Shown: piece by piece, positions 1 through 64,000 of the stretch
Numbering within the stretch: the stretch's first letter is position 1
Layout of the letters: each line of letters opens with the position of its first letter
Source: Candidatus Nomurabacteria bacterium
GTDB lineage: Bacteria; Patescibacteriota; Minisyncoccia; Phycocordibacterales; UBA9973
Length of the DNA stretch: 64,000 bases
Reading direction: 5' to 3'
Assembly: GCA_031425235.1 (NCBI GenBank)
Contig: JANPIZ010000008.1
Location: 91,377-155,376 of the forward strand
Position numbers and translations under genes: made by a program
The notes under the pieces: generated by a model
What the model was told of the DNA's origin: nothing
Seen by the model: the letters and a program-made list of their open reading frames with translations, nothing else
The model's database searches: none

Positions 1-357
1 GTGATGCTGATTTGAAAGGCGAGAGAGAACAAGGCGGTAGCCACCAAGGCTTCCCTTAAGCCATTTTGATATGCGGGCAATTGTCGTAGAAGAAAGCCCT
101 GTGCTCTCACTGATAGCATTGTACTGCACATCTCTTGAGAGTAGGGAAGCAGCTTCGAGTCTATTTGCGAATTCTTGTATTTCACCTTCAGTCATAAGGT
201 CACGTAGAAAAGATTCAGCTTCTTGTGTATTTTTCAAAGCCAAAAAAGCTTGCACGAGTTGCTTGTTTTCAGGTTGGTTCCAGTCAATGTTTGACCCGAT
301 ACCTTGAACCATCTCTACTGTTTTAATATTCGTATTTTTATTCATTCCTTTACTCAT
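1..357 (-). CDS. TrpR-like YerC/YecD family DNA-binding protein (3' end runs off the window)
   Basis: Minus-strand ATG at 355-357. Translation MSKGMNKNTNIKTVEMVQG...FLRDLMTEGEIQEFANRLEAASLL...ISESTGLSSTTIARISKWLKGSLGGYRLVLSRL matches the YerC/YecD (TrpR-like) family along its whole length. It is absent from the ORF track only because it has no in-window stop. Confidence 0.8.
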   Translation of the reverse strand, partial: MSKGMNKNTNIKTVEMVQGIGSNIDWNQPENKQLVQAFLALKNTQEAESFLRDLMTEGEIQEFANRLEAASLLSRDVQYNAISESTGLSSTTIARISKWLKGSLGGYRLVLSRLSNQHH

Positions 358-358
358 C

Positions 359-430
359 CCAGTACTAAAATTTTAAGTTTATATTAATATCGACTCTTGT
401 CCGTAATCAAAAATTTAGTACGGGACAAGT
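359..430 (-). repeat. Copy 1 (reverse orientation) of a ~70-bp TIR-bearing upstream cassette; abuts the yerC-like start codon
   Basis: About 85-90% identical to 10677-10745 and 21602-21673. Terminal inverted repeats are GTACTAAA(A)TTTT ... AAAATTTTAGTAC, with an internal cccgta/tacggg hairpin. Confidence 0.75.
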
Positions 431-443
431 ACAGCTACTTTAT

Positions 444-473
444 CAAACTAAAGTACTTTAGTCAAGTAAAGTA
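444..473. repeat. Copy 1 of a 29-nt motif containing the perfect palindrome CTAAAGTACTTTAG
   Basis: caaACTAAAGTACTTTAGTCAAGTAAAGTA is repeated almost exactly at 6337-6365. Confidence 0.7.
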
Positions 474-587
474 TAAAAATCGCTGTGGAAAACTTTACTT
501 AGGTAAAGTAGGTAATTAAAGCTTTATTTAAATAAAATAAAAAGTCAGCATTCTTGTTTTGAATTACTGACTTTTTTGATAATTTAT

Positions 588-1004
588 TTAATAACTTCGA
601 TAATTGAAGGCACTTTGTATATCTTCAGATTTTAACATAAGACTTTTATTCCAACCAAAGGGAGAAGTTTTCACTTCAAACCCTTCAAATTGTCTGCATT
701 TTTCTAAAACCTGAAATGCAATATCTTTAGCAACTGTAGGGGTTGCTTGACTAGAACTTAGATGGTCAAACGCCTCGATCACAAGTTTTTTATTTCTCGC
801 AATTTTTTTAATATCATCGCAGATATCTTTGACTTGTTTTTGACCATCTTTGCTTTCAACTTGGAAGAGCACAAGTAAGCAATCTTTCATTTCTTCTTTT
901 GCTTTACCTGTTATATCTGCTGGTTCATAAACACCCCCTACTCGATTTGAAATAGTTATCGCTTCAGATGCCCATTCCTTGACGAATATCATTAATGCTT
1001 TCAT
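588..1004 (-). CDS. Free-standing archaeal-type threonyl-tRNA synthetase editing domain-like protein (DTD-like fold, putative Ser-tRNA(Thr) trans-editing factor)
   Basis: 138 aa. The C-terminal half, FDHLSSSQATPTVAKDIAFQVLEKCRQFEGFEVKTSPFGWNKSLMLKSEDI, follows the conserved AHLSS...P..A...L...G.EV.R.PFGW.K.F pattern of the Pyrococcus-type ThrRS N-terminal editing domain. No catalytic ThrRS domain is attached. Confidence 0.55.
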   Translation of the reverse strand: MKALMIFVKEWASEAITISNRVGGVYEPADITGKAKEEMKDCLLVLFQVESKDGQKQVKDICDDIKKIARNKKLVIEAFDHLSSSQATPTVAKDIAFQVLEKCRQFEGFEVKTSPFGWNKSLMLKSEDIQSAFNYRSY

Positions 1005-1042
1005 TGCTTTTTCTCCTTTGTTCTGATTTATAATATGAACAT

Positions 1043-1408
1043 TTAGTAGTAGAATCCATTAGGATAACACCGAAATTCAATAATATCCTTCTTAATGGCT
1101 TCTGACATAAGAGAGAAAGTTTTCTTATGATCCAGAGCTGAACTTCGCATGCCAAGCTGTGTGCAAAAAGAATTTAGTTCATCTTTTGTAAGCCCATTGA
1201 ATACACTTACTACAGCATCTGTAATAAATTTCAATGCTTCTTTTTCACACACAAAAACATGCTTCCATATTTTTCCAAAATTTATAAGTAATTCAGTTTC
1301 CCCTGCCTTGCAACCACACATCAATACAACTCCTGGGTTCAAAACCAAGCAACTCTTGATAAGTGAACGTGTTTCTTTCATTTTCTTTCTCCAATATTTA
1401 TTTGTCAA
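1043..1408 (-). CDS. hypothetical protein (121 aa), co-directional with and immediately upstream of the ThrRS-editing-like gene
   Basis: Intact ORF with a 38-nt gap to the downstream gene. No family recognised. Confidence 0.4.
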   Translation of the reverse strand: MTNKYWRKKMKETRSLIKSCLVLNPGVVLMCGCKAGETELLINFGKIWKHVFVCEKEALKFITDAVVSVFNGLTKDELNSFCTQLGMRSSALDHKKTFSLMSEAIKKDIIEFRCYPNGFYY

Positions 1409-1640
1409 TGAACCACTTTCATAAAGGGCGGTTCGAAGCCCCTTTGTTCAAAGAACAAAAACTGATCTATCTAAGAGACCAGTTGGAGGAGTCGAAATTT
1501 TGAGAAGATTACTAAATTATTTCGGCGCCTTGAAACAAGCCTCTTTTTGAGAGTTGTAATAGCCGTAATAATACATATTTGTTTGTATTTTATTTTTTTG
1601 AAAGGTTTGCGTATTCATAGATTTAAATTTAAATAATAAA

Positions 1641-1672
1641 AGGTAAAATAAAAAACCGCCTTGTGGGCGGTC
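1641..1672 (-). terminator. Rho-independent terminator for the nitroreductase gene
   Basis: On the minus strand, accgcccacaaggcggt is followed by TTTTTTATTTT. A second, weaker hairpin lies at ~1700-1725. Confidence 0.6.
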
Positions 1673-1807
1673 TTTGCTTGAAATAGTAAATTAATTAGCA
1701 AAAAGAAGACCGCTCCACAGGGCGGATATAATAGTTTACTGAAAATTTAATTAATGTAATCATTGCATCTATCTTATCATAATATAAAATTTTGTCAATA
1801 GCATATA

Positions 1808-2389
1808 TTAATTAATAAATTTCTCTTCAAAAACTATTTCTTCTAAGGATTTTCGAGTGCTTGGTTTTTCGCGTTCGCGTAGCTTTTGCGGCAGGTCTTC
1901 TATTTTTCCGGGTTTGCCTATAGCTATCATCATTTCTATTTTATAGTCATCAGAAAGTTTTAATTTTTCTTTTATAACTTCAGGAAGTATTCCACCCATG
2001 CCGTGAGCTACAATGTTCATTTCGGATGCTTGCAAAGCTAAATTTTCCCAAGCGGAGCCTGCTTCAAATGAATGCGTCTTTGCCTCGGTACCATCTGGGT
2101 TTGTTTTCTTGGAAATAGTGACGACAAGCATGGAAGCATTTTTACACCAGACTCTATTGCTTTCAGTGAGAAAATTTAAAAAGTTCTCAAATTCTTTAGA
2201 CTCTCGAGTAGCGTAGATAAACCTCCAAGGTTGAAAATTCCGCGATGAAGGCGCCCAGCGTGCTGCCTCAAAGAGCGTCATAATTTCTTCTTTTGAGAGT
2301 GCTTCTCCAGACATAGCTCGAGGTGAATGCCTCTTTAAAAATATCTCATTTATTGGGTATTCTGTTGTTCGAGTGTTTATGGTTTTCAT
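1808..2389 (-). CDS. NAD(P)H nitroreductase family protein
   Basis: RHSPRAM ... SSRNFQPWRFIY ... nitroreductase signature; 193 aa. Confidence 0.85.
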   Translation of the reverse strand: MKTINTRTTEYPINEIFLKRHSPRAMSGEALSKEEIMTLFEAARWAPSSRNFQPWRFIYATRESKEFENFLNFLTESNRVWCKNASMLVVTISKKTNPDGTEAKTHSFEAGSAWENLALQASEMNIVAHGMGGILPEVIKEKLKLSDDYKIEMMIAIGKPGKIEDLPQKLREREKPSTRKSLEEIVFEEKFIN

Positions 2390-2394
2390 TTAGT

Positions 2395-4914
2395 TTAGTC
2401 TTTCAAAAACTTTTCAATAATCTTTCCATCTCTTTTTAACCATTCGACATTACCTTCGAGTCTTTCGAGAAGTTGATCTATTGCTCTTTTTGCTCCTGGA
2501 GCTTCGTGGGTCTTGAAGAATTTTTTAATTGAAGTAAGGTGTTTTTCTTCAGCGCTGCCACCTATGGCTTTTACAGCCCGGCCAAGAGTGAGTCCACCTT
2601 CACCGTACCGGATCACTAAAGTCTTCCAATTCTTCTGCAAGAAATTCCACCAGATGTCTCTTCCCTGTGGATTTGATCCGACACTTGATAGGATGCTGAC
2701 GGTGTCTTGAGTGCGGACGTGCTCGGACATTGCAAACTCACAGGCTTTTTGCAAAAGTTCCTTATCTTTGAAATCACCCAAAGCACCGCCTAGGCGATTT
2801 TTTTCTTCATGTAAAGTTTCAGTTTTGTATTTTTTTATAAATTCTTCAAATTCTTTTTTACCTCCAGCCGAAGCGACGACTCCATATACCGCTCCCCGAA
2901 TGTCTGGATTTAAATTACTTGCTCGTCCTTTGGCGTGGTTACTCTTCAATTTCTTTCGTGCCTCATCTATCACTTTCTTGTCGCCAGCTCGGCCGAGGCG
3001 AGAAATAGTGAGCGAGCGGAGAAGGGTGTCAGCATGCGATTCATTTTCCTTAGCATTCCAGCCTAGTCGTTTAAAAATAGGGGAGAAAAGTTCTAGTGTA
3101 AGATTGTCTAAATTATCATTATGCTTTAATAGTTGCTCGATACGCGCCAGCCCCATAGCTATCTCTACACATACAGTGTAATTATCTTCTTCCGTGTAAG
3201 CTCGTAAAAATTCCAAAGCATCCGTGGTTGGTATTATTCCTGCTTCTGACAATGCAAACAAGTCACGAATAATGCCGAGTCTGTCGCGAGGTGAAAGTGT
3301 TCTATTTAAAACTGGCTCGACTAATTTTTCTAAAAGTTCTTTGGAGTAAGCAGTTCTATAAAATCCAGCTTCGCCATAGTTTACCTTGTTATTTTTGTAA
3401 GTTATCGGCATTTCCCATTTAGTATTGTCTCTTGTTTTTTTTGCCGAGACTGGGCTTGATAAGAACCTACTTTGCGAGAAATTTATCTTGCCGTTTTTCA
3501 TTTCTGCTTTGATGACAGGGTAGCCTGGTTTGCTCGTCCAGTTGTGCATCATCCGAGCAACTGGTTTTTTGGACACTTTTTCAAATGCCTGCCAGAGGTG
3601 AAGTGTTTTAGTATTTTTATAGCTGTGTTTTTTAAGATAATACCGCAACCCATCACGGAAATCTTTTTCACCGAGATATTCAGCAAGCATGCGGATGACT
3701 GATGCACCTTTGGAATATGAAACTTCATCAAATATTTCTCCGATCTCGCTTGGGTGATGCACTTCGACTTCAATTGGGTGCGTTGTTGCGAGCGCATCAA
3801 GTCGTAATGCGACTCCGAGGTCATTTGTAGAAAACTGTGTCCATATATCCCATTTTGGGAACATTTTATCTACGGCAAGGTATTCTATATATGAAGCAAA
3901 CCCTTCGTTCAGCCATAAGTGCGTCCACCATTCCATGGTGACCAGATTCCCAAACCATTGATGAGCAAGCTCGTGAGCGACGACCAGTGCTACCCATTGC
4001 TTGTTTGAAGCCGAAGAATGCTCTTCATCCACGAGTAGGGCACTTTCCCGATAGGTTACTGCACCCCAGTTTTCCATAGCTCCAGAAGCAAAGTCCGGGA
4101 TAGCTATCATGTCGAGTACTGGGAGCGGATATTTTATATCAAAATAGCTTTCGTAAAATTCTAAAGTTTTCACAGCACACTCGAGAGCAAACTTAGCCTG
4201 GTGTTTTTTGCCTGGAGTGGTATATACTCGTACGCGAGTTTTATTCTTGGTTTTCTTTTCAAGATATTCAAAATCTCCAATTATAAAAGCGAGGAGATAT
4301 GTCGACATTTTTGGAGTTGGTGCAAATTTTACAATTTTAAATCCTGATTCGTGTTCCCCGCCTGCATCAGCTATGCTGAAAGCATTGCGGGCAGGTTCGA
4401 CACTTGTGGGAAGAGTATTTGATATAGCAGTTTTATCGTCTGGTACGATAAGTGAAACATTAAAAATTGCTTTATGAGCTGGCTCATCAAAACATGGGAA
4501 TGCCCGCCTTGCATCTGTGGCTTCAAATTGCGTGGTCGCCATGTTATGTTCTTTGTCTATATTGATATATTTACTTCTGTAAAAGCCGCGCATTTTGTCG
4601 TTGAGAATTCCAGTGAACACCAACGTGAGTTTTGCCCTGCCTTTTTTAATAGGTTTCGAAAAAGCGAAGGTGGCTGTTTCGTTTTTTGTATTGTACGAAA
4701 TTTTCGCAAATACTTTCTCTTTACCTATTAGCACACTTGCTGTATCTATTTCTATCTCTTTTGAATGCAGGGTGATGGTTTTTGTATCTTTTGAAAGAGA
4801 TATAGTGATAGTTTCAAGTCCTCGAAAGGTAAAGTTTTCAAGGTCCGGTCGAAGCTGAATGTCGTATTCAAGTGGGATGACCTCTTTCGAGAGGCGAATA
4901 TTTTTATTTTTCAT
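2395..4914 (-). CDS. pepN: M1-family aminopeptidase N
   Basis: HELAHQWFGNLVTMEWW...LNEGFASY (HEXXH-X18-E zinc motif) and GAMEN-type exopeptidase motif (GAMENWG); 839 aa. Confidence 0.9.
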   Translation of the reverse strand: MKNKNIRLSKEVIPLEYDIQLRPDLENFTFRGLETITISLSKDTKTITLHSKEIEIDTASVLIGKEKVFAKISYNTKNETATFAFSKPIKKGRAKLTLVFTGILNDKMRGFYRSKYINIDKEHNMATTQFEATDARRAFPCFDEPAHKAIFNVSLIVPDDKTAISNTLPTSVEPARNAFSIADAGGEHESGFKIVKFAPTPKMSTYLLAFIIGDFEYLEKKTKNKTRVRVYTTPGKKHQAKFALECAVKTLEFYESYFDIKYPLPVLDMIAIPDFASGAMENWGAVTYRESALLVDEEHSSASNKQWVALVVAHELAHQWFGNLVTMEWWTHLWLNEGFASYIEYLAVDKMFPKWDIWTQFSTNDLGVALRLDALATTHPIEVEVHHPSEIGEIFDEVSYSKGASVIRMLAEYLGEKDFRDGLRYYLKKHSYKNTKTLHLWQAFEKVSKKPVARMMHNWTSKPGYPVIKAEMKNGKINFSQSRFLSSPVSAKKTRDNTKWEMPITYKNNKVNYGEAGFYRTAYSKELLEKLVEPVLNRTLSPRDRLGIIRDLFALSEAGIIPTTDALEFLRAYTEEDNYTVCVEIAMGLARIEQLLKHNDNLDNLTLELFSPIFKRLGWNAKENESHADTLLRSLTISRLGRAGDKKVIDEARKKLKSNHAKGRASNLNPDIRGAVYGVVASAGGKKEFEEFIKKYKTETLHEEKNRLGGALGDFKDKELLQKACEFAMSEHVRTQDTVSILSSVGSNPQGRDIWWNFLQKNWKTLVIRYGEGGLTLGRAVKAIGGSAEEKHLTSIKKFFKTHEAPGAKRAIDQLLERLEGNVEWLKRDGKIIEKFLKD

Positions 4915-4936
4915 AAAGAAATGTTAACATATAAGG

Positions 4937-5725
4937 GTGGAAACAGAAAGTTCGAGCCAGATATATACCGTAAAAACTGAAGCGTTTGAAGGGCCATTTG
5001 GCCTTCTTTTGGATTTAGTTGAGAAGCGCAAACTTTTTATAAATGATGTATCCCTGGCCAGTGTTACTGAAGATTTCTTGAGCCATATGAATAGTCTCGG
5101 CGACAGCGGCTCTTTAAGTCCAGCCGAAATAACGAGCTTTATTCAAGTAGCTGCGACTCTCATACTCATCAAATCAAAATCTTTACTGCCAAATCTTTCT
5201 TTGACGGACGAAGAGCAGGGTGACATAAAAAACCTAGAAGAACGGCTGCGACTATATAGAATTTTCATGGGCTTGGGGGGCTCTGTGAAAAGTAGTTTTG
5301 GAAAAGAAATGATTTTTGCGCCACTTGAACGCAAGAATGAAATCCTGGTATTTTTACCCGACAGTAGAATTACCAAGGACACCATGATGGAATTTGCACG
5401 CAATGTGCTCGGCGGGATGCCAAAAAAGGTTTTCTTGCCCGAAGTCGAAGTACGCAAGGTTATCAATATTGAAGAAGTTATTGATAACTTAACACAACGA
5501 ATCCAGAGCGCAATCACAATGAGCTTTGCTGAATTTTCTGGTAAAAAATCCGGACAACACACTCGAGCAGAAAAGGTGACAGTGATCGTGAGTTTTCTTG
5601 CTATGCTGGAGATGATAAGAAATGGTATATTGAATGCTGTTCAGAATAATCACATGGAAGATATTATTATTGAGAAAATTCCAGACTCGGCACTAGTAGA
5701 AGAAGTCGCGGGTGAAATAAATTAA
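4937..5725 (+). CDS. scpA: segregation and condensation protein A
   Basis: GTG start. N-terminus FEGPFGLLLDLVEKRKLFINDVSLASVTEDFL is typical ScpA. It is followed immediately by scpB. Confidence 0.8.
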   Translation: METESSSQIYTVKTEAFEGPFGLLLDLVEKRKLFINDVSLASVTEDFLSHMNSLGDSGSLSPAEITSFIQVAATLILIKSKSLLPNLSLTDEEQGDIKNLEERLRLYRIFMGLGGSVKSSFGKEMIFAPLERKNEILVFLPDSRITKDTMMEFARNVLGGMPKKVFLPEVEVRKVINIEEVIDNLTQRIQSAITMSFAEFSGKKSGQHTRAEKVTVIVSFLAMLEMIRNGILNAVQNNHMEDIIIEKIPDSALVEEVAGEIN

Positions 5726-5734
5726 ACAAAACAC

Positions 5735-6325
5735 ATGGATGAATTAGAAACAAAAATTGAATCAGTGTTATTTTGGAAAGGTGAGCCCATGTCACGAAAA
5801 AAGCTCGCGACTATTTTGAAAGTTTCTGAAAATGAAATAAACGATGCAGTAGAGAAACTTAAAAACAATTTGGCACACAGAGGCATCGTGTTACAAGAAA
5901 AAGAGAATGAAATAAATCTCGGTACAGCGCCCCAAATATCAAATTTAATTGAGGAACTTCGTAAAGAGGAGTTGAACAAGGAGCTTTCAAAGGCAACACT
6001 AGAAACATTATCAATCGTCCTTTACAAAAATGGAGCTACACGTGCTGAGATAGATTATATCCGTGGAGTAAATTCGAGCTTCACATTGCGTGCGCTTTCA
6101 GTGCGAGGATTAGTAGAGAAAACAGTAAGTGAGACAGATAACCGACGCTATATATACAAACCAACATTTGAACTCCTTTCATTTATGGGTGTGGCGAAGA
6201 TAGAGGACTTACCAGACTACGAACAAGTAAATAACTCAATACATAATGCTGTAAAAGAAGAGGATGTGGTCGCCGAAGAGTTGCCGATTCAAAACTTAGA
6301 AGATGAAACCACCTTCGAAAATTAA
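5735..6325 (+). CDS. scpB: segregation and condensation protein B
   Basis: Winged-helix ScpB pattern (EAxLF..GEP...L, TLETLSIVLYKNGATRAEIDYIRGV). Confidence 0.8.
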   Translation: MDELETKIESVLFWKGEPMSRKKLATILKVSENEINDAVEKLKNNLAHRGIVLQEKENEINLGTAPQISNLIEELRKEELNKELSKATLETLSIVLYKNGATRAEIDYIRGVNSSFTLRALSVRGLVEKTVSETDNRRYIYKPTFELLSFMGVAKIEDLPDYEQVNNSIHNAVKEEDVVAEELPIQNLEDETTFEN

Positions 6326-6336
6326 CTGACTTTATT

Positions 6337-6365
6337 CAACTAAAGTACTTTAGTCAAGTAAAGTA
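6337..6365. repeat. Copy 2 of the CTAAAGTACTTTAG-containing motif; abuts the start codon of Cys-rich paralogue 1
   Basis: Identical 27-nt core to 444-473. It ends 4 nt before the ATG at 6370. Confidence 0.7.
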
Positions 6366-6369
6366 AAAA

Positions 6370-8076
6370 ATGAAACAAGAAAGTGAAACAAAATCGTGCC
6401 AGAATTGCAAACAAGACTTTACTATCGAGCCGGACGATTTTGGATTTTATGAAAAAATAAAAGTACCTCTGCCAACTTTTTGCTCAGAATGCCGCAGGCA
6501 AAGAAGGCTTGCATGGAAGAATACATACAACTTATACAACAATTCTTGTAGTCTTTGTGGTAAAAACATTATTTCAATATATTCCCCTGATTCCTCTTTA
6601 ATTATTTACTGTGTTAGCTGTTTTTGGAGTGATAAATGGGATGCATATCAATACGGGCAAGATTTTGACCCTAATAGGTCTTTTTTTGAACAGTATATAG
6701 ATCTTAATAAAAAGGTACCAAAAATAGCTTTAATGAATGATGATGGTATTGCAAGTGTAAATAGTGCTTATTGTCACGATGTTGCTTTTTCGAAAAATTG
6801 CTACATGGTATTTATTTCCTGGAAACTTGAAAATGTGATGTATTCAGGAATGTTAAACAAGGGTCGCGAAATATGCGATTGCCTTTGCATGCAAGATTTT
6901 TGTGAGTATATGTACGAGTCAATGTTTGTAGATGAATGTTATAAATGCAGATATGTGACGTATGGTAGCATGCTACAAAATTGCGATTTTTGTTATGATT
7001 GTCGTGAGTGCAGTGATTGCTTTATGAGCTTTGGCTTGCGTAATAAAAAATATTTTTATAAGAACAAACAGTATTCCAAAGAAGAATACGAAAAAATTCT
7101 TAAATCTTATCAATTGCATACACGAACGGGTTGGGAAAGAGCCAAAAATGAATATAAAGAATTTATAATAACTTATCCTCGTCGTTTTGCTATGATAAGG
7201 AATTCAGTTAACTGTACGGGAGATGACCTTATAAGATGTAAAAACACGAGAGATTCCTTTTTTGCTCCCTTTAGTGAAGACTCTCGCTTTGTTGCAGGAG
7301 GGGTTAATTTTAAGAATTGTTATGATTTGTCTGGTGGAGGGGAAGTAGAGTATAGTTATGAATCTATCACGCCCGATCAATCATATAATAATTTTTTTAG
7401 TATCTATTCTTGGAAAAATAAAGAAATAGCTTATTGTGATAATTGTCATTCGTCTAATAACCTTTTTGGTTGTGCAAGCTTGAAAAAAGGTGAATACTCA
7501 ATATTAAATAAGAAATATTCAAAAGAAGATTATTTTAAATTAAAAGAAAAAATAATAATAAAAATGAAACATGATGGGGAATGGGGAGAATTTTTTCCAG
7601 TTCGATATTCATATTTTGGATATAATGAAACTGAAGCTTTTGATATGAATATTTTATCAAAACATGAAGCTGAAAATTTAAACTATAAATGGCGAGATAA
7701 TTTACAAAGAACTATTGGACAAGAAACTATCTCTCAAAAGGAAATACCAGATTCTATTTTTGATACAACTGAGTATATTTTATATGAAATTTTAAAATGT
7801 GAATCTTGCTCTCGAAATTATAAAGTTACGAACGACGAGCTGGTGTTTTACAAAAGAATGAATGTACCTATTCCAAAAATTTGCTTTTTCTGTAGAAATA
7901 AAAATCGCTTAAATACTAGAAATCCGTTTAAGCTTTGGCATCGCTCATGTATGTGTACTGTCAAGAATCACTTTCATGGAGAAAATAATTGTAAAATAGA
8001 ATTTGAAACTTCCTATGCCCCTGATCGGCCGGAGATGGTATATTGTGAAAAATGTTATCAAGCTGAAGTTTACTAG
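6370..8076 (+). CDS. Large cysteine-rich protein, paralogue 1 (unrecognised family; terminal zinc-ribbon-like motifs plus internally duplicated Cys-repeat core)
   Basis: 568 aa. N-terminal CQNCKQDF...FYEKIKVPLPTFCSECRRQRRL...C..C is repeated near the C-terminus (FYKRMNVPIPKICFFCRNKNRL...C.C). N-K-K-Y-S-K-E-E/D-Y occurs twice. The protein aligns end to end at roughly 40% identity with the ORF at 47848-49554. Confidence 0.8.
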   Translation: MKQESETKSCQNCKQDFTIEPDDFGFYEKIKVPLPTFCSECRRQRRLAWKNTYNLYNNSCSLCGKNIISIYSPDSSLIIYCVSCFWSDKWDAYQYGQDFDPNRSFFEQYIDLNKKVPKIALMNDDGIASVNSAYCHDVAFSKNCYMVFISWKLENVMYSGMLNKGREICDCLCMQDFCEYMYESMFVDECYKCRYVTYGSMLQNCDFCYDCRECSDCFMSFGLRNKKYFYKNKQYSKEEYEKILKSYQLHTRTGWERAKNEYKEFIITYPRRFAMIRNSVNCTGDDLIRCKNTRDSFFAPFSEDSRFVAGGVNFKNCYDLSGGGEVEYSYESITPDQSYNNFFSIYSWKNKEIAYCDNCHSSNNLFGCASLKKGEYSILNKKYSKEDYFKLKEKIIIKMKHDGEWGEFFPVRYSYFGYNETEAFDMNILSKHEAENLNYKWRDNLQRTIGQETISQKEIPDSIFDTTEYILYEILKCESCSRNYKVTNDELVFYKRMNVPIPKICFFCRNKNRLNTRNPFKLWHRSCMCTVKNHFHGENNCKIEFETSYAPDRPEMVYCEKCYQAEVY

Positions 8077-8078
8077 GC

Positions 8079-8130
8079 CTCCGGCTAGTTTATTAACTCT
8101 GCCCTTACTAGCCGGGGTAAGCTATTTTAA
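8079..8130 (+). terminator. Hairpin terminator after Cys-rich paralogue 1
   Basis: ccggctagt...actagccgg 9-bp stem followed by a T/A-rich run. Confidence 0.5.
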
Positions 8131-8295
8131 AAAAATACACTAAAATGCTATACTTTTAGAGCATGTATCCGGTTAGTAGAAAATGACATGGGATAAATCC
8201 GGATATAGTTTTATGGAAATTAAGTGAGTTATTATTAATTTATTATATATAAAATATACTATGCCTAACAAGGCAATGTCATTTTTCACTACCGG

Positions 8296-9351
8296 ATGTA
8301 TTTGGACTTGATTAAAATTTTTATACCGACGATTACAGCTTTCTTTTTGGGGCTTTTTTTTACACCCATTGCGACCCATTACTTCTTTAAATACAAAATG
8401 TGGAAAAAACACGCCCGTGGGAGCTCTTTTAGTAATTCTGATTTTCAAAAAATTAAAGACGAAAATGCTGAACTCAATACTCCACGAGTCGGTGGCATTA
8501 TCATCTGGTTTTCTGTTTTTTTAACCACTATCCTTTTCTTGGTTCTTGGAGTTATTTTCCCCGGAACTATTACTGAAAAAATAAACTTTTTAAGTAGAAA
8601 TCAAACAGTAATTCCATTTTTTACGCTTCTGTTCGGTGCACTACTTGGCCTTATGGACGACCTTTTGCAAATATATGGTCACAACAAGATCGCTCGTGAT
8701 GATGAATCGTGGCGCTTTTGGAAAGCAGGACTTATCGCCTTTGCTGCACTTCTCATCGGTATGTGGTTTTATTTCAAACTTGGCATGGTGCATGTAAATA
8801 TTCCTTTTGATGGTGATTTGTATTTAGGAATTTTTATTATTCCATTTTTTATTATTGTGGCACTTGCCACATTTTCAGGAGGAGTGATCGATGGACTTGA
8901 TGGACTTTCCGGGGGAGTATTTGCTTCTATCTTTGCTTCATATTCAGTCATTGCTTATGCAAACAACCAAATAGACATAGCAGTCTTCTGTGGGGTTGTT
9001 ACGGGCTGCATCTTGGCTTTTTTGTGGTTTAATATTCCTCCTGCTCGATTTTACATGGGAGAAACTGGTATCATGGCACTTACTCTCACCCTCGCGACTA
9101 TTTCTTTTCTGACCAACACAGCCCTACTTTTACCTGTGATTGCACTGCCCCTCGTTATTGAGTCCGCTTCTGATATTATTCAGATGACCTCAAAAAAATT
9201 ACGAAATGGAAAACGAGTCTTCAGACTCGCACCCATCCATCATCATTTCGAAGCTATTGGTTGGCCATCATACAAGGTCACTATGCGATTTTGGGTGTTA
9301 TCAGTAGTTTTTTCTATTATTGGAATTATTTTATTTATCGTGAGTAGATAG
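8296..9351 (+). CDS. mraY: phospho-N-acetylmuramoyl-pentapeptide transferase
   Basis: Polytopic membrane protein with GLMDDL and PIHHHFE MraY signatures. Confidence 0.9.
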   Translation: MYLDLIKIFIPTITAFFLGLFFTPIATHYFFKYKMWKKHARGSSFSNSDFQKIKDENAELNTPRVGGIIIWFSVFLTTILFLVLGVIFPGTITEKINFLSRNQTVIPFFTLLFGALLGLMDDLLQIYGHNKIARDDESWRFWKAGLIAFAALLIGMWFYFKLGMVHVNIPFDGDLYLGIFIIPFFIIVALATFSGGVIDGLDGLSGGVFASIFASYSVIAYANNQIDIAVFCGVVTGCILAFLWFNIPPARFYMGETGIMALTLTLATISFLTNTALLLPVIALPLVIESASDIIQMTSKKLRNGKRVFRLAPIHHHFEAIGWPSYKVTMRFWVLSVVFSIIGIILFIVSR

Positions 9352-10667
9352 TGAATATAATAACAATACACATGAAAGCAATTTTTCGACACACAATAAT
9401 TACTGCTCTAAGACTAGAGGCTCAACTTGTATTGTATAAATACAAGCCATATATAATTGCAATTACTGGTTCAGTCGGTAAAACCTCAACCAAAGATGCC
9501 GTGTATGCAGTCATGTCAGAATTCACTGACGTTCGCAGAAGTGAAAAAAGTTTCAATAGTGAAATTGGACTACCTCTTACGATTCTCGGGCTTCCAAATG
9601 CGTGGAATAATCCCGTCGGTTGGCTCAAAAATTTTGCCAAAGGATTAAAATTAATATTATTGCCGAATACATATCCCAAATGGCTCGTGCTTGAAGTTGG
9701 TGTCGGTAAGCCAGGCGACATGGAACGTACGGGTTCTTGGCTTAGAACTGATGCAGTGATCATCACCGCCATAGGCGAGACTCCGGCGCACGTGGAGTTT
9801 TTTGCTTCACGTAAACATTTGATCGAAGAAAAAAGTGCTCTTATAAAAACGTTGAAAAAAGACGGAATTTTAATATTAAATGCTGACGATAAAGATGTGC
9901 TTGCCATGCACACAAAAACAAAAAATATTTTTGTAACATACGGATTTACAGAAAGTGCACACGTTGTGGCTTCTTCTGATACGGTACTGTACTCACGCGA
10001 AGGTATTCCTGAAGGAGTTATTTACAGAATTGATGAAGAAGGGAGAAGCTTACCAGTAGCTATTGAAGGTGTGTTTGGGAGGAATCATGTATATGCATCA
10101 CTTGCCGCTCTTACTTTGGCTTCCGGCCTTAAACTCAATATGGTCACAGCTGTAAACGCGCTCAAACGTTATGATGTACCTCCGGGGCGCATGCGGTTAC
10201 TTCGGGGGATTAATGGTTCAATTATTATTGATGATAGTTATAATTCTTCACCGCTTGCTTCCGAATCTGCACTCAAAACTCTCGGTGAAGTTACATGTAC
10301 CGGTAGAAAAATAGCTGTGCTCGGTGACATGCTCGAGCTTGGGCGGCATACCCATGAAACGCATAAGAATATAGGTAGTATTGTAAAAAAAGTCGCTGAC
10401 GTTCTTGTGGTAGTCGGGCCTCGGGCTAAAAGTATAGCCGAAGGCGCGCTCGAGGTAAAAATGGCTAAGAAAAATATTTATGAATTCAGTGATGCCTATC
10501 AAGCTGCGGCTTTTCTCAAATCATTTGTTTCAGGTGGTGATGTCGTTTTAATTAAAGGCTCGCAAGGCATGCGTATGGAGCGAGTGACTGAATCCATACT
10601 CCTTGACCAAGAACACAAAAACAAACTCCTTGTCCGACAAGATGCGGAATGGAAAAAAAAGAAATAA
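9351..10667 (+). CDS. murF: UDP-N-acetylmuramoyl-tripeptide--D-alanyl-D-alanine ligase (Mur ligase family)
   Basis: ITGSVGKTSTKD P-loop and Mur-ligase central and C-terminal domains. GTG start overlaps the mraY stop. Confidence 0.8.
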   Translation: MNIITIHMKAIFRHTIITALRLEAQLVLYKYKPYIIAITGSVGKTSTKDAVYAVMSEFTDVRRSEKSFNSEIGLPLTILGLPNAWNNPVGWLKNFAKGLKLILLPNTYPKWLVLEVGVGKPGDMERTGSWLRTDAVIITAIGETPAHVEFFASRKHLIEEKSALIKTLKKDGILILNADDKDVLAMHTKTKNIFVTYGFTESAHVVASSDTVLYSREGIPEGVIYRIDEEGRSLPVAIEGVFGRNHVYASLAALTLASGLKLNMVTAVNALKRYDVPPGRMRLLRGINGSIIIDDSYNSSPLASESALKTLGEVTCTGRKIAVLGDMLELGRHTHETHKNIGSIVKKVADVLVVVGPRAKSIAEGALEVKMAKKNIYEFSDAYQAAAFLKSFVSGGDVVLIKGSQGMRMERVTESILLDQEHKNKLLVRQDAEWKKKK

Positions 10668-10676
10668 TAAAAATAT

Positions 10677-10745
10677 TTGTCCCGTACTAAATTTTTGATT
10701 ACGGGGTATAATGATAAATATTAATATTTAAAATTTTAGTACTGG
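10677..10745 (+). repeat. Copy 2 of the ~70-bp TIR-bearing upstream cassette; abuts the protease start codon
   Basis: ttgtcccgtactaaatttttgattacgggg...aaaattttagtactgg followed directly by the ATG at 10747. Confidence 0.75.
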
Positions 10746-10746
10746 C

Positions 10747-11649
10747 ATGAAGGAAAAAATTCACAAACATATGTATAAGATATTTCTAGGAGTGCTCGCA
10801 CTCGCGGTAATTTTTTCTATTATATATACTGGCGTTCATTATTTTAATGTGTATAAACAACAACAGGCTGAAGCATTAGCAGTACAGAGCAAAGAGCAAT
10901 CTGAGATCCAAAGCGAAGCAGCTCTTAAAGATAAAGCTCGCGATGAGGAGATAGCTTTATTAAAGCAACAGCTTACCGAACTACAAAACAAACCTATTGA
11001 AACAAAAACAATAAACAATACCGTTCAAGTTGAGGCCAAAGATCCCGTAGCGAATATTGTTAAAAAATGGAGCCCTCGAGTAGCTCATATGGAATGCCAT
11101 TGGTTTGATACAAATGATAAGTTGTATGCAAAAGGTTCAGGTTCGGCAACACTTGTTAATTTTTATGGTTTGGGGATGCGAGCTGTTACGAATAAACATT
11201 TGATGGTATATAAAAGTTATCTCCCTAAAAGTTGTGATGTCGAACTTACCTCTGGCGCTACATATACAATACCTATAACGAAAGATAATGTAAGTATTGG
11301 CGAAAATGAAGACTGGGCATATGTGACCTTGCCGAAAGATGGTGTGCTGTCGTCGATAACTGCAAAAGATGTGCGTGCTTGTAAAAATGTTGAAGTAGGA
11401 GACAAAGTACTCATCTTAGGGTATCCCAAAATTGGCTCAAAAATAGGTCTTACTGTAACCGAAGGCATTGTTTCTGGAAATGATAAAAATTATTATATTA
11501 CGTCTGCCAAAATTGACAAAGGTAACTCGGGCGGCGCGGCTATTTTAGTGGAAGATGATTGCTACCTTGGTATTCCGTCAGCATCGGTTGTCGGACAAAT
11601 AGAAAGCCTCGGGCGAATACTTAAATCAAGCTTTGTAATAGGTGGATAG
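10747..11649 (+). CDS. membrane-anchored trypsin-like (S1) serine protease
   Basis: N-terminal TM helix. Catalytic His (TNKH), Asp and Ser (GNSGG) are in canonical order. Confidence 0.75.
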   Translation: MKEKIHKHMYKIFLGVLALAVIFSIIYTGVHYFNVYKQQQAEALAVQSKEQSEIQSEAALKDKARDEEIALLKQQLTELQNKPIETKTINNTVQVEAKDPVANIVKKWSPRVAHMECHWFDTNDKLYAKGSGSATLVNFYGLGMRAVTNKHLMVYKSYLPKSCDVELTSGATYTIPITKDNVSIGENEDWAYVTLPKDGVLSSITAKDVRACKNVEVGDKVLILGYPKIGSKIGLTVTEGIVSGNDKNYYITSAKIDKGNSGGAAILVEDDCYLGIPSASVVGQIESLGRILKSSFVIGG

Positions 11650-11667
11650 TCAAAATTTGTGACCCTA
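11647..11667 (+). repeat. 21-bp direct repeat (copy 1), identical to the tRNA-Glu 3' end plus flank
   Basis: tagtcaaaatttgtgacccta is identical to 12259-12279. Confidence 0.8.
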
Positions 11668-11780
11668 ATTATACGGAATTGGAACCAGGTATTTAAACAG
11701 ATAAAGTTTTTTCGTATATATAAACAAGAAAGTCGCCTCGAAAGACGAACTTTCTTGGCGACGAGAGACAAAGAATAATT

Positions 11781-12167
11781 TTATTCACATAACTTTTTAA
11801 AATTTTCCTTGTCTGATAATAGTTGAATACTGATTTTGTTTAATCTTTCACGGAGACTACTGTTCCACCAGCTGTTTCCGTCAAGTTCACTTTTCCAGCT
11901 TAGTAAGAACGACTCAGTTCTTTTGAATGCTAATTTTTTTAAAGCGAGATCATCTATTTCACTACAAAGATCCAGAAAAGCATTTTTTTCAAGATTGAAA
12001 TTTTCAAGTAAATTTTCAACTCTACTTAAAACAACTTTTGCAGAAAATGCACTACAATAGCTTTTTGTTATTTCGTTTTGAAACGTTTGCAATAACATTG
12101 CAGTGTTTAAAAACGATAAACACAGTATATCCGGGATGCTCAGCTTTGAACTCTTCATTGTTTGCAT
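11781..12167 (-). CDS. hypothetical protein (128 aa) inside the direct-repeat-bounded segment
   Basis: Intact ORF with no recognisable domain. Confidence 0.4.
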   Translation of the reverse strand: MQTMKSSKLSIPDILCLSFLNTAMLLQTFQNEITKSYCSAFSAKVVLSRVENLLENFNLEKNAFLDLCSEIDDLALKKLAFKRTESFLLSWKSELDGNSWWNSSLRERLNKISIQLLSDKENFKKLCE

Positions 12168-12258
12168 TATTTTTCTCCTTATCAGATTAATTTATTTAAA
12201 AAACAAAAAACAACCGACATGGTTGCAACTGTTTTGACAATACCACTTAAAATTATTT

Positions 12259-12279
12259 TAGTCAAAATTTGTGACCCTA
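12259..12279 (+). repeat. 21-bp direct repeat (copy 2), overlapping the 3' acceptor end of tRNA-Glu
   Basis: The last 7 nt (gacccta) are the tRNA acceptor 3' strand. Confidence 0.8.
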
Positions 12280-12343
12280 CAGGGAATCGAACCCTGATTA
12301 CCGCCTTGAGAAGGCGATGTCCTAACCGTTAGACGATAGGGCC
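12272..12343 (-). tRNA. tRNA-Glu (anticodon CUC)
   Basis: 72-nt cloverleaf folded by hand. Acceptor GGCCCTA/TAGGGTC (one G-U pair), anticodon loop ttCTCaa, T-loop TTCGATT. No CCA is encoded. Confidence 0.8.
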
Positions 12344-12413
12344 ATGTAGAAAAAATATAACATTTTTCAAAAAAAATGGAAAATTATTTTTATCTCTAAA
12401 AAATTACCGTCAT

Positions 12414-12810
12414 CTATGTAGATGACGGTGTAGTTGTTTGTGTGATGTTTTTTGTAGCTATTACGATGCCCCAGAAGCACGCGTCGGCAACAAGACCACC
12501 CATTATTCCTCCGGCTGTAACCCCAAAGAAATTTATAAAAATAAATATGAACAGTGGTCGGAGCAAAAAGCTATCTAAAACTTCAGCTCCAAAAAATTCT
12601 CTAATTACTTTACCTATCGAGCTAAAGTAACCCCCTGTTGGCAATTTTCTTTTCAAAAATTGTAGCGACGATCCAACAGGGAAGAATGTCAGCTGCAATA
12701 AATATTACAATCGCAGTATTTTTATCGACTGCAATTACACCGAGCAAGATTGCAATTGTGATGCTTACTAGGTGTGAAATCAACTCGTTAGCTAAAATAT
12801 TATTTAACAT
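12414..12810 (-). pseudogene. Possible frameshifted small membrane protein (two overlapping ORFs, 62 aa and 94 aa; the downstream part resembles the GlsB/YeaQ/YmgE transglycosylase-associated family)
   Basis: The ORFs at 12622-12810 and 12414-12698 overlap at a G5 run (aacagggggttac) where a +1 shift joins them. Gly-rich TM segments FFGVTAGGIMGGLVADACFWGIVIA. Confidence 0.3.
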
Positions 12811-12934
12811 ATTTCAACCTCCTTTTCCTTATTAATTTTACCACAAACTCAAAAGGAATAGTTTTCAAAGGATAGTTGAAAAAAGCCTTTTAATATTTAA
12901 TATTTTGAGCCTCAGGTTTCCCGTGACGACGTGA

Positions 12935-13021
12935 TTGACAAATCAGTGTTTTTGTGATATACTATAAGAGTATGACTGGATTTAATTTTTTAATTCCAGA
13001 TCTCTTCGTTGAAAATAAAAT
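12935..13021 (+). promoter_or_regulatory. Promoter (TTGACA-N17-TATACT) plus conserved 5' leader, copy 1
   Basis: 100% identical over ~75 nt to 32085-32160. Contains the ctgga...tccag hairpin. Confidence 0.65.
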
Positions 13022-13024
13022 AAT

Positions 13025-13828
13025 ATGAAAATTTTGCAAAACAAAAAAGTCCGCTTTGCGGCAATTTTATTGGTTGCGTTGTTGGCAGCGTTGTCAACTC
13101 TTAATGCACAACCTGCGGAAGCAGTCACAGCCGAATTCGGCAACTACTTTGAAAGTGTTAAAAAGCTTAACCCCACGGTTAAGAATTTTCACACAATGAA
13201 CGTCGGCGAGGTCTATGGTTTGCCGGACGGCAAAACTGACCACCTCGAAGAAGGCGACACCGAAGGAATTTGGGGTCGCGAGCTGAGAAAATGGAATCAA
13301 CTTCGTTTGGATCCGGTGACCTCAGGTCAACCGTATGTAAACGGCGGAATTAGTCCCGATAACCCGGAACAGCTTGAACGTCAATTTGACAATCAAGCGC
13401 GATTTATGTCTGGGGGTCGTCAGTTTCCTGAACGCATCAGTCCCATTCAAAAAGGGAAAATTTTCGGCGAAGGACTCGTCGGCTATTTAGACCAAGGTTT
13501 TCAACCTCGTAAAATTGATGAGCCGGGCGTACCGGCATATCAGGCGACCTACAGATTCGCCAACGGGGAAGAAATTACCCTTCAATCTTTGATGGGTTGC
13601 ATGAACCCGATCGAAGAAGGTATTGGTCAAACGCGTAAAGGTTACACTTTCGTGCCGGACGGACAAAATCCGGATGTTGTTCCGCTCACGGTAGCGGACA
13701 ATAACGACAAGGGTAAAGACAAGGATTTCAATGGGAATTATATTCTCGGAGGATTTTTGTTTGCTTGTTTATTCGTTCGCCAACCCCCGTCGAAAGACCG
13801 GAAAAAATTACTATTTCTTTTGGTGTAG
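13025..13828 (+). CDS. secreted hypothetical protein (signal peptide), anomalously GC-rich
   Basis: N-terminus KKVRFAAILLVALLAALSTLNAQPAEA. Body is visibly GC-richer than surrounding genes. A possible C-terminal extension by frameshift is described in the findings. Confidence 0.6.
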   Translation: MKILQNKKVRFAAILLVALLAALSTLNAQPAEAVTAEFGNYFESVKKLNPTVKNFHTMNVGEVYGLPDGKTDHLEEGDTEGIWGRELRKWNQLRLDPVTSGQPYVNGGISPDNPEQLERQFDNQARFMSGGRQFPERISPIQKGKIFGEGLVGYLDQGFQPRKIDEPGVPAYQATYRFANGEEITLQSLMGCMNPIEEGIGQTRKGYTFVPDGQNPDVVPLTVADNNDKGKDKDFNGNYILGGFLFACLFVRQPPSKDRKKLLFLLV

Positions 13829-13994
13829 GCGGCAATCCGATTGCCAAAAGCAACAAGAGAAATAAAAAATATGAAGTTGTGAAAAATAAAACTGGCAGCC
13901 TCTCCGTCCGAGAAGTCAAAACCAGAAAAAAATCATAACGTTCAAGACCAACTGGAGGTGTAAACCAGCAGGCGATACTCTAACGTCAAAAGTT

Positions 13995-14045
13995 TTAGAG
14001 AATCTAAAATTGTCCGGCGACGTCTTATTCAAGACTCGCCGGCTT
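13995..14045. terminator. Bidirectional hairpin between the secreted-protein gene and rmuC
   Basis: ccggcgacgtctt...aagactcgccgg followed by ctttttgttttt. Confidence 0.5.
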
Positions 14046-14052
14046 TTTGTTT

Positions 14053-15096
14053 TTAGTCTTCAAACGTTGGTTTGTTTACCTCGAGGAGGTTTAGCTCGGG
14101 AGATGAGCCGGCGATGCGGAGCACATCCTTATCTATCTTTTTGAGTTCTTTATTTGAAGCATTATAATGGTTGACCACAGTGCTGAGCGAATTACCGAGC
14201 TTGGCGTGGTATTCATCATACGATTTTAAATGACGGCCCAAGTCTTCTACTTTTTTTATGATTTCTTTTGCAGATTCTTCTATCTGTAGAGCTTTGAGTC
14301 CTTGTAACACAGTTTGCAAGTAGGCGAGGAATGAGGTCGGGGACGTGATAATGACTTTGTATTTTCCAGCTGCTCGCTGGATGAGGTTTTCATTGTCGTC
14401 TCCCGCTCCCACTTTATTTGTAATCAAATCGTAATATATGGCTTCGTGAGGAATAAACATAAATGCAAAATCAGTCGTCCCTTTTGTGGGCTGGATATAT
14501 TTTGCGGTCTCAGTAATTCGATTTTTCAAATCGTTTACAAAAATTACTTCAAGGCGTTTTTTATCTCCTGCATTTATTTCTTCAACCATTTTGTTGTAGT
14601 TTTCCAGTGAAAACTTTGAATCTATCGGTATGATTTTGTCTTTGACAAATACCACAGCGTCCACAATACTGCCATCCGGAAATGGATATTGCATTTGATA
14701 GCTACCAGGAGGAAGGACATTTTTTAAAACTGTTTCGAGGTAGTACTCGCCGAGGATCCCGCGTTGTTTTGGATTTCTCAAAATATTTTCAAGGCTTTGG
14801 AGCTGGTCAGCAAAGCTTATAACTTGTTTATTCGTCTCATCGAGGCGGGTGAGCCGTTCGGTAACATCACGGATTATTTTATTTGATTCGCTTGAGTGAA
14901 ATTTCAAGCTTTCGTTGACTTGTTTATGGCTTTCCCCAATTTTACTATCGACAGTGCGAGAAAGTTCGTTTATTTGGGTGAGGATAAGATTGAGTCCTGT
15001 ATCGTTATTTCCACTTTCTTTTTTACGTTCAAAAATAAAGTAGGCGACTACGCCTCCTGCGACTATTCCTAAAATGATCCAAATGATATTTTCCAT
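14053..15096 (-). CDS. rmuC: DNA recombination protein RmuC
   Basis: N-terminal TM, coiled coil and RmuC nuclease-like C-terminal domain (NPKQRGILGEYYLE...). Confidence 0.75.
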   Translation of the reverse strand: MENIIWIILGIVAGGVVAYFIFERKKESGNNDTGLNLILTQINELSRTVDSKIGESHKQVNESLKFHSSESNKIIRDVTERLTRLDETNKQVISFADQLQSLENILRNPKQRGILGEYYLETVLKNVLPPGSYQMQYPFPDGSIVDAVVFVKDKIIPIDSKFSLENYNKMVEEINAGDKKRLEVIFVNDLKNRITETAKYIQPTKGTTDFAFMFIPHEAIYYDLITNKVGAGDDNENLIQRAAGKYKVIITSPTSFLAYLQTVLQGLKALQIEESAKEIIKKVEDLGRHLKSYDEYHAKLGNSLSTVVNHYNASNKELKKIDKDVLRIAGSSPELNLLEVNKPTFED

Positions 15097-15098
15097 AA

Positions 15099-15824
15099 TT
15101 ATTTCTCTAAATAATATTTAAGTGTGTAAATCCAATCTTCATCTATCGTGTCGCCATTCAGTTTTTGCCCGAGCAACCATTGTAAATAACCTTTGTCAGT
15201 TTTTACGACGTCTTCTATTTTTTGCCCGTTATATTTACCAAATTTAAAAGTGTGGAAAAGTGAAGGGTGTGATGATATTTCTATCATTTTTTGTATGGCC
15301 TCATCTTCATTTAGATTTTCTTGCTCTATAACTTTTTTTTGCAACCGATCAAAAAGCTTTTCGAGAACCAAGACATCTCCGAGAGCATCGTGAGCTGTGG
15401 CTACTACATCAAGATCGAGGAAGTAACGAAGATATTGTAAGTTGTATTTTTCTATCTTGTCATCTTTGTCAAGGTGTCGAGCCAGCCGCAGCGTATCAAT
15501 GAAATTTTTGGGTCGTATATCTTCTTTTTCAATAACCATAAGATCAAAAAGGGCATTGTGAGCTACGACGACAGAATTTTCATCTTCAAAAAGAGTTTTT
15601 ACTTTTTCATAATCTTTGCTTTGTGTAAAAACTTCTTTCCCGTCTACCATTTTATTTGTAATGTGGTGAATTGCGGATGCTTCTGCTGGGATTTTTATCT
15701 CCGGCTTATAGAGCTCGTTGAATGTTTCACCCACAGTCTTATAAGCTAATTGCACTAAGTAGTCCTTTTCAGTATTTCCGGTCGTTTCTGTATCAAAAAA
15801 TATAAGGTTTTGCTCTGTTTTCAT
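15099..15824 (-). CDS. DEDDh 3'-5' exonuclease (DnaQ-like) with extra C-terminal domain
   Basis: Exo motifs FFDTETTG, AHNALFD and HDALGD. Confidence 0.8.
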   Translation of the reverse strand: MKTEQNLIFFDTETTGNTEKDYLVQLAYKTVGETFNELYKPEIKIPAEASAIHHITNKMVDGKEVFTQSKDYEKVKTLFEDENSVVVAHNALFDLMVIEKEDIRPKNFIDTLRLARHLDKDDKIEKYNLQYLRYFLDLDVVATAHDALGDVLVLEKLFDRLQKKVIEQENLNEDEAIQKMIEISSHPSLFHTFKFGKYNGQKIEDVVKTDKGYLQWLLGQKLNGDTIDEDWIYTLKYYLEK

Positions 15825-15854
15825 ATAGATTATTTTAGCATAATTTGGTACAAT

Positions 15855-16310
15855 ATGGATATGCTACATGAACAAATCAAAAATGGAATAAAGGAGGCTA
15901 TGATGGCCAAAGACAGTCTAAAGCTCGAGACATATCGAGCGATGTCGGCTGCATTTATGAATGAGTTAGTTCTGAAAAATAGAAAGCCAAGCGAAGTTTT
16001 GAACGACGAAGAAGCACTCGCCGTTATCACTCGCTTAGTAAAACAGCGTAAAGACTCGATCGAGCAATTCACCAAAGGTGGGCGAGAAGATTTAGTAAAA
16101 GTGGAACAGGACCAACTCGCGATTCTTGAAACATTTCTTCCTAAGATGATGGAGAAATCTGAAGTCGAAGCTATAGCTATTCAGAAAAAGGAGGAACTTG
16201 GTATCACCGATCCCACAAAAAAAGGTATGCTTATGGCAGCCCTAATGAAGGACCTCAAGGGCAAAGCTGACGGAACGACAGTCAAGGAAGTAGTCGATGC
16301 TCTCTTTTAG
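15855..16310 (+). CDS. GatB/YqeY domain protein
   Basis: MLHEQIKNGIKEAMMAKDSLKLETYRAMSAA... has a YqeY-like fold. The track ORF begins upstream at 15810; ATG 15855 is preferred. Confidence 0.7.
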   Translation: MDMLHEQIKNGIKEAMMAKDSLKLETYRAMSAAFMNELVLKNRKPSEVLNDEEALAVITRLVKQRKDSIEQFTKGGREDLVKVEQDQLAILETFLPKMMEKSEVEAIAIQKKEELGITDPTKKGMLMAALMKDLKGKADGTTVKEVVDALF

Positions 16311-16317
16311 TTACTAT

Positions 16318-16929
16318 ATGCACACCATACAAACTTTGAGTTACGTAGTAGAAAACTATAACATACTCGCTTATTTTATTATTTTTTTTATTACTATTGT
16401 CGAAGGTGAAATTGTGGCTATATCGGCTGGCATACTGGTAGCTCTCGGAGTGTTGAGTGCCCCTATTGCATTTATCGCCTTATTTTGTGGAGGTTTGATC
16501 AAATCCTTTCTCGGTTACTTTATCGGAACCTTTTTATATCGAAGGTTCAACCATAATAGATTCTTCCAATACATTGAACGAAAGGTTCTCGGAATTATGC
16601 CAAACTTTGAAGCGAAGCCTTTTTGGTCCATTTTTGCTTCAAAGTTTTTAATGGTCAATCACATAGTAATTATTTTTGCAGGTTACAAAAAAATAGAGTT
16701 CAAAAAATATATTCAAGCAGAGATATTGTCGACAATACTGTGGGCTGTATCACTACTAACACTTGGATACTTCTTTAGTTATGCAGCTTTCCGCATCAGT
16801 GATAGACTCAGTGAATTTTTGCTCATTATTGTACTTTTCATTGTAGGATTTTTCGTATTAGAGAAAATCTTGTCTTTATTGTATAATGCGTTCGAATACT
16901 TTTTACATGACAACAAACGACCAAACTAA
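16318..16929 (+). CDS. DedA/VTT-family membrane protein
   Basis: FIIFFITIVEGEIVAISAG... DedA pattern with multiple TM segments. Confidence 0.65.
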   Translation: MHTIQTLSYVVENYNILAYFIIFFITIVEGEIVAISAGILVALGVLSAPIAFIALFCGGLIKSFLGYFIGTFLYRRFNHNRFFQYIERKVLGIMPNFEAKPFWSIFASKFLMVNHIVIIFAGYKKIEFKKYIQAEILSTILWAVSLLTLGYFFSYAAFRISDRLSEFLLIIVLFIVGFFVLEKILSLLYNAFEYFLHDNKRPN

Positions 16930-17809
16930 AAAATTAGTTACCCATAGCGGATCCTTTCACTCTGATGACATATTTGCCACAGCTGTTTTGTCGTTCGTGC
17001 TTGAAAAAGAAGGAGAGAAATTTGAAGTAGTGCGAACAAGAGACGAAGAAATAATAAAATCCGCTGACTATGTATATGATGTAGGTGGTATATACGATGA
17101 AGCGGCAAATAGATTTGATCATCACCAAGTCGGTGGAGCCGGCAAGAACGAATACGGTATTGAATATTCATCATTTGGTTTAGTATGGAAAAAATTTGGT
17201 GAAGAAATCTGTGGCAGTAAAAAAGTTGCAGATATTATAAACAAAAAACTAGTTGCTCCAGTGGACGCCCACGACAACGGCATGGATCTGGTGGAGAATA
17301 AGTACGACGTGTCTCCGTATAATATTCAATATTTTTTCTACTCAATGGTTCCAACGTGGCGAGAGGAAAATGTTTCAAACGACGAAAGCTTTTTTGAATG
17401 CGTAGAAATAGCAAAGAAAATTTTACTTCGAGAAGTAGTTCAAGCCCGAGATATTATAATTTCTGAGGAAGCTATTGAAGAAATTTATAAAAATAGTAAA
17501 GACAAACAAGTTTTAATTTTTGATAAAAATTACCCTTCGGCAGAAGTGTTGCAAAGCTTCAGAGAACCTTTGTATGCAGTGTATCCTAGAGTAGATAATA
17601 CATGGGGGGTAAAAGCGATTCGCAATGATATAAAAAGTTTTAAAAATAGAAAAGACTTTCCTGCGTCGTGGGCGGGACTAAAGGACATAGAATTACAAAC
17701 AATTACTGGAGTGGAGGACGCAGTGTTTTGTCATCGAGCACTTTTCCTTGCTGTGGTGAAATCAAAAGAAGGAGCTGTTAAATTAGCGCAAATTGCGGTA
17801 GAATCATAG
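16907..17809 (+). CDS. MYG1/UPF0160 family metal-dependent hydrolase
   Basis: THSGSFHSDD ... DHHQ motifs. Confidence 0.75.
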   Translation: MTTNDQTKKLVTHSGSFHSDDIFATAVLSFVLEKEGEKFEVVRTRDEEIIKSADYVYDVGGIYDEAANRFDHHQVGGAGKNEYGIEYSSFGLVWKKFGEEICGSKKVADIINKKLVAPVDAHDNGMDLVENKYDVSPYNIQYFFYSMVPTWREENVSNDESFFECVEIAKKILLREVVQARDIIISEEAIEEIYKNSKDKQVLIFDKNYPSAEVLQSFREPLYAVYPRVDNTWGVKAIRNDIKSFKNRKDFPASWAGLKDIELQTITGVEDAVFCHRALFLAVVKSKEGAVKLAQIAVES

Positions 17810-17810
17810 G

Positions 17811-18806
17811 ATGGCATTTATAGATGAAATGAATATTGTGGCAGAAGCGGGCCGCGGTGGCGATGGTGTAGTGCGCTGGCGTCAAGAGAAGTTTATACCA
17901 AAAGGTGGGCCCGCGGGTGGTGATGCTGGTCGTGGTGGGGACTTTTATGCCCTCGCCGTACGCGATATACACATACTTTCAAAATACAAAGCAAAGAAAG
18001 AGTTTAAAGCGGGTCGTGGTAAGGACGGCGGGAACAAAAGTTTACATGGTGCAAATGGAGAAGACTTTTATTTAGAGTTGCCGATCGGCTCTATCATTAC
18101 CAATACGGGCACAGACGAAACATGGCAGCTTACCAAAGAAGGTGAAAAAATAATGTTGCTCAAAGGGGGCTATGGGGGCTTCGGTAACGAACATTTTAAA
18201 AGTTCTATAAATACAACTCCACAGGAGTCAAGACCTGGCGAAGAAGGAGAAAAAGGCAACTTCAAAATTGAGCTTGAACTTTTTGCTGATATTGGATTTA
18301 TTGGGTTACCAAATGCTGGTAAGTCATCCCTCTTGAATGCTCTCACAAATGCGCAAGCTCGGGTCGGTGACTATGCTTTTACGACGCTTGATCCAAACCT
18401 TGGTGATTTTTATAAGTTTATCATTGCAGATATTCCAGGAGTGATCGAGGGTGCTGCTGAAGGTAAGGGCCTCGGTGTAAAATTCTTAAAACATATCAAA
18501 CGTACAAAAATGCTTGCTCACCTTGTGTCATTTGAGAATGAAAACATGATGAAGAGTTATAAAGAAATTCGCAAGGAACTCGCTAAATATGACAAAAAAT
18601 TAAAGCTAAAAGAAGGTGGGCTTTCCGAAAAGGAAGAAATAATAATTCTTACGAAAAGTGACGTGATGGATGACGCTAAATTTATTGCAAAAAAAGTAAA
18701 AGAATTTCAAAAAATAACTAAAAAAGTTTTCGTGTTGTCGCTGTTTGACGATGCTGTTGTTAAAGATTTTGGCGATGAACTGGTTAAAATTCTTAAAAAA
18801 TTATAA
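17811..18806 (+). CDS. obg: GTPase Obg
   Basis: Gly-rich Obg fold N-terminus and the G-domain motif GLPNAGKSSLLNALT. Confidence 0.9.
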   Translation: MAFIDEMNIVAEAGRGGDGVVRWRQEKFIPKGGPAGGDAGRGGDFYALAVRDIHILSKYKAKKEFKAGRGKDGGNKSLHGANGEDFYLELPIGSIITNTGTDETWQLTKEGEKIMLLKGGYGGFGNEHFKSSINTTPQESRPGEEGEKGNFKIELELFADIGFIGLPNAGKSSLLNALTNAQARVGDYAFTTLDPNLGDFYKFIIADIPGVIEGAAEGKGLGVKFLKHIKRTKMLAHLVSFENENMMKSYKEIRKELAKYDKKLKLKEGGLSEKEEIIILTKSDVMDDAKFIAKKVKEFQKITKKVFVLSLFDDAVVKDFGDELVKILKKL

Positions 18807-18875
18807 AACCTAAGTTTAAAATGCATGATTTTTATCTTTTGAAAAGAAGGAATTTTGTGTTAATATAAAAAACTT

Positions 18876-20300
18876 ATGAACAAAACATTACTTATAGTTA
18901 AAAAATACAAAATATACTTTATAATCGGGCTCGTAGTTATCCTCGGCGCAGGTTATTTTATCTTTGGACGCGGTAATGGAAATACTGAAGCTTTTACCGT
19001 AGTTAAAACAGATGTAGAGCAGTCAGTTGAACTCTCAGGTAAAGTCCAGACGAGCGATCGGGCGGATCTTGGTTTTGCTTCTTCTGGGCGTGTCGCTCGT
19101 ATTTTAGTAAAAAATAACCAAGTAGTACAACGTGGAGCGGTGCTCGCACAATTAGAAATCGGGGACTTGTTGGCAGATTTACGGATTAGACAAGCAGATT
19201 TACGAACTGAAGGAGTTGACCTGGAAGCCGCTAAAGAAGAACTCAATAGAATAATCAAACAAGAGGATGCAAAGGTTGAAAGTGCGTATAGTAAACTTTT
19301 ATCAAGTGACCTGGTTTTGGTGCCTGACTCTAATAGTTATCCCGCCAACGCTCCAAGTATCAGTGGTCTATACGACGGAAAGGAAGGACAATATAAAGTT
19401 TCAATCGATAAAAAAAACATAACATTGCCTGACTTCACTTTAAAAACATTTGGACTCGAAACTACAAGTAGAATTATAAATGAGGAATCTCCGACAGCTC
19501 TTGGTTCCAAGGGTTTATACATTTCTTTTTCTAGTAATGACATAGATCCATACCTAGACACTATTTGGTATTTACATATACCCAATAAATCTGGTCCGTC
19601 GTATGTAGCTAATTATAATGCCTATAATGAGGCAAAGAAAAACCGCGACCTTGCGGTACAAAACGCAGAATTTAAATACAAAAAACTTGTAACCGAGGGA
19701 GACAACGGTAATAATACGGTAGCTCAAGCTGAAATCCAAAAGATCAATGCAGAGATTCGAAAAAATACAATCTACGCTCCATTTACTGGGAAAGTTACAA
19801 ATATTGAAAGAGAGGTTGGCGAAAATGCCTCTATTGGCGAGCGAGTTATTTCTATCCTTGGTGAAAATAAACTTGAGGTTGTGTTACAAGTTTCCGAACT
19901 TGATGTGTCACGTCTTACACCAGGCGCCAATGTGAAACTTACACTCGACGCATTACCAGCTGAAGAATTTATAGGAACAATAGAAACCATTAACTCACGA
20001 GACACAGAAATAGAAGGCGTACCGGTGTACGAAGCGTTCGTGGCTGTGAATGCAGATGCTCGCATTAAAACAGGTATGACAGCGACTGGTACAGTGATTT
20101 TGATGACAAAAACTGGAGTTCTTGCCATTCCAAACTATTTTGTTAAAAAAGTTGACCAAAAAAATATTGTTGAAGTTCTCTCAGGGAAATCTACAGCAGA
20201 CCGAGAAGTTACATTAGGGCTTGTAGGTAGCGATAGTATGGTAGAAATTATATCCGGCCTTACAGAAGGAGATAAAATAGTTGCAGCTCCTAAACAATAA
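18876..20300 (+). CDS. HlyD/MacA-family periplasmic adaptor (membrane fusion protein)
   Basis: N-terminal TM, long coiled-coil region and beta-barrel C-terminal domain. First gene of a three-gene efflux-type operon. Confidence 0.65.
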   Translation: MNKTLLIVKKYKIYFIIGLVVILGAGYFIFGRGNGNTEAFTVVKTDVEQSVELSGKVQTSDRADLGFASSGRVARILVKNNQVVQRGAVLAQLEIGDLLADLRIRQADLRTEGVDLEAAKEELNRIIKQEDAKVESAYSKLLSSDLVLVPDSNSYPANAPSISGLYDGKEGQYKVSIDKKNITLPDFTLKTFGLETTSRIINEESPTALGSKGLYISFSSNDIDPYLDTIWYLHIPNKSGPSYVANYNAYNEAKKNRDLAVQNAEFKYKKLVTEGDNGNNTVAQAEIQKINAEIRKNTIYAPFTGKVTNIEREVGENASIGERVISILGENKLEVVLQVSELDVSRLTPGANVKLTLDALPAEEFIGTIETINSRDTEIEGVPVYEAFVAVNADARIKTGMTATGTVILMTKTGVLAIPNYFVKKVDQKNIVEVLSGKSTADREVTLGLVGSDSMVEIISGLTEGDKIVAAPKQ

Positions 20301-20305
20301 ACTCG

Positions 20306-21592
20306 ATGAATCTAGTAAAAAATCAGAAAGTTAAAAAATGGTCAAAAGTTTTTTCTGTTGGATGGTTTTTAGCTGTTCGTCAAATTAAAGGATCAAATAA
20401 ATCCACTACATTTCTGATCATATTTATTATGATGCTTACTTTTTTGAATCTTGTAGTTGTGTCAGGAATTTTGATCGGACTTATTGAAGGAGGTAACAGA
20501 GCAAACAAAGAGCAATACACTGGAGATGTTATCATCACTACGCTTACCGGTAAAGAAGAAATAGGGCATACGAATGAAATCAAAAGTACGTTAGCGCAAA
20601 TGTCTGGAGTGTCTGATTTTAGTGTGCGTTATCTAGCGCCAGTGCAAATCGAGGCAAATTATAAAACGAGACGCGATTTTAGTGAACTTCGAGACACGGC
20701 GGGTACCCAGGTTTCTGGTATTTCTTTGAAAGATGAAGAGGCCTTGTCAAGAATCTCAACATTTGTCGTCGAAGGTGAATTTTTAGATGAAAAAGAAAGT
20801 GGATATATTGTACTCGGAGCCAATTTGCTTTACCGCTACTCAGCAGGCTTTGGTGATTTCTTCGCTTCACTCGATGGTGTGTATCCTGGTGACGAAGTTA
20901 AGGTCACTGTTGGAGAAAATACAAAAACTTTTATTGTAAAAGGAATTTTAGATACTAAGGTTGACGCAATGTCATTACGAGCGTTTCTCACTCAAGCTGA
21001 TTTTTTAAGGTTGGTAGATAAACCAACTTTAAACGCCAACGAAGTCGCAATACGCATTGACCCTGTATCAACAGCAACACCAGAATCAATAAAAAATAAT
21101 TTAGTACAAATGAAATTTAATGAAGACGGAAAAATTCAGACGGCCATAGAAGCTATACCGGACTTCCTAAATCAAATCCGGATTGCGTTTAGTCTTCTGG
21201 GGAATGTTATCGGACTTATCGGTATCGTTGTCGCTTCGATCACTATATTTATCGTTATTTTTATTAACGCGGTCACCCGGAGAAAGTATATAGGTATCAT
21301 GAAAGGTATAGGAATATCGGATAAAGCTATTGAGGTTTCGTATATTTTTCAATCTATTTTTTACGCATTGATTGGAGGAACGCTTGGAATTGCTATCGTC
21401 TATCTAGTCCTCGTACCTTTTTTCAATGCATATCCACTCAATTTTCCATTTTCTGACGGTATACTTGTGGCACCGGTGAACGAAACAATGTTTAAATTTT
21501 TCTTGTTGATGTTGGTCACCCTAATCGCTGGATATATACCTGCTCGAAACATTGTAAAGAAAAATACACTCGACAGTATTTTAGGAAGGTAG
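20306..21592 (+). CDS. ABC transporter permease (FtsX/MacB-like)
   Basis: TM1, large periplasmic loop, then a 3-TM C-terminal bundle. Confidence 0.7.
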   Translation: MNLVKNQKVKKWSKVFSVGWFLAVRQIKGSNKSTTFLIIFIMMLTFLNLVVVSGILIGLIEGGNRANKEQYTGDVIITTLTGKEEIGHTNEIKSTLAQMSGVSDFSVRYLAPVQIEANYKTRRDFSELRDTAGTQVSGISLKDEEALSRISTFVVEGEFLDEKESGYIVLGANLLYRYSAGFGDFFASLDGVYPGDEVKVTVGENTKTFIVKGILDTKVDAMSLRAFLTQADFLRLVDKPTLNANEVAIRIDPVSTATPESIKNNLVQMKFNEDGKIQTAIEAIPDFLNQIRIAFSLLGNVIGLIGIVVASITIFIVIFINAVTRRKYIGIMKGIGISDKAIEVSYIFQSIFYALIGGTLGIAIVYLVLVPFFNAYPLNFPFSDGILVAPVNETMFKFFLLMLVTLIAGYIPARNIVKKNTLDSILGR

Positions 21593-21601
21593 AAAATAAT
21601 A

Positions 21602-21673
21602 CTTGTCCCGTACTAAATTTTTGATTACGGGGCATAAAAATAAACATTATTAATTTAAAATTTTAGTACCGGG
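21602..21673 (+). repeat. Copy 3 of the ~70-bp TIR-bearing cassette, inside the operon and abutting the ABC ATPase start codon
   Basis: cttgtcccgtactaaatttttgattacgggg...ttaaaattttagtaccggg followed directly by the ATG at 21674. Confidence 0.75.
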
Positions 21674-22354
21674 ATGATTAAAGTAAAAAATTTAGTAAAA
21701 ACATATAAGGATGGCGATATTGAGACTTCTGTGTTACGAGGGATTGATTTGGAAGTGAGAGAAGGCGAATTCCTCGGAATTATGGGAAAGTCAGGAGCAG
21801 GAAAGTCGACTTTCATGTATCAGATTGGACTACTAGACCATCCAACTGGGGGAGAAATTGTTTTAAATAATATCAATACTGAAAGTATGACTACGGAGGA
21901 GAGAACTCATCTGCGTCTTACAGAGCTAGGTTATGTGTTTCAAGATTATGCGCTTATTCCTGAACTTACTGCAGCTGAAAACGTAATGATCCCGCTTCTG
22001 ATGAAGGGACATACGAAAACTGAGGCCCGTGATGTGTCGGTAAAAATGCTTGAACGTATCGGCTTGTCGCATAGAATGGATAATAAGCCGAGCCAGCTTT
22101 CTGGAGGAGAACAACAACGAGTATCGATCGCGAGAGCGACAGCGCACAATCCTAAGATTTTATTTGCCGACGAACCAACGGCAAACCTTGATACCACGTC
22201 AGGACTTTCGATAATTGAACTTTTTAAAGATTTACATAAAGCTGGGCAAACTATTGTGATGGTTACCCATGAGGAAGAGTACGCAAAGTATTGCGACAGA
22301 GTTGTATACCTCGAAGATGGAAAAATAGTCCGAGAATTTAAACCTGGTAAATAA
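21674..22354 (+). CDS. ABC transporter ATP-binding protein (MacB/LolD-like)
   Basis: Walker A GKSGAGKST, signature LSGGEQQRV and Walker B ILFADEPT. Confidence 0.9.
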   Translation: MIKVKNLVKTYKDGDIETSVLRGIDLEVREGEFLGIMGKSGAGKSTFMYQIGLLDHPTGGEIVLNNINTESMTTEERTHLRLTELGYVFQDYALIPELTAAENVMIPLLMKGHTKTEARDVSVKMLERIGLSHRMDNKPSQLSGGEQQRVSIARATAHNPKILFADEPTANLDTTSGLSIIELFKDLHKAGQTIVMVTHEEEYAKYCDRVVYLEDGKIVREFKPGK

Positions 22355-22423
22355 CCTATAAGTATGGTATTACTAGGTTAGAAAAACTACAGCAACTATG
22401 CTCAAAATAGTAAGGAAGAAAAT

Positions 22424-22642
22424 ATGGAAAACTATGTAATTGCGCGCGAGCTTCCCTTTCCTTATAAAGAAAATAAGGAAGAAATCACTTGCGATGTGCT
22501 GTTCCCTGATGGGACAATTATCGAGAATGGTATAGTGACCACGTATCCAGATGGTATGAAGTCACTAAGGATAATAATTCATGGCTGGGAATTAGGAACA
22601 TTTCAGTCTGGTCTAAAAGGGTTAAAATTTAAGGTCAAATAA
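22424..22642 (+). CDS. small hypothetical protein (72 aa)
   Basis: Intact ORF followed by a clean terminator hairpin at 22642-22690. No homology recognised. Confidence 0.35.
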   Translation: MENYVIARELPFPYKENKEEITCDVLFPDGTIIENGIVTTYPDGMKSLRIIIHGWELGTFQSGLKGLKFKVK

Positions 22643-22729
22643 GCCGTTTACTCATTCGAAAAGCCGATGAGGAAACGGCTTTTCACTTTTTAGACATTTT
22701 AAGCCTTTATTGATATACTCTAAATACGT

Positions 22730-22828
22730 ATGTCAGATAAAAAGTATTACTATACTATCGGTTTGGAAATTCATCCCAGCAGCAGAGCAAAGCTCGCTAC
22801 GGGACAGGCGCTGAACTCTTATGAATAA
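22730..22828 (+). pseudogene. Duplicated 5' fragment of gatB (32-codon ORF MSDKKYYYTIGLEIH...)
   Basis: The first 15 codons parallel the authentic GatB N-terminus MNKYYYTIGLEIH, then diverge. Its stop overlaps the real gatB ATG in a different frame. Confidence 0.55.
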
Positions 22829-24254
22829 ATATTACTACACAATTGGACTAGAAATACACGCAGAGCTAAAAACTTTGACGAAGATGTTTTGTGGGTGTAA
22901 GAATGACCCAGATGAAACTAAACCAAATGTAAATATTTGCCCGGTGTGTATGGCTCATCCAGGTGCTCTTCCGGTAATAAATAAAAAGGCTATAGAACAA
23001 GTAATAAAAGTTGGCCTTGCTGTCGATGCAAAGATTGCTGACTTTTCAGAATTTGATCGTAAAAACTATTTCTATCCAGATATTCCAAAGGGCTACCAGA
23101 TTTCACAATATAAATATCCAATAGTTTCTGGCGGCCATTTGGCTGATATGGACATCACCCGTATTCACCTCGAGGAAGATACTGCGAACAATAAACACCG
23201 CGGAGAAATATCACTTATCGATTTCAATCGTGCCGGAGTGCCGCTTATGGAGCTCGTAACTGAGCCGCATACATTTGAGTCAGCGGAAGAAGCTGCTAAA
23301 ACAGCGAGTAATTTTGCCAAAGAATATCAACTCATTTTATGGTACCTCGGAGCTTCGGAAGCAAATATGGAAAAAGGCGAGATGCGTGTAGAAGCTAATG
23401 TATCTGTGTCTCCAGATAAAGACAAAAAATGGACAAATTATGTAGAGGTGAAAAACCTAAATTCTTTTAAAAGTGTCGAGCGAGCTATCAAATTTGAGGT
23501 AGAACGCATGACAGCTTTGTGGAATGAAGGTAAAGAGAATGAAATAATAAAAGAGACGAGAGGTTTCGACGAAAGTAAACAAAAAACATTTTCACAGCGC
23601 TCAAAAGAAAACGCTGAGGATTATAGGTATTTCCCTGATCCAGATTTACCGAAACTCAAGCTTTACGAAGCTTTTGATATAGAAAAAATGAAAGCTGAAT
23701 TACCAGAATTACCAGTAGCTAAACGCGCTCGTTATAAAAATGATTTCGGAATTAAAGATGAGGATATAGAAATATATATAAATGACCTTGAAATAGGCTA
23801 TTGGTTTGAGAGTATTGCAAAATTATTAGGTGAAAAGGATAAAGTAAAAATTGCATCGAATTACATAACTTCAGATTTCTTAGGTCTCAAAAAGACCAAC
23901 TTGGCGACCAGGTCGCCAAGTGCGGAAAATTTCACTGAGTTGATAAATTTAGTTTCAGAAAATAAATTATCTTCACGAAGCGCAAAAGATATTCTTGCTA
24001 TGATAGTCATAAACGATGAATCACCATTACAAATAGCTACAGAAAAGAATTTACTTCAGAGTAATGATGAAGGTGCACTAAAAGAAATTGTCCAAAAAAT
24101 AATTGATGAAAATCCTGAGCCAGTGGCTTCGTATAAATCAGGTAAGGAAAATGCTATTATGTCACTCGTCGGGAAAATAATAAAAGCTTCCAATGGTGCT
24201 GCAAACCCTCAAGTGGTTATCAAACTTCTCAAAGAAATGCTCGCCTCGTCGTAG
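22821..24254 (+). CDS. gatB: Asp/Glu-tRNA amidotransferase subunit B
   Basis: Full-length GatB with the C-terminal YqeY-like domain. Contains the 23-bp palindromic insert at 23899-23921. Confidence 0.9.
   Translation: MNKYYYTIGLEIHAELKTLTKMFCGCKNDPDETKPNVNICPVCMAHPGALPVINKKAIEQVIKVGLAVDAKIADFSEFDRKNYFYPDIPKGYQISQYKYPIVSGGHLADMDITRIHLEEDTANNKHRGEISLIDFNRAGVPLMELVTEPHTFESAEEAAKTASNFAKEYQLILWYLGASEANMEKGEMRVEANVSVSPDKDKKWTNYVEVKNLNSFKSVERAIKFEVERMTALWNEGKENEIIKETRGFDESKQKTFSQRSKENAEDYRYFPDPDLPKLKLYEAFDIEKMKAELPELPVAKRARYKNDFGIKDEDIEIYINDLEIGYWFESIAKLLGEKDKVKIASNYITSDFLGLKKTNLATRSPSAENFTELINLVSENKLSSRSAKDILAMIVINDESPLQIATEKNLLQSNDEGALKEIVQKIIDENPEPVASYKSGKENAIMSLVGKIIKASNGAANPQVVIKLLKEMLASS
23899..23921. 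repeat. 23-bp perfect palindrome inserted in frame in gatB
   Basis: acttggcgaccaggtcgccaagt encodes NLATRSPSA. The identical sequence occurs in topA at 59851-59873. Confidence 0.85.
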
Positions 24255-24287
24255 CTTTTTTACTAAAGACGGGCTAAAATAGATTAT

Positions 24288-25151
24288 ATGACAACGGTGA
24301 AAACACTTCGCGAATGTTTGCAAGAAGCAGAAGCAAAAGGTGTGGCGATAGGGCATTTTAATATTTCCAACCTAGAAGCTTTGCATGCTATATATATTGC
24401 GGCCAGAAAACTGAATGTTCCAGTGATCATCGGTCTTTCGGAGGGCGAAGAAAAGTTTGTGGGTACCGAAGAAGCATACGCTCTTATCCACACACTTCGA
24501 GAAAAAGATAATTACCCAATTTTTCTAAATGCCGATCATCATGCTTCTTTTGAGTCCGTAAAAAAGTGCATTGACGCTGGTTTTGATTCGGTTATTATCG
24601 ATGGAGCTAAATTGAGTTTTGAAGAAAACGTAAAAGTTACCAAAGAATGCGTGGAGTATGCTCGTAGTTCCGGTCGCGAGGTGTTAGTCGAAGCAGAGCT
24701 CGGGTATATTGGTTCTGGTTCTGATATTAAAGATGCGATACCTGAGGGCGCGGGTGTGCTTACCACAGTAGAAGATGCAAAAAAGTTTATAGAAATGACA
24801 GGTGTAGACTTATTTGCTCCATCAGTGGGAAGCATTCACGGACTCATAAAAAGTGGCAAGCCACACATTGATGAAAAACGAGTACAAGAAATAAAGGAAG
24901 CGGTACACATACCACTCGTATTGCACGGAGGTTCCGGGCTTCGCGATGAAGATTTTACAAATGCCATAAAAGCTGGAGTTTCTGTAGTACATATAAACTC
25001 TGAAATCAGGCTTGCGTACAAAGAAGCTGTGGAAAAGTTTATAGAAGAACATCAAAATGAAATCACGCCCGCAAAGATTTTACAGCCAGCTGTGGATGCA
25101 ATAGAAAAAATAGTAGAAGCTCGACTAAAACTTTTTAATAATATAAATTAA
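24288..25151 (+). CDS. fba: class II fructose-bisphosphate aldolase
   Basis: GHFNISNLEAL ... class II aldolase pattern; 287 aa. Confidence 0.85.
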   Translation: MTTVKTLRECLQEAEAKGVAIGHFNISNLEALHAIYIAARKLNVPVIIGLSEGEEKFVGTEEAYALIHTLREKDNYPIFLNADHHASFESVKKCIDAGFDSVIIDGAKLSFEENVKVTKECVEYARSSGREVLVEAELGYIGSGSDIKDAIPEGAGVLTTVEDAKKFIEMTGVDLFAPSVGSIHGLIKSGKPHIDEKRVQEIKEAVHIPLVLHGGSGLRDEDFTNAIKAGVSVVHINSEIRLAYKEAVEKFIEEHQNEITPAKILQPAVDAIEKIVEARLKLFNNIN

Positions 25152-25165
25152 TTTTACCTAAACGA

Positions 25166-26962
25166 TTGAAAGAAGATATAAAAGAACAATTACAAAAATT
25201 TTTTAAAGGAGAAGTTGCGGATGATGATGCAACTCTTTTTACATATTCGCACGATGCGAGCTTGCTCGAAGTAACTCCAAAGGTTGTCGTGTATCCCTTT
25301 GATTCTGACGATGTGAAGGCGCTCATAAAGTGGGTAAATGAAAATAAGGATAAATACCTTGACCCCGCCATCGGCGGGGCGAGCCTCTCCATTACTCCTC
25401 GGTGCGCCGGGACGGATATGTCAGGTGGCGCTATAGGTGAATCCATAATTATGGATTTTACACGCCACATGAATAAACTTGTGGGTGGACCCTTACCACT
25501 TGAAAGCTCTAACACTAACCAGGCTCAAAAATTTAATAATTATCCGCTCGTCCCATCATATATCACTGTGCAGCCCGGTATGTTTTATCGAGATTTTGAA
25601 AAAATAACTTTACAGAAAGGACTTATCTTGCCTTGCTACACTGCTTCAAAAAGTCTCAATGCTATGGGTGGCATGTATGCCAATAATTCTGCTGGGGAGC
25701 GAACATTAAAATATGGAAAGACGGAAGACTACGTACTTTCGGCAAAAATTGTTTTCCATGATGGGAATGAGTACACTATAAAACCACTTACACAAGACGA
25801 ACTCAATAAAAAAATGGGTATGGGTGGAACTGAAGGTGATATATATAGACGAATCAATAAGTTGATTACAGATAACGAGGAAGATATCAAATACGCCAAA
25901 CCTCGTGTCCATAAAAATTCTGCTGGATATTATATTTGGAATGTTGTAGAAAACTCTTCGGAAAAGAATTTTAAGTTTGATCTCAATAAACTTCTCGTTG
26001 GTTCTCAAGGCACGCTCGGTATTGTGACCGAAATTACCTTCAAGGTTATCCCAAACCCAAAGTATTCAAAACTCGTAGCTATTTTTATGAACGACCTTAC
26101 GCCACTCGGGCGACTTGTCGACGAAATTTTAGAAGTAAATCCGGAAACGCTCGAAGCCTATGACGACAAAACTATGAATCTTGCAGTTAAATTTTTCCCA
26201 GATTTTTTAAAACATAAAGGTATTCTGGGAATGATAAAAATCGCGTGGAGTTTTTTGCCCGAGTTTTTTATGTTACTCACAAATGGATTTCCAAAATTGA
26301 TTATACTCGCTGAATTTGCGGGCGAAAATGAGCTCGACGTACATAATCAATGCGTAAAGCTTGCTAAAAAAATAAAACCTTTTAAATTAAAAATTCATAT
26401 TACAAAAGATGAACAAGAAGCAAATAAGTATTGGAATATTCGCAGAGAAAGTTTTGCGTTGCTTCGCAAGCACGTCAGAGGTCTACGCACTGCACCATTC
26501 ATAGATGATATAATAGTTCGCCCCGAATTTTTACCTAAGTTTATTCCGGAGTTAAATGCAATTCTCGGTAAGTATAAACTTATGTATACTGTGGCTGGCC
26601 ACGCTGGCGATGGAAACTTTCACATTATTCCACTTATGGATTTTAGACGACCGGACACTGCAAAAATAATTATAGACTTGTCAGACAAAGTATATGATTT
26701 AGTTATAAAATACCATGGCTCCATTACAGCCGAGCATAATGATGGACTTATTCGCACACCTTATTTACAAAAAATGTATGGTGAAAAAATAATAAAAATT
26801 TTCACAGATATCAAGAAAGTTTTCGACCCAAAAAATATTTTTAACCCTGGTAAAAAGATAGCTTTGAACAATAACGAAAATAGCGCTCAAGGTGGAGCAG
26901 GCACAAAAGAATATATCGTCACTCATATAGCAAGAGAACACAAGGCGGTCCATAAAGTTTAA
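25166..26962 (+). CDS. FAD-binding oxidoreductase (GlcD/D-lactate dehydrogenase-like)
   Basis: PCMH-type FAD-binding N-terminal domain and FAD-linked oxidase C-terminal domain. TTG start. Confidence 0.6.
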   Translation: MKEDIKEQLQKFFKGEVADDDATLFTYSHDASLLEVTPKVVVYPFDSDDVKALIKWVNENKDKYLDPAIGGASLSITPRCAGTDMSGGAIGESIIMDFTRHMNKLVGGPLPLESSNTNQAQKFNNYPLVPSYITVQPGMFYRDFEKITLQKGLILPCYTASKSLNAMGGMYANNSAGERTLKYGKTEDYVLSAKIVFHDGNEYTIKPLTQDELNKKMGMGGTEGDIYRRINKLITDNEEDIKYAKPRVHKNSAGYYIWNVVENSSEKNFKFDLNKLLVGSQGTLGIVTEITFKVIPNPKYSKLVAIFMNDLTPLGRLVDEILEVNPETLEAYDDKTMNLAVKFFPDFLKHKGILGMIKIAWSFLPEFFMLLTNGFPKLIILAEFAGENELDVHNQCVKLAKKIKPFKLKIHITKDEQEANKYWNIRRESFALLRKHVRGLRTAPFIDDIIVRPEFLPKFIPELNAILGKYKLMYTVAGHAGDGNFHIIPLMDFRRPDTAKIIIDLSDKVYDLVIKYHGSITAEHNDGLIRTPYLQKMYGEKIIKIFTDIKKVFDPKNIFNPGKKIALNNNENSAQGGAGTKEYIVTHIAREHKAVHKV

Positions 26963-27031
26963 CATTCTATACGTAAAAGTTACGCACCTGGGTCTATTGA
27001 CATTCAAAAAAATAGTTACATACTTATTAAT

Positions 27032-28684
27032 ATGTATACATTTAACGTGAAAATTCTGTGTTTGTCGTTATTATTAGTAGGTTTATTCGTGTTTGGTGCA
27101 CATTTTCAAGCGGAAGCTTATTCTTTAAAAGATGTTGTTTCAGCTGGTTTAAAGGGGATTACTCGAGATGAAGCACCTCAGCCGAGTGAGCCGACTTCCA
27201 CTCCTCCTATTGTTATATTCAATACGGACAGTGGCGATTCTCAAAAAACTGAAGTGTCCTCTCCAAATATAAAAATAATAGAAGAAAGCTTACAAGCTGT
27301 TGTGTTAAATGGAAAACTCACTGAGGTGCTCGCAGAACCTGCAGACAATGATACAGATTCTGAACATTCTTCATATATCATAGAAACAAAAGAATTTGGA
27401 TTTGTTCCAGTTGCCTTCAAAGAAAAAATAGAAAGAAATTATCGCAATGCCGAGATTGAAGTAATGGGGACATGGAATACTGACGGAACTTTTATTGTGG
27501 AAAATATAATTTCAACGAAATTTACTACCGTTGAAGAAATAGTTCGCCCTGAAGTGGAAGTGCTCGATGGAGCAGGTTTACCGACAGGCACTGAGTCAGT
27601 CGGGCCACTACCAACTACTGGTGATCGTAGTGTGCTTTTTATTCTCGCGAATTTTTCAAATGATACTTCGACACCGATTACTCCTACTGAGATACGTAAC
27701 ACGCTGTACTACAACACTGATTCTGCAAATAACTATTACAAATTTATATCCAAGCAACGGTTTCAACTTAAAGGTTTACAGCGTCCTGATCTCGACATAA
27801 CCAATTGGGTAACACTACCTAATACAAATGAGAATTGCCAAGCAAACCAAACTGGTACATGGACAAATAATGCGTATACTCTCGCTCGTGCACAAGGATT
27901 CGAGCCAAATAGCTACCGGACAGTCGTCGTGCTTTTTCCAGCAATTCAAAACTGCCCATTAAGCACTGGCTTTGCATCAGTGGGGCAACTCGGCAGCACC
28001 ACTGGAACCTCACTTATTTGGTTTCTTTATTCTCCGCAGCAGATGATACCTCGTATCTTAAACACGAGTTTTATTCACGAGCTTGGACACAATCTCGGCT
28101 TACTCCACTCAAATGCTGTGCAAAATTGCCAGCCCTCAATGAATGTTGTACCGCAAGGGTGTCAGGACTTTGAATATGGTGATGCATTCTCAACCATGGG
28201 TCAGCCAGGAGATGTGTTAAAAAGCTTCAATAATTTTAATCTGCACCAGCTCGGATGGCTAAGCGCTCTCGGTAAGGTTGCAGCTGTTTCTCAACCTGGA
28301 ACATACAACCTAACTTTACAAGCTCCCTCGTTGCCAACGAAAGGTTACCAAGTAGTAACTTTTCCTTTGAAAGATGCGAGTGGCGCACTAACTGGCCAAA
28401 GTGTATATTTGGAATTCCGCAGAGAGATTTTACCTTTTGAGTATTTAACTCGAGATCCTAACCAGAATGTGAATCGAGGTGTTTCAGTTAGATTTGCCCC
28501 TACAGATTTGTCTACTATAAGTAAAACATATTTATTGGACTTTCATGGGGCAACATGGTGGCTCGCTGATGCCGCAGTGCAAGTAGGGGAAACGTATCAA
28601 AATTCAACATTTGGTTTCACTATTACACCAAATACTACCCACCCCGTTCGTGGAGCAGGATTTACCCTACAACTTACTCGCTAG
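27032..28684 (+). CDS. secreted zinc metalloprotease, metzincin-type
   Basis: Signal peptide and the zinc-binding motif HELGHNLGLLHS (HEXXHXXGXXH). Confidence 0.65.
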   Translation: MYTFNVKILCLSLLLVGLFVFGAHFQAEAYSLKDVVSAGLKGITRDEAPQPSEPTSTPPIVIFNTDSGDSQKTEVSSPNIKIIEESLQAVVLNGKLTEVLAEPADNDTDSEHSSYIIETKEFGFVPVAFKEKIERNYRNAEIEVMGTWNTDGTFIVENIISTKFTTVEEIVRPEVEVLDGAGLPTGTESVGPLPTTGDRSVLFILANFSNDTSTPITPTEIRNTLYYNTDSANNYYKFISKQRFQLKGLQRPDLDITNWVTLPNTNENCQANQTGTWTNNAYTLARAQGFEPNSYRTVVVLFPAIQNCPLSTGFASVGQLGSTTGTSLIWFLYSPQQMIPRILNTSFIHELGHNLGLLHSNAVQNCQPSMNVVPQGCQDFEYGDAFSTMGQPGDVLKSFNNFNLHQLGWLSALGKVAAVSQPGTYNLTLQAPSLPTKGYQVVTFPLKDASGALTGQSVYLEFRREILPFEYLTRDPNQNVNRGVSVRFAPTDLSTISKTYLLDFHGATWWLADAAVQVGETYQNSTFGFTITPNTTHPVRGAGFTLQLTR

Positions 28685-28750
28685 AGATGGGAAGCTAATT
28701 CAGTCACAATAAATTTGCTTTTTCAATGTTTTTGTATTACTATCTTTGGT

Positions 28751-29401
28751 ATGTTTACTATTAAAACGAAAAAGAGAGATTCTGGAATAAAATTAGATTT
28801 ATTACGAAAAGAAGGCGAAACTCCAGCTGTGCTTTACGGTATGGGGAAAACCACTATTTCTGTCTCAGTTCCAACTATAGAGTTCAAAAAAGTCTGGCGT
28901 GACGCTGGCGAATCTTCACCTGTAAAATTTTTATCGGAGGATGGAGATATAGACGCCCTTATACATCAAGTGCAAGTTGATCCTGTTACTGATGAACCAA
29001 TTCATGTTGATTTTCTTGCTATCGATATGAAGAAAAAAATACAAGTTTCCGTACCACTGGAGTTCGAAGGTATCTCTGGTGCGGTGAAAAGTGGTCTTGG
29101 AAACTTAGTTAAAGCTCTTCACGAAGTGCAGGTAGAAGCTTTGCCAACTGACCTCCCTCACAACCTTGTGGTAGATATTTCAAAACTATCAACCGTTGAA
29201 GACAACGTTCTGGTATCTGACATAAAACTACCAGCTGGAGTTGTTATGGTGACTTCACTTGACGAAGTTGTAGCTTCTATTGTCTTACAGGTAGAAGAAA
29301 AAGAAGAGGAAGTAGCACCCGTCGACCTTTCAGCGATTGAAGTAGAAAAGAAAGGCAAGAAAGATGAAGAAGATGCTGAATCCGCTGATACTCAAAAATA
29401 A
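28751..29401 (+). CDS. rplY: 50S ribosomal protein L25 (Ctc form with acidic tail)
   Basis: bL25 beta-barrel N-terminus TIKTKKRDSG...AVLYG and acidic C-terminal extension. ATG at 28751 is preferred over the track start. Confidence 0.75.
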   Translation: MFTIKTKKRDSGIKLDLLRKEGETPAVLYGMGKTTISVSVPTIEFKKVWRDAGESSPVKFLSEDGDIDALIHQVQVDPVTDEPIHVDFLAIDMKKKIQVSVPLEFEGISGAVKSGLGNLVKALHEVQVEALPTDLPHNLVVDISKLSTVEDNVLVSDIKLPAGVVMVTSLDEVVASIVLQVEEKEEEVAPVDLSAIEVEKKGKKDEEDAESADTQK

Positions 29402-29439
29402 GCTTGTCTCAAATTTACAAAATATGATATAATTAAGCT

Positions 29440-30798
29440 ATGACCAAGAAATTAGTCACAGCTTTTTTGTTTATTGCTTTCGTATTTTCAGGATTCGCGG
29501 GTTACCCAATTAAGGCTGCTTTTGATTGCTTGAAACTAAGTGCTGATTCAAGTCAAGCGGATAAGGATTATTGTAAGGGCGAGCTTAGTCAAATAGAAGC
29601 TCAATTGGCTGAACTGATAGCAAAACAAAAAGAACAACAAAAAACCACAGGAACGCTAAAAGGAGACGTGAATTATTTAACGAGCCAGATTAATGCTTTA
29701 AAAGCTAAAATAAAAGCTCGAGGTCTTGCTATTACTCAGATTAAAGTAAGTATCAATGAAAAAGTTAGTAAAATAGGCTCCCTTTCAAGTAAAATTGAGC
29801 GTGAACATGCCTCATTAGCTGAACTATTGCGAAGTACTAATGAATTTGATGGTGGAAATATTATGCACTTATTATTGTCAGATCAGAGTGTGTCAGATTT
29901 TTATGCTGACGTAGAATCATACTCGGCGATGAAAGAGGGAATCGAAGATTCACTAGGTGTTGTGAGAGTTGTAAAAAAACAAACAGAACTAGCAAAAGCT
30001 GACTTGGAAATCAAACAAGACGCAGAAACAGACGCAAAAGCTGACCTTGAAAGTGCTCAATCAGTGGTGGCTAAGTCTGAAGCAGACAAAAAAAACTTAC
30101 TTGCTATTTCTAAAAACCAAGAAGCAGAATATCAAAAACTTGCTGCAGAAAAAAAAGCTCGGGCGGATAAAATTCGTGCTGCACTATTTCCCCTCGCAAA
30201 TACAACTCAAAAAATTGATTTCGGTACTGCACTTAAATATGCAAATGAAGCCAATAGAACAACAGGCATAGAACCTGCATTCTTGCTTGCAATATTAACT
30301 CAAGAAAGTAATTTGGGTGCCAATGTGGGTCAATGTTATCTTACTGACACGACCACAGGAGCAGGCGCTGGTAAAAACACAGGTACACCATTTATAAATG
30401 TTATGAAACCGACACGTGACGTTGCGCCATTTTTGGAAATTACGAAAGCACTCGGTGTGGACCCATTTAAAACTCCTGTGTCATGTCCTATAGCTGGAGT
30501 TGCTGGGTATGGTGGCGCGATGGGGCCAGCACAATTTATTCCTTCTACTTGGAAAATATTTGCCGGACGTTTACAAGCTGCACTCGGACGTTACGCAAAT
30601 CCATGGTTGGCTCAAGACGCTTTTATGGCTTCTAGTATGTACCTTACTGACCTCGGTGCTGTGGGTACGAGCACTGCTCTCCAGCATAAGGCTGCTTGTA
30701 AATATTATGGTTCTGGGGGGACGAGTTGTTCATATAGTACAAATGTGATGAGGTTAAAGGCAACTATTCAGGCTAATATTAATTTGCTTCAGAACTAA
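29440..30798 (+). CDS. secreted coiled-coil protein with C-terminal lytic transglycosylase (SLT/GH23-like) domain
   Basis: Signal peptide, long coiled coil, then ILTQESNLG ... GAMGPAQFIPSTW (SLT catalytic Glu-Ser and GLMQ-like motifs). Confidence 0.6.
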   Translation: MTKKLVTAFLFIAFVFSGFAGYPIKAAFDCLKLSADSSQADKDYCKGELSQIEAQLAELIAKQKEQQKTTGTLKGDVNYLTSQINALKAKIKARGLAITQIKVSINEKVSKIGSLSSKIEREHASLAELLRSTNEFDGGNIMHLLLSDQSVSDFYADVESYSAMKEGIEDSLGVVRVVKKQTELAKADLEIKQDAETDAKADLESAQSVVAKSEADKKNLLAISKNQEAEYQKLAAEKKARADKIRAALFPLANTTQKIDFGTALKYANEANRTTGIEPAFLLAILTQESNLGANVGQCYLTDTTTGAGAGKNTGTPFINVMKPTRDVAPFLEITKALGVDPFKTPVSCPIAGVAGYGGAMGPAQFIPSTWKIFAGRLQAALGRYANPWLAQDAFMASSMYLTDLGAVGTSTALQHKAACKYYGSGGTSCSYSTNVMRLKATIQANINLLQN

Positions 30799-30821
30799 AT
30801 GTGTGATACTATAAGCGAGTT

Positions 30822-31046
30822 ATGAAAAAAGCTATACATCCAAAATATGATTTAAACACAAAAGCGACCTGCGCGTGCGGAGCTGTGTTTATGGTTGGTT
30901 CCACATTATCTGAAATAAAAGTTGAAATATGCAGTAACTGTCACCCATTTTATACAGGTAATGAAAAAATAATGGATACTGCGGGACGCGTGGATCGATT
31001 CAAAAAACGAGCTGCTGCAACTACTAAAGTTAAAGCTAAGAAATAA
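30822..31046 (+). CDS. rpmE: 50S ribosomal protein L31
   Basis: MKKAIHPKY...CxCG...CSNCHPFYTG; 74 aa. Confidence 0.9.
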   Translation: MKKAIHPKYDLNTKATCACGAVFMVGSTLSEIKVEICSNCHPFYTGNEKIMDTAGRVDRFKKRAAATTKVKAKK

Positions 31047-31061
31047 AATTTTCTTGGTACT

Positions 31062-32030
31062 ATGAGTTTGGATTTAGAGGAATTAAAAAAGAATCACAAC
31101 ACGAACTACTTAGCGACAAGCTTAGAGAAAATTTTGCGTGAAGAAGCGGAAGTTCGAACAATGCTCGACAGCGATGAAACACTTCACGAGCTTGCAGGCA
31201 AGGAACTCCAGACTATACAGGAAGAACGCGAGCGACTTGAAAAACAAATACAGGATATTTTAAATAAAGAAAAAGAAGCGGAAGAATTCCCAAATGAGAT
31301 CGTCCTTGAAGTCAGAGCTGGAGCTGGTGGTGATGAAGCAAGTCTTTTTGCGTGGGAGCTTGCACACATGTATGAAAGATATGCCGATATCCAAGGTTGG
31401 CAATGGTATGTGAACTATGAGTCAAAAAGTGACTTGAATGGATATAAAGAAGCGAGCTTTGAAATAAAAGGAAAGGATGTGTATAAAAAGCTTCGCTATG
31501 AAACAGGAGTACATCGAGTGCAACGAGTACCAGCAACAGAAAAAAATGGACGTGTGCATACTTCGACTGCATCTGTGGCAGTACTACCACTGAAAAAGAA
31601 AATATCTTTTGTAGTAAATCCAGCAGAATTTGAAATGGAATATTCTCGCTCTGGTGGAAAAGGAGGACAAAATGTAAACAAAGTGGAAACGGCGGTGCGT
31701 ATTATTCATACACCCACAGGGCTCGATGTTCGTTCTACAAATGAGCGTAGCCAGCTCGCAAACAGGGAAAAAGCCATGATGATATTGACCGCCAAGCTGC
31801 AGCAGCTCGAAGAAGAAAAAGATGCGGCAAAATACGGTGCAGAGAGAAAGAGTCAGATAGGGAGCGGAGACAGGTCAGAAAAGATTCGCACATACAATTT
31901 TGCTCAAGATCGAGTTACTGATCACCGAATCAAAAAATCTTGGCATAATTTGCCTAAAATTCTTGAAGGTGAAATAGGGGATATTATAAACTCTATTGAT
32001 TCAGGAGAAACAGGGGACGAGGAAGAGTAA
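31062..32030 (+). CDS. prfA: peptide chain release factor 1
   Basis: PAT tripeptide, GGQ motif (SGGKGGQNVNK) and RF1 domain order. Confidence 0.85.
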   Translation: MSLDLEELKKNHNTNYLATSLEKILREEAEVRTMLDSDETLHELAGKELQTIQEERERLEKQIQDILNKEKEAEEFPNEIVLEVRAGAGGDEASLFAWELAHMYERYADIQGWQWYVNYESKSDLNGYKEASFEIKGKDVYKKLRYETGVHRVQRVPATEKNGRVHTSTASVAVLPLKKKISFVVNPAEFEMEYSRSGGKGGQNVNKVETAVRIIHTPTGLDVRSTNERSQLANREKAMMILTAKLQQLEEEKDAAKYGAERKSQIGSGDRSEKIRTYNFAQDRVTDHRIKKSWHNLPKILEGEIGDIINSIDSGETGDEEE

Positions 32031-32072
32031 TACTCCAAACATTTATTTATATATGTAAAATGGTTACAGTGT

Positions 32073-32160
32073 TTGACAAAACACTGTTTTTGTGATATAC
32101 TATAAGAGTATGACTGGATTTAATTTTTTAATTCCAGATCTCTTCGTTGAAAATAAAATT
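32073..32160 (+). promoter_or_regulatory. Promoter (TTGACA-N17-TATACT) plus conserved 5' leader, copy 2
   Basis: Identical to 12947-13021. Confidence 0.65.
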
Positions 32161-32649
32161 ATGAAAAATAAAAAAGTGAGCCTGCTTCGAACGGCACTTT
32201 TTACGTTTTTGTTCCTGGTTACGTTATTGGGGTCAATAACAAAAACGTCGGCACAAGTAACCTCAACTGCTACCTATAAAGTTGAGATACAAAAATTTAC
32301 TGTCGGAAGCTTATTCCCGAAAGCGCTCATCACGTTTTCGGAAAAAATTGCAGATCGGGAGGAATATTTTCGGTCTACAACAGCGAGTTTCGCTATAAAG
32401 TCCAAAGACGCTTCGCCTTTAATGGCGAAGTTGCAACAACAGGCGGTCGAAACCCCGTCACAAGGGATTTTGAACAAATTTTCCTTTTATATCAAAGATG
32501 ATGTAATGGAAATCCATTTTATTTTGAGAAATGAATTCACTGATTGTGAATTCATCGAAAAAATCGAAAAAATCATCGAAACGATAAAAGAAGAAAAATT
32601 TAAAAATAAAGTTCTGAAAAGAACATCGCTGACGTTCACGCAAAAATAA
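32161..32649 (+). CDS. secreted hypothetical protein (signal peptide homologous to that of the 13025 gene)
   Basis: MKNKKVSLLRTALFTFLFLVTLLGSITKTSAQV. The track ORF starts upstream at 32092, but the leader is shared, so ATG 32161 is preferred. Confidence 0.55.
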   Translation: MKNKKVSLLRTALFTFLFLVTLLGSITKTSAQVTSTATYKVEIQKFTVGSLFPKALITFSEKIADREEYFRSTTASFAIKSKDASPLMAKLQQQAVETPSQGILNKFSFYIKDDVMEIHFILRNEFTDCEFIEKIEKIIETIKEEKFKNKVLKRTSLTFTQK

Positions 32650-32897
32650 GTGAACATTAGCAAAAAAGAAAAATCGGTCGAGAGTATCTACTCTTGATCG
32701 ATTTTTTTAATTTTATATACAAAAAGTTGATGTAGGCTCGATTTCTACAACTTTTAAATTGCTTTTATTTCGCCTTATGTTAGAATTACTTCAGTAGTAA
32801 GTTTCTCGTTTTAGGACAAGAATTTCTACACCTGGCCTCGCAGGCAGGGATTATAAATAGTTTTTGCCGGAGTTTTAAAAAACCGGAGAAATAAGTT

Positions 32898-33218
32898 ATG
32901 GCTACAAAGCTATATGTAGGGGGTTTACCTTACAGTACACAAGAAGCTGCTTTAAAAGAGCTCTTCGCACAAGCAGGAAACGTTGTTTCAGCTGTGATTA
33001 TCATGGACAAAATGTCCGGTCGTTCTAAGGGTTTTGGTTTCGTTGAAATGTCATCTGACGAGGAAGCACAAAAGGCTATCTCAATGTTCAATGAGCAAGA
33101 TTTTGAAGGACGAAAACTAACTGTAAACGAAGCTCGCCCTATGGAAGCTCGCCCACCACGAACAGGTGGTAACGGCGGAGGTGGATACGGAAACGGTGGA
33201 GGAAGACGAGAATACTAA
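32898..33218 (+). CDS. glycine-rich RNA-binding protein (RRM domain)
   Basis: RNP-2 LYVGGL, RNP-1 KGFGFVEM and a C-terminal GGNGGGGYGNGGG tail. Preceded by a ~190-nt 5' UTR and a GGAGA Shine-Dalgarno sequence. Confidence 0.9.
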   Translation: MATKLYVGGLPYSTQEAALKELFAQAGNVVSAVIIMDKMSGRSKGFGFVEMSSDEEAQKAISMFNEQDFEGRKLTVNEARPMEARPPRTGGNGGGGYGNGGGRREY

Positions 33219-33247
33219 TTTCTCTTTTTACATTACCTAAAAAACAA

Positions 33248-33277
33248 CAGCCCCGCTTTGTGCGGGGTTTTTGTTTG
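33248..33277 (+). terminator. Rho-independent terminator after the RRM protein gene
   Basis: cagccccgctttgtgcggggtttttgttt. Confidence 0.7.
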
Positions 33278-33395
33278 CTCAAAAGAGTTTTTTTTGATAC
33301 TGTGTATTATACTGAAAGGTTCAGTCCCGCCAGAGGCAGATAAAGTCCGAACGGTCTCTGAATCGTCTTTCATGATTATTTAAAATTTATATATT

Positions 33396-33467
33396 GAGCG
33401 TGTAGTTCAGTGGTAGAACGCTGTCCTGATAAGACAGAGGTCGATGGTCCGATTCCATCCACGCTCA
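33396..33467 (+). tRNA. tRNA-Ile (anticodon GAU)
   Basis: 72-nt cloverleaf folded by hand. Anticodon loop ctGATaa. The T-loop reads TCCGATT (C at position 55). No CCA is encoded. Confidence 0.7.
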
Positions 33468-33542
33468 CAACGTTGAATTAGTGTTTGCATCAAGTATGTA
33501 TTTATATTATTATACAAGAAAGGCCTAAAGCCTTTTGTTTTT

Positions 33543-33812
33543 ATGGAAAACGACAAAAAAGCTATGAGTAGTGAACCCTGGTGGAAACCAGGTATTGAGC
33601 TTTTTAGTCAGGTTTCAGGATGGATTATAGTTCCCATTGTTCTCGCACTTATTGTAGGTAAAACATTGGATAGCTATTTTAACACAAAGCCGACGTTGTT
33701 TTTAATATCGATTGCTACAGCTTTCGTGTTCACATGTATAGGAATGGTTAGGGTTGTGAAAAATTACAATAGAAAATTAAAAGAAATAGAAGAGGCAGAG
33801 AATAAAAAATAA
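33543..33812 (+). CDS. AtpZ/AtpI-like small membrane protein preceding atpB
   Basis: 89 aa with 2 TM segments, at the first position of the atp operon. Confidence 0.45.
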   Translation: MENDKKAMSSEPWWKPGIELFSQVSGWIIVPIVLALIVGKTLDSYFNTKPTLFLISIATAFVFTCIGMVRVVKNYNRKLKEIEEAENKK

Positions 33813-33815
33813 TTT

Positions 33816-34709
33816 ATGGCATCAACAGAAGGAGTATCACACGAAATAACCTTATTTGCAGAACCAGTTGCCCATATTGGAAATTTTAATGTAACCAATG
33901 CTCTTCTTTCATCCTGGGCTGTTGTTATAATCATAATTATTTTATCTATAATTATTCGTAAAACTTTACGTGAAGTTCCAAGTAAAGTGCAAAATATTTT
34001 TGAAATTATTATCGAAGGCGCACTCGATCTCTGTGATCAAGTTACAAACAATAGAAATATTTCAATTCAAATCTTTCCTATCGCTATATCTGTTTTCTTT
34101 TTTATACTACTCAATAATTGGCTTGGGTTATTACCCCTTGGAGGGGTTGGCCTTATTGAAAAAGGGGAACATGGACTTGCTTTTATACCGTTCTTGCGCG
34201 GAGGTACGGCTGATATTAATACCACGATCGCCCTCGCAGTTATGGCTGTAATAGGCGCAAATGTCTTTGGGGTGTTTTCTGTCGGGCTCTGGAAAACTTT
34301 CAATAAATATGTTAATCTGAAGGCACTCGGAGGTATTTTTACCAAAATACGTAAAGATCCAACGGTTATTATCGTAGCTCCGATAACGTTCTTTGTAGGT
34401 TTAATTGAAATTGTGGGTGAATTTGCAAAGGTTGCATCGCTTTCATTTCGTCTTTTTGGAAATGTATTTGCAGGGGAAGTACTTCTGGCATCCATGGCAG
34501 CATTGATTGCGTATATTATACCGGTACCCTTCCTTTTCTTGGAAATTCTCGTAGGAGTAATTCAAGCACTTATCTTCTCAATGCTTTTAGTTGTGTATTT
34601 TACAATCGGAGCCACTGATCACGATAGCCACGACGAAGAGCACGAGAAAGGTCACGCTGTTGCACCTGCCCGAAATGCTACGCATAACGTTGCAGGCGGA
34701 CATGCATAA
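33816..34709 (+). CDS. atpB: F0F1 ATP synthase subunit a (with His-rich C-terminal tail)
   Basis: RLFGNVFAGEV with the essential Arg. The tail reads TDHDSHDEEHEKGHA... Confidence 0.9.
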   Translation: MASTEGVSHEITLFAEPVAHIGNFNVTNALLSSWAVVIIIIILSIIIRKTLREVPSKVQNIFEIIIEGALDLCDQVTNNRNISIQIFPIAISVFFFILLNNWLGLLPLGGVGLIEKGEHGLAFIPFLRGGTADINTTIALAVMAVIGANVFGVFSVGLWKTFNKYVNLKALGGIFTKIRKDPTVIIVAPITFFVGLIEIVGEFAKVASLSFRLFGNVFAGEVLLASMAALIAYIIPVPFLFLEILVGVIQALIFSMLLVVYFTIGATDHDSHDEEHEKGHAVAPARNATHNVAGGHA

Positions 34710-34760
34710 GTACAGTTCCGTTTTGCATATAAAATTTTGTATGTAAAACGGAACTGTACT
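34709..34760 (+). promoter_or_regulatory. 21-bp near-perfect RNA hairpin between atpB and atpE
   Basis: agtacagttccgttttgcata / tatgtaaaacggaactgtact (one G-U pair), 10-nt loop, followed by TTTT. Confidence 0.7.
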
Positions 34761-34790
34761 TTTAAAATAAGTAAAGGTCATTATTATTAA

Positions 34791-35051
<261 letters not shown>

Positions 35052-35138
35052 GTCTACACTAACATCTTGAGTTCTAGTTCTGGGTTCTAGTTTACCGACT
35101 AGTACCTAGTGCCTAGTACCTAAGATATAATAAACAAT

Positions 35139-35600
35139 ATGGAATCAATCATTTCAACATTTCACATAGACTGGAAAATAATTATTGCTCAAGCTGTAAA
35201 CTTCGCGATAGTATTTGTCGTGTTATATATCTATGCTTTAAAACCGCTTTCAAAATTAATGTCTGAAAGATCGGCGAAAATATCTCAAGGTATTACAGAC
35301 GCAAAAACGAACGCTGAGGTATTAAGTAAGACTCAAGAAGAATACGATGCAATACTTGCAAAAGCTCGCGTTGAAGCTCAGAAAATTTTTGATGATGTCA
35401 AAAAAGAAGGTGAAGCGAAGAAAAACGAAATGCTCGAACAGTCACGACAAGAAGTAGCTGTTATGATAGACAATGGTAAGAAAAATCTCGAAGCTGAAAA
35501 AGCAAAAATAATGGAAGATGCTAAAAAAGAAATCATAAGCCTTGCAATGATGGCAACAGAAAAATTAATTAGCACCAAAGGTAATGTAAATAATTTATAA
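35139..35600 (+). CDS. atpF: F0F1 ATP synthase subunit b
   Basis: N-terminal TM plus a long charged helix. Confidence 0.85.
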   Translation: MESIISTFHIDWKIIIAQAVNFAIVFVVLYIYALKPLSKLMSERSAKISQGITDAKTNAEVLSKTQEEYDAILAKARVEAQKIFDDVKKEGEAKKNEMLEQSRQEVAVMIDNGKKNLEAEKAKIMEDAKKEIISLAMMATEKLISTKGNVNNL

Positions 35601-35606
35601 TCAATT

Positions 35607-35999
35607 ATGGCAATCGCAACAAACAACGATATAGCAAAAGCGATCTATCTTGCTTCGAAAGAAAATCCTGTAAACGTAGTTACTGAAACTGTGCGATTTT
35701 TTGCACGGAAACGACTCATGTCTCGGGCTCCTGATATACTCGCTCGATTAGAGAAGATAGTGCACAAAGCTGAAAATAAAATAAGAGCAAAGGTAACGAG
35801 CGCTGAACAATTAGGACAAACTGAGAAAAGTAATATCGAACATTTCTTAAAAAAACGTTACGAAGTCACGGGAATTTTATTTGAAGAAGTTGTCGATAAA
35901 AAGGTAGTAGGCGGAGTAAAAATAGAGATCGACGACGAAGTGCTCGACCTTACAGTAAAAAACAGAATTCATAAATTACAAGAATATTTAATAAGTTAA
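35607..35999 (+). CDS. atpH: F0F1 ATP synthase subunit delta (short form, 130 aa)
   Basis: Operon position and the C-terminal [28 protein letters not shown]-like motif. Confidence 0.7.
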
Positions 36000-36001
36000 C
36001 C

Positions 36002-37501
36002 ATGAACAATAACATTGTAGAAAACTTAAAAAAGGAAATAAATAATTTCTCTCTTCAATTAAAAATTGAGAAGGTCGGGCATGTTATCGAAGTATTTGAC
36101 GGTATTGTCAAAGTTTCTGGTCTATCTGACATTAAATCCTCGGAAATGGTGACATTTCCTGGAGGAGAAACAGGCGTAGCCCTCAACCTCGAAGAAGATG
36201 CAGTCGGGGTTATTATTCTAGGAGACTTTTCTAAAATTAAAGAAGGCGACGAAGTAAAAGCTACTGGAAGAATTCTTGAAATTCCGGTCTCTGATAATAT
36301 TTTGGGGCGGGTGGTCAATGGACTTGGGTTAGCTATTGATGGTAAAGGTGCAATTAAAAGCGAAAAAACCTACCCAATTGAAAAAGTTGCTCCTGGTGTA
36401 GTAACTCGTCTTTCAGTTGACCAGCCGGTTGCTACAGGTATCAAAGTTATTGACGCTATTATTCCTGTCGGGCGGGGTCAGCGTGAACTTATTATAGGTG
36501 ATAGGCAAACGGGTAAAACTGCTATTGCTATCGATGCAATTTTAAACCAAAAAGGACAAAACATGATTTGTGTGTATGTATCTATAGGCCAGAAAGATTC
36601 TAAGCTTCGAAAAATTGAAGCTCGACTCGAAGCAGGCGGCGCTATGGCTTATACAGTGATTGTATCAGCTGGTGCTTCTGAGGCGGCCGCGCTCTCTTAT
36701 ATTGCTCCGTATACTGGTGTATCTATTGCGGAATATTTTATGGATCAAGGTAAAGATGTCATGATCATATATGACGACCTTTCAAAGCATGCTGTTGCGT
36801 ATCGTGAAATTTCGTTGCTTCTTCGTCGTCCACCAGGCCGTGAAGCATACCCGGGAGATGTTTTCTACCTACATTCTCGTTTGCTTGAACGTGCATGCCG
36901 AAGGAATGAAAAATACGGAGGTGGCTCTATCACTGCGTTTCCAATTATTGAAACTCAAGCAGGAGATATTTCAGCATATATTCCAACTAATGTTATTTCC
37001 ATTACTGATGGACAAATATTCCTCGAGACTGATCTTTTCTATAAAGGTATACGCCCTGCCGTAAACGTTGGATTTTCTGTGTCTCGTGTAGGTTCGACGG
37101 CACAAATAAAAGCAGTAAAAAAGGTAGCAGGTACACTCAAGCTCGACCTGGCGCAGTTTCGTGAACTCGAGGCCTTTGCGCAGTTTGGTTCTGATCTTGA
37201 TGAATCAACCAAACGCCAACTTGAACGAGGTAAAAGAGCTATTGAAGTCTTGAAACAGCCTCAATACGCACCGATGAAAATTGAACATCAAGTAGTCGTA
37301 TTTTACGCCCTTGTCAAAGGGTATATGGACGACGTACCTCTTGAAAAAATCAAAGCATTCGAGACCGGATTGATTGAATATAGTGAACGCAACGCTAAGA
37401 CATTTTACAAAGAAGTGTTAGAGAAAAAAATGTGGGCTGAGAAAGGTGAAGCAGAACTCATAAAAGCAATAGAAGATTTCAAGTCAGGATTCAATAAATA
37501 A
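36002..37501 (+). CDS. atpA: F0F1 ATP synthase subunit alpha
   Basis: [13 protein letters not shown] Walker A; 499 aa. Confidence 0.95.
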
Positions 37502-37504
37502 TAT

Positions 37505-38395
37505 ATGGCAGGGACAAAAGAAATTAAAAGAAGAATACTAAGTGTAAAAAACACAAAAAAAATCACCAAGGCAATGGAGCTGGTGGCTGCTTCGAAGATG
37601 AAGCGGGCTGTGAATTCTACTATGGCCTCCAGGCTATATGCCGAATACTCATCTGAAGTTTTATTGTCTATTGCTTCAAACTTAAAGGAGTCTACAAATA
37701 TATTTTTCAATGAACAAACAGAAGGTAAAACATTAGTGGTCTTGATTACTTCAAGTCGAGGACTTTGTGGAGGATACAACGCTCAAGCTATAAAAAAGGC
37801 AATTTCCAAACTAAAAGAATTTGGTGATGAAAAAGAAATCGATATGATAACAGTGGGTAGAAAAGGCGACACAGCAATGCGGAGAATCAATCAACATATC
37901 ACTGCGGTATTTACAGATATTCCCGACGTAAATATTTCACTTGCTGATATTTTCCCACTTTCAAAAATTATTATTGACGGTTACAAGGATCATACGTATA
38001 ACAAGGTATACGTGGTATATACGTACTTTCAATCAGCCCTCGCTCAAAAGCCAGTTGTAAAACAGCTTCTCCCGATATCCAAAGAAGAAATTACAGAAGT
38101 ATTAAAAAATTCAACCACAAAGCTCACTCAAACAAAAACTGACTACTTATTTGAGGGTAATTTTGAAACATTACTTGAATCTCTTGCCCATAAAATCACT
38201 CGGATGCAACTATATCAAATGTTGCTCGAGTCGAATGCCTCTGAACAATCCTCTCGAATGCTTGCCATGAAAAATGCGTCGGATGCTTCTGGAGAAATGA
38301 TAGATGAGTTGACATTAATATTTAACAAAGCAAGACAAGCAAACATAACACGAGAAATTTCGGAAATAAGTGCAGGTATGGCCTCAGTGCAATAA
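37505..38395 (+). CDS. atpG: F0F1 ATP synthase subunit gamma
   Basis: ITKAMELVAASKMKRA N-terminal helix and conserved C-terminal helix. Confidence 0.9.
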   Translation: MAGTKEIKRRILSVKNTKKITKAMELVAASKMKRAVNSTMASRLYAEYSSEVLLSIASNLKESTNIFFNEQTEGKTLVVLITSSRGLCGGYNAQAIKKAISKLKEFGDEKEIDMITVGRKGDTAMRRINQHITAVFTDIPDVNISLADIFPLSKIIIDGYKDHTYNKVYVVYTYFQSALAQKPVVKQLLPISKEEITEVLKNSTTKLTQTKTDYLFEGNFETLLESLAHKITRMQLYQMLLESNASEQSSRMLAMKNASDASGEMIDELTLIFNKARQANITREISEISAGMASVQ

Positions 38396-38427
38396 AAATA
38401 TAAGCGAAATTATAAATTATTAGATAA

Positions 38428-39789
<1,362 letters not shown>

Positions 39790-39909
39790 AAATTAAATAT
39801 CTTCTTCTGAAATGTAATCTGTCTGAGCTTGCTAACTCAGCGAACTGCTCGGCTCGTCAGCTTGCGCAAGACATTTCAAAAGAAATATTTAATTTATCAA
39901 GCAAAATTT

Positions 39910-40356
39910 ATGGTAAAACAATTAAAACTAAAAATAATAACTCCGGAGCGACTTATCCTTGAAGAAATGGTTGATCAGGTAAGTTTACCTACTACCGAAG
40001 GTGAGATAACTGTCTTGCCTTCTCACATACCCCTTATCTCTGGACTTGGTTCTGGTGACGTGGTGGCCGTCACAAATGGTGACCATGTTCCCATGGCTGT
40101 AGCTGGTGGCTTTGTTGAAATAAAAACAAATATAGATGGCGTAACCGAAGTTGCCGTACTGGCTGACTTTGCTGAACATGTGTCTGAACTCACAGAAGAA
40201 AAAATAGAACAAGCAAAAGTACGAGCCGAAGAACTCAAGAAAGAAATGGAAAACAAAGAACATGTAGACTTTGAACACTTTGAAGCCGAACTCGAACGTT
40301 CGCTCACTCGTGTAAAAATCGCCGATAAATGGCGAAATAGAAAATACAGAATTTAA
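39910..40356 (+). CDS. atpC: F0F1 ATP synthase subunit epsilon
   Basis: Internal ATG at 39910 gives MVKQLKLKIITPE..., a typical epsilon N-terminus. The track ORF begins further upstream at 39829. Confidence 0.8.
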   Translation: MVKQLKLKIITPERLILEEMVDQVSLPTTEGEITVLPSHIPLISGLGSGDVVAVTNGDHVPMAVAGGFVEIKTNIDGVTEVAVLADFAEHVSELTEEKIEQAKVRAEELKKEMENKEHVDFEHFEAELERSLTRVKIADKWRNRKYRI

Positions 40357-40361
40357 AAAAT

Positions 40362-41039
40362 ATGTCTCAATTTTATATTGTAGCTACACCAATAGGTAAC
40401 CTCGGAGACATTACTTTTCGAGCTATTGAGGTACTCAAAAATGTAGATTTGATACTTTGTGAAGACACTCGAGTTACAAAAAAACTACTCGATAAATATG
40501 AAATAAAAAAACCTACCATGAGCTACCATGCACAAAGCAAGCTCGCGAAGGTAGATAAAATTTTTGAATTATTACAAGACGGTAAAAACCTAGCTCTCGT
40601 ATCTGACGCTGGTACCCCCGGAATATCTGACCCAGGAGCGATGCTTGTATCTAAAATAAAAGAAACATTTAGCTCGGAAGAAGTGAAGGTAATACCCATA
40701 CCTGGAGCCACCGCGCTCATAACTGCATTGTCTGCCTCCGGTTTACCAACCCATGAATTTACTTTTCTTGGTTTTTTACCCCATAAAAAAGGAAGGGAAA
40801 CACTATTCAAAGAAATATCACAAGCAAAAAGAACTTTTGCATTCTACGAATCACCCCATAGAATTTTAAAAACACTTGAAGCACTTGCAAAATTTTGCCC
40901 AGATAAAAAAATTTGTATTGCCCGCGAACTGACAAAAATATATGAAGAATTTAAGACAGGTAGTGCAGAAGAGGTTTTAGAATTTTTGACTAAAAATCCA
41001 GTAAAACAAAAAGGAGAATTTACTGTTTTAGTTGCATGA
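40362..41039 (+). CDS. rsmI: 16S rRNA (cytidine1402-2'-O)-methyltransferase
   Basis: YIVATPIGNLGDIT...LCEDTR tetrapyrrole-methylase fold. Confidence 0.85.
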   Translation: MSQFYIVATPIGNLGDITFRAIEVLKNVDLILCEDTRVTKKLLDKYEIKKPTMSYHAQSKLAKVDKIFELLQDGKNLALVSDAGTPGISDPGAMLVSKIKETFSSEEVKVIPIPGATALITALSASGLPTHEFTFLGFLPHKKGRETLFKEISQAKRTFAFYESPHRILKTLEALAKFCPDKKICIARELTKIYEEFKTGSAEEVLEFLTKNPVKQKGEFTVLVA

Positions 41040-41094
41040 TAGAGGCATAGTGTAATATAATTCTTATATTAATCATTAAGAAGATACGCTCAGG

Positions 41095-41484
41095 ATGAAC
41101 ATTCATTTCTACAAAGATATTTATAAAGACATTTTTAAAAGTAGTGAAGGGTTAGATGCAGAAACATATAAGGATCTTCTTGCAAAGCAACTTATTCTGC
41201 GGGATTATCTCGCGATAGAACGAACAATACTGACAAACGAAGCTACTTTTTTAGCTTATATCCGAACGAGTTTGACTGTCATGGTTGTGGGAGTAACTTT
41301 GTTTAAATTATATGAGTACAATATTAATCCTATCTTACATACAGCAGGTATTGTCTTAGCATTAATTGGATTTATTATATTGGCTATTGGAGCAAGTAGA
41401 ACAATCGACATGAAGAAAAAAATAAACAAATTTCTCCAAAAAAGGCGCGAAGCTGAACAAGTCATTTCTTCTGTTAGTAATTAG
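41095..41484 (+). CDS. DUF202 (YidH) family membrane protein
   Basis: RDYLAIERTILTNEATFLAYIRTSL DUF202 motif with 2-3 TM segments. Confidence 0.6.
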   Translation: MNIHFYKDIYKDIFKSSEGLDAETYKDLLAKQLILRDYLAIERTILTNEATFLAYIRTSLTVMVVGVTLFKLYEYNINPILHTAGIVLALIGFIILAIGASRTIDMKKKINKFLQKRREAEQVISSVSN

Positions 41485-41490
41485 GCAGTA

Positions 41491-43449
41491 TTACAATAAA
41501 TCTTCAGGGTCTACAAATATTTCAAAATCAAAAGGCAATCCTCTTAGTTTTGTAAGTAATTTCTGGTCTATTGTGGTGTTCGTGGAAAGCTCCGGAAGGG
41601 ACCAATCTTTTGTTTCTATCTTTATAAGGGCGTTAACCACATATTTTCTTTTAACATACGATACAAAACCACTAAAAATGAGCGGTTTGTACTCAGCCAA
41701 AACCTCTTCGAATATTTTCTTTGCTTGAGTCGTATTCGTTTTACTGCCTGAATATTTTATTTTTATAAAACGCTTAAAGGGAGGGTATCCAAGGCGAGCT
41801 CTATCTTTTAACTCGCTTCGAATGAATAATAGGAGATTTCTTGATTGAATAGCCTTAATTGCGGGATCAGTGTCATTTTTTGTTTGAATAATAAGTTTTT
41901 GTGATGTTTTAGTGATAATGCCACTTACAATCTGTAGCACTTTTTCACTGATAGTAAAATTTGGAATACTCCAAAATGAATCAAAGGAAGCTACTACCGA
42001 CAATGGCACTTTATTTTTTATGTAATGTATTGCCATTTCAGTACCGACTAAAATAGCGCCAGAAGTTTCTTCAAACTCAGTGATTATTTTCAACGCCTCC
42101 TTTTTTGTTTTTACGGATTCCCGGTCCAATCTAAATATTTTTACGTCTGGAAAGATAGTGCTGAGCTCCTGTTCGACTGTTTCAGTACCTATACCAAGTG
42201 GGGAGAGGTTCCAGCTATCACAGTTAGAACAAATGACGTCGCTATTTTTTTCGTCTCCACATCTATTACAAACAAAAAATCTTTTACCATCTCTATTCGA
42301 CATGTATAACACGAGTGGCGACGAGCAGTTTTTACAGCTTACTAATTCCCCGCAGTCACTACAGATTGTCTGAGTAGCTAAACCTTTCCGCAGCGTAAAT
42401 ACAAAAACATTATTTTGCTTTGAGAGAGAACTGGCTATTTCTCGCAAGCTTTTTTGGGGAAACACTTTAAAAGAAAATGCTTTGCTCTCGACTGCAGGCG
42501 TAGAAGCTTTTAATACTTTAGGATTTTGTATGTCTATTTCTCCCTCGAAGTTGAATCGAAATGATAAAGGATGCATTACTGGCAGGCCTTCGGTAGTCTG
42601 CCTTGATATTGTTTCAAATCGCAGAAGGCTATCACTAATAATGTACTTAGCATTAATGTTTGAAGCAAAAATTTCAACAAACGTCCTCAAGTCAAAGTGA
42701 GGCCTTGCAATCATTTTATAGTTTGGTGAACTCTCGTGTTCAAGTATTATTACTCCAACATCAGTACGGGGAATTGACAGAAAAGGAGTCGTAGCAAGTA
42801 TTAAAACAGTATGCTCTACATTCATAACATTCTTGAATTTTTCAAGGATTTTTTTTGAACTGTATCCCCCATGAAATGTAAAAGTAAATTGCTCTATTCC
42901 CTTCGAAAGGTATTCTTCAAAGTCTACTACATCTTTTTCAGTAGGTAAAACGACAAAGACAGATTTTTTGTTGGCAAAATTTTCACGAATCAAAGTTTTA
43001 TAAATAGATATACGATTTTCAAAATCTTCTTGTAAAAGCAATTTTTCATTCTTGAGTTGGGATAAAGAATTTTTAAAAATTTTCTTAGTATCTATGTATG
43101 CTGCTATAGTATCGTATTCATCTCGAAATAAAGCTGGGATAAGGGAAGTGATGGCACTGTTTTTACTAGAAGCAAAATATACCCCCGTCGACATGATTGC
43201 TTCTATGTATTCTTTTCGGAAAATAGACTTTCCTTTTACTTCAAGGATTTTTTTTAAATTAAAATCCATACCCTTAATGTTCATTTTAGTATCTGTTGCA
43301 TTTTCAACTGAAACAACGAGTGCAAGAGTTTTTGTATTACGCACATAGACACTTACGATGCTCCCCGGGCCTATGTTTTTAGTGGTGAAATATGATAAAT
43401 CGTTCTTTAAAAGTCCCTTTTTTAGCGGTATAACGTTCACGATTTTCAT
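41491..43449 (-). CDS. priA: primosomal protein N' (PriA)-like helicase with degenerate Walker A
   Basis: Cys4 zinc-binding insert CSDCGELVSCKNCSSPLVLY...CNRCG, motif-II-like LEHESSPNYK and HGGYSS, but no GxGKT P-loop. Confidence 0.65.
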   Translation of the reverse strand: MKIVNVIPLKKGLLKNDLSYFTTKNIGPGSIVSVYVRNTKTLALVVSVENATDTKMNIKGMDFNLKKILEVKGKSIFRKEYIEAIMSTGVYFASSKNSAITSLIPALFRDEYDTIAAYIDTKKIFKNSLSQLKNEKLLLQEDFENRISIYKTLIRENFANKKSVFVVLPTEKDVVDFEEYLSKGIEQFTFTFHGGYSSKKILEKFKNVMNVEHTVLILATTPFLSIPRTDVGVIILEHESSPNYKMIARPHFDLRTFVEIFASNINAKYIISDSLLRFETISRQTTEGLPVMHPLSFRFNFEGEIDIQNPKVLKASTPAVESKAFSFKVFPQKSLREIASSLSKQNNVFVFTLRKGLATQTICSDCGELVSCKNCSSPLVLYMSNRDGKRFFVCNRCGDEKNSDVICSNCDSWNLSPLGIGTETVEQELSTIFPDVKIFRLDRESVKTKKEALKIITEFEETSGAILVGTEMAIHYIKNKVPLSVVASFDSFWSIPNFTISEKVLQIVSGIITKTSQKLIIQTKNDTDPAIKAIQSRNLLLFIRSELKDRARLGYPPFKRFIKIKYSGSKTNTTQAKKIFEEVLAEYKPLIFSGFVSYVKRKYVVNALIKIETKDWSLPELSTNTTIDQKLLTKLRGLPFDFEIFVDPEDLL

Positions 43450-43485
43450 GTTTTAATTCTAGCATATTTGTGCTATATTACCCTG

Positions 43486-44499
43486 GTGAAGATTTTTTCA
43501 AAAAAACTCGGAATAGACTTAGGCACGGCAAATACTCTTGTATTTCTCCCTGGTAAAGGAATAGTGCTCAACGAACCTTCAGTAGTCGCTGTATCCGAAC
43601 AAGACAATAAAATTTTAGCAATTGGAGTCGAAGCCAAAGAGATGATTGGAAAAACACCAGAATCTATCATCACATATCGACCCATGAAAGATGGAGTGAT
43701 TGCTGATTATCGAGTAACGGAAGCCATGCTTCATTATTTTATAAACAAAGCCATGGGGAGATTTAATTTTTTTAAACCCGATGTTATGGTATCCGTACCC
43801 GCAGGCGTAACTTCAACCGAACGAAGGGCGGTAGTAGAAGCTGCGATACGCGCAGGCGCTAAAAATGCATATGTCGTCAAGGAGCCGATTTTAGCGGCTA
43901 TTGGTGCCGGTATTCCTATCTACGAATCGAAGGGGTATATGGTAGTTGATATAGGTGGAGGTACTACTGACGTCGCTGTTATCTCACTCGGTGGTATTGT
44001 AGCCTCTACTTCTGTAAAGTGCGCAGGTAATAAAATAGATGCAGCGATTGCAGATTATATTAAGAAAACTTTTAACCTGGCTATAGGTGACCGAACAGCT
44101 GAAGAAGTAAAAATTAAAATAGGCGCCGCTGTGCCGCTTGACGAAGAACTTCAAGTAACCATAAAGGGCCGTGATTTTATCCAAGGTTTACCTCGTAGTG
44201 CTCAAGTCTCTACCAATGAAATAGTGCGTGCAATTGACCCTGAATTGAAACAAATAGTGAAAGCAATAAAAGCAGTACTGCAAGAAACCCCACCAGAGCT
44301 TGCTTCAGATATTATTGACCATGGTATTATTATGACCGGAGGCTCATCACAGCTACGGAATTTTACTGATTTGATTTATTTAAAAACTGGAGTAAAAGCA
44401 TCGCTCGCTGAAGATCCATTATTTTGCGTAGTAAAAGGTACTGGTATCGCGCTAGACCACTTGGACGTATATAAAAAAGCCGTACTCAGTAAGAGATAA
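43486..44499 (+). CDS. mreB: rod shape-determining protein MreB
   Basis: KKLGIDLGTANTLVF actin-fold phosphate-1 motif. GTG at 43486 is preferred over the track start. Confidence 0.9.
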   Translation: MKIFSKKLGIDLGTANTLVFLPGKGIVLNEPSVVAVSEQDNKILAIGVEAKEMIGKTPESIITYRPMKDGVIADYRVTEAMLHYFINKAMGRFNFFKPDVMVSVPAGVTSTERRAVVEAAIRAGAKNAYVVKEPILAAIGAGIPIYESKGYMVVDIGGGTTDVAVISLGGIVASTSVKCAGNKIDAAIADYIKKTFNLAIGDRTAEEVKIKIGAAVPLDEELQVTIKGRDFIQGLPRSAQVSTNEIVRAIDPELKQIVKAIKAVLQETPPELASDIIDHGIIMTGGSSQLRNFTDLIYLKTGVKASLAEDPLFCVVKGTGIALDHLDVYKKAVLSKR

Positions 44500-44508
44500 T
44501 TTGATTTT

Positions 44509-45228
44509 ATGATCAAACATCATTTCAATAAAGAAAATCTACATCACGCATACCTCATAGAGGGCGAAAGAGAATCCATAACACAAGAAATTACTTCTTT
44601 TTTAGAAAGTATTGATATGAAAATTATCAATAATCCTGATGTTGTACAGATACATCTCGACTCTTTTAAAGTTGATAATGCTCGCACGCTCAAATCATAC
44701 GCCACAGAACGCGGGTTGTCGGAAGAAAAAAATGCTAAAAGAATATTCATTATTTCAGCAAACAATTTTTTACTTGAAGCTCAAAACAGCCTCCTTAAAC
44801 TTTTCGAAGAGCCCATACATAACACTCATTTTTTTATCGTAGTGCCAGATACAAGCACATTTATAAAAACTCTTATTTCTAGATTTTACGTTATTACAAA
44901 TACTCAAGACCATAGCTCTAAATTAAAGGGAGCGGAAGAATTTATTACCATGACACCGAAAGCTAGAATCGATTTTTTGAAAGAATTACTAACAGAAGAC
45001 GAGGATGAAGATGAAAGTGTGGTTGCTACCGATTCGATTCGTTCCAAATCTTTGCAATTCCTGAACATGCTTGAATCTACCCTGCACTCAAAAATGTCAA
45101 AATCTACTCTTTCTGGAGAGGTATTTGATCATATTTTTAATGTTAGAAAATATTTACGTCAGCCGGGGAGTTCACCAAAGACATTAATGGAATCAGTGGC
45201 TCTCATTACTCCTAGTTTCTCAAAATAG
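44509..45228 (+). CDS. holB: DNA polymerase III delta' subunit-like (AAA+ clamp-loader)
   Basis: HAYLIEG ... LLKLFEEP ... ISRF motifs; 239 aa. Confidence 0.5.
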   Translation: MIKHHFNKENLHHAYLIEGERESITQEITSFLESIDMKIINNPDVVQIHLDSFKVDNARTLKSYATERGLSEEKNAKRIFIISANNFLLEAQNSLLKLFEEPIHNTHFFIVVPDTSTFIKTLISRFYVITNTQDHSSKLKGAEEFITMTPKARIDFLKELLTEDEDEDESVVATDSIRSKSLQFLNMLESTLHSKMSKSTLSGEVFDHIFNVRKYLRQPGSSPKTLMESVALITPSFSK

Positions 45229-45251
45229 ATTTTACGTGATAGAATATAGCT

Positions 45252-45791
45252 ATGCAGTATAATTTTTCAAATTTCAAATCAGAATTAAAGAAAGTAGAGG
45301 AATTTCTCGGCAAGGAATATCGAGAACTCAATGTCGGACGTGCCTCACCTATGGTACTCGACAGTATTAGTGTAGAGTCTTACGGTTCATATGTGCCACT
45401 TAAGAATGTGGCATCAGTTGCCATCGAAGATCCGAAAACCCTTCGCATTACCGCATGGGATAAAACTCAAATAAAAGGTATTGAAAAAGCCATCATGGGT
45501 GCCAACCTCGGCCTTTCCGTCGCTGTAGACGATGGAGGTATGCGAGTAATTTTCCCTCAGCTCACCACGGAGTCTCGTCGGTCGCTTGTAAAAATACTCA
45601 AAGAAAAACTTGAAGAGTCACGTATCACTGTTCGCCAAGAACGGGAAAATGTAATTAAAGATATGGACAACGCAACAATGACAGAAGACGAAAAATTTAC
45701 CGCCAAAGAAGAACTTCAAAAGATTATCAACGAAGCTAACGCAAACCTAGAAGCGACTTTCGATAAAAAAGAGAAAGAAGTAATGGGGTAG
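45252..45791 (+). CDS. frr: ribosome recycling factor
   Basis: 179 aa; RRF three-helix bundle and beta/alpha domain signature. Confidence 0.9.
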   Translation: MQYNFSNFKSELKKVEEFLGKEYRELNVGRASPMVLDSISVESYGSYVPLKNVASVAIEDPKTLRITAWDKTQIKGIEKAIMGANLGLSVAVDDGGMRVIFPQLTTESRRSLVKILKEKLEESRITVRQERENVIKDMDNATMTEDEKFTAKEELQKIINEANANLEATFDKKEKEVMG

Positions 45792-45809
45792 GTCTGGTCT
45801 TATTGTATT

Positions 45810-46670
45810 ATGCTTGAAAAGCCAATCACGAAACAAGTAGCAACTAATCTTGGTAATCCAAATAATTACTCATTGATAAGTCCATCAGTGAAGTTAGGCT
45901 TTTTGGCAGATGAGGAAATTAAACAAAATAGAACAAGAATTGAGAACGACGAAGAAAGACATATCAGAACCTTTACCGACAAAGAGACTGGTGAAGTGTT
46001 TTACGAAATGAAACCAGAGAGCAATCCAAAGGCACAAATGCTTTTGTCCCTTTTTCTAAAAGGGGTAGTAAATGTTACTGATATTATAAAGGTTGATAAT
46101 GTATATTATGCTCATAAGCAAGATTTCAGTAAAATTGAATCGACTGAAAATAATATCGTTCCTCAATTAAAAGCTGATATGTTATTATTAAATTTAGGAT
46201 TTGAAGATTTTGATCATAAATATTATGAGCGCAGCACAAGTGAGCGAGATCAAATCATTGCAAAACAAGACGGGCTTTCTGAACACCACAACTTAATCAC
46301 AGATGAAGCTAATGGAAAGTATGTTTTCTTTGATTTCAATAACCCTTCTTGGCAATGGCTGGAAAAAATTAAAAAAACTCGTGATCCAGAAATGTTAGAA
46401 AAAATATTTGAAGCTAAGTTTACTAACAAATACTTTTCTGAAGACATAAATAAAGACGAAATACTGGAAACTATTAAAAATAAATCAACGACTCTTTTAA
46501 ATAATTATGGTAATCTTGAGTCCGATGCTTTCAAACAAATTGTAAAAAGATCGGAAATTGAATTATCAGAAAATGACAGAGAACTCGTATTAAACGGTAT
46601 TAAATTAAGATTACAAACACTGGTTAAAGTAATATCAAAACTTAAACCTAATAATAACAAAAATATATAA
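45810..46670 (+). CDS. hypothetical protein (286 aa) in the frr-rseP interval
   Basis: Intact ORF. No signal peptide or TM segment. No family recognised. Confidence 0.45.
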   Translation: MLEKPITKQVATNLGNPNNYSLISPSVKLGFLADEEIKQNRTRIENDEERHIRTFTDKETGEVFYEMKPESNPKAQMLLSLFLKGVVNVTDIIKVDNVYYAHKQDFSKIESTENNIVPQLKADMLLLNLGFEDFDHKYYERSTSERDQIIAKQDGLSEHHNLITDEANGKYVFFDFNNPSWQWLEKIKKTRDPEMLEKIFEAKFTNKYFSEDINKDEILETIKNKSTTLLNNYGNLESDAFKQIVKRSEIELSENDRELVLNGIKLRLQTLVKVISKLKPNNNKNI

Positions 46671-46673
46671 TAT

Positions 46674-47828
46674 ATGAGCATACTTATCTTTATCGTAATC
46701 TTACTTGTTCTCGTTCTTGTTCACGAATGTGGTCACTTTTTTTCTGCTAAAAAATTCGGTATACGCGTAGATGAATTTGGTTTCGGTTTTCCACCAAAAT
46801 TATTTGGTAAGAAAATAGGGGAGACAGAGTACACTGTCAATTTACTACCGATCGGTGGCTTTGTGAAAATTTTCGGGGAAGATCCAAATGAAGAAAATAT
46901 AAATGGACCTGATGCTGCGCGAAGCTTCGTACATAAACCAAAATGGCAGCAGGCCATCGTTCTTATGGCGGGCGTAGCAGCAAACTTTTTGCTTGCGTGG
47001 CTACTTTTTTCTATCGGATTTATGTCCGGCTTGCCTACCTCAGTAAATAGCGCTGACCCAAAATATGAATTATCAAATGTGAGCCTTGTGGTAGTTTCTG
47101 TGGCTCCTGATTCACCCGCAATGAAAGCGGGTCTGCAATCTGGCGACAAAATAATTGCTATAGATTCTACAACTTCTTCAGATTTAGCAGCTAGTCAAGG
47201 AATTAAAAATCCAAGCCCGGATCAATTGAAAGATTTTATTGTTAAAGAAGGATCAGTCTCTAAAGAAGGCCAACTTGCAGGTCAACTATCTCCAGTATTA
47301 GGAATCACATATACTCGTGGTAATACTGAAGAACAAATAGCATTCATAATGCCAGATCAAAACTCAGGAACTGGAGAAGCTACCATAGGCATATCCATGG
47401 ATCAAATAGGAACCGCAAAATTGCCTATTTTTAAAGCTTTTTACGAAGGAGCTAAACTTACCCTAATTGTTACAAAGGGCACAGTGGTGGGGCTTTACAC
47501 GCTTATTACCGATGGTTTAAAAGGTAAAGGCAGTCTGGATGCAGTTACTGGCCCAGTGGGTATGGTCGGTATTGTAGGCGATGCGTACCAATTCGGATTC
47601 GTATACCTATTATCCTTTGCAGCACTTATATCTATAAATCTAGGAATTATAAACGCGATACCTTTCCCTGCACTCGATGGTGGGCGACTCTTCTTCCTCA
47701 TTATAGAAAAAATAAAAGGCTCACCGATAACTCCCAAAATAGCGAACACTGCGAACATGATCGGGTTCGGACTACTTATACTTCTCATGGTTGTCGTAAC
47801 ATATCACGACATAGCTAAGTTATTCTAG
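46674..47828 (+). CDS. rseP: RIP metalloprotease RseP (M50 site-2 protease with PDZ domain)
   Basis: HECGHF zinc motif in TM1 and an internal PDZ domain; 384 aa. Confidence 0.85.
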   Translation: MSILIFIVILLVLVLVHECGHFFSAKKFGIRVDEFGFGFPPKLFGKKIGETEYTVNLLPIGGFVKIFGEDPNEENINGPDAARSFVHKPKWQQAIVLMAGVAANFLLAWLLFSIGFMSGLPTSVNSADPKYELSNVSLVVVSVAPDSPAMKAGLQSGDKIIAIDSTTSSDLAASQGIKNPSPDQLKDFIVKEGSVSKEGQLAGQLSPVLGITYTRGNTEEQIAFIMPDQNSGTGEATIGISMDQIGTAKLPIFKAFYEGAKLTLIVTKGTVVGLYTLITDGLKGKGSLDAVTGPVGMVGIVGDAYQFGFVYLLSFAALISINLGIINAIPFPALDGGRLFFLIIEKIKGSPITPKIANTANMIGFGLLILLMVVVTYHDIAKLF

Positions 47829-47847
47829 ACAAAAATAAATTTAAATT

Positions 47848-49554
47848 ATGACAAGTGAAACAAAAAATTGTCAAAATTGTAAAACAGATTTTGTAATAGA
47901 ATCTGGAGACTTTAACTTTTATGAAAAAATAAAAGTTCCACCGCCGACCTTTTGTCCGAACTGTAGACTTACGCGTAGATTTCTCCATTCAAATGAAATG
48001 GTGTTATACAAACGTAAATGCGACCTGACTCAAAAAGATATTTTTAGCATGTATCCACCTAAAACACTTTTTCCTGTCTATGAGACATCGGAGTGGTATT
48101 CTGACAAATGGGATGCATATGAATATGGGATGGATTTCGATGAGACCAGACCCTTTTTAGAGCAATTTTTAGAGCTCCAAAATAAAGTACCGCGTATGGC
48201 TCTGACACAACAAGGTCAAACAATTAATAGTGCGTATACTCATAGAGTATCTTATCCAAAAAACTCATACATGGCTTTTCGAGCTTCTTATCCAGAGGAT
48301 TGTTTGTATGTGTATAACGCCAAGTACACTCGAAATTGCGCTGACTCAATATGGATTTTTGACTCAGATCTTTGTTATGAATGTATAAATGTAGAAAATT
48401 GTTACAACTTAAAATATAGTCAAGAATGCAAAGATTCCCGTGATTCCAGCTTTTTATACAGTTGTAAAAACACCTCAAATTCAACTTTATGTGTTAATTT
48501 AGTCAACGCAGAGTGCTGTATTTGGAATAAAAAATATACAAAAGAAGAGTACGTCAAAAAATTAGCAAACATGGGACTCAATAAATTTTCTAACGTTGAG
48601 AAGCTAAAGAAAGAGTTTGAAGAGTTTAGAAAGAAATTTCCACAAAGAGCTGTGGCTTCATTAAAATCTGAGCAAGTGTCTGGTAACTGGTTTTCGGGTT
48701 GCAAAAATGTTCATGAATCATTTGATTGCGTCAATGTAAAAGATGGCAAATATTTATTCATGGTTTTCAATGCCGAAGATTGTATGGATTTTTTCGAATG
48801 GGGCAACAAAGCCGAGCAAATCTATGAGACAACTAATGCTGGTCTCAATGTTGCCAGATTATACTTTTGCTTTCAGTGTTGGATGGGAGCAACAGATCTG
48901 TATTACTGCAACACATGTCCTGGTGCACGAAACTGCTTTGGTTGCGTGGGTCTAAAGAAAGGCGAATACTCTATTCTAAACAAGAAGTATTCGAAAGAAG
49001 AATATGAAATTTTAAAAGAAAAAATTATTAAGCATATGCAAAAAATGCCTTTTATAAGTAATACTGGTATTGAATATAAATTTGGGGAATTTTTTCCTCC
49101 AGAATTTTCAGATCATGCTTATAATGAAACCATCGCAAATTATTATTTTCCACTTTCACAAGAGGAAGCTTTGTCTCGCGGTTATAAATGGAAAGACAAG
49201 GAAAAAGTAGTCCACCAGACGACAGTCAAAGCTAAGGATCTGCCAGACACAATAGAAGAAGTAACTGACGCCATACTCAATGAAATCATAGAGTGCGGAG
49301 AAAAAGATAATCCAGAATCAGTTGGAGCGTTTCGCATAACTCCAAATGAGCTCAATTTTTATAGGAAAATGAATATTCCACTACCGAGAGTATGCTTTAG
49401 CATCAGACACTTGCGCCGGATGGACAGGAGACCAAAACTAAACATTTTTAAGAGAAAATGTGATAAGTGTAGTGTTGAAGTTGAAACAGTATATACTAAA
49501 GAGCATGCACCGGTATTGTATTGTGAAAAATGTTATCAACAAGAAGTTTACTAA
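47848..49554 (+). CDS. Large cysteine-rich protein, paralogue 2
   Basis: 568 aa with the same architecture as 6370-8076. Identical C-terminus YCEKCYQ.EVY. Conserved LKKGEYSILNKKYSKEEY block. Confidence 0.8.
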   Translation: MTSETKNCQNCKTDFVIESGDFNFYEKIKVPPPTFCPNCRLTRRFLHSNEMVLYKRKCDLTQKDIFSMYPPKTLFPVYETSEWYSDKWDAYEYGMDFDETRPFLEQFLELQNKVPRMALTQQGQTINSAYTHRVSYPKNSYMAFRASYPEDCLYVYNAKYTRNCADSIWIFDSDLCYECINVENCYNLKYSQECKDSRDSSFLYSCKNTSNSTLCVNLVNAECCIWNKKYTKEEYVKKLANMGLNKFSNVEKLKKEFEEFRKKFPQRAVASLKSEQVSGNWFSGCKNVHESFDCVNVKDGKYLFMVFNAEDCMDFFEWGNKAEQIYETTNAGLNVARLYFCFQCWMGATDLYYCNTCPGARNCFGCVGLKKGEYSILNKKYSKEEYEILKEKIIKHMQKMPFISNTGIEYKFGEFFPPEFSDHAYNETIANYYFPLSQEEALSRGYKWKDKEKVVHQTTVKAKDLPDTIEEVTDAILNEIIECGEKDNPESVGAFRITPNELNFYRKMNIPLPRVCFSIRHLRRMDRRPKLNIFKRKCDKCSVEVETVYTKEHAPVLYCEKCYQQEVY

Positions 49555-49593
49555 ACTTAGTAGAGAAGTATCAGCGTACTAGCATGATAGTAT

Positions 49594-50340
49594 ATGAAAA
49601 AAGTAAAAACAAAATTAATTCACGATATTCGAGCTGTAAAAAATAAAAAAGAACTTGCGAATATAATTAAAGCTCAAAGAATAAGTGAGCGAGTTTTGCT
49701 CGACGCCTTAAAATATTTAAAAGATGGAATTACTGAGCTCGAAGTAGAGGCTTTTATAAAAAAAGCTTTCGTAAAACATGGGGCGCCTATTTTATCATTT
49801 GCTCCAATTGTCGCCTTCGGTAAAAATACAGCAAACATTCACCACGTGCCAAATAAAACAAAACTGGAAGAAGGGGACTTGGTCATGTTCGACATCGGCA
49901 CGACAGTCAATCACTATTGTTCGGATATGACCCGTACCTTTTTCTGGGGCAAAGCACCAGAAGAAAAAAGAAAGAAGCAAATAAAAATTTACGAAGCCGT
50001 ACTGAAAGCACAGAACCTCGCCCTAGAAAAAATAAAGTCCGGCGAGCGAAGATGTGCGGTGATAGATAAGGTTGCCAGAGATTTTATAGCAAAGAAGTAT
50101 CCTGATAATTTTAAACATGGACTCGGGCATGGAGTAGGCACGGTGATCCACGAATGGCCAAATTTTAAGCCAAAAAGTGAGGATATAGTACCGGCAGGAT
50201 GTGTAATGACAGTTGAACCAGGAATTTATATAAAAGGTTTTGGGGGAGTGAGAATAGAAGATATGGTACTAATTACAAAAAGCGGTTATAAACATCTCAC
50301 AAAACTCCCGCGCGACTTAAAAAGTGCTTTTTTGAAATAA
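49594..50340 (+). CDS. M24-family metallopeptidase (Xaa-Pro aminopeptidase/prolidase-like, catalytic domain only)
   Basis: Pita-bread fold with the HGLGHGVG metal-ligand motif; 248 aa. Confidence 0.75.
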   Translation: MKKVKTKLIHDIRAVKNKKELANIIKAQRISERVLLDALKYLKDGITELEVEAFIKKAFVKHGAPILSFAPIVAFGKNTANIHHVPNKTKLEEGDLVMFDIGTTVNHYCSDMTRTFFWGKAPEEKRKKQIKIYEAVLKAQNLALEKIKSGERRCAVIDKVARDFIAKKYPDNFKHGLGHGVGTVIHEWPNFKPKSEDIVPAGCVMTVEPGIYIKGFGGVRIEDMVLITKSGYKHLTKLPRDLKSAFLK

Positions 50341-50394
50341 AATTGTAATATATTTAGATATATGGTTATATAGATTTAGAGGAGGAATAGAAAT

Positions 50395-50577
50395 ATGTAT
50401 TGCATGAAGTGTCGTAGGAAAATTACTGAATCCTATGATGAAAAATGTCGCTGTGGATACAGTCACACTAGTATGGAGTGCGAGTGTGAAAAAGTAACGG
50501 AACCCTGTCCAAATTGCGGCAGTGGAAATTATTATTTAGGATCCTGCAGTAAATGCAGATATCCCCACGAACCATAA
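50395..50577 (+). CDS. small cysteine-rich protein (60 aa, 11 Cys; multiple CxxC/CxC pairs, zinc-ribbon-like)
   Basis: Canonical GAGGAGG Shine-Dalgarno 8 nt upstream of the ATG, which is rare in this window. Its own terminator lies at 50595-50626. Confidence 0.55.
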   Translation: MYCMKCRRKITESYDEKCRCGYSHTSMECECEKVTEPCPNCGSGNYYLGSCSKCRYPHEP

Positions 50578-50594
50578 ACCACCAACAAGGAGCC

Positions 50595-50626
50595 ACCTAG
50601 CACTTGTAGGTGGTTTTCTCTTTTTA
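50595..50626 (+). terminator. Rho-independent terminator after the small Cys-rich gene
   Basis: ccacctagcacttgtaggtgg followed by ttttctcttttt. Confidence 0.7.
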
Positions 50627-50671
50627 AGCTGATTTTTGCAAACTGAAAAAATTGGGAGTATACTTTAACTT

Positions 50672-51787
50672 ATGGTAAAGAAATTTATCCCGCCTAGGCG
50701 TGGGAAACTAAAAATTGGAGTTTTATTTGGAGGTAAGTCTGCTGAACATGAGGTTTCTCTCCAGTCCGCACGTAATGTAATCAATTCACTCGACCCGAAA
50801 AAATACGACATTGTACCCATAGGTATAAACAAGGAAGGCCGATGGCTTCTCAGTGATACATCTAATTATTTATTGAATAGCAATAACCCAAAACTGATAA
50901 AGTTAAATAGCTCAAGTAAAGAAGTAGCCCTGTATCCTCAAAATCAAGGTGCTTTGACTAATATCAATAATTCGAGCCTGAAAACAGTAGCACAGGTTGA
51001 TGTTGTCTTTCCTGTACTACACGGACCTTTTGGTGAAGATGGAAGTATCCAAGGACTTTTTAAAATTGCGGGTATACCCTTTGTCGGGCCGAGCGTGCTT
51101 GGCTCAGCTGTTGGCATGGACAAAGATATAATGAAACGACTTTTACGTGATGCGGGTGTTCCTATCGGAAAATTTAGAACAATATCCTCTGGAGAGAAAG
51201 TAAATTTTAACACTATAAAAAAAGAACTTGGACTGCCACTTTTTATTAAACCTGCAAATATGGGCTCATCTATTGGGGTCAGTAAAGTAAAAAATGAAGT
51301 TGAGTTCAAAAAAGCAATAAAAGAAGCCTTCCAATTTGATACCAAAGTAATCGTCGAAGAAAACATACAAGCACGAGAAATAGAATGTGCCGTACTCGGC
51401 AATGAGTATCCAATGGCTTCAGTCCCAGGTGAAATTATCGCAAATCAAGACTTTTATTCTTACGGCGCCAAATATATCGACGAAGGTTCAGTTGCGGAAA
51501 TTCCAGCAAAAATAGATAAAAAAACTACCAAAAAAATCCAAGAATTAGCTATCCAAACTTTTCAAGTTCTTGCGTGCGAAGGTATGGCTCGAGTTGATTT
51601 TTTTCTGACAAAGACTGGCAAGGTATACGTTAACGAAATAAATACAATCCCTGGTTTTACGAACATCAGCATGTACCCAAAGCTCTGGGAGGCGAGTGGT
51701 TTACCACAAGCAAAACTCATGGATAGGCTGATAGAGCTTGCTATTGAGCGCTTTGAGCGAGAACAGAAGTTAAAAACAAGCATGTAG
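50672..51787 (+). CDS. ddl: D-alanine--D-alanine ligase
   Basis: ATP-grasp fold; N-terminal GGKSAEHEVSLQSA; 371 aa. Confidence 0.9.
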   Translation: MVKKFIPPRRGKLKIGVLFGGKSAEHEVSLQSARNVINSLDPKKYDIVPIGINKEGRWLLSDTSNYLLNSNNPKLIKLNSSSKEVALYPQNQGALTNINNSSLKTVAQVDVVFPVLHGPFGEDGSIQGLFKIAGIPFVGPSVLGSAVGMDKDIMKRLLRDAGVPIGKFRTISSGEKVNFNTIKKELGLPLFIKPANMGSSIGVSKVKNEVEFKKAIKEAFQFDTKVIVEENIQAREIECAVLGNEYPMASVPGEIIANQDFYSYGAKYIDEGSVAEIPAKIDKKTTKKIQELAIQTFQVLACEGMARVDFFLTKTGKVYVNEINTIPGFTNISMYPKLWEASGLPQAKLMDRLIELAIERFEREQKLKTSM

Positions 51788-51832
51788 TAAATAGTCTTGC
51801 TTTTTAAAGGATTTTATACTAATATAATAGGC

Positions 51833-51991
51833 ATGTCACAAGATAGACTTATAAAATTTGGCTGCACAGTGTGCAAGGAAATCAACTATATTTCAAGTAA
51901 AAACAAGAAGCTTGTAGTTAAAAAGCTTCAGTTGAACAAATTCTGCAAACGATGCCGAAAGCAAACTCCACACAAAGAACTCAAAAAATAG
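51833..51991 (+). CDS. rpmG: 50S ribosomal protein L33
   Basis: MSQDRLIKFGCTVCK...CKRCRKQTPHKE, a Cys4 zinc-ribbon L33. ATG at 51833 is preferred. Confidence 0.8.
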   Translation: MSQDRLIKFGCTVCKEINYISSKNKKLVVKKLQLNKFCKRCRKQTPHKELKK

Positions 51992-52018
51992 ATTTTTGAC
52001 AGTTTTTCTGGTAAACTA

Positions 52019-52052
52019 ACCCTGTTCATCAATGTGACAGGGTTTTGTTGTT
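52019..52052 (+). terminator. Rho-independent terminator after rpmG
   Basis: aaccctgttcatcaatgtgacagggttttgttgttt. Confidence 0.7.
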
Positions 52053-52064
52053 TACAGTATATTC

Positions 52065-52138
52065 GGGCGATTAGTTTAGTGGCAGAACAACGGTCTCCAA
52101 AACCGTTGGCGGGAGTTCGATTCTCTCATCGCCCGCCA
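52065..52138 (+). tRNA. tRNA-Trp (anticodon CCA), 3' CCA encoded
   Basis: 74-nt cloverleaf folded by hand. Acceptor GGGCGAT/ATCGCCC, anticodon loop ctCCAaa, T-loop TTCGATT. The terminal A is the A of the following ATG. Confidence 0.8.
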
Positions 52139-52752
52139 TGCAAAATTTATTTGATATTCCATATTTAGTTACACATTTTGGATACATTGGTATCATTATT
52201 ATCGTATTTCTTGAGTCCGGCATATTTTTCCCTCTACCAGGCGACAGCCTTTTATTTACAGCCGGATTACTTGCTCCACAAATGGGCTTTAATGTTCTTA
52301 CCCTTACGTTTATTATATTCCTTGCAGCTTTTTTTGGGGGGATAGTAGGGTATTACATAGGCACAAAGCTCGACTTTTTATATCAATACCCATTTTTTAG
52401 AAAAATTTTCAAGAAAAAGTATACAGATGAGGCGCATGCGTTCTTAGAAAAACATGGTTTGTACGCCATGGTCATGGGACGGTTTGTACCAGTAGTGCGG
52501 ACTTTTTTACCGATAGTCGCTGGTATGGTGCGCATGGATTATGCTAAGTTCCTTCGCTATAACTTCCTCGGAGCTTTAGTGTGGTCTTCGGTTTTTGTGC
52601 TCGGTGGATATTTCCTCGGCCGATCGTTTCCGCAAATTCAACATTACTTGCTCTATGTCATGATAATTATAGTACTGCTTTCGCTTATACCAGGACTCGG
52701 ACACTTGGTAAAAAAGAAAACCAACGAAGCCCTCGACCACGCGGCCAAGTAA
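52138..52752 (+). CDS. DedA/VTT-family membrane protein (second copy)
   Basis: GYIGIIIIVFLESGIFFPLPGDSLLFTAGLL DedA signature. The start codon overlaps the tRNA-Trp 3' end. Confidence 0.65.
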   Translation: MQNLFDIPYLVTHFGYIGIIIIVFLESGIFFPLPGDSLLFTAGLLAPQMGFNVLTLTFIIFLAAFFGGIVGYYIGTKLDFLYQYPFFRKIFKKKYTDEAHAFLEKHGLYAMVMGRFVPVVRTFLPIVAGMVRMDYAKFLRYNFLGALVWSSVFVLGGYFLGRSFPQIQHYLLYVMIIIVLLSLIPGLGHLVKKKTNEALDHAAK

Positions 52753-52757
52753 TAAAC

Positions 52758-53645
52758 TTAAATTTTTTCTTTAAGAAATTCTTGGATTTTTTTGGATTCA
52801 AGAGAAGAAAACCATTTGATTTGTTTATCTCTTTTAAACCAAGTAATCTGGCGCTTCGAATACTTTATGGTTTCTATGATTACTCGCTCTGGTGTCGGTT
52901 TGTAATATTCAAAGCCAAACTCTTTTAACCTTTTATCTGACACACCCATCCCGCCTAGGTGAACAGGTTTTTTGAGCTTAGTTATTTCTTTTAGTAACCC
53001 TTGTTTAAACATTTGCCCCACTCTTTTAGTCACTTTTTTTTGCAGCTCTTCTGTCGGCAAAGTTAGGCCAATTTTAATAAATGTATACTTCGGTTTTAGT
53101 TCTTGAATTTTAGGGACTTTGCCTAAAGCTTTTGCTATCTCGATCGCTCGTACCAACCGAACTTTATTTTGCTGTTCATTTTTTTTGTCTATATCTTTTG
53201 CTCGCCTCTGGTCAAGTTTTTGCAACATTTTAAAAAGTTCTGCCTCTGTTTTGTGTTCTAGAATTTTCCTCAGTTTTACATTTGGTGGAACTTCAGGGAA
53301 AAATACCCCTTTAGTAATAGCATCAATATAAAAACCCGTACCTCCGCAAATGATTGGAGTTTTGCCTCGTGTTAAAATATCCTCAATTTTTTCTTCAGCA
53401 AGTTTTTTAAACTGGGCAACGGTGAATCTTTTTTTCGGTTTAGCGACATCAAGCAAGTAATGAGGCACGCCCTTCATTTCTTTCTTAGTTATTTTACCGG
53501 TCCCAATATCAAGGCCTGTGTATACTTGACGTGAATCAGCAGAGATAACTTCGCCGCGTACTTTTTTAGCAATTTGTACAGCGAGGTTACTTTTGCCTGT
53601 AGCTGTCTGACCCAATATTACAATGATTGTAGGTTTTTTCTTCAT
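52758..53645 (-). CDS. miaA: tRNA dimethylallyltransferase
   Basis: IVILGQTATGKSNLAV P-loop and SADSRQVY motif. Confidence 0.9.
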   Translation of the reverse strand: MKKKPTIIVILGQTATGKSNLAVQIAKKVRGEVISADSRQVYTGLDIGTGKITKKEMKGVPHYLLDVAKPKKRFTVAQFKKLAEEKIEDILTRGKTPIICGGTGFYIDAITKGVFFPEVPPNVKLRKILEHKTEAELFKMLQKLDQRRAKDIDKKNEQQNKVRLVRAIEIAKALGKVPKIQELKPKYTFIKIGLTLPTEELQKKVTKRVGQMFKQGLLKEITKLKKPVHLGGMGVSDKRLKEFGFEYYKPTPERVIIETIKYSKRQITWFKRDKQIKWFSSLESKKIQEFLKEKI

Positions 53646-53714
53646 ATTTGCTTAAATTATGTGTATTGTTTACAATTTATATATTAAAACTTAAGTAGTT
53701 TAGCATAAAATCAT

Positions 53715-54137
53715 ATGGGTATCATAGATATGGAGAAAATGGAGTATTTTGAAAACAATAAACCAAAAAAAATTGAGGAAGATAAAAATAAGGAAAATGT
53801 AGTTGAGCGTGATTATTTAGAAGCTTGGAAAAAAGCTAAAGATGATGTAAAAGAAGATTCTTTTGTTAAATCTATTAATGTTCCACCAGCAAAAGGTGAT
53901 TATATAAAGAATGCTCAAATAATTCACATTATTGACTGGATTACAGAAATAGCTAAAACTAAATTAAAAGATAGAGCAGAAGTTCCTAAAGTTATGGACT
54001 TAAAAGTTTTAGAAGTAGATCCAAATACCTCAACTATAAAAATTCAATTGGAAACTAATATTAATGGAGAAATAATTAAAATTGAGACAGAAATAGAAAA
54101 AGCGAGACTTGAATGGTATGGTAAAAATGTTTATTAA
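53715..54137 (+). CDS. hypothetical Lys/Glu-rich protein (140 aa)
   Basis: Intact ORF in a divergent interval between miaA and murA. No homology recognised. Confidence 0.35.
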   Translation: MGIIDMEKMEYFENNKPKKIEEDKNKENVVERDYLEAWKKAKDDVKEDSFVKSINVPPAKGDYIKNAQIIHIIDWITEIAKTKLKDRAEVPKVMDLKVLEVDPNTSTIKIQLETNINGEIIKIETEIEKARLEWYGKNVY

Positions 54138-54142
54138 TTGTC

Positions 54143-55477
54143 TTACTTTAATATCTTTATATCTGCTCCAATAGAATTCAAACGTCGGACTATGTCTTCA
54201 TAGCCTCTATTTATCATATACACATTTCTTAAAATTGAAGTTCCGGGCGCTGCAAGCATGGATATGAGTATCACCATAGAAGGCCTTAGTGCCGGCGGGC
54301 AAACCACCTGAGCAGCTTTTAAATGCGTTCCACCCACAATATAAAGGCGGTGTGGATCCGCGAGAGTGATGTTTGCTCCCAGGCGATTGAGCTCTGTGAG
54401 ATATATAGCCCGATTTTCATAAACCCAATCGTGGATCATGCTCGTGCCTTTTGCTCTTATCGCAACAGGTACAAAGAAGGGAAGGTTGTCTATGTTTATT
54501 CCTGGGTAAGGATTTGAGTGGAGTTTGTCGTTTAGGGCTACCAGCTTACTAGGAAATATTTCTATGTCGGCAAGCTTGGTACGACCATTGTAAGAAAAAT
54601 AAGTTTTTGAAATTTTATATTTCAAATTCATTCGTTTCAATTTTTCAAGTTCTAGAGACAAGAAATCGATGGGCGCTCGAGTAATTTTTAAATGTGAGTC
54701 AGTAATAATTCCAGCTGATATAAACATCATGGACTCGATAGGGTCTTCACTGTTCCAATATTCTATGTTTTTATTTATTTCACTTACTCCATGCACAGTA
54801 AGCGTGGAGCTTCCTATGCCATCAATTTGGACACCTAGTGCTTCTAAGAAAAAACACACTTCTTGTACCATGTAATTTGCGCTCGCAAAGCTTATGATTG
54901 TCTTACCATTTACAAGAGCAGCGGCTGTAAGAACATTTTCACAAGCAGTGTCTCCAGATTCGTACATCACAATTTCACTCGGTTTTAATTTCTTCGCTGT
55001 GATGCCATAATTGTTTGTGTTTACTTTTATCTTTACTCCAAGTTTTTCGAGGGCATAAATGTGGGCAGCGATAGTGCGCTTGCCAAGGTTGCAACCCTGC
55101 GCGTGGGGGATTTGGAAAAATTGCATTTTATGTATCAAAGGTCCTATCAACATTACGATAGAGCGAGTTTTCACTGCAGACTCTACATTTATATTTTTTA
55201 GATTGAATTTTTTTGGGGGTTGTATAGTTAAAGTATTTGTATCTGTCCATTTTATTTTTACATCAATACTTTCTAGAATCTCGATTACTCTATACACTTC
55301 TTCAATGCGGGCTATGCCATGCAAGGTAGTGGTGCCGCTATTCAAAAGGGAAGCACAAAGAAGACCGACAGAGCCATTTTTTGAAAAGTTGGTTTGAATA
55401 CTCCCATGTAATTTTTTGCCACCATTCACTTGAAAATCAATTGAAGTTGGAGCCTTTTTTTTTATAATTTTGTCCAT
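54143..55477 (-). CDS. murA: UDP-N-acetylglucosamine 1-carboxyvinyltransferase
   Basis: EPSP-synthase-like fold; 444 aa; characteristic MurA N-terminus. Confidence 0.85.
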   Translation of the reverse strand: MDKIIKKKAPTSIDFQVNGGKKLHGSIQTNFSKNGSVGLLCASLLNSGTTTLHGIARIEEVYRVIEILESIDVKIKWTDTNTLTIQPPKKFNLKNINVESAVKTRSIVMLIGPLIHKMQFFQIPHAQGCNLGKRTIAAHIYALEKLGVKIKVNTNNYGITAKKLKPSEIVMYESGDTACENVLTAAALVNGKTIISFASANYMVQEVCFFLEALGVQIDGIGSSTLTVHGVSEINKNIEYWNSEDPIESMMFISAGIITDSHLKITRAPIDFLSLELEKLKRMNLKYKISKTYFSYNGRTKLADIEIFPSKLVALNDKLHSNPYPGINIDNLPFFVPVAIRAKGTSMIHDWVYENRAIYLTELNRLGANITLADPHRLYIVGGTHLKAAQVVCPPALRPSMVILISMLAAPGTSILRNVYMINRGYEDIVRRLNSIGADIKILK

Positions 55478-55480
55478 TTT

Positions 55481-56011
55481 TTATTTAACTAATTGATTAA
55501 AAATTTCATCGACAGTTTCTTCTGCAGTTTGATTGCTCGAATCTATCACACACCAATCAAGTTCATCCTTTCGTAAACTGAATTTCTCATGTAGAAACAG
55601 ATTTCTTTTTTCCAATTTTTCACTTGCCCCTCCGCGACCATGAAAGCGCTCTAGAGTCACATCAAGGGAAGGCAAGAGCAGAAAAATATGTAAAGTGTGC
55701 CCTGGGAAAAATGCCTGAAATTTTTCTAACTTTGACTTTCCTGCCACATCGTCAATAAAAACATTAAAACCTGATTCGAGGAAATTTTTAGTTAAAATAC
55801 ATACGTTTTTAATATTTAGGTTTTGCTGTTCTTCATAGTTTTCTTCTCTTGGGCTAATATGTCCCCCTACAATCATTTTTCGAATGTGGTCAACTTTTAT
55901 GTATGCACTTTTTTCAAACTTTTCTGCTAGAGCTTTTGTAACAGAAGATTTACCTGCACCCATAGGTCCAGTTATGCAAACTATGAAAGGATGTTTATTA
56001 GACTTTTCCAT
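55481..56011 (-). CDS. P-loop NTPase, putative small-molecule/nucleoside kinase (AAA_33/zeta-toxin-like fold)
   Basis: FIVCITGPMGAGKSS Walker A; 176 aa. Confidence 0.5.
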   Translation of the reverse strand: MEKSNKHPFIVCITGPMGAGKSSVTKALAEKFEKSAYIKVDHIRKMIVGGHISPREENYEEQQNLNIKNVCILTKNFLESGFNVFIDDVAGKSKLEKFQAFFPGHTLHIFLLLPSLDVTLERFHGRGGASEKLEKRNLFLHEKFSLRKDELDWCVIDSSNQTAEETVDEIFNQLVK

Positions 56012-56020
56012 TAATTATAT

Positions 56021-56104
56021 GTGCCGCGGGAGAGAATCGAACTCTCATGAGGTTGCCCTCGATTGATTTTGAGTCAATTGCGTCTACCAATTCCGCCACC
56101 GCGG
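56021..56104 (-). tRNA. tRNA-Leu (anticodon CAA), type II
   Basis: 84 nt with a long variable arm. Anticodon loop ctCAAaa, T-loop TTCGATT, acceptor GCCGCGG/CCGCGGC. Confidence 0.8.
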
Positions 56105-56190
56105 CAGCTCAATACAATCCACACATTTTACACAAAATCTGCACTTTAATCAAATTATTAAAATAAAAACTTTTGTGTTAAAATATTCCC

Positions 56191-57195
56191 ATGAACACGA
56201 TATATTCCAATTCAATTTTCTGGATCGACACCGATAAAATCAAGCCAAACCCATACCAACCCCGACGGGACTTTGACGCTGCTCGGTTGCAGGATTTAGC
56301 TGACTCAATCAAGCAATACGGCGTCCTCCAACCCCTCACCGTATCGCGCGTCGAGCTCGAAATTGAAGGTGGAGGACTTAAAACTGAGTACGAACTTATC
56401 GCCGGTGAGCGCCGACTTCGGGCGGCGATGCTTGCTGGTGTATCGCAAGTACCAGCCATCATACGAACAGGTGATACAAGTATGATGAAACTCGAGCTCG
56501 CAATTATTGAAAATTTACAACGCGAAGATTTGAACGCAGTGGACAGAGCTCGCGCCTTTTACCGACTCGCCAATGAATTCAAATTTACTCATGCAGATAT
56601 AGCAAAGAAAATGGGTAAAAGTAGGGAATACGTATCTAATTCGCTCCGAATTTTAAATCTACCGGAAGAAATATTGAATGCATTGTCCGAAGGCAAACTC
56701 ACCGATGGTCATACTCGACCCCTCCTCATGCTCGTCGATCACCCACAAGAACAAATGGTACTTTTTAAAGAAATAGTATATAGAAAAATCACCGTCCGCG
56801 AAGCTGAAAAACTTGCCCGAAAAATAGCCTATGATCGTATTCGTAAGAAGGAATTTATGCCCGATCCAGAGATAATAGAGCTCGAAGAGGAATTTCAGGA
56901 AAAGCTCGGCACGCGTGTACACATAGACAGGCGAGAACTTGGTGGCCAAATCAAAATAGATTTCTTTTCTAATGAAGACCTACGTGAGATCCTCAAATTA
57001 ATTCAAAAATCAAACATCGCCGGAAGTGAAACGGCACTACCACCCCAAGCTACAATGTTAGAAAAACATATCGCAAGTACCGCACCAATAGGATCAGATG
57101 AAATTGCACTCGACACTCCACTTGATGATAGAAGTAAAGATGAGATAGAAAAAGATGACACTGACCTCTATAATATAACGAACTTTAGTGTTTAG
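56191..57195 (+). CDS. parB: ParB/Spo0J chromosome partitioning protein
   Basis: ParB box GERRLRAA, HTH and a C-terminal acidic extension. No adjacent parA. Confidence 0.8.
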   Translation: MNTIYSNSIFWIDTDKIKPNPYQPRRDFDAARLQDLADSIKQYGVLQPLTVSRVELEIEGGGLKTEYELIAGERRLRAAMLAGVSQVPAIIRTGDTSMMKLELAIIENLQREDLNAVDRARAFYRLANEFKFTHADIAKKMGKSREYVSNSLRILNLPEEILNALSEGKLTDGHTRPLLMLVDHPQEQMVLFKEIVYRKITVREAEKLARKIAYDRIRKKEFMPDPEIIELEEEFQEKLGTRVHIDRRELGGQIKIDFFSNEDLREILKLIQKSNIAGSETALPPQATMLEKHIASTAPIGSDEIALDTPLDDRSKDEIEKDDTDLYNITNFSV

Positions 57196-57198
57196 TTT

Positions 57199-58665
57199 CT
57201 AACTACCGAAAGATTTCAATTTACTAAGCAAACTATGCTTTTCAAGATACGACTTGATATGCTTCCTGGCCATAGTAGTTTTCACGTAGTTAAGCCATTT
57301 GTTTGAAGGGTTAGAATTTTTGTTTATTATAATATTCACAATATCTCCATTTTTAAGTTTGGAAAATATCTGTGACATCTTGTCATTTATCTTTGCTCCT
57401 GAAGTATGATTACCGATATCAGAATGTATTGCATAGGCGAAGTCGATCGGAGTTGAATCTTCAGGTAAATCAACCACGTCGCCTCGCGGAGTAAATACGA
57501 AAATACGATCACTAAAGAAATCGATGTGCAGTCGCTCAATAAATTTTTTAGGCTGGCCAGGCGAATACTGGAGATTTTTCAAATCTTCGATCCATTGGAA
57601 TTTTAGTTTGCTAACATCTTTTTTCTTTTTACTACGCTCTTTGTACGCGAAGTGAGCCGCCACACCATATGTCGCTTCGTTGTGCATGTCTTCTGTTTTT
57701 ATCTGTATTTCTACGAAACTACCAGAGCCAGTAAAGACCGTAGTGTGCAATGATTGGTATCCATTTGGTTTTGGCAGGGCGATATAATCCTTGATACGAC
57801 CTGGTAAAGGAGTCCACATTGAATGAATAAGCCCCAGTACGCGGTAACACTCTTCTATATTTTCTACAACGACACGAAGCGCGACAACATCGTACACTTT
57901 ATTTATATCCATATCGTACTTCAAAAGTTTTTTGTAGAGACTATATTTATGTTTTACTCGATAGTCTATTTCAGTAAATTTTATTTTATTTTTTTCAAGT
58001 TCTTTTTTAAGTCGATCACTTACTTCCATTAAATTTCTCTGATACAACCCTTTGCTTTCTTTTAAAATTTCTTCCATCTCCTTATACTCTTTCGGGTATA
58101 CGTAGGGGAATGCGGCATCTTCTATTTCACCTTTTAATTTTCCCATCCCGAGTCGGTTGGCAAGGGGCGCATACACACTGATAGATTCGAGAGCTATGCG
58201 ACGACGTTTGTCTTCACGGACAAATTCTAATGTCTTCAAATTATGGAGCCGGTCAGCGAGTTTTATGATAACTACTCGCAGGTCGTTCGCCATTGCCATG
58301 AAAAATTTACGCAAACTCTCCACATGCCGCTCATACCCACTGTATTTTAGAGTCGAGAGTTTAGTTACACCTTTTATTAAAAATAAAATATCATCGTTAA
58401 ACTCTTTCTTGATTTGCTCTTCTGAGGTTTCGGTATCTTCTAAAACATCATGTAGCAACCCCGAAGCGATCGTTTGAGTATCCATGCCGAGAGCAGCGAG
58501 GGTTTTTGCTGTTTCAAAAGGGTGTACAAAATAAGGCTCACCTGAATTACGTTTTTGTCCTGCGTGAGCATTCTCGGCCACAATAAAAGCTTTTTTTATG
58601 AGCTCCTCATCTTTTTTATTAGCCTTGTTTGGCATGAGGCTTAGAATTTCTTTCACATCTGGCAT
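57199..58665 (-). CDS. rel: bifunctional (p)ppGpp synthetase/hydrolase Rel (HD + synthetase + TGS; no ACT domain)
   Basis: HD motif HDVLEDT, synthetase motif, and TGS (DRIFVFTPRGDVVDLP); 488 aa. Confidence 0.8.
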   Translation of the reverse strand: MPDVKEILSLMPNKANKKDEELIKKAFIVAENAHAGQKRNSGEPYFVHPFETAKTLAALGMDTQTIASGLLHDVLEDTETSEEQIKKEFNDDILFLIKGVTKLSTLKYSGYERHVESLRKFFMAMANDLRVVIIKLADRLHNLKTLEFVREDKRRRIALESISVYAPLANRLGMGKLKGEIEDAAFPYVYPKEYKEMEEILKESKGLYQRNLMEVSDRLKKELEKNKIKFTEIDYRVKHKYSLYKKLLKYDMDINKVYDVVALRVVVENIEECYRVLGLIHSMWTPLPGRIKDYIALPKPNGYQSLHTTVFTGSGSFVEIQIKTEDMHNEATYGVAAHFAYKERSKKKKDVSKLKFQWIEDLKNLQYSPGQPKKFIERLHIDFFSDRIFVFTPRGDVVDLPEDSTPIDFAYAIHSDIGNHTSGAKINDKMSQIFSKLKNGDIVNIIINKNSNPSNKWLNYVKTTMARKHIKSYLEKHSLLSKLKSFGS

Positions 58666-58725
58666 AGATGCTATTTTAGCATTTCTAAGAGCTATTCACA
58701 AAAATAAACACGTTTTAAATTTGAG

Positions 58726-61014
58726 CTATGCTATCTTATTTAATTTATGAGGGTTGTGCATTTTACATGCCTTATTACTACAACGCTCAGGAATTGTTTT
58801 CGTGCCTTCCATCATTAAACTACTGCATTCTTTACATATATTGCCGGTAGGTTTAGCTTTTATCGCAAACTTACATTTTGGATAGTTAGAGCAAGAGTAG
58901 AAAACACCAAATCTTCCACGTCTCTCTGAAATATCTCCAGTTTTACACTCTGGACACATTACTCCAGTTCGCTTTTTAGCTTCATCAGCCTCATCGCTTT
59001 TTACATATTTACATTTTGGGTACCTTGAACATGAAATAAATGTTCCTGAGCCATCTCTGCGTTCACGTACTACTAATTTACCACCCATATCTTTTTTTCT
59101 TTTACCTTCGGCTTCAGCCAAAGCTACTGCAGGCGAAGAACACTGTGGGCATGGTTCGCCAGTTTCCTTTGGGCCTTGTAGTTGAGTACCGTCGAGCATT
59201 AGTGCTCCATCACAATCAGGATATTTTGAACACGAATAAAATTTACCCACACGCGCGAGTTTGATGATCATCTCACTACCGCATTTGGGACACTTCATAT
59301 TTTCTGGAGCATCGCCCAGATTTGTCGCCTTATCGAGTTTGTCTTTTGCTTTCACTTCTTTCAAAAATGGTCCGTAGAAATCTTTGAGAGTTTTTTCATA
59401 CTCACGTTCCCCACGTGAAATTTCATCCAGTTCATCTTCCATCTCGGCAGTGAATGTATCAGAAATATAATTTGCAAAATGTGCTTCAAGAAAATCAGAC
59501 ACGACTTCGCCCGTATCGGTAGGGAATAACGTCTTGCCTTCTTTGTGGACATAGCCTCTGTCTTCAATTGTTCGCATAATAGATGCATACGTAGAAGGCC
59601 GACCAATACCTCGGTTTTCAAGTTCTTTCACAAGTCCCGCTTCGCTATAACGCCCTGGTGGTTCGGTAAATTTTTCTTCGCTTATCAAATTTAGTAATTT
59701 TAACTTTTCTCCAACTTTACATAGTGGTAACTCGACATCGTCACCTCGTGCACCGGTATCTACCTTGAGCCATCCAGGAAAAAGAAGTCGTGAACCTTTT
59801 GCATTAAAGTCTGTAATATCCTTGTCCTTGGCGCCCTGGTCGCCATGTGCACTTGGCGACCAGGTCGCCAAGTTAGCCAAATTTGCGGTAATTTTTGTTT
59901 TGAGTAACTTTGCATCGGTCATTTGTGAGGAAATAGCCCGCTCCCAAATGAGTCGATACAGTTTTTGTTGTTCGTCCGTGCCTGCATGCAACTTCTCTAT
60001 ATGTGTCGGTCGTATTGCTTCGTGTGCTTCTTGGGCATTTTTAGATTTTGTTTTATATGTCCTTTTTTCAGCATACTCGGTACCGTATTCTTTTTTTACA
60101 AAAGATAAAATCTGATCTTGGGCTGCCACAGATAAATTCGTACTGTCTGTACGCATATAGCTAATATGTCCAGCCTCATACAACTTCTGTGCAAGCTGCA
60201 TTGTACGCGAAGGAGAATAGCCAAGGCGAGAACTCGCTGTCTGTTGAAGTGTTGAAGTCGTAAATGGTGCCCGTGGTGAACGTTTTTGTTCTGATTCTTT
60301 TACGCCTAAAATGCTCCAAGTACCCGCTTTACCTGCTTCCATTATTTTTTCCACCAGCTTTTCATCTCGTGGTTCTTCACTGCATTCTAATGTTAGCTTG
60401 TCACCTTTGGCTGTATCAAAAAGTCCTCGTATTCTCCAATATTTCTCTGGAATAAAAGCACGGATTTCTCGCTCCCGCTCCATAATTATCCGAAGTGCAG
60501 GGGATTGAACCCGGCCTGCCGAAAGTCCGTAACGCACTTTTTTCCATATGAGCCCTGAAAGGTCGTAGCCCACGAGTCGATCGAGCACTCTGCGTGCTTC
60601 CTGAGCTTTACGTAGATGTGTATCTATTTTACGTGGATGCTTGAGTGCTTCTTCTACTGCGGCCTTAGTGATTTCATGGAAAGCTACGCGTTCAATTGGC
60701 GCTTTGATTTTTTTGTCTTGTTTTAAAAGCTCTTCGATGTGCCAGGCTATTGCTTCACCTTCGCGGTCGGGGTCAGTCGCGAGCAGTATATCAGTAGCTT
60801 TTTTTGCGAGTTCCTGCAATTCGTGTACTACTTTTTCTTTGCCTTTTGAGATTTCATAATGAGGAATAAATCCACCTTCGATATCGATAGCTGCCTTATT
60901 TGATTTTGGTAAGTCACGAATGTGTCCGACAGACGCACGAACAGTAAAAGCGCCTTCGAGATATTTCTCGATTGTTTTCGCTTTTGATGGTGACTCAACA
61001 ATTAATAATTTCAT
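58726..61014 (-). CDS. topA: DNA topoisomerase I with C-terminal zinc ribbons
   Basis: MKLLIVESPSKAKTI Toprim N-terminus, catalytic-Tyr region and multiple Cys4 ribbons. The ATG at 61012-61014 is preferred over the track's upstream start. Confidence 0.9.
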   Translation of the reverse strand: MKLLIVESPSKAKTIEKYLEGAFTVRASVGHIRDLPKSNKAAIDIEGGFIPHYEISKGKEKVVHELQELAKKATDILLATDPDREGEAIAWHIEELLKQDKKIKAPIERVAFHEITKAAVEEALKHPRKIDTHLRKAQEARRVLDRLVGYDLSGLIWKKVRYGLSAGRVQSPALRIIMEREREIRAFIPEKYWRIRGLFDTAKGDKLTLECSEEPRDEKLVEKIMEAGKAGTWSILGVKESEQKRSPRAPFTTSTLQQTASSRLGYSPSRTMQLAQKLYEAGHISYMRTDSTNLSVAAQDQILSFVKKEYGTEYAEKRTYKTKSKNAQEAHEAIRPTHIEKLHAGTDEQQKLYRLIWERAISSQMTDAKLLKTKITANLANLATWSPSAHGDQGAKDKDITDFNAKGSRLLFPGWLKVDTGARGDDVELPLCKVGEKLKLLNLISEEKFTEPPGRYSEAGLVKELENRGIGRPSTYASIMRTIEDRGYVHKEGKTLFPTDTGEVVSDFLEAHFANYISDTFTAEMEDELDEISRGEREYEKTLKDFYGPFLKEVKAKDKLDKATNLGDAPENMKCPKCGSEMIIKLARVGKFYSCSKYPDCDGALMLDGTQLQGPKETGEPCPQCSSPAVALAEAEGKRKKDMGGKLVVRERRDGSGTFISCSRYPKCKYVKSDEADEAKKRTGVMCPECKTGDISERRGRFGVFYSCSNYPKCKFAIKAKPTGNICKECSSLMMEGTKTIPERCSNKACKMHNPHKLNKIA
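59851..59873. repeat. 23-bp perfect palindrome inserted in frame in topA, with a degenerate tandem copy at 59826-59847
   Basis: acttggcgaccaggtcgccaagt encodes NLATWSPSA. The adjacent ccttggcgccctggtcgccatg encodes HGDQGAKD. Confidence 0.85.
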
Positions 61015-61194
61015 CCTGTAGTGAAAAATGGCATCGCGCCAAAGGCGCAAGCTATAAATAAAGATATTATGCTAATAAATTTTGCTTATTATTTTAAATA
61101 AAGCCGTCATAAAAATGCAATGCCATTTTCTACTACGGGATTCATCAGTGACTAGTATTACATGAAAGAGATTTTTTTTGCAAATTTAAAATTA

Positions 61195-61241
61195 AAAAGT
61201 ACATAAAAGAAAAACCGCCGAGACGATTTTTCTTCGTCTGC
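61195..61241 (-). terminator. Rho-independent terminator for the secreted-protein gene
   Basis: On the minus strand, accgcttgcagacgaag...tcgtctcggcggt is followed by TTTTT. Confidence 0.6.
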
Positions 61242-61252
61242 AAGCGGTTTGA

Positions 61253-61642
61253 TTAAAACGGATTTCCTGTTGTCGGAACAGGGGCAGGTGTAGGCTTCTT
61301 ATTTGTTGTTTTTTCCCTTCCAAAAAGAAGGTAAAGAGTTAAGATTCTTACCGGAGAATTAATTATCTGACTCCGAATAAATTCTTCTTTCGCAACAAAA
61401 AGAGGATACTCCTTTAATTTTTTATCTGCGCCCTCGCAAACATACGCAACTTTTCCAAGCCGTTTAGTTTTCCATTTGAAAGACGAAAACTTGGCTTTGG
61501 TAGTTGTGTTAATAAAAACCTCGCCGGGCTTGATGCCGGGAAAGTTTTCACTCCCAAAAACACACTGAACTTTTTTACTTTGCGCAAACGATGACAAAGC
61601 GAGCAAAAATACAAACACCACAAGGACTAACAATTTTTTCAT
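61253..61642 (-). CDS. small secreted hypothetical protein (signal peptide, Pro/Thr-rich C-terminus)
   Basis: MKKLLVLVVFVFLLALSSFAQS signal peptide. Confidence 0.5.
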   Translation of the reverse strand: MKKLLVLVVFVFLLALSSFAQSKKVQCVFGSENFPGIKPGEVFINTTTKAKFSSFKWKTKRLGKVAYVCEGADKKLKEYPLFVAKEEFIRSQIINSPVRILTLYLLFGREKTTNKKPTPAPVPTTGNPF

Positions 61643-61751
61643 TTTCTACAATCTCCTAAATTTATTTAAAGAATTAGTTTTAGGCTAAAAATCAGCCTAT
61701 CTCTATATATAGTAGCATCTTTTTGTGAAAAAGTCAAGTAAAATAACCTTA

Positions 61752-62666
61752 TTATATAAGCCTTATTTCACCCATTTCTTCTTTTATTACTTCTTTTATT
61801 TCCATCACTGAGATGACTGCATTTGCTTCTGCTGTTGGGATTTTAAGCTCTCTGATTAAATCATCTCTCGCCATTGGTTCTCGTAGTAGTTTTATAACTT
61901 TGCTTTCTTCTGGCGACAAATCAGCAAATAGCTTTTGTTGTCTCTCTTCATCTTTTGGCTTTTCAAAACCAAGAGCTTCGAGCACATCTTCAGCGCATGT
62001 TATGGGTGTCGCTCCTTGGCGGATGAGTTTATTTGTACCTTTTGAACTCGACGAAAATATTGACCCAGGTACGGCAAGTAAATCTCGATTGTATTCCACG
62101 GTGAGCCGCGCGGTAATAAGTGTACCTGAACGTTCTTCGCCTTCGATCACAAGCACTGCTTTTGAAATACCTGCCATGAGTCTGTTCCGCATTGGGAAGC
62201 TCCATTGGGTGGCTTTGAAGTCGGGCTCGAATTCTGAAATTAAACAGCCTCCATTGCTTACTATTTCTTCTATGAGGCCGATGTTTGTTTTTGGGTACAT
62301 CGCTTCGGCCGAAAGTCCGGAACCAGGAAATACGAGCGTTTTAAGTCCAGCACGCATAGCCGCTTTATGGGCAATGGTGTCGATACCCATGGCAAAGCCC
62401 GACACGATCGCAATAGGGTAACCTTGAAGTCCCGCGATTATTTTTTCACAGGCTTCACGTCCATAGCTCGTGAACTTCCGAGATCCAACGACACATAAAT
62501 ATACGAGGTCTTCTTTTGGGAGATCACCAATAATAAGTAAATTCAGAGGCGGCTGCGGTATTTCGAGTAAAGCCTTCGGAAATTCTTTTTTGGATAATTT
62601 TCTAATTTGCATAGAAATATTTCTACAAATTGTATATTTTGTAATTATATCAGTTTTATTGTACAA
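61752..62666 (-). CDS. dprA: DNA-processing protein DprA (Smf)
   Basis: Rossmann-like fold with GSRKFTSYG...GFAMGID motifs. The true start may be the internal Met at 62612. Confidence 0.8.
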   Translation of the reverse strand: MYNKTDIITKYTICRNISMQIRKLSKKEFPKALLEIPQPPLNLLIIGDLPKEDLVYLCVVGSRKFTSYGREACEKIIAGLQGYPIAIVSGFAMGIDTIAHKAAMRAGLKTLVFPGSGLSAEAMYPKTNIGLIEEIVSNGGCLISEFEPDFKATQWSFPMRNRLMAGISKAVLVIEGEERSGTLITARLTVEYNRDLLAVPGSIFSSSSKGTNKLIRQGATPITCAEDVLEALGFEKPKDEERQQKLFADLSPEESKVIKLLREPMARDDLIRELKIPTAEANAVISVMEIKEVIKEEMGEIRLI

Positions 62667-62674
62667 TATGAACC

Positions 62675-63985
62675 ATGTTAGACATCAAATTCATCCGTGA
62701 AAATAAAGACATCGTCCAAGCTGGTGCGAAGAAAAAACACATCGATGTTGATGTTGAAAAGCTTATCTCTCTTGATGACGAACGACTCAAAGTACTCAAA
62801 GAAGTAGAAGATTTGCGATCCGAAGTCAACACTGCATCAAATAATATTTCCCGCCATCAAGACCCTGCACTGAAAGCCCAGCTTATAAAAGAAATGACCT
62901 TGGTCAAGGAAGATATAAAAGCTAAAGAAGAAAAGCTAAAAGAAACTATAAGTGAGTGGCAAAAAATAATGTTGAAAATTCCAAACATTCCGTCTGTTGA
63001 CACCCCAGAAGGTGATGACGAAAATGGCAACAAAGTAGTACGTACTTGGGGAGAGAAGCCTACTTTTGATTTTACCCCAAAAGAACATTACGAAATTGGA
63101 AAAAACTTAGGAATAATAGACACCGAAACAGCAGGGCAAGTTTCGGGATCACGATATTCATATTTAAAAGGTGACTTGGTTCTTATGCAATTTGCTCTTA
63201 TTCAAATGTGCTTGGAGATTGTAACAAACGAAGAAATATTAAATCACATAGTAAAAAATGCAGGAATTTCAATAGCGCCTTCAAAATTTCTTCCCGTGAT
63301 ACCACCAGTATTTATTCGTCCACTTGTTCAAGTAAAAATGGCACGGTACATGACACCAGAAGAACATTATTTATTTCCAAACGACGACTTGATGCTTATC
63401 GGAAGTGCAGAGCATACTCTCGGCTCAATGCATATGAGTAAAATTTTTGAAGAAAACGAACTACCTATACGGTATGCTGGATATTCAACTGCTTTTAGAC
63501 GAGAAGCAGGAGCCGCAGGAAAAGATACAAACGGAATTTTAAGGCAACATCAGTTTGATAAATTAGAAATGGAAGTTTTTTCATTACCTGAAAACTCAAT
63601 GCAAGAACAAAATTTCTTAGTGGCAATTCAAGAGCATGTTATGCAAACTTTAAAATTACCTTACCAAGTAGTCGCAGTATGTACTGGTGATATGGGTTTT
63701 CCAAACACTCGCCAATTTGATATTGAAACTTGGATGCCAGGACAAAATAAATATAGAGAAACCCACAGCTCAGATTATACTGGAGGATTCCAATCTCGCC
63801 GCCTCAATACACGCGTGCGTAGAAGTGATGGAAAAATCGAACCTGTCCACATGAATGATGCTACTGTTGTGGCTATCGGGCGTACCCTGATTGCAATCAT
63901 TGAAAACTTTCAGCAAGCTGATGGTTCGATAAAAATCCCTGAAGCACTTCGCTCATATATGGGAGGAAAAGAGTTTATAAAATAA
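62675..63985 (+). CDS. serS: seryl-tRNA synthetase
   Basis: N-terminal coiled-coil arm and class II aaRS core motifs; 436 aa. Confidence 0.9.
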   Translation: MLDIKFIRENKDIVQAGAKKKHIDVDVEKLISLDDERLKVLKEVEDLRSEVNTASNNISRHQDPALKAQLIKEMTLVKEDIKAKEEKLKETISEWQKIMLKIPNIPSVDTPEGDDENGNKVVRTWGEKPTFDFTPKEHYEIGKNLGIIDTETAGQVSGSRYSYLKGDLVLMQFALIQMCLEIVTNEEILNHIVKNAGISIAPSKFLPVIPPVFIRPLVQVKMARYMTPEEHYLFPNDDLMLIGSAEHTLGSMHMSKIFEENELPIRYAGYSTAFRREAGAAGKDTNGILRQHQFDKLEMEVFSLPENSMQEQNFLVAIQEHVMQTLKLPYQVVAVCTGDMGFPNTRQFDIETWMPGQNKYRETHSSDYTGGFQSRRLNTRVRRSDGKIEPVHMNDATVVAIGRTLIAIIENFQQADGSIKIPEALRSYMGGKEFIK

Positions 63986-64000
63986 TTATTTTCACTCGAT

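Follow-up and report, generated by a model that had tools for sequence, protein, structure and literature searches.

A start-codon-abutting cassette occurs three times in the window

The window, by which we mean the whole 64,000-nucleotide stretch of Candidatus Nomurabacteria DNA analysed here, begins within a gene for a TrpR/YerC-like regulator (1..357, minus strand; 119 codons, continuing beyond the window; PF01371, E=1.5e-17), and the start codon of this gene adjoins the first of three copies of a short cassette. Copy 1 occupies 358-430 on the minus strand (73 nt; nhmmer E=2.9e-16), with its first base, an A, at 430 and its last base before the ATG at 358. Its 5' arm (UGUCCCGUACUAAAUUUUUGAUUA; cassette positions 4-27, 404..427 on the minus strand) contains a UGU that faces the start codon in the pair map described below, and its 3' arm (358..379, minus strand; positions -22 to -1), the partner of the 5' arm, leads directly into the ATG at 357-355. 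A promoter with a TG extension (TTGACT-17-TAAAGT; 437..465, minus strand) ends 6 nt before the first cassette base, and copy 1 is predicted to constitute the entire 5' leader of the TrpR/YerC-like gene.

The other two copies are intercistronic and lie on the plus strand. Copy 2 (10675..10746; 72 nt; nhmmer E=1e-18) starts 7 nt past the stop codon of a MurF-like gene (10665-10667), carries a variant 3' end with GGC directly before the ATG, and adjoins the ATG at 10747 of a Trypsin_2-type serine protease gene (10747..11649, plus strand). Copy 3 (21601..21673; 73 nt; nhmmer E=5e-20) starts 8 nt past the stop codon of an FtsX-permease gene (21590-21592) and adjoins the ATG at 21674 of an ABC-transporter ATPase gene (21674..22354, plus strand). 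The preliminary description of this DNA had placed the third copy inside an operon, and the Pfam assignments agree, putting copy 3 between the FtsX permease and the ATPase. The same description had reported the three copies at these places, in one orientation, abutting the start codons of unrelated genes and bounded by terminal inverted repeats. All of these observations are confirmed, with the bounds refined to those given above: all three copies are in the sense orientation with respect to the gene that starts at their 3' end, Pfam assigns the downstream products to a Trp_repressor-like protein, a Trypsin_2 protease and an ABC ATPase, and the terminal inverted repeat is real, its arms being ACYTGTCCCGTACTAAATTTTTGATTA and TAATTAAAATTTTAGTACTGGG.

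On the sense strand the copies read A(C/T)TTGTCCCGTACTAAATTTTTGATTACGG, about 24 AT-rich bases, TT(T)AAAATTTTAGTAC(T/C)GG(G/C) and then ATG. The 28-nt 5' block TTGTCCCGTACTAAATTTTTGATTACGG is identical in all three copies, and the 21-mer GTACTAAATTTTTGATTACGG occurs three times in the window versus 0.00 expected (100 shuffles). The cassette is short and non-coding, with stops in all frames; it measures 72-73 nt, and long forms of 104-111 nt occur elsewhere in the family. An nhmmer profile search found no fourth copy in the 64-kb window. Rfam 15 at the gathering score returned only four tRNAs for the whole window, and a relaxed Rfam search of copy 3 (E up to 10) returned only chance miRNA and snoRNA matches far below threshold.

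The cassette family is docked to start codons across Nomurabacteria

Further copies were collected in two scans. In the first, an exact 19-mer of the 5' arm was matched to GTDB contigs representing one genome per species, with the 3' half not imposed; in the second, a 20-mer comprising the 3' arm and ATG was matched to metagenomes, with the 5' half free. The first scan matched at least 116 stretches and the second at least 120 more, and together they place at least 235 further cassette loci outside the window, nearly all in Candidatus Nomurabacteria/Paceibacterota MAGs or groundwater metagenomes. Among the matches listed for the first scan, in which several contigs of one genome were often hit, all but one are labelled Candidatus Nomurabacteria, Paceibacterota, Patescibacteria or (mis)labelled Saccharibacteria, the sole outlier (Aquimarina) being a chance match; those listed for the second scan come mostly from groundwater and sediment. 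A search of viral contigs found no cassette copy. The window is only 70-75% nucleotide-identical to any retrieved cassette locus and therefore represents a separate species.

We find that docking to the start codon is a property of the family as a whole. Among the matches listed for the first scan, 113 of the 120 anchors are followed 61-65 nt downstream by the 3' arm and ATG and then by a long ORF. Of the seven exceptions, one is the chance hit, two run into contig ends, two have other starts (GTG, and ATA/ATT in a methionine aminopeptidase gene) and two are slightly degenerate copies. Conversely, about 115 of the 117 copies listed from the second scan possess the 5' arm, and orientation toward the gene is constant in all copies among the matches listed. 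The preliminary description had held that copies situated away from start codons would favour a selfish element; the outcome is the opposite, in that docking is nearly absolute across more than 200 copies among the matches listed.

The downstream genes, identified from N-terminal sequences and from Pfam hits in the window, are diverse and mostly housekeeping. They encode Obg, RelA/SpoT, ribosomal proteins S14, S16, S9 and L17, SerRS, peptidyl-tRNA hydrolase, ClpP, DHFR, a PilC-like protein, HPF, Ddl, RuvA, RsmI and the TrpR-like protein. There are three copies in the 64 kb of the window and, in the flanks of the retrieved loci, about one extra copy per 80 kb; extrapolating from these densities rather than from a census, we estimate roughly 10-40 copies per genome of ~0.8 Mb, and the cassette would mark roughly 1-5% of the genes of a genome. 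No earlier description of it was found in the literature on Nomurabacteria or Patescibacteria leaders, leaderless or Shine-Dalgarno initiation, MITEs or structured RNA, nor by searching for exact sequence strings.

Comparison of orthologous genes from different species reveals pairs in which one gene has the cassette, with precise boundaries, between promoter and ATG and the other lacks it. The Obg gene of the window is leaderless (...GCGGTAGAATCATAGG|ATGGCA), whereas three retrieved loci (L017, L071 and L047) have the cassette between the same promoter and ATGGC. Similarly, the SerRS and RelA/SpoT genes are leaderless in the window and have the arrangement promoter, cassette, ATG in L101 and L074, while the genes for S14, L17, S9 and RsmI occur with or without the cassette inside operons. 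Empty and filled orthologous sites (Obg, S14 and SerRS) show no target-site duplication, the ambiguity of the boundary being at most 1 nt (A).

The cassette begins at the predicted transcription start or just past a stop codon

Two kinds of upstream context account for the position of the 5' end. Firstly, strong -10 hexamers are phased with the cassette: among the matches listed, their 3' end peaks 6-8 nt before the first cassette base in 27 of 123 copies, 14 of them with an extended TGn, compared with some 1-2 per position as background. In these genomes leaderless genes likewise have 6 nt between -10 and ATG (179 of 1824 ORFs, 108 with TGn), as do many cassette-free genes of the window, and since this spacing is so common in cassette-free genes, these genomes evidently use leaderless mRNAs widely. 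The first cassette base occupies the place of the A of a leaderless ATG. Secondly, among the matches listed, 130 of 204 copies (~64%) are intercistronic, beginning within 40 nt of an upstream stop codon on the same strand, and 94 of these 130 begin 1-6 nt (mode 4) past it. Spacers of 1-6 nt are found at 72% of cassette-bearing junctions versus 36% of cassette-free ones, and the stop spacing of the cassette equals the commonest natural spacing from stop codon to ATG. About 30% of the copies among the matches listed have no upstream ORF.

With its first base 6-8 nt past a -10 box or 1-6 nt past a stop codon, the cassette would be transcribed as a whole, as a leader or as an intercistronic spacer. 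No sigma-70 promoter (-35 and -10 hexamers 16-18 nt apart) was found inside copies 1-3, and the -10 boxes lie upstream of the cassette, so that we regard it as a leader and not a promoter. Nor was a terminator-like site found at any of the three window copies, where the helix described below is followed by AUG and coding sequence. The cassette contains no Shine-Dalgarno sequence, and no rRNA gene was found in the retrieved sequence when the 3' end of 16S rRNA was sought for complementarity. The motif GUACUGGGAUG resembles the SELEX consensus of CsrA; the idea of a CsrA site was dropped after tblastn found neither CsrA nor Hfq in 1.7 Mb (about two genome equivalents), which is a weak negative.

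The arms can pair into a hairpin that includes the start codon

Analysis of the sense strand reveals that the two arms can pair with one another, positions U4-A27 facing positions -22 to +3 in 23 pairs, with a bulged U at -4 and one U-U mismatch. The helix reaches into the start codon, the conserved 5' UGU pairing with AUG through U6-A, G5-U and U4-G, i.e., one A-U and two G-U pairs. It ends there, since positions +4 to +6 in codon 2 pair no better than chance. The window copies fold with free energies of -15.8 to -25.1 kcal/mol (z -2.0 to -4.4), copy 1 having the value of -25.1 kcal/mol (z=-4.4), and the opposite strand is less stable. In 144 distinct copies among the matches listed, 96.8% of cells are paired, versus at most 52% when the partner columns are slid, and RNAalifold independently recovers the same helix, including the A and U of AUG.

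Covariation in these 144 copies, whose arms are near-invariant, is not above that of shuffled controls, and the covariation term of RNAalifold is -0.12; we therefore do not claim the RNA structure as proven. Just two double changes occur among the matches listed, a C-G to G-C exchange in L105 and a U-A to C-G exchange, together with a GUG start, in L036. Single-sided transitions keep sense-strand pairing in 47 versus 16 cases, a bias that is modest (29 versus 16) once gains from G-U to Watson-Crick pairs are set aside, and changes touching the AUG pairing strengthen it 17 times and weaken it 6 times, the copies being non-independent in each of these counts. The substitution bias is suggestive of pairing on the sense strand.

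The family also varies in ways that bear on what the arms do. Total length is 70-74 nt in most copies, the core varies in sequence and length, and the arms lie between about 24 and upwards of 60 nt apart. In one subfamily the 5' arm is interrupted by a 10-nt mini-hairpin (ACGGCTTCGCC, also ACGACTTCGTC), and the short, long and mini-hairpin subfamilies occur at different genes. A further subfamily, 15% of the matches listed, carries a 10-codon uORF, and promoter-like cores (TTGAGT-18-TATAAT or TAGACA-17-TAGATT) are confined to some of the long forms; for these two reasons the mechanism may differ between subfamilies.

A DNA-level role has to be weighed here, in which the cassette is the operator of the TrpR/YerC-like protein or of another repressor, or else a portable promoter. 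Near-invariant inverted half-sites without significant covariation would suit a dimeric DNA-binding protein, the TrpR-like gene has a copy in front of it in at least four genomes, and the promoter-like motifs of the long forms point the same way. However, the variable spacing and the insertion in one arm are easier to reconcile with a hairpin than with a DNA operator of two sites, and neither the absolute orientation nor the docking to ATG would be needed for a palindromic operator. The cassette moreover lies downstream of the -10 box and the predicted start site, most copies among the matches listed are inside operons, and the window copies lack a sigma-70-like promoter. The TrpR-like gene in fact has a palindrome of its own, AAAGTACTTT within CTAAAGTACTTTAG, which is located in the promoter spacer, separate from the cassette. 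The CTAAAGTACTTTAG palindrome recurs upstream of the gene at 6370, and in L024, L026 and L123 it is likewise conserved ahead of the TrpR-like gene in the same promoter arrangement; AAAGTACTTT is probably the operator of the TrpR-like protein. The earlier proposal that the cassette is a shared operator of the adjacent TrpR-like protein is not supported, given the dozens of unrelated, mostly intercistronic sites, the strict orientation, the variable spacing and the separate palindrome, and we consider DNA-level action in general very unlikely.

The preliminary description had also pointed to an internal cccgta/tacggg hairpin and to two mutually exclusive folds. All three window copies contain the small hairpin and could adopt either fold, but the hairpin is missing in about a quarter of the family: CCCGUA/UACGGG is 86% paired family-wide, is unpaired in 18-37 of the 144 copies at each position (among the matches listed) and is absent from whole subfamilies. 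The choice between two folds is hence not shared by the family as a whole. This weakens a ligand- or temperature-responsive riboregulator that would alternate between the small hairpin and the long helix. Such a device is compatible with the data in that AUG is paired in the helix, and the weak closure of AUG by one A-U and two G-U pairs is of the kind used by RNA thermometers. Against it, any ligand pocket would have to be formed by the core, which is less conserved than any other part and of variable length, and there is no Rfam match; we deem this the least probable of the alternatives weighed, marginally below the operator or promoter.

The copies are old and their arms under purifying selection

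Conservation of the arms was compared with that of the genes they precede. In 29 orthologous pairs from different species, proteins are 74% identical and third codon positions 49% identical, whereas identity is 92-94% in those parts of the arms that the search left free and 75% in the core. Arms are thus 92-100% conserved across species in which synonymous sites are saturated, so their sequence must be under strong purifying selection. This conservation argues for a function at the level of the host and suggests a sequence-specific partner.

The core carries the history of the copies. Core identity is 0.81 at orthologous loci versus 0.72 elsewhere (p=0.004), and it is no higher within a genome (0.716) than between genomes (0.721). 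Since orthologous cores are more alike and copies within a genome are not, the copies are old and vertically inherited; the lack of a within-genome excess rules out concerted evolution or a recent burst. A search of 1.7 Mb of flanking sequence revealed neither widely spaced arm pairs, as an autonomous partner with the same arms would have, nor unpaired arms flanking an ORF.

These results bear on the earlier suggestion of a MITE-like mobile promoter or translation-initiation cassette, which stands in part. The anatomy is MITE-like, with inverted arms, a variable core, multiple copies and presence/absence at orthologous sites, and docking to the start holds in more than 200 copies among the matches listed; a promoter in the window copies, a target-site duplication and a recent amplification are all lacking. 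A purely selfish MITE without host function could survive 5' of ATG because its hairpin folds away, with the arms kept for a transposase. The terminal inverted arms, the variable core, the subfamilies at different genes and the precise presence or absence at orthologous sites all agree with this, and Correia elements are likewise co-transcribed MITEs that form hairpins (PMC2649163, PMC10969869). We nevertheless consider it unlikely, if less so than the other alternatives: the arms persist where synonymous sites are saturated, the copies are old and vertically inherited with no recent bursts and no target-site duplication, neither a partner element nor unpaired arms occur in the 1.7 Mb nor any copy in viral contigs, orientation is absolute, and more than 94% of the copies among the matches listed are docked to start codons. 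Targeting of CAT on the opposite strand by an element of the IS200/IS605 type was also considered. A 3-nt target alone cannot explain the specificity for start codons, and no transposase was seen.

A proposed leader hairpin at the translation start

The constant orientation of the family, its docking to ATG, its phasing with -10 boxes and stop codons, its pairing potential, its vertical descent and the purifying selection on its arms are all shown above, and together they lead us to favour a reading, which we rate as evenly balanced between right and wrong, in which the cassette is a domesticated MITE-like element that is transcribed as a leader hairpin and gates translation start or mRNA processing. 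From sequence comparison we infer that it acts as RNA rather than as DNA, and each step of gating or processing described below is likewise inferred. The arms would pair into an irregular hairpin of ~23 bp whose base brings the 5' end of the cassette beside the start codon. As UGU pairs with AUG, the start codon would be closed by default and either the 5' end of the transcript or the stop codon of the upstream gene, 1-6 nt away, would lie beside the start.

Several non-exclusive consequences can be envisaged: (I) gating, in which a ribosome that terminates 1-6 nt before the cassette would open the 5' arm and make AUG accessible, coupling the translation of the two genes, (II) processing, in which the double-strand-specific RNase III would cut the helix, and (III) protection, in which a 5'-terminal helix would shield the message from RNase J, which depends on the 5' end. 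An intercistronic helix may in addition insulate neighbouring cistrons. Coupling cannot open the roughly 30% of copies that have no upstream ORF, and promoter-proximal copies would instead be opened by a helicase, by temperature or by a binding factor. Some opener or nuclease is required in any case, because a stable helix starting at -1 should block initiation. With regard to origin, the anatomy of the cassette and its patchy distribution among orthologues argue for a MITE-like insertion directly 5' of ATG in a lineage with leaderless mRNAs, which would later have been kept by selection.

In a variant centred on processing, RNase III or a dedicated hairpin endonuclease would cut at or near the 3' foot and release leaderless or near-leaderless mRNAs, both out of operons and out of transcripts with leaders. 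Among the matches listed the cassette without exception runs right up to the ATG, leaderless initiation is widespread, and versions of the same gene with the cassette and without a leader alternate between species. Both arms are conserved as sequence, together with the bulge and the U-U mismatch, as would fit recognition by a protein, and a 23-pair irregular helix with one bulge and one U-U mismatch is a plausible RNase III substrate, for which about 20 bp or more would be expected. Intergenic RNase III sites of phage T7 and the cleavage by Cas6/Csy4 at the foot of a hairpin are working precedents. The enzyme is at hand: RNase III genes (rnc signature) are present in L023, L050 and L089, and CPR genomes retain RNase III, RNase J and PNPase (PMC12641178). 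However, RNase III normally cuts inside a helix and not at its last base pair, and we judge release by a cut near the foot to be quite unlikely, somewhat more so than the selfish MITE.

We place at the same low level a still broader proposal, namely a lineage-wide post-transcriptional system, specific to these ultra-small bacteria, in which a sequence-specific factor would recognise the hairpin and either cleave its foot to free leaderless mRNAs from operons or enable ribosomes to pass directly to AUG across the closed hairpin, coming from the 5' end of the transcript or from an upstream stop codon. Engineered Csy4 insulators are a counterpart of the proposed foot cleavage. The idea of a cut at the foot stays in play because the cassette docks exactly to ATG, leaderless versions of the same genes alternate with it, and its bulge and mismatch are conserved. 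If either form were true, a few percent of the genes, including those for Obg, RelA/SpoT, ribosomal proteins and tRNA synthetases, would be under one common switch.

Gene regulation in Patescibacteria (CPR) is almost unknown, since these bacteria are uncultured and have very few recognisable regulators. The cassette offers one easily recognised signal of 73 nt that is found at core growth genes among others and is tied to the exact translation start in a lineage reliant on leaderless mRNAs, and its conservation over many species goes well past what neutrality would predict. Should the leader hairpin indeed gate or process messages, it would serve these bacteria as a major element of global control and would be the first known case of a repeat family that docks specifically onto start codons. 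It would also illustrate how a mobile palindrome comes to be tolerated at the most sensitive point of a gene and is co-opted there afterwards. By marking true start codons in Nomurabacteria MAGs, the cassette would in addition be a useful aid to annotation.

Comparison with known systems

The closest counterparts in anatomy are the Correia elements (CREE/NEMIS) of Neisseria and, more loosely, the ERIC/IRU elements of enterobacteria, which are also short, non-coding and multi-copy, with terminal inverted repeats and a variable core (PMC2649163; PMC10969869; PMC2229807). They too vary in presence between related genomes, and they are co-transcribed as long hairpins that RNase III binds or cuts, altering the expression of neighbouring genes (PMC2649163; PMC10969869; PMC2229807). 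Correia elements, however, insert at TA with duplication, have 26-bp terminal inverted repeats, an IHF site and promoters generated by their ends, and are found in either orientation and at no set distance from genes within one genus (PMC2649163). The cassette is set apart from this description by the lack of a duplication and of recent amplification, by its single orientation, by its fixed end at the start codon and by the conservation of its arms over many species of a candidate phylum.

The RNase III hairpins of phage T7 (R1.1 type) and the leader hairpins of E. coli pnp and rnc resemble the predicted helix in being irregular, ~20-25 bp long, with conserved internal mismatches and a location between cistrons or in leaders. 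These hairpins define mRNA ends and translation efficiency. They do not form a dispersed repeat family and do not abut start codons, and their cleavage is demonstrated, whereas for the cassette cleavage is a hypothesis.

REP/BIME elements are likewise abundant transcribed intercistronic palindromes that affect mRNA stability. They measure 20-40 nt, have a GTAG-type head, lie in either orientation and mostly at the 3' ends of genes, and are associated with a RAYT transposase gene; the cassette, by contrast, is about 73 nt long and lies in a single orientation, always 5' of a start codon.

With respect to the closure of the start codon, the nearest parallels are the coat/replicase coupling of phage MS2 and the fourU and ROSE thermometers, in which a complementary segment further upstream holds the initiation codon in a helix. 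Such structures can be opened by an upstream terminating ribosome or by heat. They are specific to their genes, usually mask a Shine-Dalgarno sequence and are not portable, whereas the same 73-nt cassette is found in front of dozens of unrelated genes.

Variants of the cassette

Analysis of the cassette, the palindromic leader with two pairing arms and a variable core, reveals several variants among the fetched Nomurabacteria and metagenome loci that carry family members (L numbers). In one subfamily, comprising 33 of the 214 distinct copies and consisting of the ‘AATGACCA’ cores together with most of the long forms (104-111 nt in total), the leader contains a 10-codon upstream ORF (MTTINNNLKF-like) that starts at -40 and stops at a UAG within the 3' arm, 7 nt 5' of the main AUG (e.g., L017:5627-5702(-), L040:6713-6788(-), L184:1464-1539, L218 and L233). 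Translation of this upstream ORF would open the helix. None of the three copies in the window (358-430 (-), 10675-10746 (+) and 21601-21673 (+)) has it.

The cores of long forms (L137, L176, L195, L218, L233; L150, L156, L159, L200, L227) contain promoter-like pairs, either TTGAGT-18-TATAAT or TAGACA-17-TAGATT, from which transcripts carrying only the 3' arm could arise. In two further copies (L152, L181) only the 3' half is present, each time immediately after its own -10 box. Another variant bears a 10-nt mini-hairpin, ACGGCTTCGCC or its compensated form ACGACTTCGTC, inserted after GTA in the 5' arm (L132, L174, L182, L192, L199, L201, L235 and two copies in L219); it is found at differing genes, and several of the copies share one sample. 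We also observe hairpins of about 40 nt with the cassette foot, GTCCCGTACTGAGC...GCTCTGATACTGGGAT and GTCTCGTAGTG...CTACTACTGGGAT, that are not followed by an ATG (L032, ~5080-5123, minus strand; L057, ~5489-5535; L187, ~715-765). These may represent a related mini-family or decayed cassette copies.

Repeats distinct from the cassette

The palindromic repeat motif ACTTTAT(C/T)(A)AACTAAAGTACTTTAGTCAAGTAAAGT, which is distinct from the cassette, occurs in the window at 437-478 and 6329-6370. The motif lies within the -35/-10 spacer of the promoter of the TrpR/YerC-like regulator gene (1-357 (-)), is also found 5' of the TrpR-like gene in L024, L026 and L123, and recurs in L025 at ~4940. It is probably an operator of this regulator.

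We note that the palindrome also lies immediately upstream of one member of a multi-copy protein family of Nomurabacteria genomes, the leaderless 568-aa gene at 6370. Neither the product of this gene (6370-8076) nor its paralogue, also of 568 aa (47848-49554), has a Pfam match; at the nucleotide level the pair shows up as repeats D2-D4, spaced 41472 apart, and relatives are present in L025, L034, L035, L075, L083 and L106.

A second shared leader, different from the cassette, is formed by a 94-nt direct repeat (12931-13024 and 32069-32162; 96% identity) composed of a promoter, TTGACA-17-TATACT, followed by the leader hairpin GACTGGATTTAATTTTTTAATTCCAGATC. Neither of the ORFs 3' of it (13025-13828 and one near 32163) has a Pfam match. 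The window further contains two identical occurrences, 36 kb apart, of the 26-nt perfect palindrome ACTTGGCGACCAGGTCGCCAAGT (23898-23923 and 59849-59874), and a 27-nt inverted repeat without spacer, AAGTACAGTTCCGTTTTGCATATAAAA / TTTTGTATGTAAAACGGAACTGTACTT (34708-34761), immediately 3' of a gene ending at 34709.

Leaderless genes and Shine-Dalgarno use

Leaderless genes are frequent in the window (e.g., 6370, 15824(-), 17811, 24288, 29440, 43449(-), 45252, 58665(-) and 62675) and in all loci, with a strong -10 box, often TGnTAnAAT, ending exactly 6-7 nt 5' of the ATG. Across the fetched Nomurabacteria sequence, a -10 box at this distance precedes 179 of 1824 ORFs, and Shine-Dalgarno sequences are rare among genes. 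Among the few window genes with a clear Shine-Dalgarno sequence is that at 588-1004 (-), encoding a stand-alone 138-aa protein that matches PF08915 (E=1.6e-17), the editing domain of archaea-type threonyl-tRNA synthetase.

Follow-up and report, generated by a model that had tools for sequence, protein, structure and literature searches.

Why does a 14-bp palindrome occur twice, in nearly the same sequence context, upstream of a gene for a TrpR-family regulator and again directly before a gene for a large cysteine-rich protein? We examined this in a 64,000-nucleotide stretch of a Candidatus Nomurabacteria genome (contig JANPIZ010000008.1), referred to here as the window. The palindrome, CTAAAGTACTTTAG, is exact at 448-461 and at 6340-6353, as a first-pass annotation had reported, and has no other exact copy in the whole window. 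We consider it probable that each copy of the repeat represents two 18-bp operators of the HisR/YerC type set end to end, one pair lying on the promoter of the regulator gene itself and the other before the Cys-rich gene, and that the same repressor serves both. The regulator gene, which is yerC/hisR-like, is on the minus strand at 1-357, with its ATG at 357 and the C-terminus of its product cut by the start of the window. The Cys-rich ORF, a putative second member of the regulon, encodes 568 aa on the plus strand at 6370-8076 and has no Shine-Dalgarno-like word before it.

The palindrome proved to be part of a larger design. The longest identical run between the two copies is AACTAAAGTACTTTAGTCAAGTAAAGTA, at 446-473 and 6338-6365; an identical core is thus indeed present at both places, at 28 nt rather than the 27 nt first given, and it does end 4 nt before the Cys-rich ATG at 6370, as had been stated. 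Ungapped similarity extends over 42 nt, 39 of them shared (93%; 437-478 against 6329-6370). The repeated unit is an 18-bp inverted repeat, ACTTTA-N6-TAAAGT. Each copy consists of two such units placed end to end, and CTAAAGTACTTTAG is the junction between them. Upstream of yerC, the proximal unit (ACTTTAGTTTGATAAAGT, 437-454) and the distal unit (ACTTTACTTGACTAAAGT, 455-472), both read on the minus strand, are exact matches, and the distal one is near-invariant in orthologous loci. A third exact unit, ACTTTACTTAGGTAAAGT, overlooked in the first-pass annotation, lies at 492-509, 37 nt start-to-start from the distal unit. In the second copy, units A (ACTTTATTCAACTAAAGT, 6329-6346) and B (ACTTTAGTCAAGTAAAGT, 6347-6364) are again exact, with B ending 5 nt before the ATG.

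Five exact units stand in the window against 0.02 expected, and none of 100 shuffled sequences reached five. All are intergenic and confined to two intergenic regions, three upstream of the yerC-like gene and two before the Cys-rich ORF. Allowing one mismatch adds no further site in the window, and units with two mismatches occur there at chance level (12 against 8.7 expected). This arrangement changes how the symmetry is to be read. The GTAC that had been taken for the centre of a TrpR-type operator is the inter-unit junction, while the symmetry centre of the operator is the N6. Two further resemblances proposed at first pass did not hold either. Kinship with the inverted repeats of a neighbouring cassette of about 70 bp (GTACTAAA...TTTAGTAC) is superficial, as the cassette contains no HisR-type site and its sole two-mismatch match is no more than chance would give. 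The CTAGTAC words before an atpF-like gene were likewise rejected as HisR-type sites; they belong to a local 7-nt tandem repeat confined to this one place in the window, and the region has no HisR-type site.

That tandem repeat (35066-35123; GTTCTAG, then CTAGTNC, at least three copies each) precedes a TATAAT and the atpF-like gene, whose ATG is at 35139. The window has other repeats as well. A 94-nt direct repeat, 96% identical between 12931-13024 and 32069-32162, carries TTGACA-N17-TATACT and a common leader; one copy ends at the ATG of the gene at 13025 and the other overlaps the annotated start of the ORF at 32092. A near-perfect palindrome of 27+27 nt (34708-34761), directly after the gene at 33816-34709, is probably a terminator, as is the GC-rich palindrome AACTTGGCGACCAGGTCGCCAAGT at 23898-23923 and 59849-59874.

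Both the operator and the protein point to HisR. YerC of Bacillus subtilis is HisR, a histidine repressor of the TrpR family (Ashniev et al. 2022, PMC9413887). The consensus of its operator in Firmicutes, Actinobacteria and Synergistetes is cacTTTAnnnnnnTAAAgtg, and the Ruminococcus gnavus protein binds CAGTTTAGTATAGTAAAGT in vitro only when L-histidine is present; in 183 genomes of that study, a HisR site lies upstream of the regulator's own gene (PMC9413887). The unit in the window matches this published consensus. The window's yerC-like protein matches PF01371 (1.5e-17) and passes the yecD_yerC model TIGR02531, with 63.2 bits against a cutoff of 42.2, and it fails the TrpR equivalog model TIGR01321 (19.3 bits against 67.25). 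Its PDB matches are 3FRW, 3G1C and 3KOR, at 1e-10 to 1e-12, and its best relatives are of the HisR type. The recognition-helix pattern T-G-x-S-x-x-T-I-x-R is kept in YerC proteins of the candidate phyla radiation (CPR). At the DNA-contact residues (Tyr, Ala/Thr, Thr, Arg), the CPR consensus is Y..(I)..TGLSSTTIARIS against Y......TGASTATISRVN in HisR, such that in the recognition helix Tyr, Thr and Arg are kept, Ala is replaced by Thr and Ser by Ala.

How would such a pair of operators act? Read on the minus strand, each copy contains TTGACT-N17-TAAAGT, to which the copy at yerC adds a TG before the -10. Scans for -35 and -10 elements place TTGACT at 465-460, inside the distal unit, and an extended -10 inside the proximal unit (TG at 445-444, TAAAGT at 442-437), all on the minus strand; the yerC tandem thus overlaps TTGACT-N17-TGnTAAAGT, with a predicted transcription start at A430. 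The first copy had been assigned to the yerC leader; given the strand of the gene, it falls in the promoter region, 80-115 nt upstream of the ATG. We propose a model where two repressor dimers on the abutting units would cover the -35 and -10 of yerC and occlude RNA polymerase, amounting to classical autorepression. The distal unit would cover the -35 (TTGACT), and the proximal unit would itself supply the extended -10 (TGnTAAAGT). The third unit and a DnaA-box-like word (TTTTCCACA, 484-492, minus strand), which abuts it, lie just upstream of the tandem.

An inverted repeat of this length might also work as RNA, whether as a terminator or as a stability or translation element, and the 36-mer does fold as RNA at about -10 kcal/mol (z -2.4 to -2.9). 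We give almost no credence to this possibility. The hairpin stems are AU-only and lack a U-tract, a terminator scan found nothing at either copy, and an Rfam scan of the whole window returned only four tRNAs. Further, the element lies upstream of the predicted yerC start, and the N6 words of the two units are neither complementary nor covarying. A pair of DNA operators on the promoter is the reading that we follow here.

Conservation was assessed in two ways, one starting from the protein and one from the motif. For the first, which is the unbiased test, similarity to the window YerC (62-85% identity) was the sole criterion in choosing 80 metagenomic loci, 79 of them with upstream sequence. 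The 36-bp tandem, with at most two mismatches in its 24 specified positions, precedes yerC in 71 of the 79 (no mismatch in 57, one in 11, two in 3), and the other 8 have a variant layout, their units being separated by an insertion. In these protein-selected loci the 36-mer is almost invariant and its flanks are unconserved, the consensus being AAGTTATCCACAcccc-N8-ACTTTACTTGACTAAAGTACTTTAGTTTGCTAAAGTAG-N4-ATGAGTAAAGGAATGAAT. The N6 words double as promoter elements: the -35 TTGACT arises from a distal N6 of CTTGAC or GTTGAC, and the proximal N6, through its final TGc or TGa, makes the following TAAAGT an extended -10. The proposal that the YerC/TrpR-like protein regulates its own gene through the motif has therefore gained considerably. 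With conservation on this scale, and with an operator identical in type to one that is published and experimentally bound, we regard autoregulation of yerC through this operator as strongly supported on comparative grounds.

Could the 36-mer be nothing more than a strong core promoter, with no dedicated repressor and its palindromy incidental? TTGACT-17-TGnTAAAGT is a good sigma-70 match, and leaderless promoters are common in the window genome. Yet 18 near-invariant positions of the 36-mer fall outside the polymerase-contact hexamers. Those conserved beyond what sigma-70 needs are the outer ACTTTA and the spacer AAAGTACTTTAG, which are operator half-sites. Isolated single units elsewhere lack promoter words, and their N6 consensus is the symmetric GTTAAC, giving the full consensus ACTTTAGTTAACTAAAGT. 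Other promoters in the window do not carry the motif, and the motif is of the site type bound by HisR in experiments (PMC9413887). A mere promoter is thus very unlikely.

A related question is whether some other regulator occupies these sites, with yerC merely one of its targets. Here the DnaA-box-like word deserves mention: 61 of 69 yerC loci (for example L122-L160) have TTATCCACA, with at most one mismatch, 11-12 nt from the tandem on its upstream side, the consensus at yerC loci being TTATCCACA or TTTTCCACA, often AAGTTATCCACAcccc, and its conservation suggests that other factors act at the yerC promoter. As for the operators themselves, the motif is the one known for this regulator family from other phyla, in vitro work included, and it co-occurs with yerC in every sampled lineage (Paceibacterota, Nomurabacteria, Saccharibacteria, Doudnabacteria, Levybacteria, Gracilibacteria, SR1 and Eubacteriales). 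We judge control by a different regulator to be a shade less probable even than a bare promoter, and continue with YerC as the predicted binding protein. A replication origin or DnaA-box cluster around yerC was also considered and rejected, since the box there is isolated, boxes in the window occur at chance frequency and no skew switch is found at yerC.

The position of the start codon adds a second feature to the promoter. In the protein-selected loci the first ATG follows the proximal unit by 6 nt in 42 loci, 7 nt in 16, 9 nt in 8, and 78-79 nt in the 3 loci that carry a cassette. By standard promoter geometry, an ATG 6-7 nt after the -10 means a leaderless mRNA, which implies that the yerC transcript is leaderless in most relatives. 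More widely, a Shine-Dalgarno-like word precedes only 5 of 55 long ORFs of the window, and in 20 of 55 genes the start codon follows 6-8 nt behind the end of a -10-like TAnnnT hexamer, often with TGn, where any other offset accounts for about 2. Leaderless mRNAs thus appear to be the dominant design in the window genome.

The window's own yerC departs from its relatives in this respect. Comparison with orthologues shows a 73-nt cassette at 358-430 (minus strand), between the promoter spacer AGCTGT and the yerC ATG; the orthologue L098 reads TAAAGTagctgtATGAGTAAAGG, and the window has the same sequence plus the cassette between AGCTGT and ATG. Inserted at what would otherwise be a leaderless start, the cassette would give the window's yerC a leader that most orthologues lack. 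The same element is also found in the window at 10669-10746 and 21595-21673, both on the plus strand, and in other loci (L053:3723, L055:1446, L058:874, L154:1634 and L206:605). Its 5' core, TTGTCCCGTACTAAATTTTTGATTACGG, is invariant, its 3' end, TTAAAATTTTAGTACYGGG, is in every case directly followed by an ATG, and the two ends pair as RNA (-17.9 kcal/mol, z -3.0). Genes behind it in several genomes include yerC, a Trypsin_2 peptidase gene, an ABC ATPase gene and Cys-rich paralogues, and the cassette could be a portable 5' leader or regulatory element.

The motif-first scan, which took one genome per species and sought two units 0-30 nt apart, gave at least 120 loci. Among the loci listed, at least 42 are abutting matches (gap 0), almost all in Patescibacteria, namely Paceibacterota, Nomurabacteria, Saccharibacteria and Doudnabacteria; spaced pairs beside yerC are found, again among the loci listed, in Levybacteria, Gracilibacteria, SR1 and Absconditicoccaceae. 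A phmmer search with the window YerC identified at least 53 yerC-like ORFs among the at least 120 loci, nearly all directly beside the site pair, and the ATG typically lies 6 nt from the proximal unit. The three-unit layout of the window (18 + 37/38 nt) recurs in L072, L084, L090 and L095.

The sites also reach other genes. In gut Clostridia and Coriobacteriia, among the loci listed, spaced pairs precede genes for SBP-type ABC lipoproteins, in keeping with the histidine transporters known from the published regulon. A conserved gene for an EamA/DMT transporter fused to a riboflavin-kinase-like C-terminal domain, found about 0.5-1 kb downstream of yerC in four metagenomic loci (L140:3865-5130, L147, L148 and L152:3467-4753), has a single HisR-type unit 23-35 nt before it, and pyrF stands behind HisR-type sites in L017 and L069. 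Genes of the Cys-rich family have sites directly upstream in five other genomes, as a tandem in L015, L055, L067 and L096 and as a single unit in L098; among the loci listed, they account for about 4 of about 12 tandem matches that are not at yerC. One Nomurabacteria genome (L015 and L058) has a tandem at yerC and a tandem at a Cys-rich gene, which is the pattern of the window.

The Cys-rich protein belongs to a family of more than 6300 homologues. All of them come from Patescibacteria and are annotated as hypothetical, with members in the window at 6370-8076 and 47848-49554 and in L055, L208 and L209. Each protein has zinc-ribbon-like CxxC pairs at its N- and C-termini, and a locus can hold up to 6-8 tandem paralogues. 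The window protein has no Pfam or NCBIfam match, and its AF2 model (pLDDT 78, pTM 0.81) has no Foldseek match in the PDB. Other words also stand before these genes. In L208, ccggtatcaatGTACTAGTACatgagt lies upstream of three Cys-rich paralogues (genes at 4236, 6001 and 12094), about 8-9 nt before the annotated ATG; this word, which the window lacks, includes a 10-bp palindrome resembling a TrpR-type half-site pair. Another Cys-rich paralogue, in L209 (start 4269), has four tandem AACTTTATCCACAG boxes before it.

Whether the Cys-rich gene of the window belongs to the regulon is a more delicate matter. Copy 2 occupies the spacer that separates the scpB stop (6325) from the Cys-rich ORF and could be a passenger. 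It would then be an inverted duplicate in the spacer, inert for the Cys-rich gene or serving only to drive or repress an antisense transcript into scpB, and only yerC would be regulated. Several findings lend themselves to this. The 39 of 42 nt shared by the copies include the promoter-specific N6 words, inverted relative to the target gene, and the -35 and -10 words of copy 2 (TTGACT-N17-TAAAGT, 6357-6329, minus strand) face away from the Cys-rich gene toward scpB; in the direction of the Cys-rich gene, the only -35 is a weak TCAACT. In eight loci chosen by similarity to the Cys-rich protein, no HisR-type site lies upstream of the orthologues, and three of these eight are syntenic scpB-Cys-rich junctions without a site: L207, L208 and L211 (closest orthologue, 72%). 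On the shared and inverted N6 words and the empty orthologous loci, we read copy 2 as the probable product of a recent inverted duplication of the yerC operator and promoter.

A duplicate may still regulate. The sites before Cys-rich genes in the five other genomes are independent, with different N6 words. In the window, the TAAAGT at 6359-6364, 5 nt before the ATG, is a -10-like hexamer whose geometry fits the leaderless pattern of the genome, so that the Cys-rich gene can use the leaderless design too. The terminal TAAAGT of copy 2 could serve as the -10 of a leaderless Cys-rich promoter, placing the gene under the same repressor, and a repressor bound 5 nt from the ATG would in either case block initiation or read-through from scpAB. 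With these points in mind, we consider a passenger role for copy 2 unlikely, and the shared repressor our working model. Control of the Cys-rich gene is plausible in the window genome and is not conserved at orthologous positions, since the empty sites at the eight loci make membership of the regulon lineage-specific.

Conservation in orthologous promoters, which the first-pass annotation had named as a check on its regulon, is thus divided, being borne out at yerC and not at the eight Cys-rich loci. The proposed place of the Cys-rich gene in the regulon stands in so far as family genes carry sites in the five other genomes, and not as a fixed property of its orthologues. As judged from these comparisons, recruitment of the operator to the Cys-rich family is recurrent but lineage-specific.

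What the repressor senses is of particular interest. In the HisR helix that has been proposed to contact histidine (PMC9413887), two acidic residues are replaced by invariant Arg in the CPR proteins (FFED to FLRD; DF to RF), with several other acidic residues kept. These two changes mean that the effector may differ from histidine. It could be histidine, as in Firmicutes HisR, or another ligand; histidine is possible, not assured. Patescibacteria generally lack histidine biosynthesis, and extending the HisR regulon to such a phylum itself raises the question of the signal. In the window, no gene for histidine biosynthesis or uptake lies beside a site; the sites precede only yerC and the Cys-rich ORF.

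To our knowledge, very little is known of transcriptional regulation in Patescibacteria/CPR. The locus described here belongs to a familiar type of switch, HisR/YerC, not previously described in this phylum, with a distinctive tandem layout on a leaderless promoter and with targets other than his genes. Patescibacteria are not covered by the published HisR study (PMC9413887), and our literature search found no paper linking HisR/YerC operators to them. What is gained is a regulator with a precisely defined putative operator, a promoter architecture (-35, extended -10, leaderless ATG) and a first regulon list. The Cys-rich family, very large at more than 6300 homologues and lacking a known domain or fold, also gains a regulatory connection.

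It is tempting to go further and suppose that the YerC module has been rewired in Patescibacteria. A near-universal and almost invariant 36-bp cassette, at once operator and leaderless promoter, would provide self-control, and its operators would have been recruited repeatedly and independently to the multi-copy, CPR-specific Cys-rich family, the EamA/riboflavin-kinase fusion and pyrF. The charge-reversed ligand helix suggests that the rewired module would answer to a different small-molecule signal, possibly one derived from the host. We hold this broader picture only tentatively, as a possibility that we would not favor at present. If true, this would be among the earliest transcriptional regulons that can be defined in these uncultured epibionts, and it would offer a way into the function of the Cys-rich proteins.

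The arrangement at yerC recalls three known systems to different degrees. In phage lambda, the cI gene transcribed from PRM is a leaderless, self-repressed repressor gene, whose operators overlap its own promoter and whose mRNA starts at the AUG. The likeness lies in operators that overlap the repressor's own promoter, the leaderless start here being predicted from geometry only; the protein families are unrelated, and in the window the 73-nt cassette adds a leader.

TrpR of Escherichia coli is closer, as it belongs to the same protein family and both operators are palindromes of 18-20 bp. Several TrpR dimers bind side by side, and trpR is autoregulated. The centre T-n-G-T-n-n-A-C-n-A (TAGTTAACTA) is common to the CPR consensus ACTTTAGTTAACTAAAGT and the TrpR motif TGTAcTnGTnnACnAgTACA, whereas the outer half-site bases are ACTTT here and GTACT in TrpR. 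The TrpR operator TGTACTnGTnnACnAGTACA does not describe the window sites, which share its centre alone and differ in the outer bases, and GTACTAGTAC is absent from the window.

The closest parallel is HisR itself. The subfamily is the same (PF01371; TIGR02531, YerC/YecD), the operator cACTTTA-N6-TAAAGTg is the same, and in both cases a site lies before the regulator's own gene. Against this shared ground, the CPR system differs in its layout, with paired units that abut at an 18-bp register and cover both the -35 and the -10 of a leaderless gene, and in its presumed ligand helix, where two acidic residues have become Arg. It differs also in its targets, which are a Cys-rich protein, an EamA/riboflavin-kinase fusion and pyrF in place of the his genes.

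Follow-up and report, generated by a model that had tools for sequence, protein, structure and literature searches.

A single-domain homologue of the archaeal threonyl-tRNA synthetase editing domain in a bacterial genome and its free-standing family, whose closest members are mostly encoded beside an amino acid racemase gene

The 64,000-nucleotide stretch of a Candidatus Nomurabacteria contig analysed here (the window) contains a gene for a 138-aa protein that is a free-standing homologue of the editing domain (NTD) at the N-terminus of archaeal threonyl-tRNA synthetase (ThrRS), a domain with the DTD-like fold. Sequence comparisons place this protein in a clade of its own kind, made up of single-domain proteins from Patescibacteria and some DPANN archaea and distinct from the ThrRS-fused domains, and the genes of nearly all members of its subclade adjoin a gene of the Asp/Glu racemase superfamily. 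The protein is probably an aminoacyl-tRNA deacylase of some kind. We also put forward, tentatively and at somewhat less than an even chance, the fuller explanation that it is a single-domain, trans-acting deacylase of the NTD branch whose substrate is tied to the product of the racemase.

The first-pass annotation of this DNA had assigned a 138-aa protein to the interval listed for it in Table 1, and an ORF check bore this out, placing the gene on the minus strand. The reading frame is intact, is preceded by a good ribosome-binding site and has a codon-usage score typical for genes of the window, which has a GC content of 37.9%. The protein ends with ...AFNYRSY-stop. As had been noted, no synthetase body is attached, the ORF stopping at residue 138; none is fused to it, and no ThrRS or class II synthetase body is encoded within the 64-kb window. 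The hairpin 3′ of the gene is weak and is absent from the consensus terminator scan because its loop is long. The gene content of the window (topoisomerase I, RelA/SpoT, F-type ATP synthase subunits, GatB, YqeY and ribosome recycling factor) is bacterial, in agreement with the earlier view that an editing-domain gene lies here in a bacterial genome. Each of the window proteins looked up is a singleton at 90% identity. The sole other contig with both this gene and the ORF upstream of it (L001) is 100% identical to the window.

Table 1. Features at and around the editing-domain gene, in window coordinates
Feature	Position	Strand	Basis or remarks
ORF of the Trp-repressor family (PF01371), immediately 3′ of the 138-aa gene, reaching the window edge	1..357	minus	
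Possible terminator 3′ of the 138-aa gene: AGTCAG...CTGACT stem, then T-run	~541..580	minus	Read from sequence
138-aa single-domain homologue of the archaeal ThrRS NTD (DTD-like fold); ATG at 1004, stop at 588	588..1004	minus	ORF, profile and model
Shine-Dalgarno-like AAGGAG, 8 nt 5′ of the ATG of the 138-aa gene	1013..1018	minus	Read from sequence
Upstream co-directional orphan ORF, 112 aa from ATG	1043..1381	minus	ORF, ribosome-binding site and gene call
Long intergenic region 5′ of the two-gene unit	1409..1807	minus	Hairpin/T-run structures at ~1735-1700 (by eye), 1675-1651 and 1484-1460

The assignment of the protein to the NTD family rests on profile, sequence and fold comparisons that agree with one another. 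The editing-domain signature, as read from the ORF translation, is FDHLSSSQATPTVAKDIAFQVLEKCRQFEGFEVKTSPFGWNKSL; the motif quoted earlier was nearly right, except that its AHLSS should be DHLSS and its K.F should be K-S-L. The protein scores 64.3 bits against Pfam PF08915 (tRNA-Thr_ED; cut-off 30.2, E=1.6e-17), with an alignment that spans profile positions 25-125 of 137. A sequence search of the PDB gave significant matches only to the ThrRS editing domains of P. abyssi, M. jannaschii and A. pernix (E=1.4e-6 to 2.4e-3). Comparison with P. abyssi 1y2q/2hl0, which the first-pass annotation had proposed as a check, gave E=1.4e-6, with HLSS and PFGxxK of the 138-aa protein aligned to FAHLSS and PFGYYK. 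An AlphaFold2 model built on 21 relatives has a pLDDT of 91.5 and a pTM of 0.86, and its C-terminal segment is confident too. When this predicted model was compared with the PDB by Foldseek, the top 23 matches were all NTDs of P. abyssi, A. pernix or M. jannaschii (TM 0.79-0.88, E ~1e-11), and DTDs ranked next (TM ~0.7, E ~1e-6). The earlier identification of a free-standing homologue of the Pyrococcus-type editing domain is thus upheld: by sequence and fold the protein is a member of PF08915 that lacks the fusion and two of the conserved-residue features. It is not a DTD. Its score against the DTD profile PF02580 is 16.8 bits, under the cut-off of 25, and neither the SQFTL nor the NxGPVT (Gly-cisPro) motif of DTD occurs in its sequence.

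Most of the residues that matter for NTD catalysis are present in the 138-aa protein. In the P. abyssi domain (PabNTD), the residues within 6 Å of the scissile bond are Pro80, Phe81, Ala82, His83, Tyr120 and Lys121, together with Glu134 of the partner subunit; the chemistry is done by the 2′-OH of the tRNA, and Lys121 positions the catalytic water (PMC4491819). His83, Lys121, Phe117-Gly118 and Phe81 correspond to H81, K120, F116-G117 and F79 of the 138-aa protein, and Glu46, Asp49 and Arg137 of NTD are conserved as well. Eight residues are invariant in 21 free-standing relatives (Glu46, Phe81, His83, Leu84, Ser85, Phe117, Gly118 and Lys121 in PabNTD numbering), and the 138-aa protein keeps all eight. 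That His83 and Lys121 are retained is consistent with an active deacylase.

The positions that are not conserved fall into two groups, those shared by the subclade and those peculiar to the window protein. Glu134 and Pro80 correspond to F133 and A78. Glu134 is replaced by F, V or I in all 13 subclade members and Pro80 by A, C or G in 12 of the 13, whereas both are invariant in 31 ThrRS-fused domains. Asn at the position of Tyr120 was considered as a further clade marker and ruled out; it does not distinguish the groups because it is equally common in ThrRS-fused domains. Peculiar to the window protein is the replacement of the K128-G-H-P131 loop of PabNTD by E127-D-I-Q130. His130 is kept in all 44 other sequences compared, so that the window protein alone of the 45 is without it, and Gly129 and Pro131 are missing too. 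Experiments with NTD showed the side chains of Tyr120 and Glu134 to be dispensable for activity and specificity for L-Ser to rest on main-chain atoms (PMC4491819). For this reason, the loss of Glu134 need not alter the substrate and is by itself no proof of a new specificity.

The relatives of the 138-aa protein are numerous, and the closest of them are stand-alone proteins. An exhaustive HMMER scan of 1.84 billion representative proteins gave 86 matches, of which the best (E=4e-26 to ~1e-8) were stand-alone proteins of 128-190 aa that aligned end to end; full-length ThrRS appeared only from E ~3e-9 onward. A word-index homologue search with the single protein recovered only itself, a related-locus search of genome contigs with it gave nothing, and a profile search found at least 312 clusters at E≤1e-5, the top 120 of which were all 125-163 aa long. 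Some clusters of the family carry the NCBI name 'threonyl-tRNA synthetase editing domain-containing protein' (Saccharimonadales, 'bacterium' and Nanoarchaeia). Genomes were searched with a degenerate 180-nt DNA pattern (F-x-H-L-S, 32 codons, F-G-x-x-K, L, R-x-[YF]), which fixes the His-to-Phe spacing at 35 codons and therefore samples only part of the family. It gave 27 genome matches, 9 of them chance matches. The free-standing members among them came from four Paceibacterota MAGs, one Nomurabacteria MAG, one 'Patescibacteria group' MAG and one unclassified archaeon, and the pattern also recovered fused ThrRS genes from Micrarchaeota and Marsarchaeota. Its nearest relatives are encoded in Patescibacteria MAGs, and no relative was present in the phage or plasmid collections.

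In a neighbour-joining (NJ) tree, the window protein groups with P0003, L020 and L040 inside the free-standing clade. The smallest clade uniting it with the racemase-linked members was free of ThrRS-fused domains in 60 of 60 NJ bootstrap replicates, and its immediate sister group consisted of racemase-linked members only in 24 of 60; its placement inside the racemase-linked subclade is therefore only moderately supported. Free-standing members score 55-64 bits against PF08915, compared with 146-168 bits for genuine ThrRS domains. The marks of the clade are a single domain, an end at R-[S/E]-[Y/F] and a hydrophobic residue at the position of Glu134, and the window protein has all of them. Because the clade is free of fused domains in the tree and its members score so low against PF08915, the family is a long-diverged paralogous clade and not a freshly captured synthetase fragment. 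Nor is the protein a lone horizontal acquisition, horizontal acquisition having been one of the earlier suggestions; it sits in a large separate clade of single-domain proteins from Patescibacteria and DPANN.

The gene neighbourhoods of these relatives hint at a function. Of 13 distinct subclade members with readable flanks, the window protein included in the count, 12 have an adjoining gene of the Asp/Glu racemase superfamily that encodes 225-250 aa. The gap between the two genes is roughly 20-170 bp. The racemase gene lies downstream and co-directional in P0004, P0007, L025, L041, L049, P0010, P0005 and P0009, upstream and co-directional in L043, and convergent with the editing-domain gene in P0003/L002, L020 and L040. 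Subclade proteins that have kept this adjacency are only 33-66% identical, and persistence through changes of orientation at such divergence argues for functional coupling. Two of three racemases tested scored above the cut-off of TIGR00035 ('amino acid racemase'), the third (L025) falling just under it at 89.8 versus 93.1; members of TIGR00035 include broad-spectrum and cysteate racemases. In the PDB, the racemase neighbours match the aspartate racemase of P. horikoshii best (1jfl, E=1e-39), and they retain both catalytic Cys residues. From homology, their substrate would be of the aspartate type. More distant free-standing subgroups have unrelated neighbours and no racemase.

Other features of these loci were also recorded. 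Among the loci examined, no ThrRS gene lies near any free-standing member. A ThrRS-like match 3 kb from the homologue in L020 proved to be ProRS by sequence. TrpR-family genes flank the editing-domain/racemase pair in L053, L043 and L049. In locus L050, a free-standing AlaX with intact zinc motifs is encoded in the same cluster.

The window gene is the exception to the racemase linkage: no racemase gene lies beside it or elsewhere within the 64-kb window, and it is the only one of the 13 subclade members without an adjoining one. Its upstream neighbour is instead a co-directional ORF that the first-pass annotation had described as 121 aa long and as a possible functional partner. An ORF does lie there, but the 121-aa length is obtained only if it is read from a TTG at 1408 (1043-1408, minus strand). 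A length of 112 aa is more likely: the ATG at 1381 is preceded at a distance of 7 nt by a GGAG (1389-1392), and on the identical contig L001 a gene call made independently also has 112 aa. Because the gap to the 138-aa gene is 38 bp and no terminator intervenes, the two genes are probably co-transcribed. The long intergenic region 5′ of this unit was searched for a T-box, riboswitch or other leader; the best Rfam match had E=0.17 and the fold z-score of −1.6 was not significant.

The 112-aa ORF probably represents a genuine gene confined to its lineage. Among the reading frames, the annotated one has the best codon-usage score, although that score is modest (0.09 versus 0.12-0.30 for most genes). 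It had no match in Pfam, NCBIfam, PDB or PHROGs, no homologue among 5.8 billion protein clusters and no counterpart beside any other family member. It is also unlike the racemase encoded beside the gene in relatives (hhalign probability against the racemase profile, 0.2%), and its single-sequence AF2 model, with a pLDDT of only 45, is too poor to be used. The proposed functional partnership is not supported by these results, adjacency being all that links this orphan to the editing-domain gene.

How might such a protein act? By analogy with NTD and DTD, it would work as a homodimer that binds the 3′-terminal A76 of a mis-acylated tRNA, and the ester bond would be hydrolysed by the 2′-OH of the tRNA with a water positioned by the Lys. 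Because the protein has no anticodon-binding domain, its recognition of tRNA would be limited to the acceptor end at most. The synteny is the reason that a substrate tied to the racemase product is our leading idea. D-Asp-tRNA(Asp) is a substrate of DTD, and the family might likewise clear D-aminoacyl-tRNAs such as D-Asp-tRNA(Asp), a step of the proposal that is less certain than the chemistry and that would amount to chiral proofreading and not to replacement of a missing ThrRS editing function. We judge it possible, with the balance tipped slightly the other way, that the substrate of the family is D-amino-acid related. The window gene without its racemase, the loss of the K-G-H-P loop and the distant subgroups without racemase neighbours all speak against this reading. 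Given the lack of a racemase neighbour and the E-D-I-Q sequence in place of K-G-H-P, the specificity of the window copy may have drifted. A broader and more doubtful proposal is that the family is a fourth functional branch of the DTD-like fold, racemase-coupled and devoted to chiral proofreading or the clearing of D-Asp-tRNA in ultra-small organisms possibly without canonical DTD, and that the window copy is a derived member that has left the partnership.

One alternative explanation is trans-editing of Ser-tRNA(Thr): the protein would make up for a reduced ThrRS, having kept the ancestral specificity for L-Ser and reading the acceptor end of bacterial tRNA(Thr). The nearest characterised homologues are indeed Ser-tRNA(Thr) deacylases, but ThrRS lies near no free-standing member and the conserved neighbour is a racemase. 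The replacement by the clade of Glu134 and Pro80, the two residues invariant in the fused domains, also speaks against this explanation, although PabNTD on its own shows activity and specificity with E. coli tRNA(Thr), a specificity for which the side chains of Tyr120 and Glu134 are not needed (PMC4491819), and genuine ThrRS-fused domains, too, commonly have Asn in place of Tyr120. The one relative that clusters with a free-standing AlaX shows that such lineages use trans-editing against serine mischarging. On balance, we regard retention of the serine substrate as rather unlikely, though viable.

It is improbable that the window gene is a drifting or functionally lost copy, either a relic or a protein that now serves, together with the orphan 112-aa gene, a role that is non-catalytic or particular to the lineage. 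Its pairing with that orphan, its standing as the sole subclade member without a racemase neighbour and its unique lack of His130, with Gly129 and Pro131 also gone, are what such a copy might show; however, the ORF is intact with a good ribosome-binding site and typical codon usage, the eight family-invariant residues are all kept, and the structure model is confident through the C-terminal segment. There is similarly little likelihood that the protein deacylates some other mischarged or non-proteinogenic aminoacyl-tRNA, candidates being tRNA(Ala) charged with Gly or Ser and an amino-acid analogue on which the racemase-family neighbour acts; it would then be analogous to ATD, ProXp-ST and CtdA, in which editing folds were repurposed for new substrates. 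This is a residual category for which no particular substrate is indicated, even though the pocket residues are altered, TIGR00035 includes broad-spectrum and cysteate racemases, one locus has an AlaX neighbour, and the DTD-like fold has switched substrate before, from DTD to ATD (PMC5802732).

PF08915 is named 'Archaea-specific', and a populous bacterial clade of single-domain NTD-type proteins, marked by an active-site signature of its own, would be a further branch of one of the oldest proofreading folds. The near-obligate pairing with a racemase offers a concrete hypothesis for how ultra-small, genome-reduced bacteria shield translation from their own D-amino acids; should the substrate instead be Ser-tRNA(Thr), the family would show how such bacteria edit serine mischarging without a full ThrRS. 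Its occurrence in Patescibacteria as well as in DPANN is relevant to the question of gene sharing between the two. In the full-text literature, which covers few subscription journals, we came across no account of single-domain NTD proteins as a bacterial family or of their linkage to a racemase, and nothing relevant on tRNA deacylases or chiral proofreading in Patescibacteria, CPR or Saccharibacteria.

Among known systems, the closest is the archaeal ThrRS NTD (P. abyssi 1Y2Q/2HL0, M. jannaschii 4RRF). The window protein has the same fold (TM 0.8-0.88 for the predicted model) and similar length (~140 aa), it keeps His83, Lys121, Phe81, the PFGxxK strand, Glu46, Asp49 and Arg137, and it presumably shares the dimeric state and the hydrolysis assisted by the tRNA 2′-OH. 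It differs in being unfused and in a bacterium, in its lower PF08915 score (64 bits versus 146-168), in having Phe for Glu134, Ala for Pro80 and E-D-I-Q for K-G-H-P, and in ending right after R-S-Y, which aligns to the start of the SRxx linker. The parallel drawn earlier with the free-standing ThrRS-ED of Crenarchaea (Sulfolobus ThrRS-ed; Aeropyrum pernix ThrRS-2, 4RR6) holds for the domain, which is homologous and acts in trans, apart from the aminoacylating enzyme, but not for the architecture. Crenarchaeal ThrRS-ED proteins are ~390 aa long and still have a synthetase-like body, which includes an anticodon-binding domain (PMC11295145), whereas the window protein is a bare 138-aa domain. Because its score against NCBIfam NF011500 (Ser-tRNA(Thr) hydrolase) is 31.9 bits, far under the cut-off of 362, and covers only model positions 23-119 of 387, we conclude that it has another architecture.

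In the searchable literature, the DTD-like fold is described with three branches: DTD, the archaeal ThrRS NTD and the animal ATD. Like DTD (PF02580; E. coli 1JKE, P. falciparum 4NBI), a protein of ~145 aa that acts in trans on the acceptor end only, the window protein is free-standing and of the same fold class, and the racemase synteny of its family suggests an analogous role in chiral proofreading. Unlike DTD, it is missing SQFTL and NxGPVT (Gly-cisPro), the motifs that define the rejection of L-amino acids by DTD. ATD provides the precedent of a free-standing paralogue with the DTD-like fold that gained a new substrate through small active-site changes (PMC5802732); it arose from DTD, carries a Gly-transPro motif and occurs in animals only, whereas the present family stems from the NTD branch and is found in Patescibacteria and DPANN. 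With AlaX, ProXp-ST1/ST2 and YbaK, whose folds are unrelated, the family would have in common the way of working, in which a small protein with no synthetase attached hydrolyses mischarged tRNAs.

Trp-repressor-family genes (PF01371) lie beside the pair of editing-domain and racemase genes at three loci (L053, L043 and L049) that carry relatives of the window NTD-like gene, a single-domain homologue of the editing domain found on archaeal ThrRS, and one also occurs in the window. At L053 this gene is preceded by a TrpRS/TyrRS-type synthetase gene (PF00579). The window Trp-repressor-family protein and the L053 type have diverged too far to give a BLASTP alignment.

Of the two copies of a 42-nt element containing the palindrome TACTTTA..TAAAGTA, one lies 5′ of the window Trp-repressor-family gene and the other 5′ of the 568-aa gene at 6370; this element may be an operator. 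An intergenic repeat with the hairpin CCCGTA...TACGGG has a third copy, partial and inverted, just 5′ of the same Trp-repressor-family gene, and a 94-nt repeat, which includes a hairpin and a near-consensus promoter (TTGACA ... TATACT), precedes two genes that differ from each other, at 13025-13828 and at 32092-32649. Elsewhere in the window there is a paralogue of the 568-aa gene at 6370, with stretches of about 70-74% DNA identity and a similar Cys-rich C-terminal tail (...YCEKCYQ.EVY); neither product matched a Pfam family.

Tandem hairpin/T-run structures occupy the interval that separates the nitroreductase gene from the 112-aa ORF upstream of the NTD-like gene. They surround a 33-codon ORF (...MYYYGYYNS...) with no obvious ribosome-binding site, and no Rfam family matched the minus strand of 1460-1740.

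Coordinates of neighbouring genes, repeats and hairpin structures
Feature	Location	Strand	Remark
Trp-repressor-family gene	L053:1449-1736		
Trp-repressor-family gene	L043:1990-2268		
Trp-repressor-family gene	L049:2804-3058		
Trp-repressor-family gene	window 1-357	minus	directly 3′ of NTD-like gene
NTD-like, aspartate-type racemase and free-standing AlaX genes, in that order	L050:2942-4894		one relative
568-aa paralogues	window 6370-8076, 47848-49554		
42-nt element	window 437-478, 6329-6370		93% identity
CCCGTA...TACGGG repeat	window 10669-10737, 21595-21663		86% identity between copies
CCCGTA...TACGGG repeat, third copy	window 402-431		
94-nt repeat	window 12931-13024, 32069-32162		96% identity
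Hairpin/T-runs	window about 1735-1700 (by eye), 1675-1651, 1484-1460	minus	
33-codon ORF	window about 1618-1517	minus	

The lineage of the window is very sparsely sampled. All nine conserved window proteins that were found in a collection of 15 billion proteins are representatives of clusters that, at 90% identity, have no more than two members, and they were encountered only in the 172-kb NCBI contig and one Logan run (SRR20217183).

Two related proteins, P0068 (355 aa) and P0013 (291 aa), add further architectures of the free-standing NTD-like domain, one a fusion to a SAM-dependent methyltransferase and one a tandem duplication. At L050, the locus of another relative, the AlaX protein (225 aa; PF01411 and PF07973) retains both zinc motifs, HxxxH and CxxxH, and the gene order there thus places the racemase between two different trans-editing factors.

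Follow-up and report, generated by a model that had tools for sequence, protein, structure and literature searches.

A recombinase-less cassette beside tRNA-Glu in a Nomurabacteria genome, bounded by putative large serine recombinase junctions

The locus described here lies in a 64-kb stretch of DNA from a Candidatus Nomurabacteria genome, hereafter the window, in which a serine protease gene and a tRNA-Glu gene are separated by a short segment bounded by direct repeats. The 21-mer TAGTCAAAATTTGTGACCCTA occurs exactly twice in the window, at 11647-11667 and at 12259-12279. No further copy was found there when up to three mismatches were allowed, and none was expected on the basis of 100 shuffled sequences. 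Setting aside promoter/leader copies and paralogous-gene families, which are longer, it is the sole perfect direct repeat of at least 20 nt in the 64 kb. The exact 21-mer had no match in three public collections (viral, genome and metagenome), in which the source genome's own copy was likewise unmatched. The left junction is identical in an independent Logan assembly (contig L001).

The tRNA-side copy (12259-12279) overlaps an intact tRNA-Glu(CTC) gene on the minus strand, which ARAGORN places at 12271-12343 and Rfam at 12272-12343 with 61.8 bits. Positions 12271-12279 read GTGACCCTA, the reverse complement of TAGGGTCAC, and take in the acceptor 3' strand (7 nt) together with the discriminator A and an extra base; the remaining 12 nt of the repeat belong to the tRNA trailer. 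The far copy (11647-11667) consists of the protease stop codon, a 9-nt spacer and GTGACCCTA, that is, a copy of the last 9 nt of the tRNA. The pairing of the two repeats with the tRNA-Glu acceptor end, proposed in an initial annotation made from the sequence, was thus confirmed by window search, ARAGORN and Rfam, and the additional copies that it recommended looking for were found neither in the window nor, as exact matches, in the public collections. The locus combines a repeat identical at 21/21 positions, which includes the tRNA 3' end, with an intact tRNA, so that the target gene appears restored. This tRNA-Glu is 100% identical to the tRNA-Glu of two related contigs, L002 and L020, and its T-loop reads GGTTCGAT. 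Rfam searches of this region and of the related locus L055 at permissive thresholds returned tRNA only, the remaining hits being hairpin noise.

Between the repeats lie 591 bp with one credible gene and two terminator-like hairpins. The GC content across this cassette is about 29-31%, compared with 36-42% in the flanks. The sole cargo gene runs in the same direction as the tRNA, on the minus strand (11781-12167), and encodes a protein of 128 aa; a ribosome-binding site, AAGGAG, lies at 12175-12180 on the same strand, 7 nt before the ATG. Just after this gene, a hairpin at 11733-11748 on the minus strand forms part of an extended stem, AAGAAAGTCG/CGAACTTTCTT, spanning approximately 11721-11754. 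A second minus-strand hairpin, followed by a T-run (GCAACCATGTCGGTTGT TTTTTGTTTT), lies at 12210-12226, within the cassette and 45 nt downstream of the tRNA. No recombinase gene was present among the ORFs of the cassette, in which the 128-aa ORF stands alone, and neither the ORF list nor Pfam gave a tyrosine integrase there. The gap of about 90 bp between the tRNA-side repeat and the 128-aa gene holds no recombinase pseudogene fragment, and a tblastn search of the whole 64-kb window with the large serine recombinase (LSR) of L055 found no LSR. The earlier description of a lone 128-aa minus-strand gene with hairpins and no integrase was therefore borne out by the ORF list, the hairpin scan and tblastn. 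A consensus promoter scan gave three sites against 2.8 expected, no better than shuffled sequences.

The 128-aa gene had been annotated as hypothetical. It is indeed a minus-strand gene at this position, but it is no orphan: although a word-indexed homologue search returned the protein alone, an exhaustive HMMER search revealed seven relatives at 36-47% identity, to which one more was added later, giving a family of eight to nine proteins with 34-47% identity. With the family alignment as input, AlphaFold modelled the protein as a helical bundle with a mean pLDDT of 90. The protein had no Pfam, PHROG or PADLOC match, and the model had no PDB fold match at E<0.1. The invariant residues of the family include no His and no Tyr. 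A minimal element of the IS200/IS605 type, carrying an HUH/Y1 transposase, was considered and ruled out by the absence of invariant His and Tyr residues, the all-helical bundle and the lack of a Pfam hit. One family member, in L083, is not located at a tRNA and is flanked by a repeated 57-mer resembling a promoter or operator.

On the far side of the cassette, the host flank is a Trypsin_2 serine protease gene (10747-11649, plus strand; Pfam PF13365, E=6.7e-8), and the far repeat starts with the TAG stop codon of this gene, at 11647-11649. Homologues of the protease occur on contigs labelled as Nomurabacteria, Paceibacterota or 'Saccharibacteria' MAGs, all CPR/Patescibacteria, and its orthologues follow MurF in L002, L003, L004 and L082. 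The neighbourhood (MraY, MurF, RmuC, an exonuclease and YqeY) is ordinary chromosome, with the same gene order in L002, the closest relative. On the other side, near the tRNA, a membrane gene at 12414-12810 on the minus strand is split by a +1 shift. The initial annotation had listed it as a frameshifted gene in an accessory-like flank. The frameshift is not decay: three genomes (the window, L002 and L003/L007) share the same +1 split. In each of them the reading frame breaks at an invariant prfB-like motif, AGGGGGTTACTTTAGC, which contains all the elements of the prfB +1 frameshift cassette (PMC12421855), namely an SD-like AGGGGG, a 3-nt gap, a slippery CTTT and a stop followed by C; the sole difference is that the stop in the membrane gene is TAG, which prfB never uses.

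Comparison with relatives shows both an uninterrupted form of the site and a site that receives other DNA. In L031, the protease stop is followed by 5 nt and then by the 3' end of a minus-strand tRNA-Glu, with no insert, and deletion of 11668-12279 in silico renders the window collinear with it. An empty tRNA-Glu site in a relative, which the initial annotation had suggested seeking, is thus represented by this layout, though in a fairly distant relative. Other relatives carry unrelated DNA at the same protease/tRNA-Glu junction: 616 bp with an unrelated 177-aa gene in L002 (protease 75% identical), 279 bp with a small membrane ORF in L009/L018, and 1.1 kb in L020. In L003/L007 and L081, the tRNA adjoins the protease gene but is inverted. 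The inserts in L002, L009 and L020 have no arm or repeat of the kind described below, and their flanking identity is at most 4-5 bp, which indicates that the site also gains DNA by other routes. The junction is also a general insertion hotspot.

Hotspot activity of this kind raises the question of whether site-specific recombination is needed at all, since the 21-bp duplication might have arisen by repair, illegitimate recombination or transposon-type target duplication. The unrelated inserts, with their 4-5 bp of flanking identity at most, and the inverted tRNAs are what such a history would leave. The known target duplications of bacterial transposons, however, measure 2-15 bp, far below the 21 bp seen here, and no terminal inverted repeats pair the two ends of the cassette, so that it lacks the ends of a transposon or MITE. 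An origin of this type would also leave unexplained why the far repeat is joined to an arm that recurs, at fixed spacing, in LSR elements of other genomes, and we regard it as very improbable.

This arm lies immediately inside the far repeat, at 11668-11706 on the minus strand, and is interpreted as a P-type half-site and a conserved block. It reads ...CTTTATCTGTTTAAATACCTGGTTCCAATTCCGTATAAT, then TAGGGTCAC, with the motif GGTTCCAA at 11679-11686, and its conserved form beside the far repeat can be written CTGGTTCCAA-N11-TAGGGTCAC. In L080, whose protease is 64% identical, TAA, ATAAATTGG and GTGACCCTA stand at the position of the far repeat, again with a spacer of 9 nt. The L080 sequence after GTGACCCTA is homologous to window positions 11668-11790 (alignment score 64; shuffled sequences reached at most 44); GAATTGGAAYCAGRTATTYAAWCAGATAAAG is the most conserved block of the arm, and the cargo beyond it differs. 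The two loci have the 9-mer and the conserved arm in common but differ in the 12 host-side nucleotides, as expected if an element arm has been joined to a host flank. The far repeat copy is accordingly read as a core plus a host-side (B') arm. In L004-type loci, a far-arm-like block is kept, and both the tRNA-end core and the tRNA are absent. The similarity of the L002 sequence after the protease gene to the arm was not significant when local alignments were compared with shuffles, and the arm patterns were absent from the viral_contigs collection. L005 carries a split LSR near a far-arm-like block, and no tRNA was found at the end of that contig.

The same arm closes two complete elements of 5-6.5 kb at tRNA genes, L055 and L048; both came into the comparison because they encode protease homologues, an ascertainment quirk. 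In L055, a tRNA-Glu(CTC) at 498-572 is followed by a 504-aa LSR encoded on the other strand by an ORF that extends into the tRNA; this LSR carries Resolvase (E=2e-33), Recombinase and Zn_ribbon_recom domains. After it come a rolling-circle Rep of the REP_ORF2-G2P/RepSA type and further genes, including a Trypsin_2 homologue. About 6.5 kb away, the element ends in CTGGTTCCAA-N13-GGGTCAC, the last 7 nt of the tRNA again, with a strong terminator hairpin after it; the arm search of the fetched loci recorded this far junction as GTGACCCTA-N9-AATTGGAACCAG. In the 5.07-kb element of L048, the tRNA is followed by genes for an LSR of 525 aa, a Rep, a wHTH protein, a protease and a 198-aa protein, and then by GTGGTTCCAA-N14-CTCCGCA, of which the final heptamer equals the last seven bases of its tRNA. 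No further recombinase was found in L048 among the ORFs of at least 80 aa scanned against Pfam, and neither element contains a tyrosine integrase, the LSR holding that position in both. The two LSRs are about 30% identical. The 128-aa family is absent from both elements.

A second small cassette, in L084, has the same anatomy as that of the window. There, a 128-aa-family gene lies directly 3' of a tRNA-Ala(TGC), and the order is tRNA, repeat, 128-aa homologue, hairpin and CCTGGTTCCAA-N14-GTCCAC. Its 40-nt direct repeat (83% identical) starts with the last six bases of the tRNA, GTCCAC. The repeat period is 629 bp, compared with 612 bp in the window, and the two family proteins are about 35% identical. 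The whole comparison thus covers two small and two full examples. The cores shared by both junctions are the 21/21 repeat containing TAGGGTCAC in the window, GGGTCAC in L055, CTCCGCA in L048 and GTCCAC in L084. In the full elements, the junctions share 7 bp, and beyond this core the two arms are unrelated (13/40 and 15/40 identities).

The spacing of the motif in these four loci provides the link to a recombinase family. Two gaps were measured in each, one between the T-loop motif of the real tRNA, GGTTCGAW, and the repeated core, the other between GGTTCCAA and the far-junction core. The respective values were 6 and 11 nt in the window, 8 and 13 nt in L055, 9 and 14 nt in L048, and 9 and 14 nt in L084, so that the far-arm gap equals the gap in the real tRNA plus five in 4/4 loci. 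A blind scan for this signature over the 29 tRNAs in the data returned the same four loci together with L075, where the match is an unrelated tandem tRNA fragment with the spacing of a real T-loop. In serine integrases, the motif read by the zinc ribbon spans positions 16-24 of the attP half-site and positions 11-19 of the attB half-site, so that it lies 5 bp closer to the centre in attB (Rutherford et al. 2013, PMC3783163). The +5 gap corresponds to this published offset and thereby implies the LSR family. Local alignment showed no significant similarity between the arm and the rest of the tRNA, so the idea of a T-loop mimic is founded on an 8-nt motif together with its spacing. Descent of the far arm from the local tRNA by decay was considered and rejected in favour of a shared element arm: the alignment was no better than with shuffled sequences, and the motif occurs with three different tRNAs. 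When the sequences on the tRNA side were read by eye, a mirrored motif appeared as a weak GGTT match in L055 and was seen in neither L048 nor the window; no consistent inverted copy of the motif, as a P' half-site would provide, emerged from this reading.

Taken together, these observations make it likely that the two 21-bp repeats are the junctions of a site-specific insertion at the 3' end of tRNA-Glu(CTC), belonging to an element family of the LSR type; the cassette carries no recombinase of its own. The attL/attR footprint at a tRNA 3' end, already suggested in the initial annotation, gains support from the empty layout of L031 and from the homology of the far arm to complete elements. In that annotation, the segment was taken for either what is left of a decayed integrative element or a miniature element that targets tRNA; the footprint and the absent recombinase hold, and the enzyme implied is now an LSR instead of the tyrosine integrase usually assumed at tRNA sites.

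The 3' ends of tRNA genes are the textbook target of tyrosine integrases, for which common cores of at least 20 bp are typical. The repeats might accordingly be the attL and attR cores of a P4- or lambda-type element, the serine connection being coincidental, and a 21-bp repeat at a tRNA 3' end does fit the tyrosine-integrase habit better; mycobacteriophages with serine integrases reportedly do not use tRNA genes, and their cores can be of only 3 bp (PMC9262239). Against this, neither the cassette nor the two complete elements that share its arm encode a tyrosine integrase, and the LSR located on the tRNA junction is the sole recombinase there. The 5-bp motif offset is specific to attP versus attB of serine integrases, and LSR systems with 18-bp flanking repeats exist, such as SCC at orfX (PMC7029136). 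A remnant of a tyrosine-integrase island is thus a highly unlikely source of the junctions.

Under the LSR reading, the sequence of events can be sketched as follows. The ancestral state would have consisted of the protease stop, a short spacer and the tRNA 3' end, with the protease and tRNA genes convergent; the predicted empty site reads GGTGGATAGTCAAAATTTGTGACCCTACAGGGAATCG. The T-loop GGTTCGAT would serve as the B-type motif, and the tRNA is the predicted integration target. On the host side, the zinc-ribbon domain of the LSR would recognize the T-loop (GGTTCGAW); the element-side counterpart would be the similar GGTTCCAA, 5 bp further out. In the register of PMC3783163, strand exchange would take place at approximately tRNA positions 69-71 (between TAGG and GTCAC), inside every observed core. 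The present order, in the orientation of the tRNA, is tRNA, core TAGGGTCAC plus 12-nt trailer, terminator, 128-aa gene, hairpin, CTGGTTCCAA-N11, core plus trailer, and protease. The far junction would represent P-arm/core/B'-arm and the tRNA-side junction B-arm/core/element. The integrated DNA would bring a replacement 3' end, so the tRNA would stay intact, and the predicted junction of an excised circle is AAAATTATTTTAGTCAAAATTTGTGACCCTAATTATACGG.

Several features count against this explanation. No LSR was found by tblastn in the 64-kb window, the examples are few (two small and two full), and the LSRs are only about 30% identical. The identity block in the window, at 21 bp, is three times the 6-7 bp of the full elements and is left unexplained. 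Equally unexplained is the arm on the tRNA side: compared with the native downstream flank, it copies the host trailer at 12/12 positions in the window before diverging and matches at 30/40 positions in L084, the terminator of the tRNA included, and the canonical reaction of attP with attB does not predict such copying. By our count, the tRNA-side junction of the window keeps 17/19 positions of the attB half-site, and we hypothesize that such a near-wild-type attB could keep the site open for further integrations.

The cassette is flanked by the att repeats of the element family and lacks its recombinase, which leaves two readings: a non-autonomous cassette that an LSR serves in trans, or a full element that has been reduced. 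We prefer the former, in which the cassette would be moved, and may still be mobile, through an LSR encoded elsewhere. The cassettes of the window and L084, although located at different tRNAs and only about 35% identical in their proteins, agree in order, size and gene family; the 128-aa family is absent from the full elements, and there is no room for pseudogene debris. The other reading is that of an immobile scar: a full LSR element would have integrated, and an internal deletion would have removed the recombinase, Rep and the rest, leaving one cargo gene and no mobility. The absence of a recombinase from cassette and window agrees with this, as do the existence of full-length relatives, the erosion or turnover at the site in L002, L009 and L020, and the L004-type loci, which keep a far-arm-like block with neither core nor tRNA and look like decay. 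It nevertheless strikes us as the less convincing account, with perhaps a minor chance of being correct. Random deletions would not be expected to converge on the same order of tRNA, repeat, terminator, gene, hairpin, arm and repeat, with nearly equal periods, in two independent cassettes. Nor would a deletion derivative readily account for a gene family missing from both full elements, for the roughly 90 bp between the tRNA-side repeat and the gene in which no recombinase pseudogene fragment lies, or for repeats that are still identical at 21/21 positions.

Building on mobilization in trans, a bolder proposal, to which we assign a low likelihood, is that the 0.6-kb cassettes are active 'hitch-hikers' of CPR serine-recombinase elements. 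Each would consist of the arm, the core and one gene, and would regenerate a near-intact attB that offers access to a helper and allows tandem accretion, with the 128-aa helical bundle recruiting or redirecting the helper in the manner of a directionality factor.

In the literature, we found nothing on serine-recombinase integrative elements, or on LSR elements at tRNA genes, in CPR/Patescibacteria. The present comparison points to a recognizable CPR family that combines an LSR with a rolling-circle Rep, a tRNA 3'-end target and the far arm GGTTCCAA-N11-14-(tRNA end), the last of which provides a simple sequence rule for finding more members. It also supplies a natural four-fold example of the 5-bp attP/attB offset, in which the host motif is the universally conserved tRNA T-loop. 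This bears on the search for serine integrases as genome-engineering tools, since the targets of such enzymes would be conserved and predictable. Recombinase-less one-gene cassettes would further suggest that modular accretion of the SCC kind extends beyond staphylococci. Should no inference about mobility hold, the locus is an ordinary integration scar, now correctly assigned.

Among known systems, the actinomycete integrative elements (AICEs) of the pSAM2 type resemble the complete elements in that L055 and L048 likewise pair an initiator of the RepSA/REP_ORF2-G2P type with integration at a tRNA 3' end. They differ in enzyme and core: integration of pSAM2 relies on a tyrosine integrase with an identity segment of 58 bp, whereas here an LSR and a core of 6-9 bp are found. 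The CIMEs (cis-mobilizable elements) derived from streptococcal ICEs are att-flanked segments that have no integration or excision genes and depend on the recombinase of a related element. They share with the window cassette att-flanked DNA devoid of its own recombinase; the CIME enzyme, however, is a tyrosine integrase, the targets are non-tRNA or other sites, and CIMEs are usually clear deletion derivatives, whereas here an LSR is implied.

LSR elements of the A118/LI, Bxb1 and phiC31 type (PMC3783163) have in common with the present family a Resolvase, Recombinase and Zn-ribbon protein at the junction, as in the full relatives, a short core and the 5-bp motif offset. They differ in that the target here is the T-arm and acceptor end of a tRNA, genes that mycobacteriophage serine integrases reportedly avoid (PMC9262239), and in that the window cassette has no recombinase, a 21-bp identity block and a tRNA-side arm that copies the host trailer; the named hosts here are CPR/Patescibacteria. 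The nearest precedent for the window cassette is the recombinase-less staphylococcal SCC modules, pseudo-SCC and ACME. These are bounded by direct repeats of 18 bp where orfX/rlmH ends (its 3' end), and the LSRs CcrAB and CcrC move them (PMC7029136). Both systems involve serine recombinases, repeats of about 20 bp that include and restore the 3' end of the target gene, and modules lacking a recombinase. SCC modules accrete in tandem at one site, and the present locus showed no tandem array; a tRNA gene is targeted here instead of rlmH, the cassette holds one gene in 0.6 kb against several to tens of kb, and its helper LSR is only hypothetical. The finding therefore constitutes no new category, but extends two known ones, LSR integrative elements and recombinase-less cassettes bounded by att sites.

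Homologues of the window's Trypsin_2 protease (10747-11649), whose gene forms the host flank of the 128-aa-gene cassette, are cargo in both complete large-serine-recombinase elements found at tRNA genes, L055 (3502-4413) and L048 (3582-4577), and are 33-36% identical to it. The window and its relatives carry the protease gene on the chromosome, after MurF and immediately next to the attachment site at tRNA-Glu. The association seen in L055 and L048 is partly a matter of ascertainment, because these loci were retrieved through protease homology; a link between Trypsin_2 proteases and serine-recombinase elements may nevertheless be meaningful.

The attachment site itself varies in orientation among relatives. 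In L003 (8934-9006), L007 (5946-6018) and L081 (about 1427-1442), tRNA-Glu(CTC) is still flanked by the protease gene and a small membrane-protein gene but lies on the strand opposite to that in the window; in L081 the tRNA sequence ends after 16 nt, close to the contig end. The tRNA and its promoter have therefore been inverted in some lineages.

The independent Logan contig L001, which carries an identical protease gene, terminates within the element arm, the conserved block beside the far repeat, directly past ...GAATTGGAACCAG (window 11689). This end could reflect low coverage, or strain heterogeneity could have made the assembly graph branch at the boundary of the cassette. A block resembling this arm, ATTATACGGGATTGGAATCAGGTTTTCAATCAAATAAAT, is found about 290 nt past the protease gene in L004 (for example, 9170-9210), L005, L006, L008 and L016, and in these five loci it is accompanied by neither the tRNA-end core nor a nearby tRNA. 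Some 1.4 kb beyond the block, three contigs part, leading respectively to type IV secretion system (T4SS) pilin genes, a split serine recombinase and an rve-like gene. The block could be an eroded junction or a junction with a different target.

Repeats and a hairpin were also identified in other loci. The far junction of L055 has a perfect long hairpin (7125-7181; GGGGTCACAAAATGAAAAAGCGCC...GGCGCTTTTTCATTTTGTGACCC) whose stem of about 25 bp contains the tRNA-end core. The opposite strand has, upstream of this hairpin, a structured stretch that is tRNA-like yet unrecognised. In L075, a partial duplicate of the 3' part of tRNA-Asn, GGTTCGAATCTTACCACCGGAGCC, with normal T-loop spacing, is located 87 nt downstream of the tRNA-Asn gene (2698-2770); it represents a tandem tRNA fragment or else a different kind of att remnant. 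The homologue of the 128-aa gene in L083 is flanked, away from any tRNA, by a 57-nt direct repeat (1610-1666 and 2264-2320; 77% identical). Containing an inverted repeat (GAACATC..CCCA.GTTC) and TTGAC, this repeat looks like a promoter/operator common to consecutive small genes.

Repeated regulatory-like sequences are present in the window as well. The element TA(C/T)TTGTCCCGTACTAAATTTTTGATTACGG occurs in three copies (401-431, inverted; 10674-10704; 21600-21630) that are 97-100% identical; it is promoter/operator-like, with an internal inverted repeat (CCCGTA...TACGGG), and one copy lies directly upstream of the protease gene. A 94-nt repeat (12931-13024 and 32069-32162; 96% identity), comprising TTGACA...TATACT, a hairpin-bearing leader and the start of a coding region, precedes two differing secreted-protein genes, the GC-rich 13025-13828 and 32092-32649. 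A similar promoter region precedes the equivalent secreted-protein gene in L002 and L003. Two paralogous genes for a 568-aa Cys-rich protein (6370-8076 and about 47850-49555) share 70-74% nucleotide identity across several blocks at a constant offset of 41472, and both have palindromic ACTTTA/TAAAGT motifs as well as AGTAAAGTAAAAAATGAA upstream.

The gene for a small membrane protein next to the tRNA (12414-12810, minus strand), described as frameshifted in the initial annotation, is split in two by a +1 shift in reading frame at a position identical in three diverged genomes. The point of the split is an invariant AGGGGGTTACTTTAGC (window 12621-12636; L002 5420-5435; L003 9249-9264; L007 6261-6276), and the fused 131-aa product has no Pfam match. 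This site, the only prfB-like frameshift site in the whole window, may represent an RF1-sensing programmed frameshift. Like the programmed +1 frameshift cassette of prfB, it combines an SD-like AGGGGG, a 3-nt gap, a slippery CTTT and a stop codon followed by C (PMC12421855); unlike in prfB, the stop codon is the RF1-specific TAG and the product is not a release factor.
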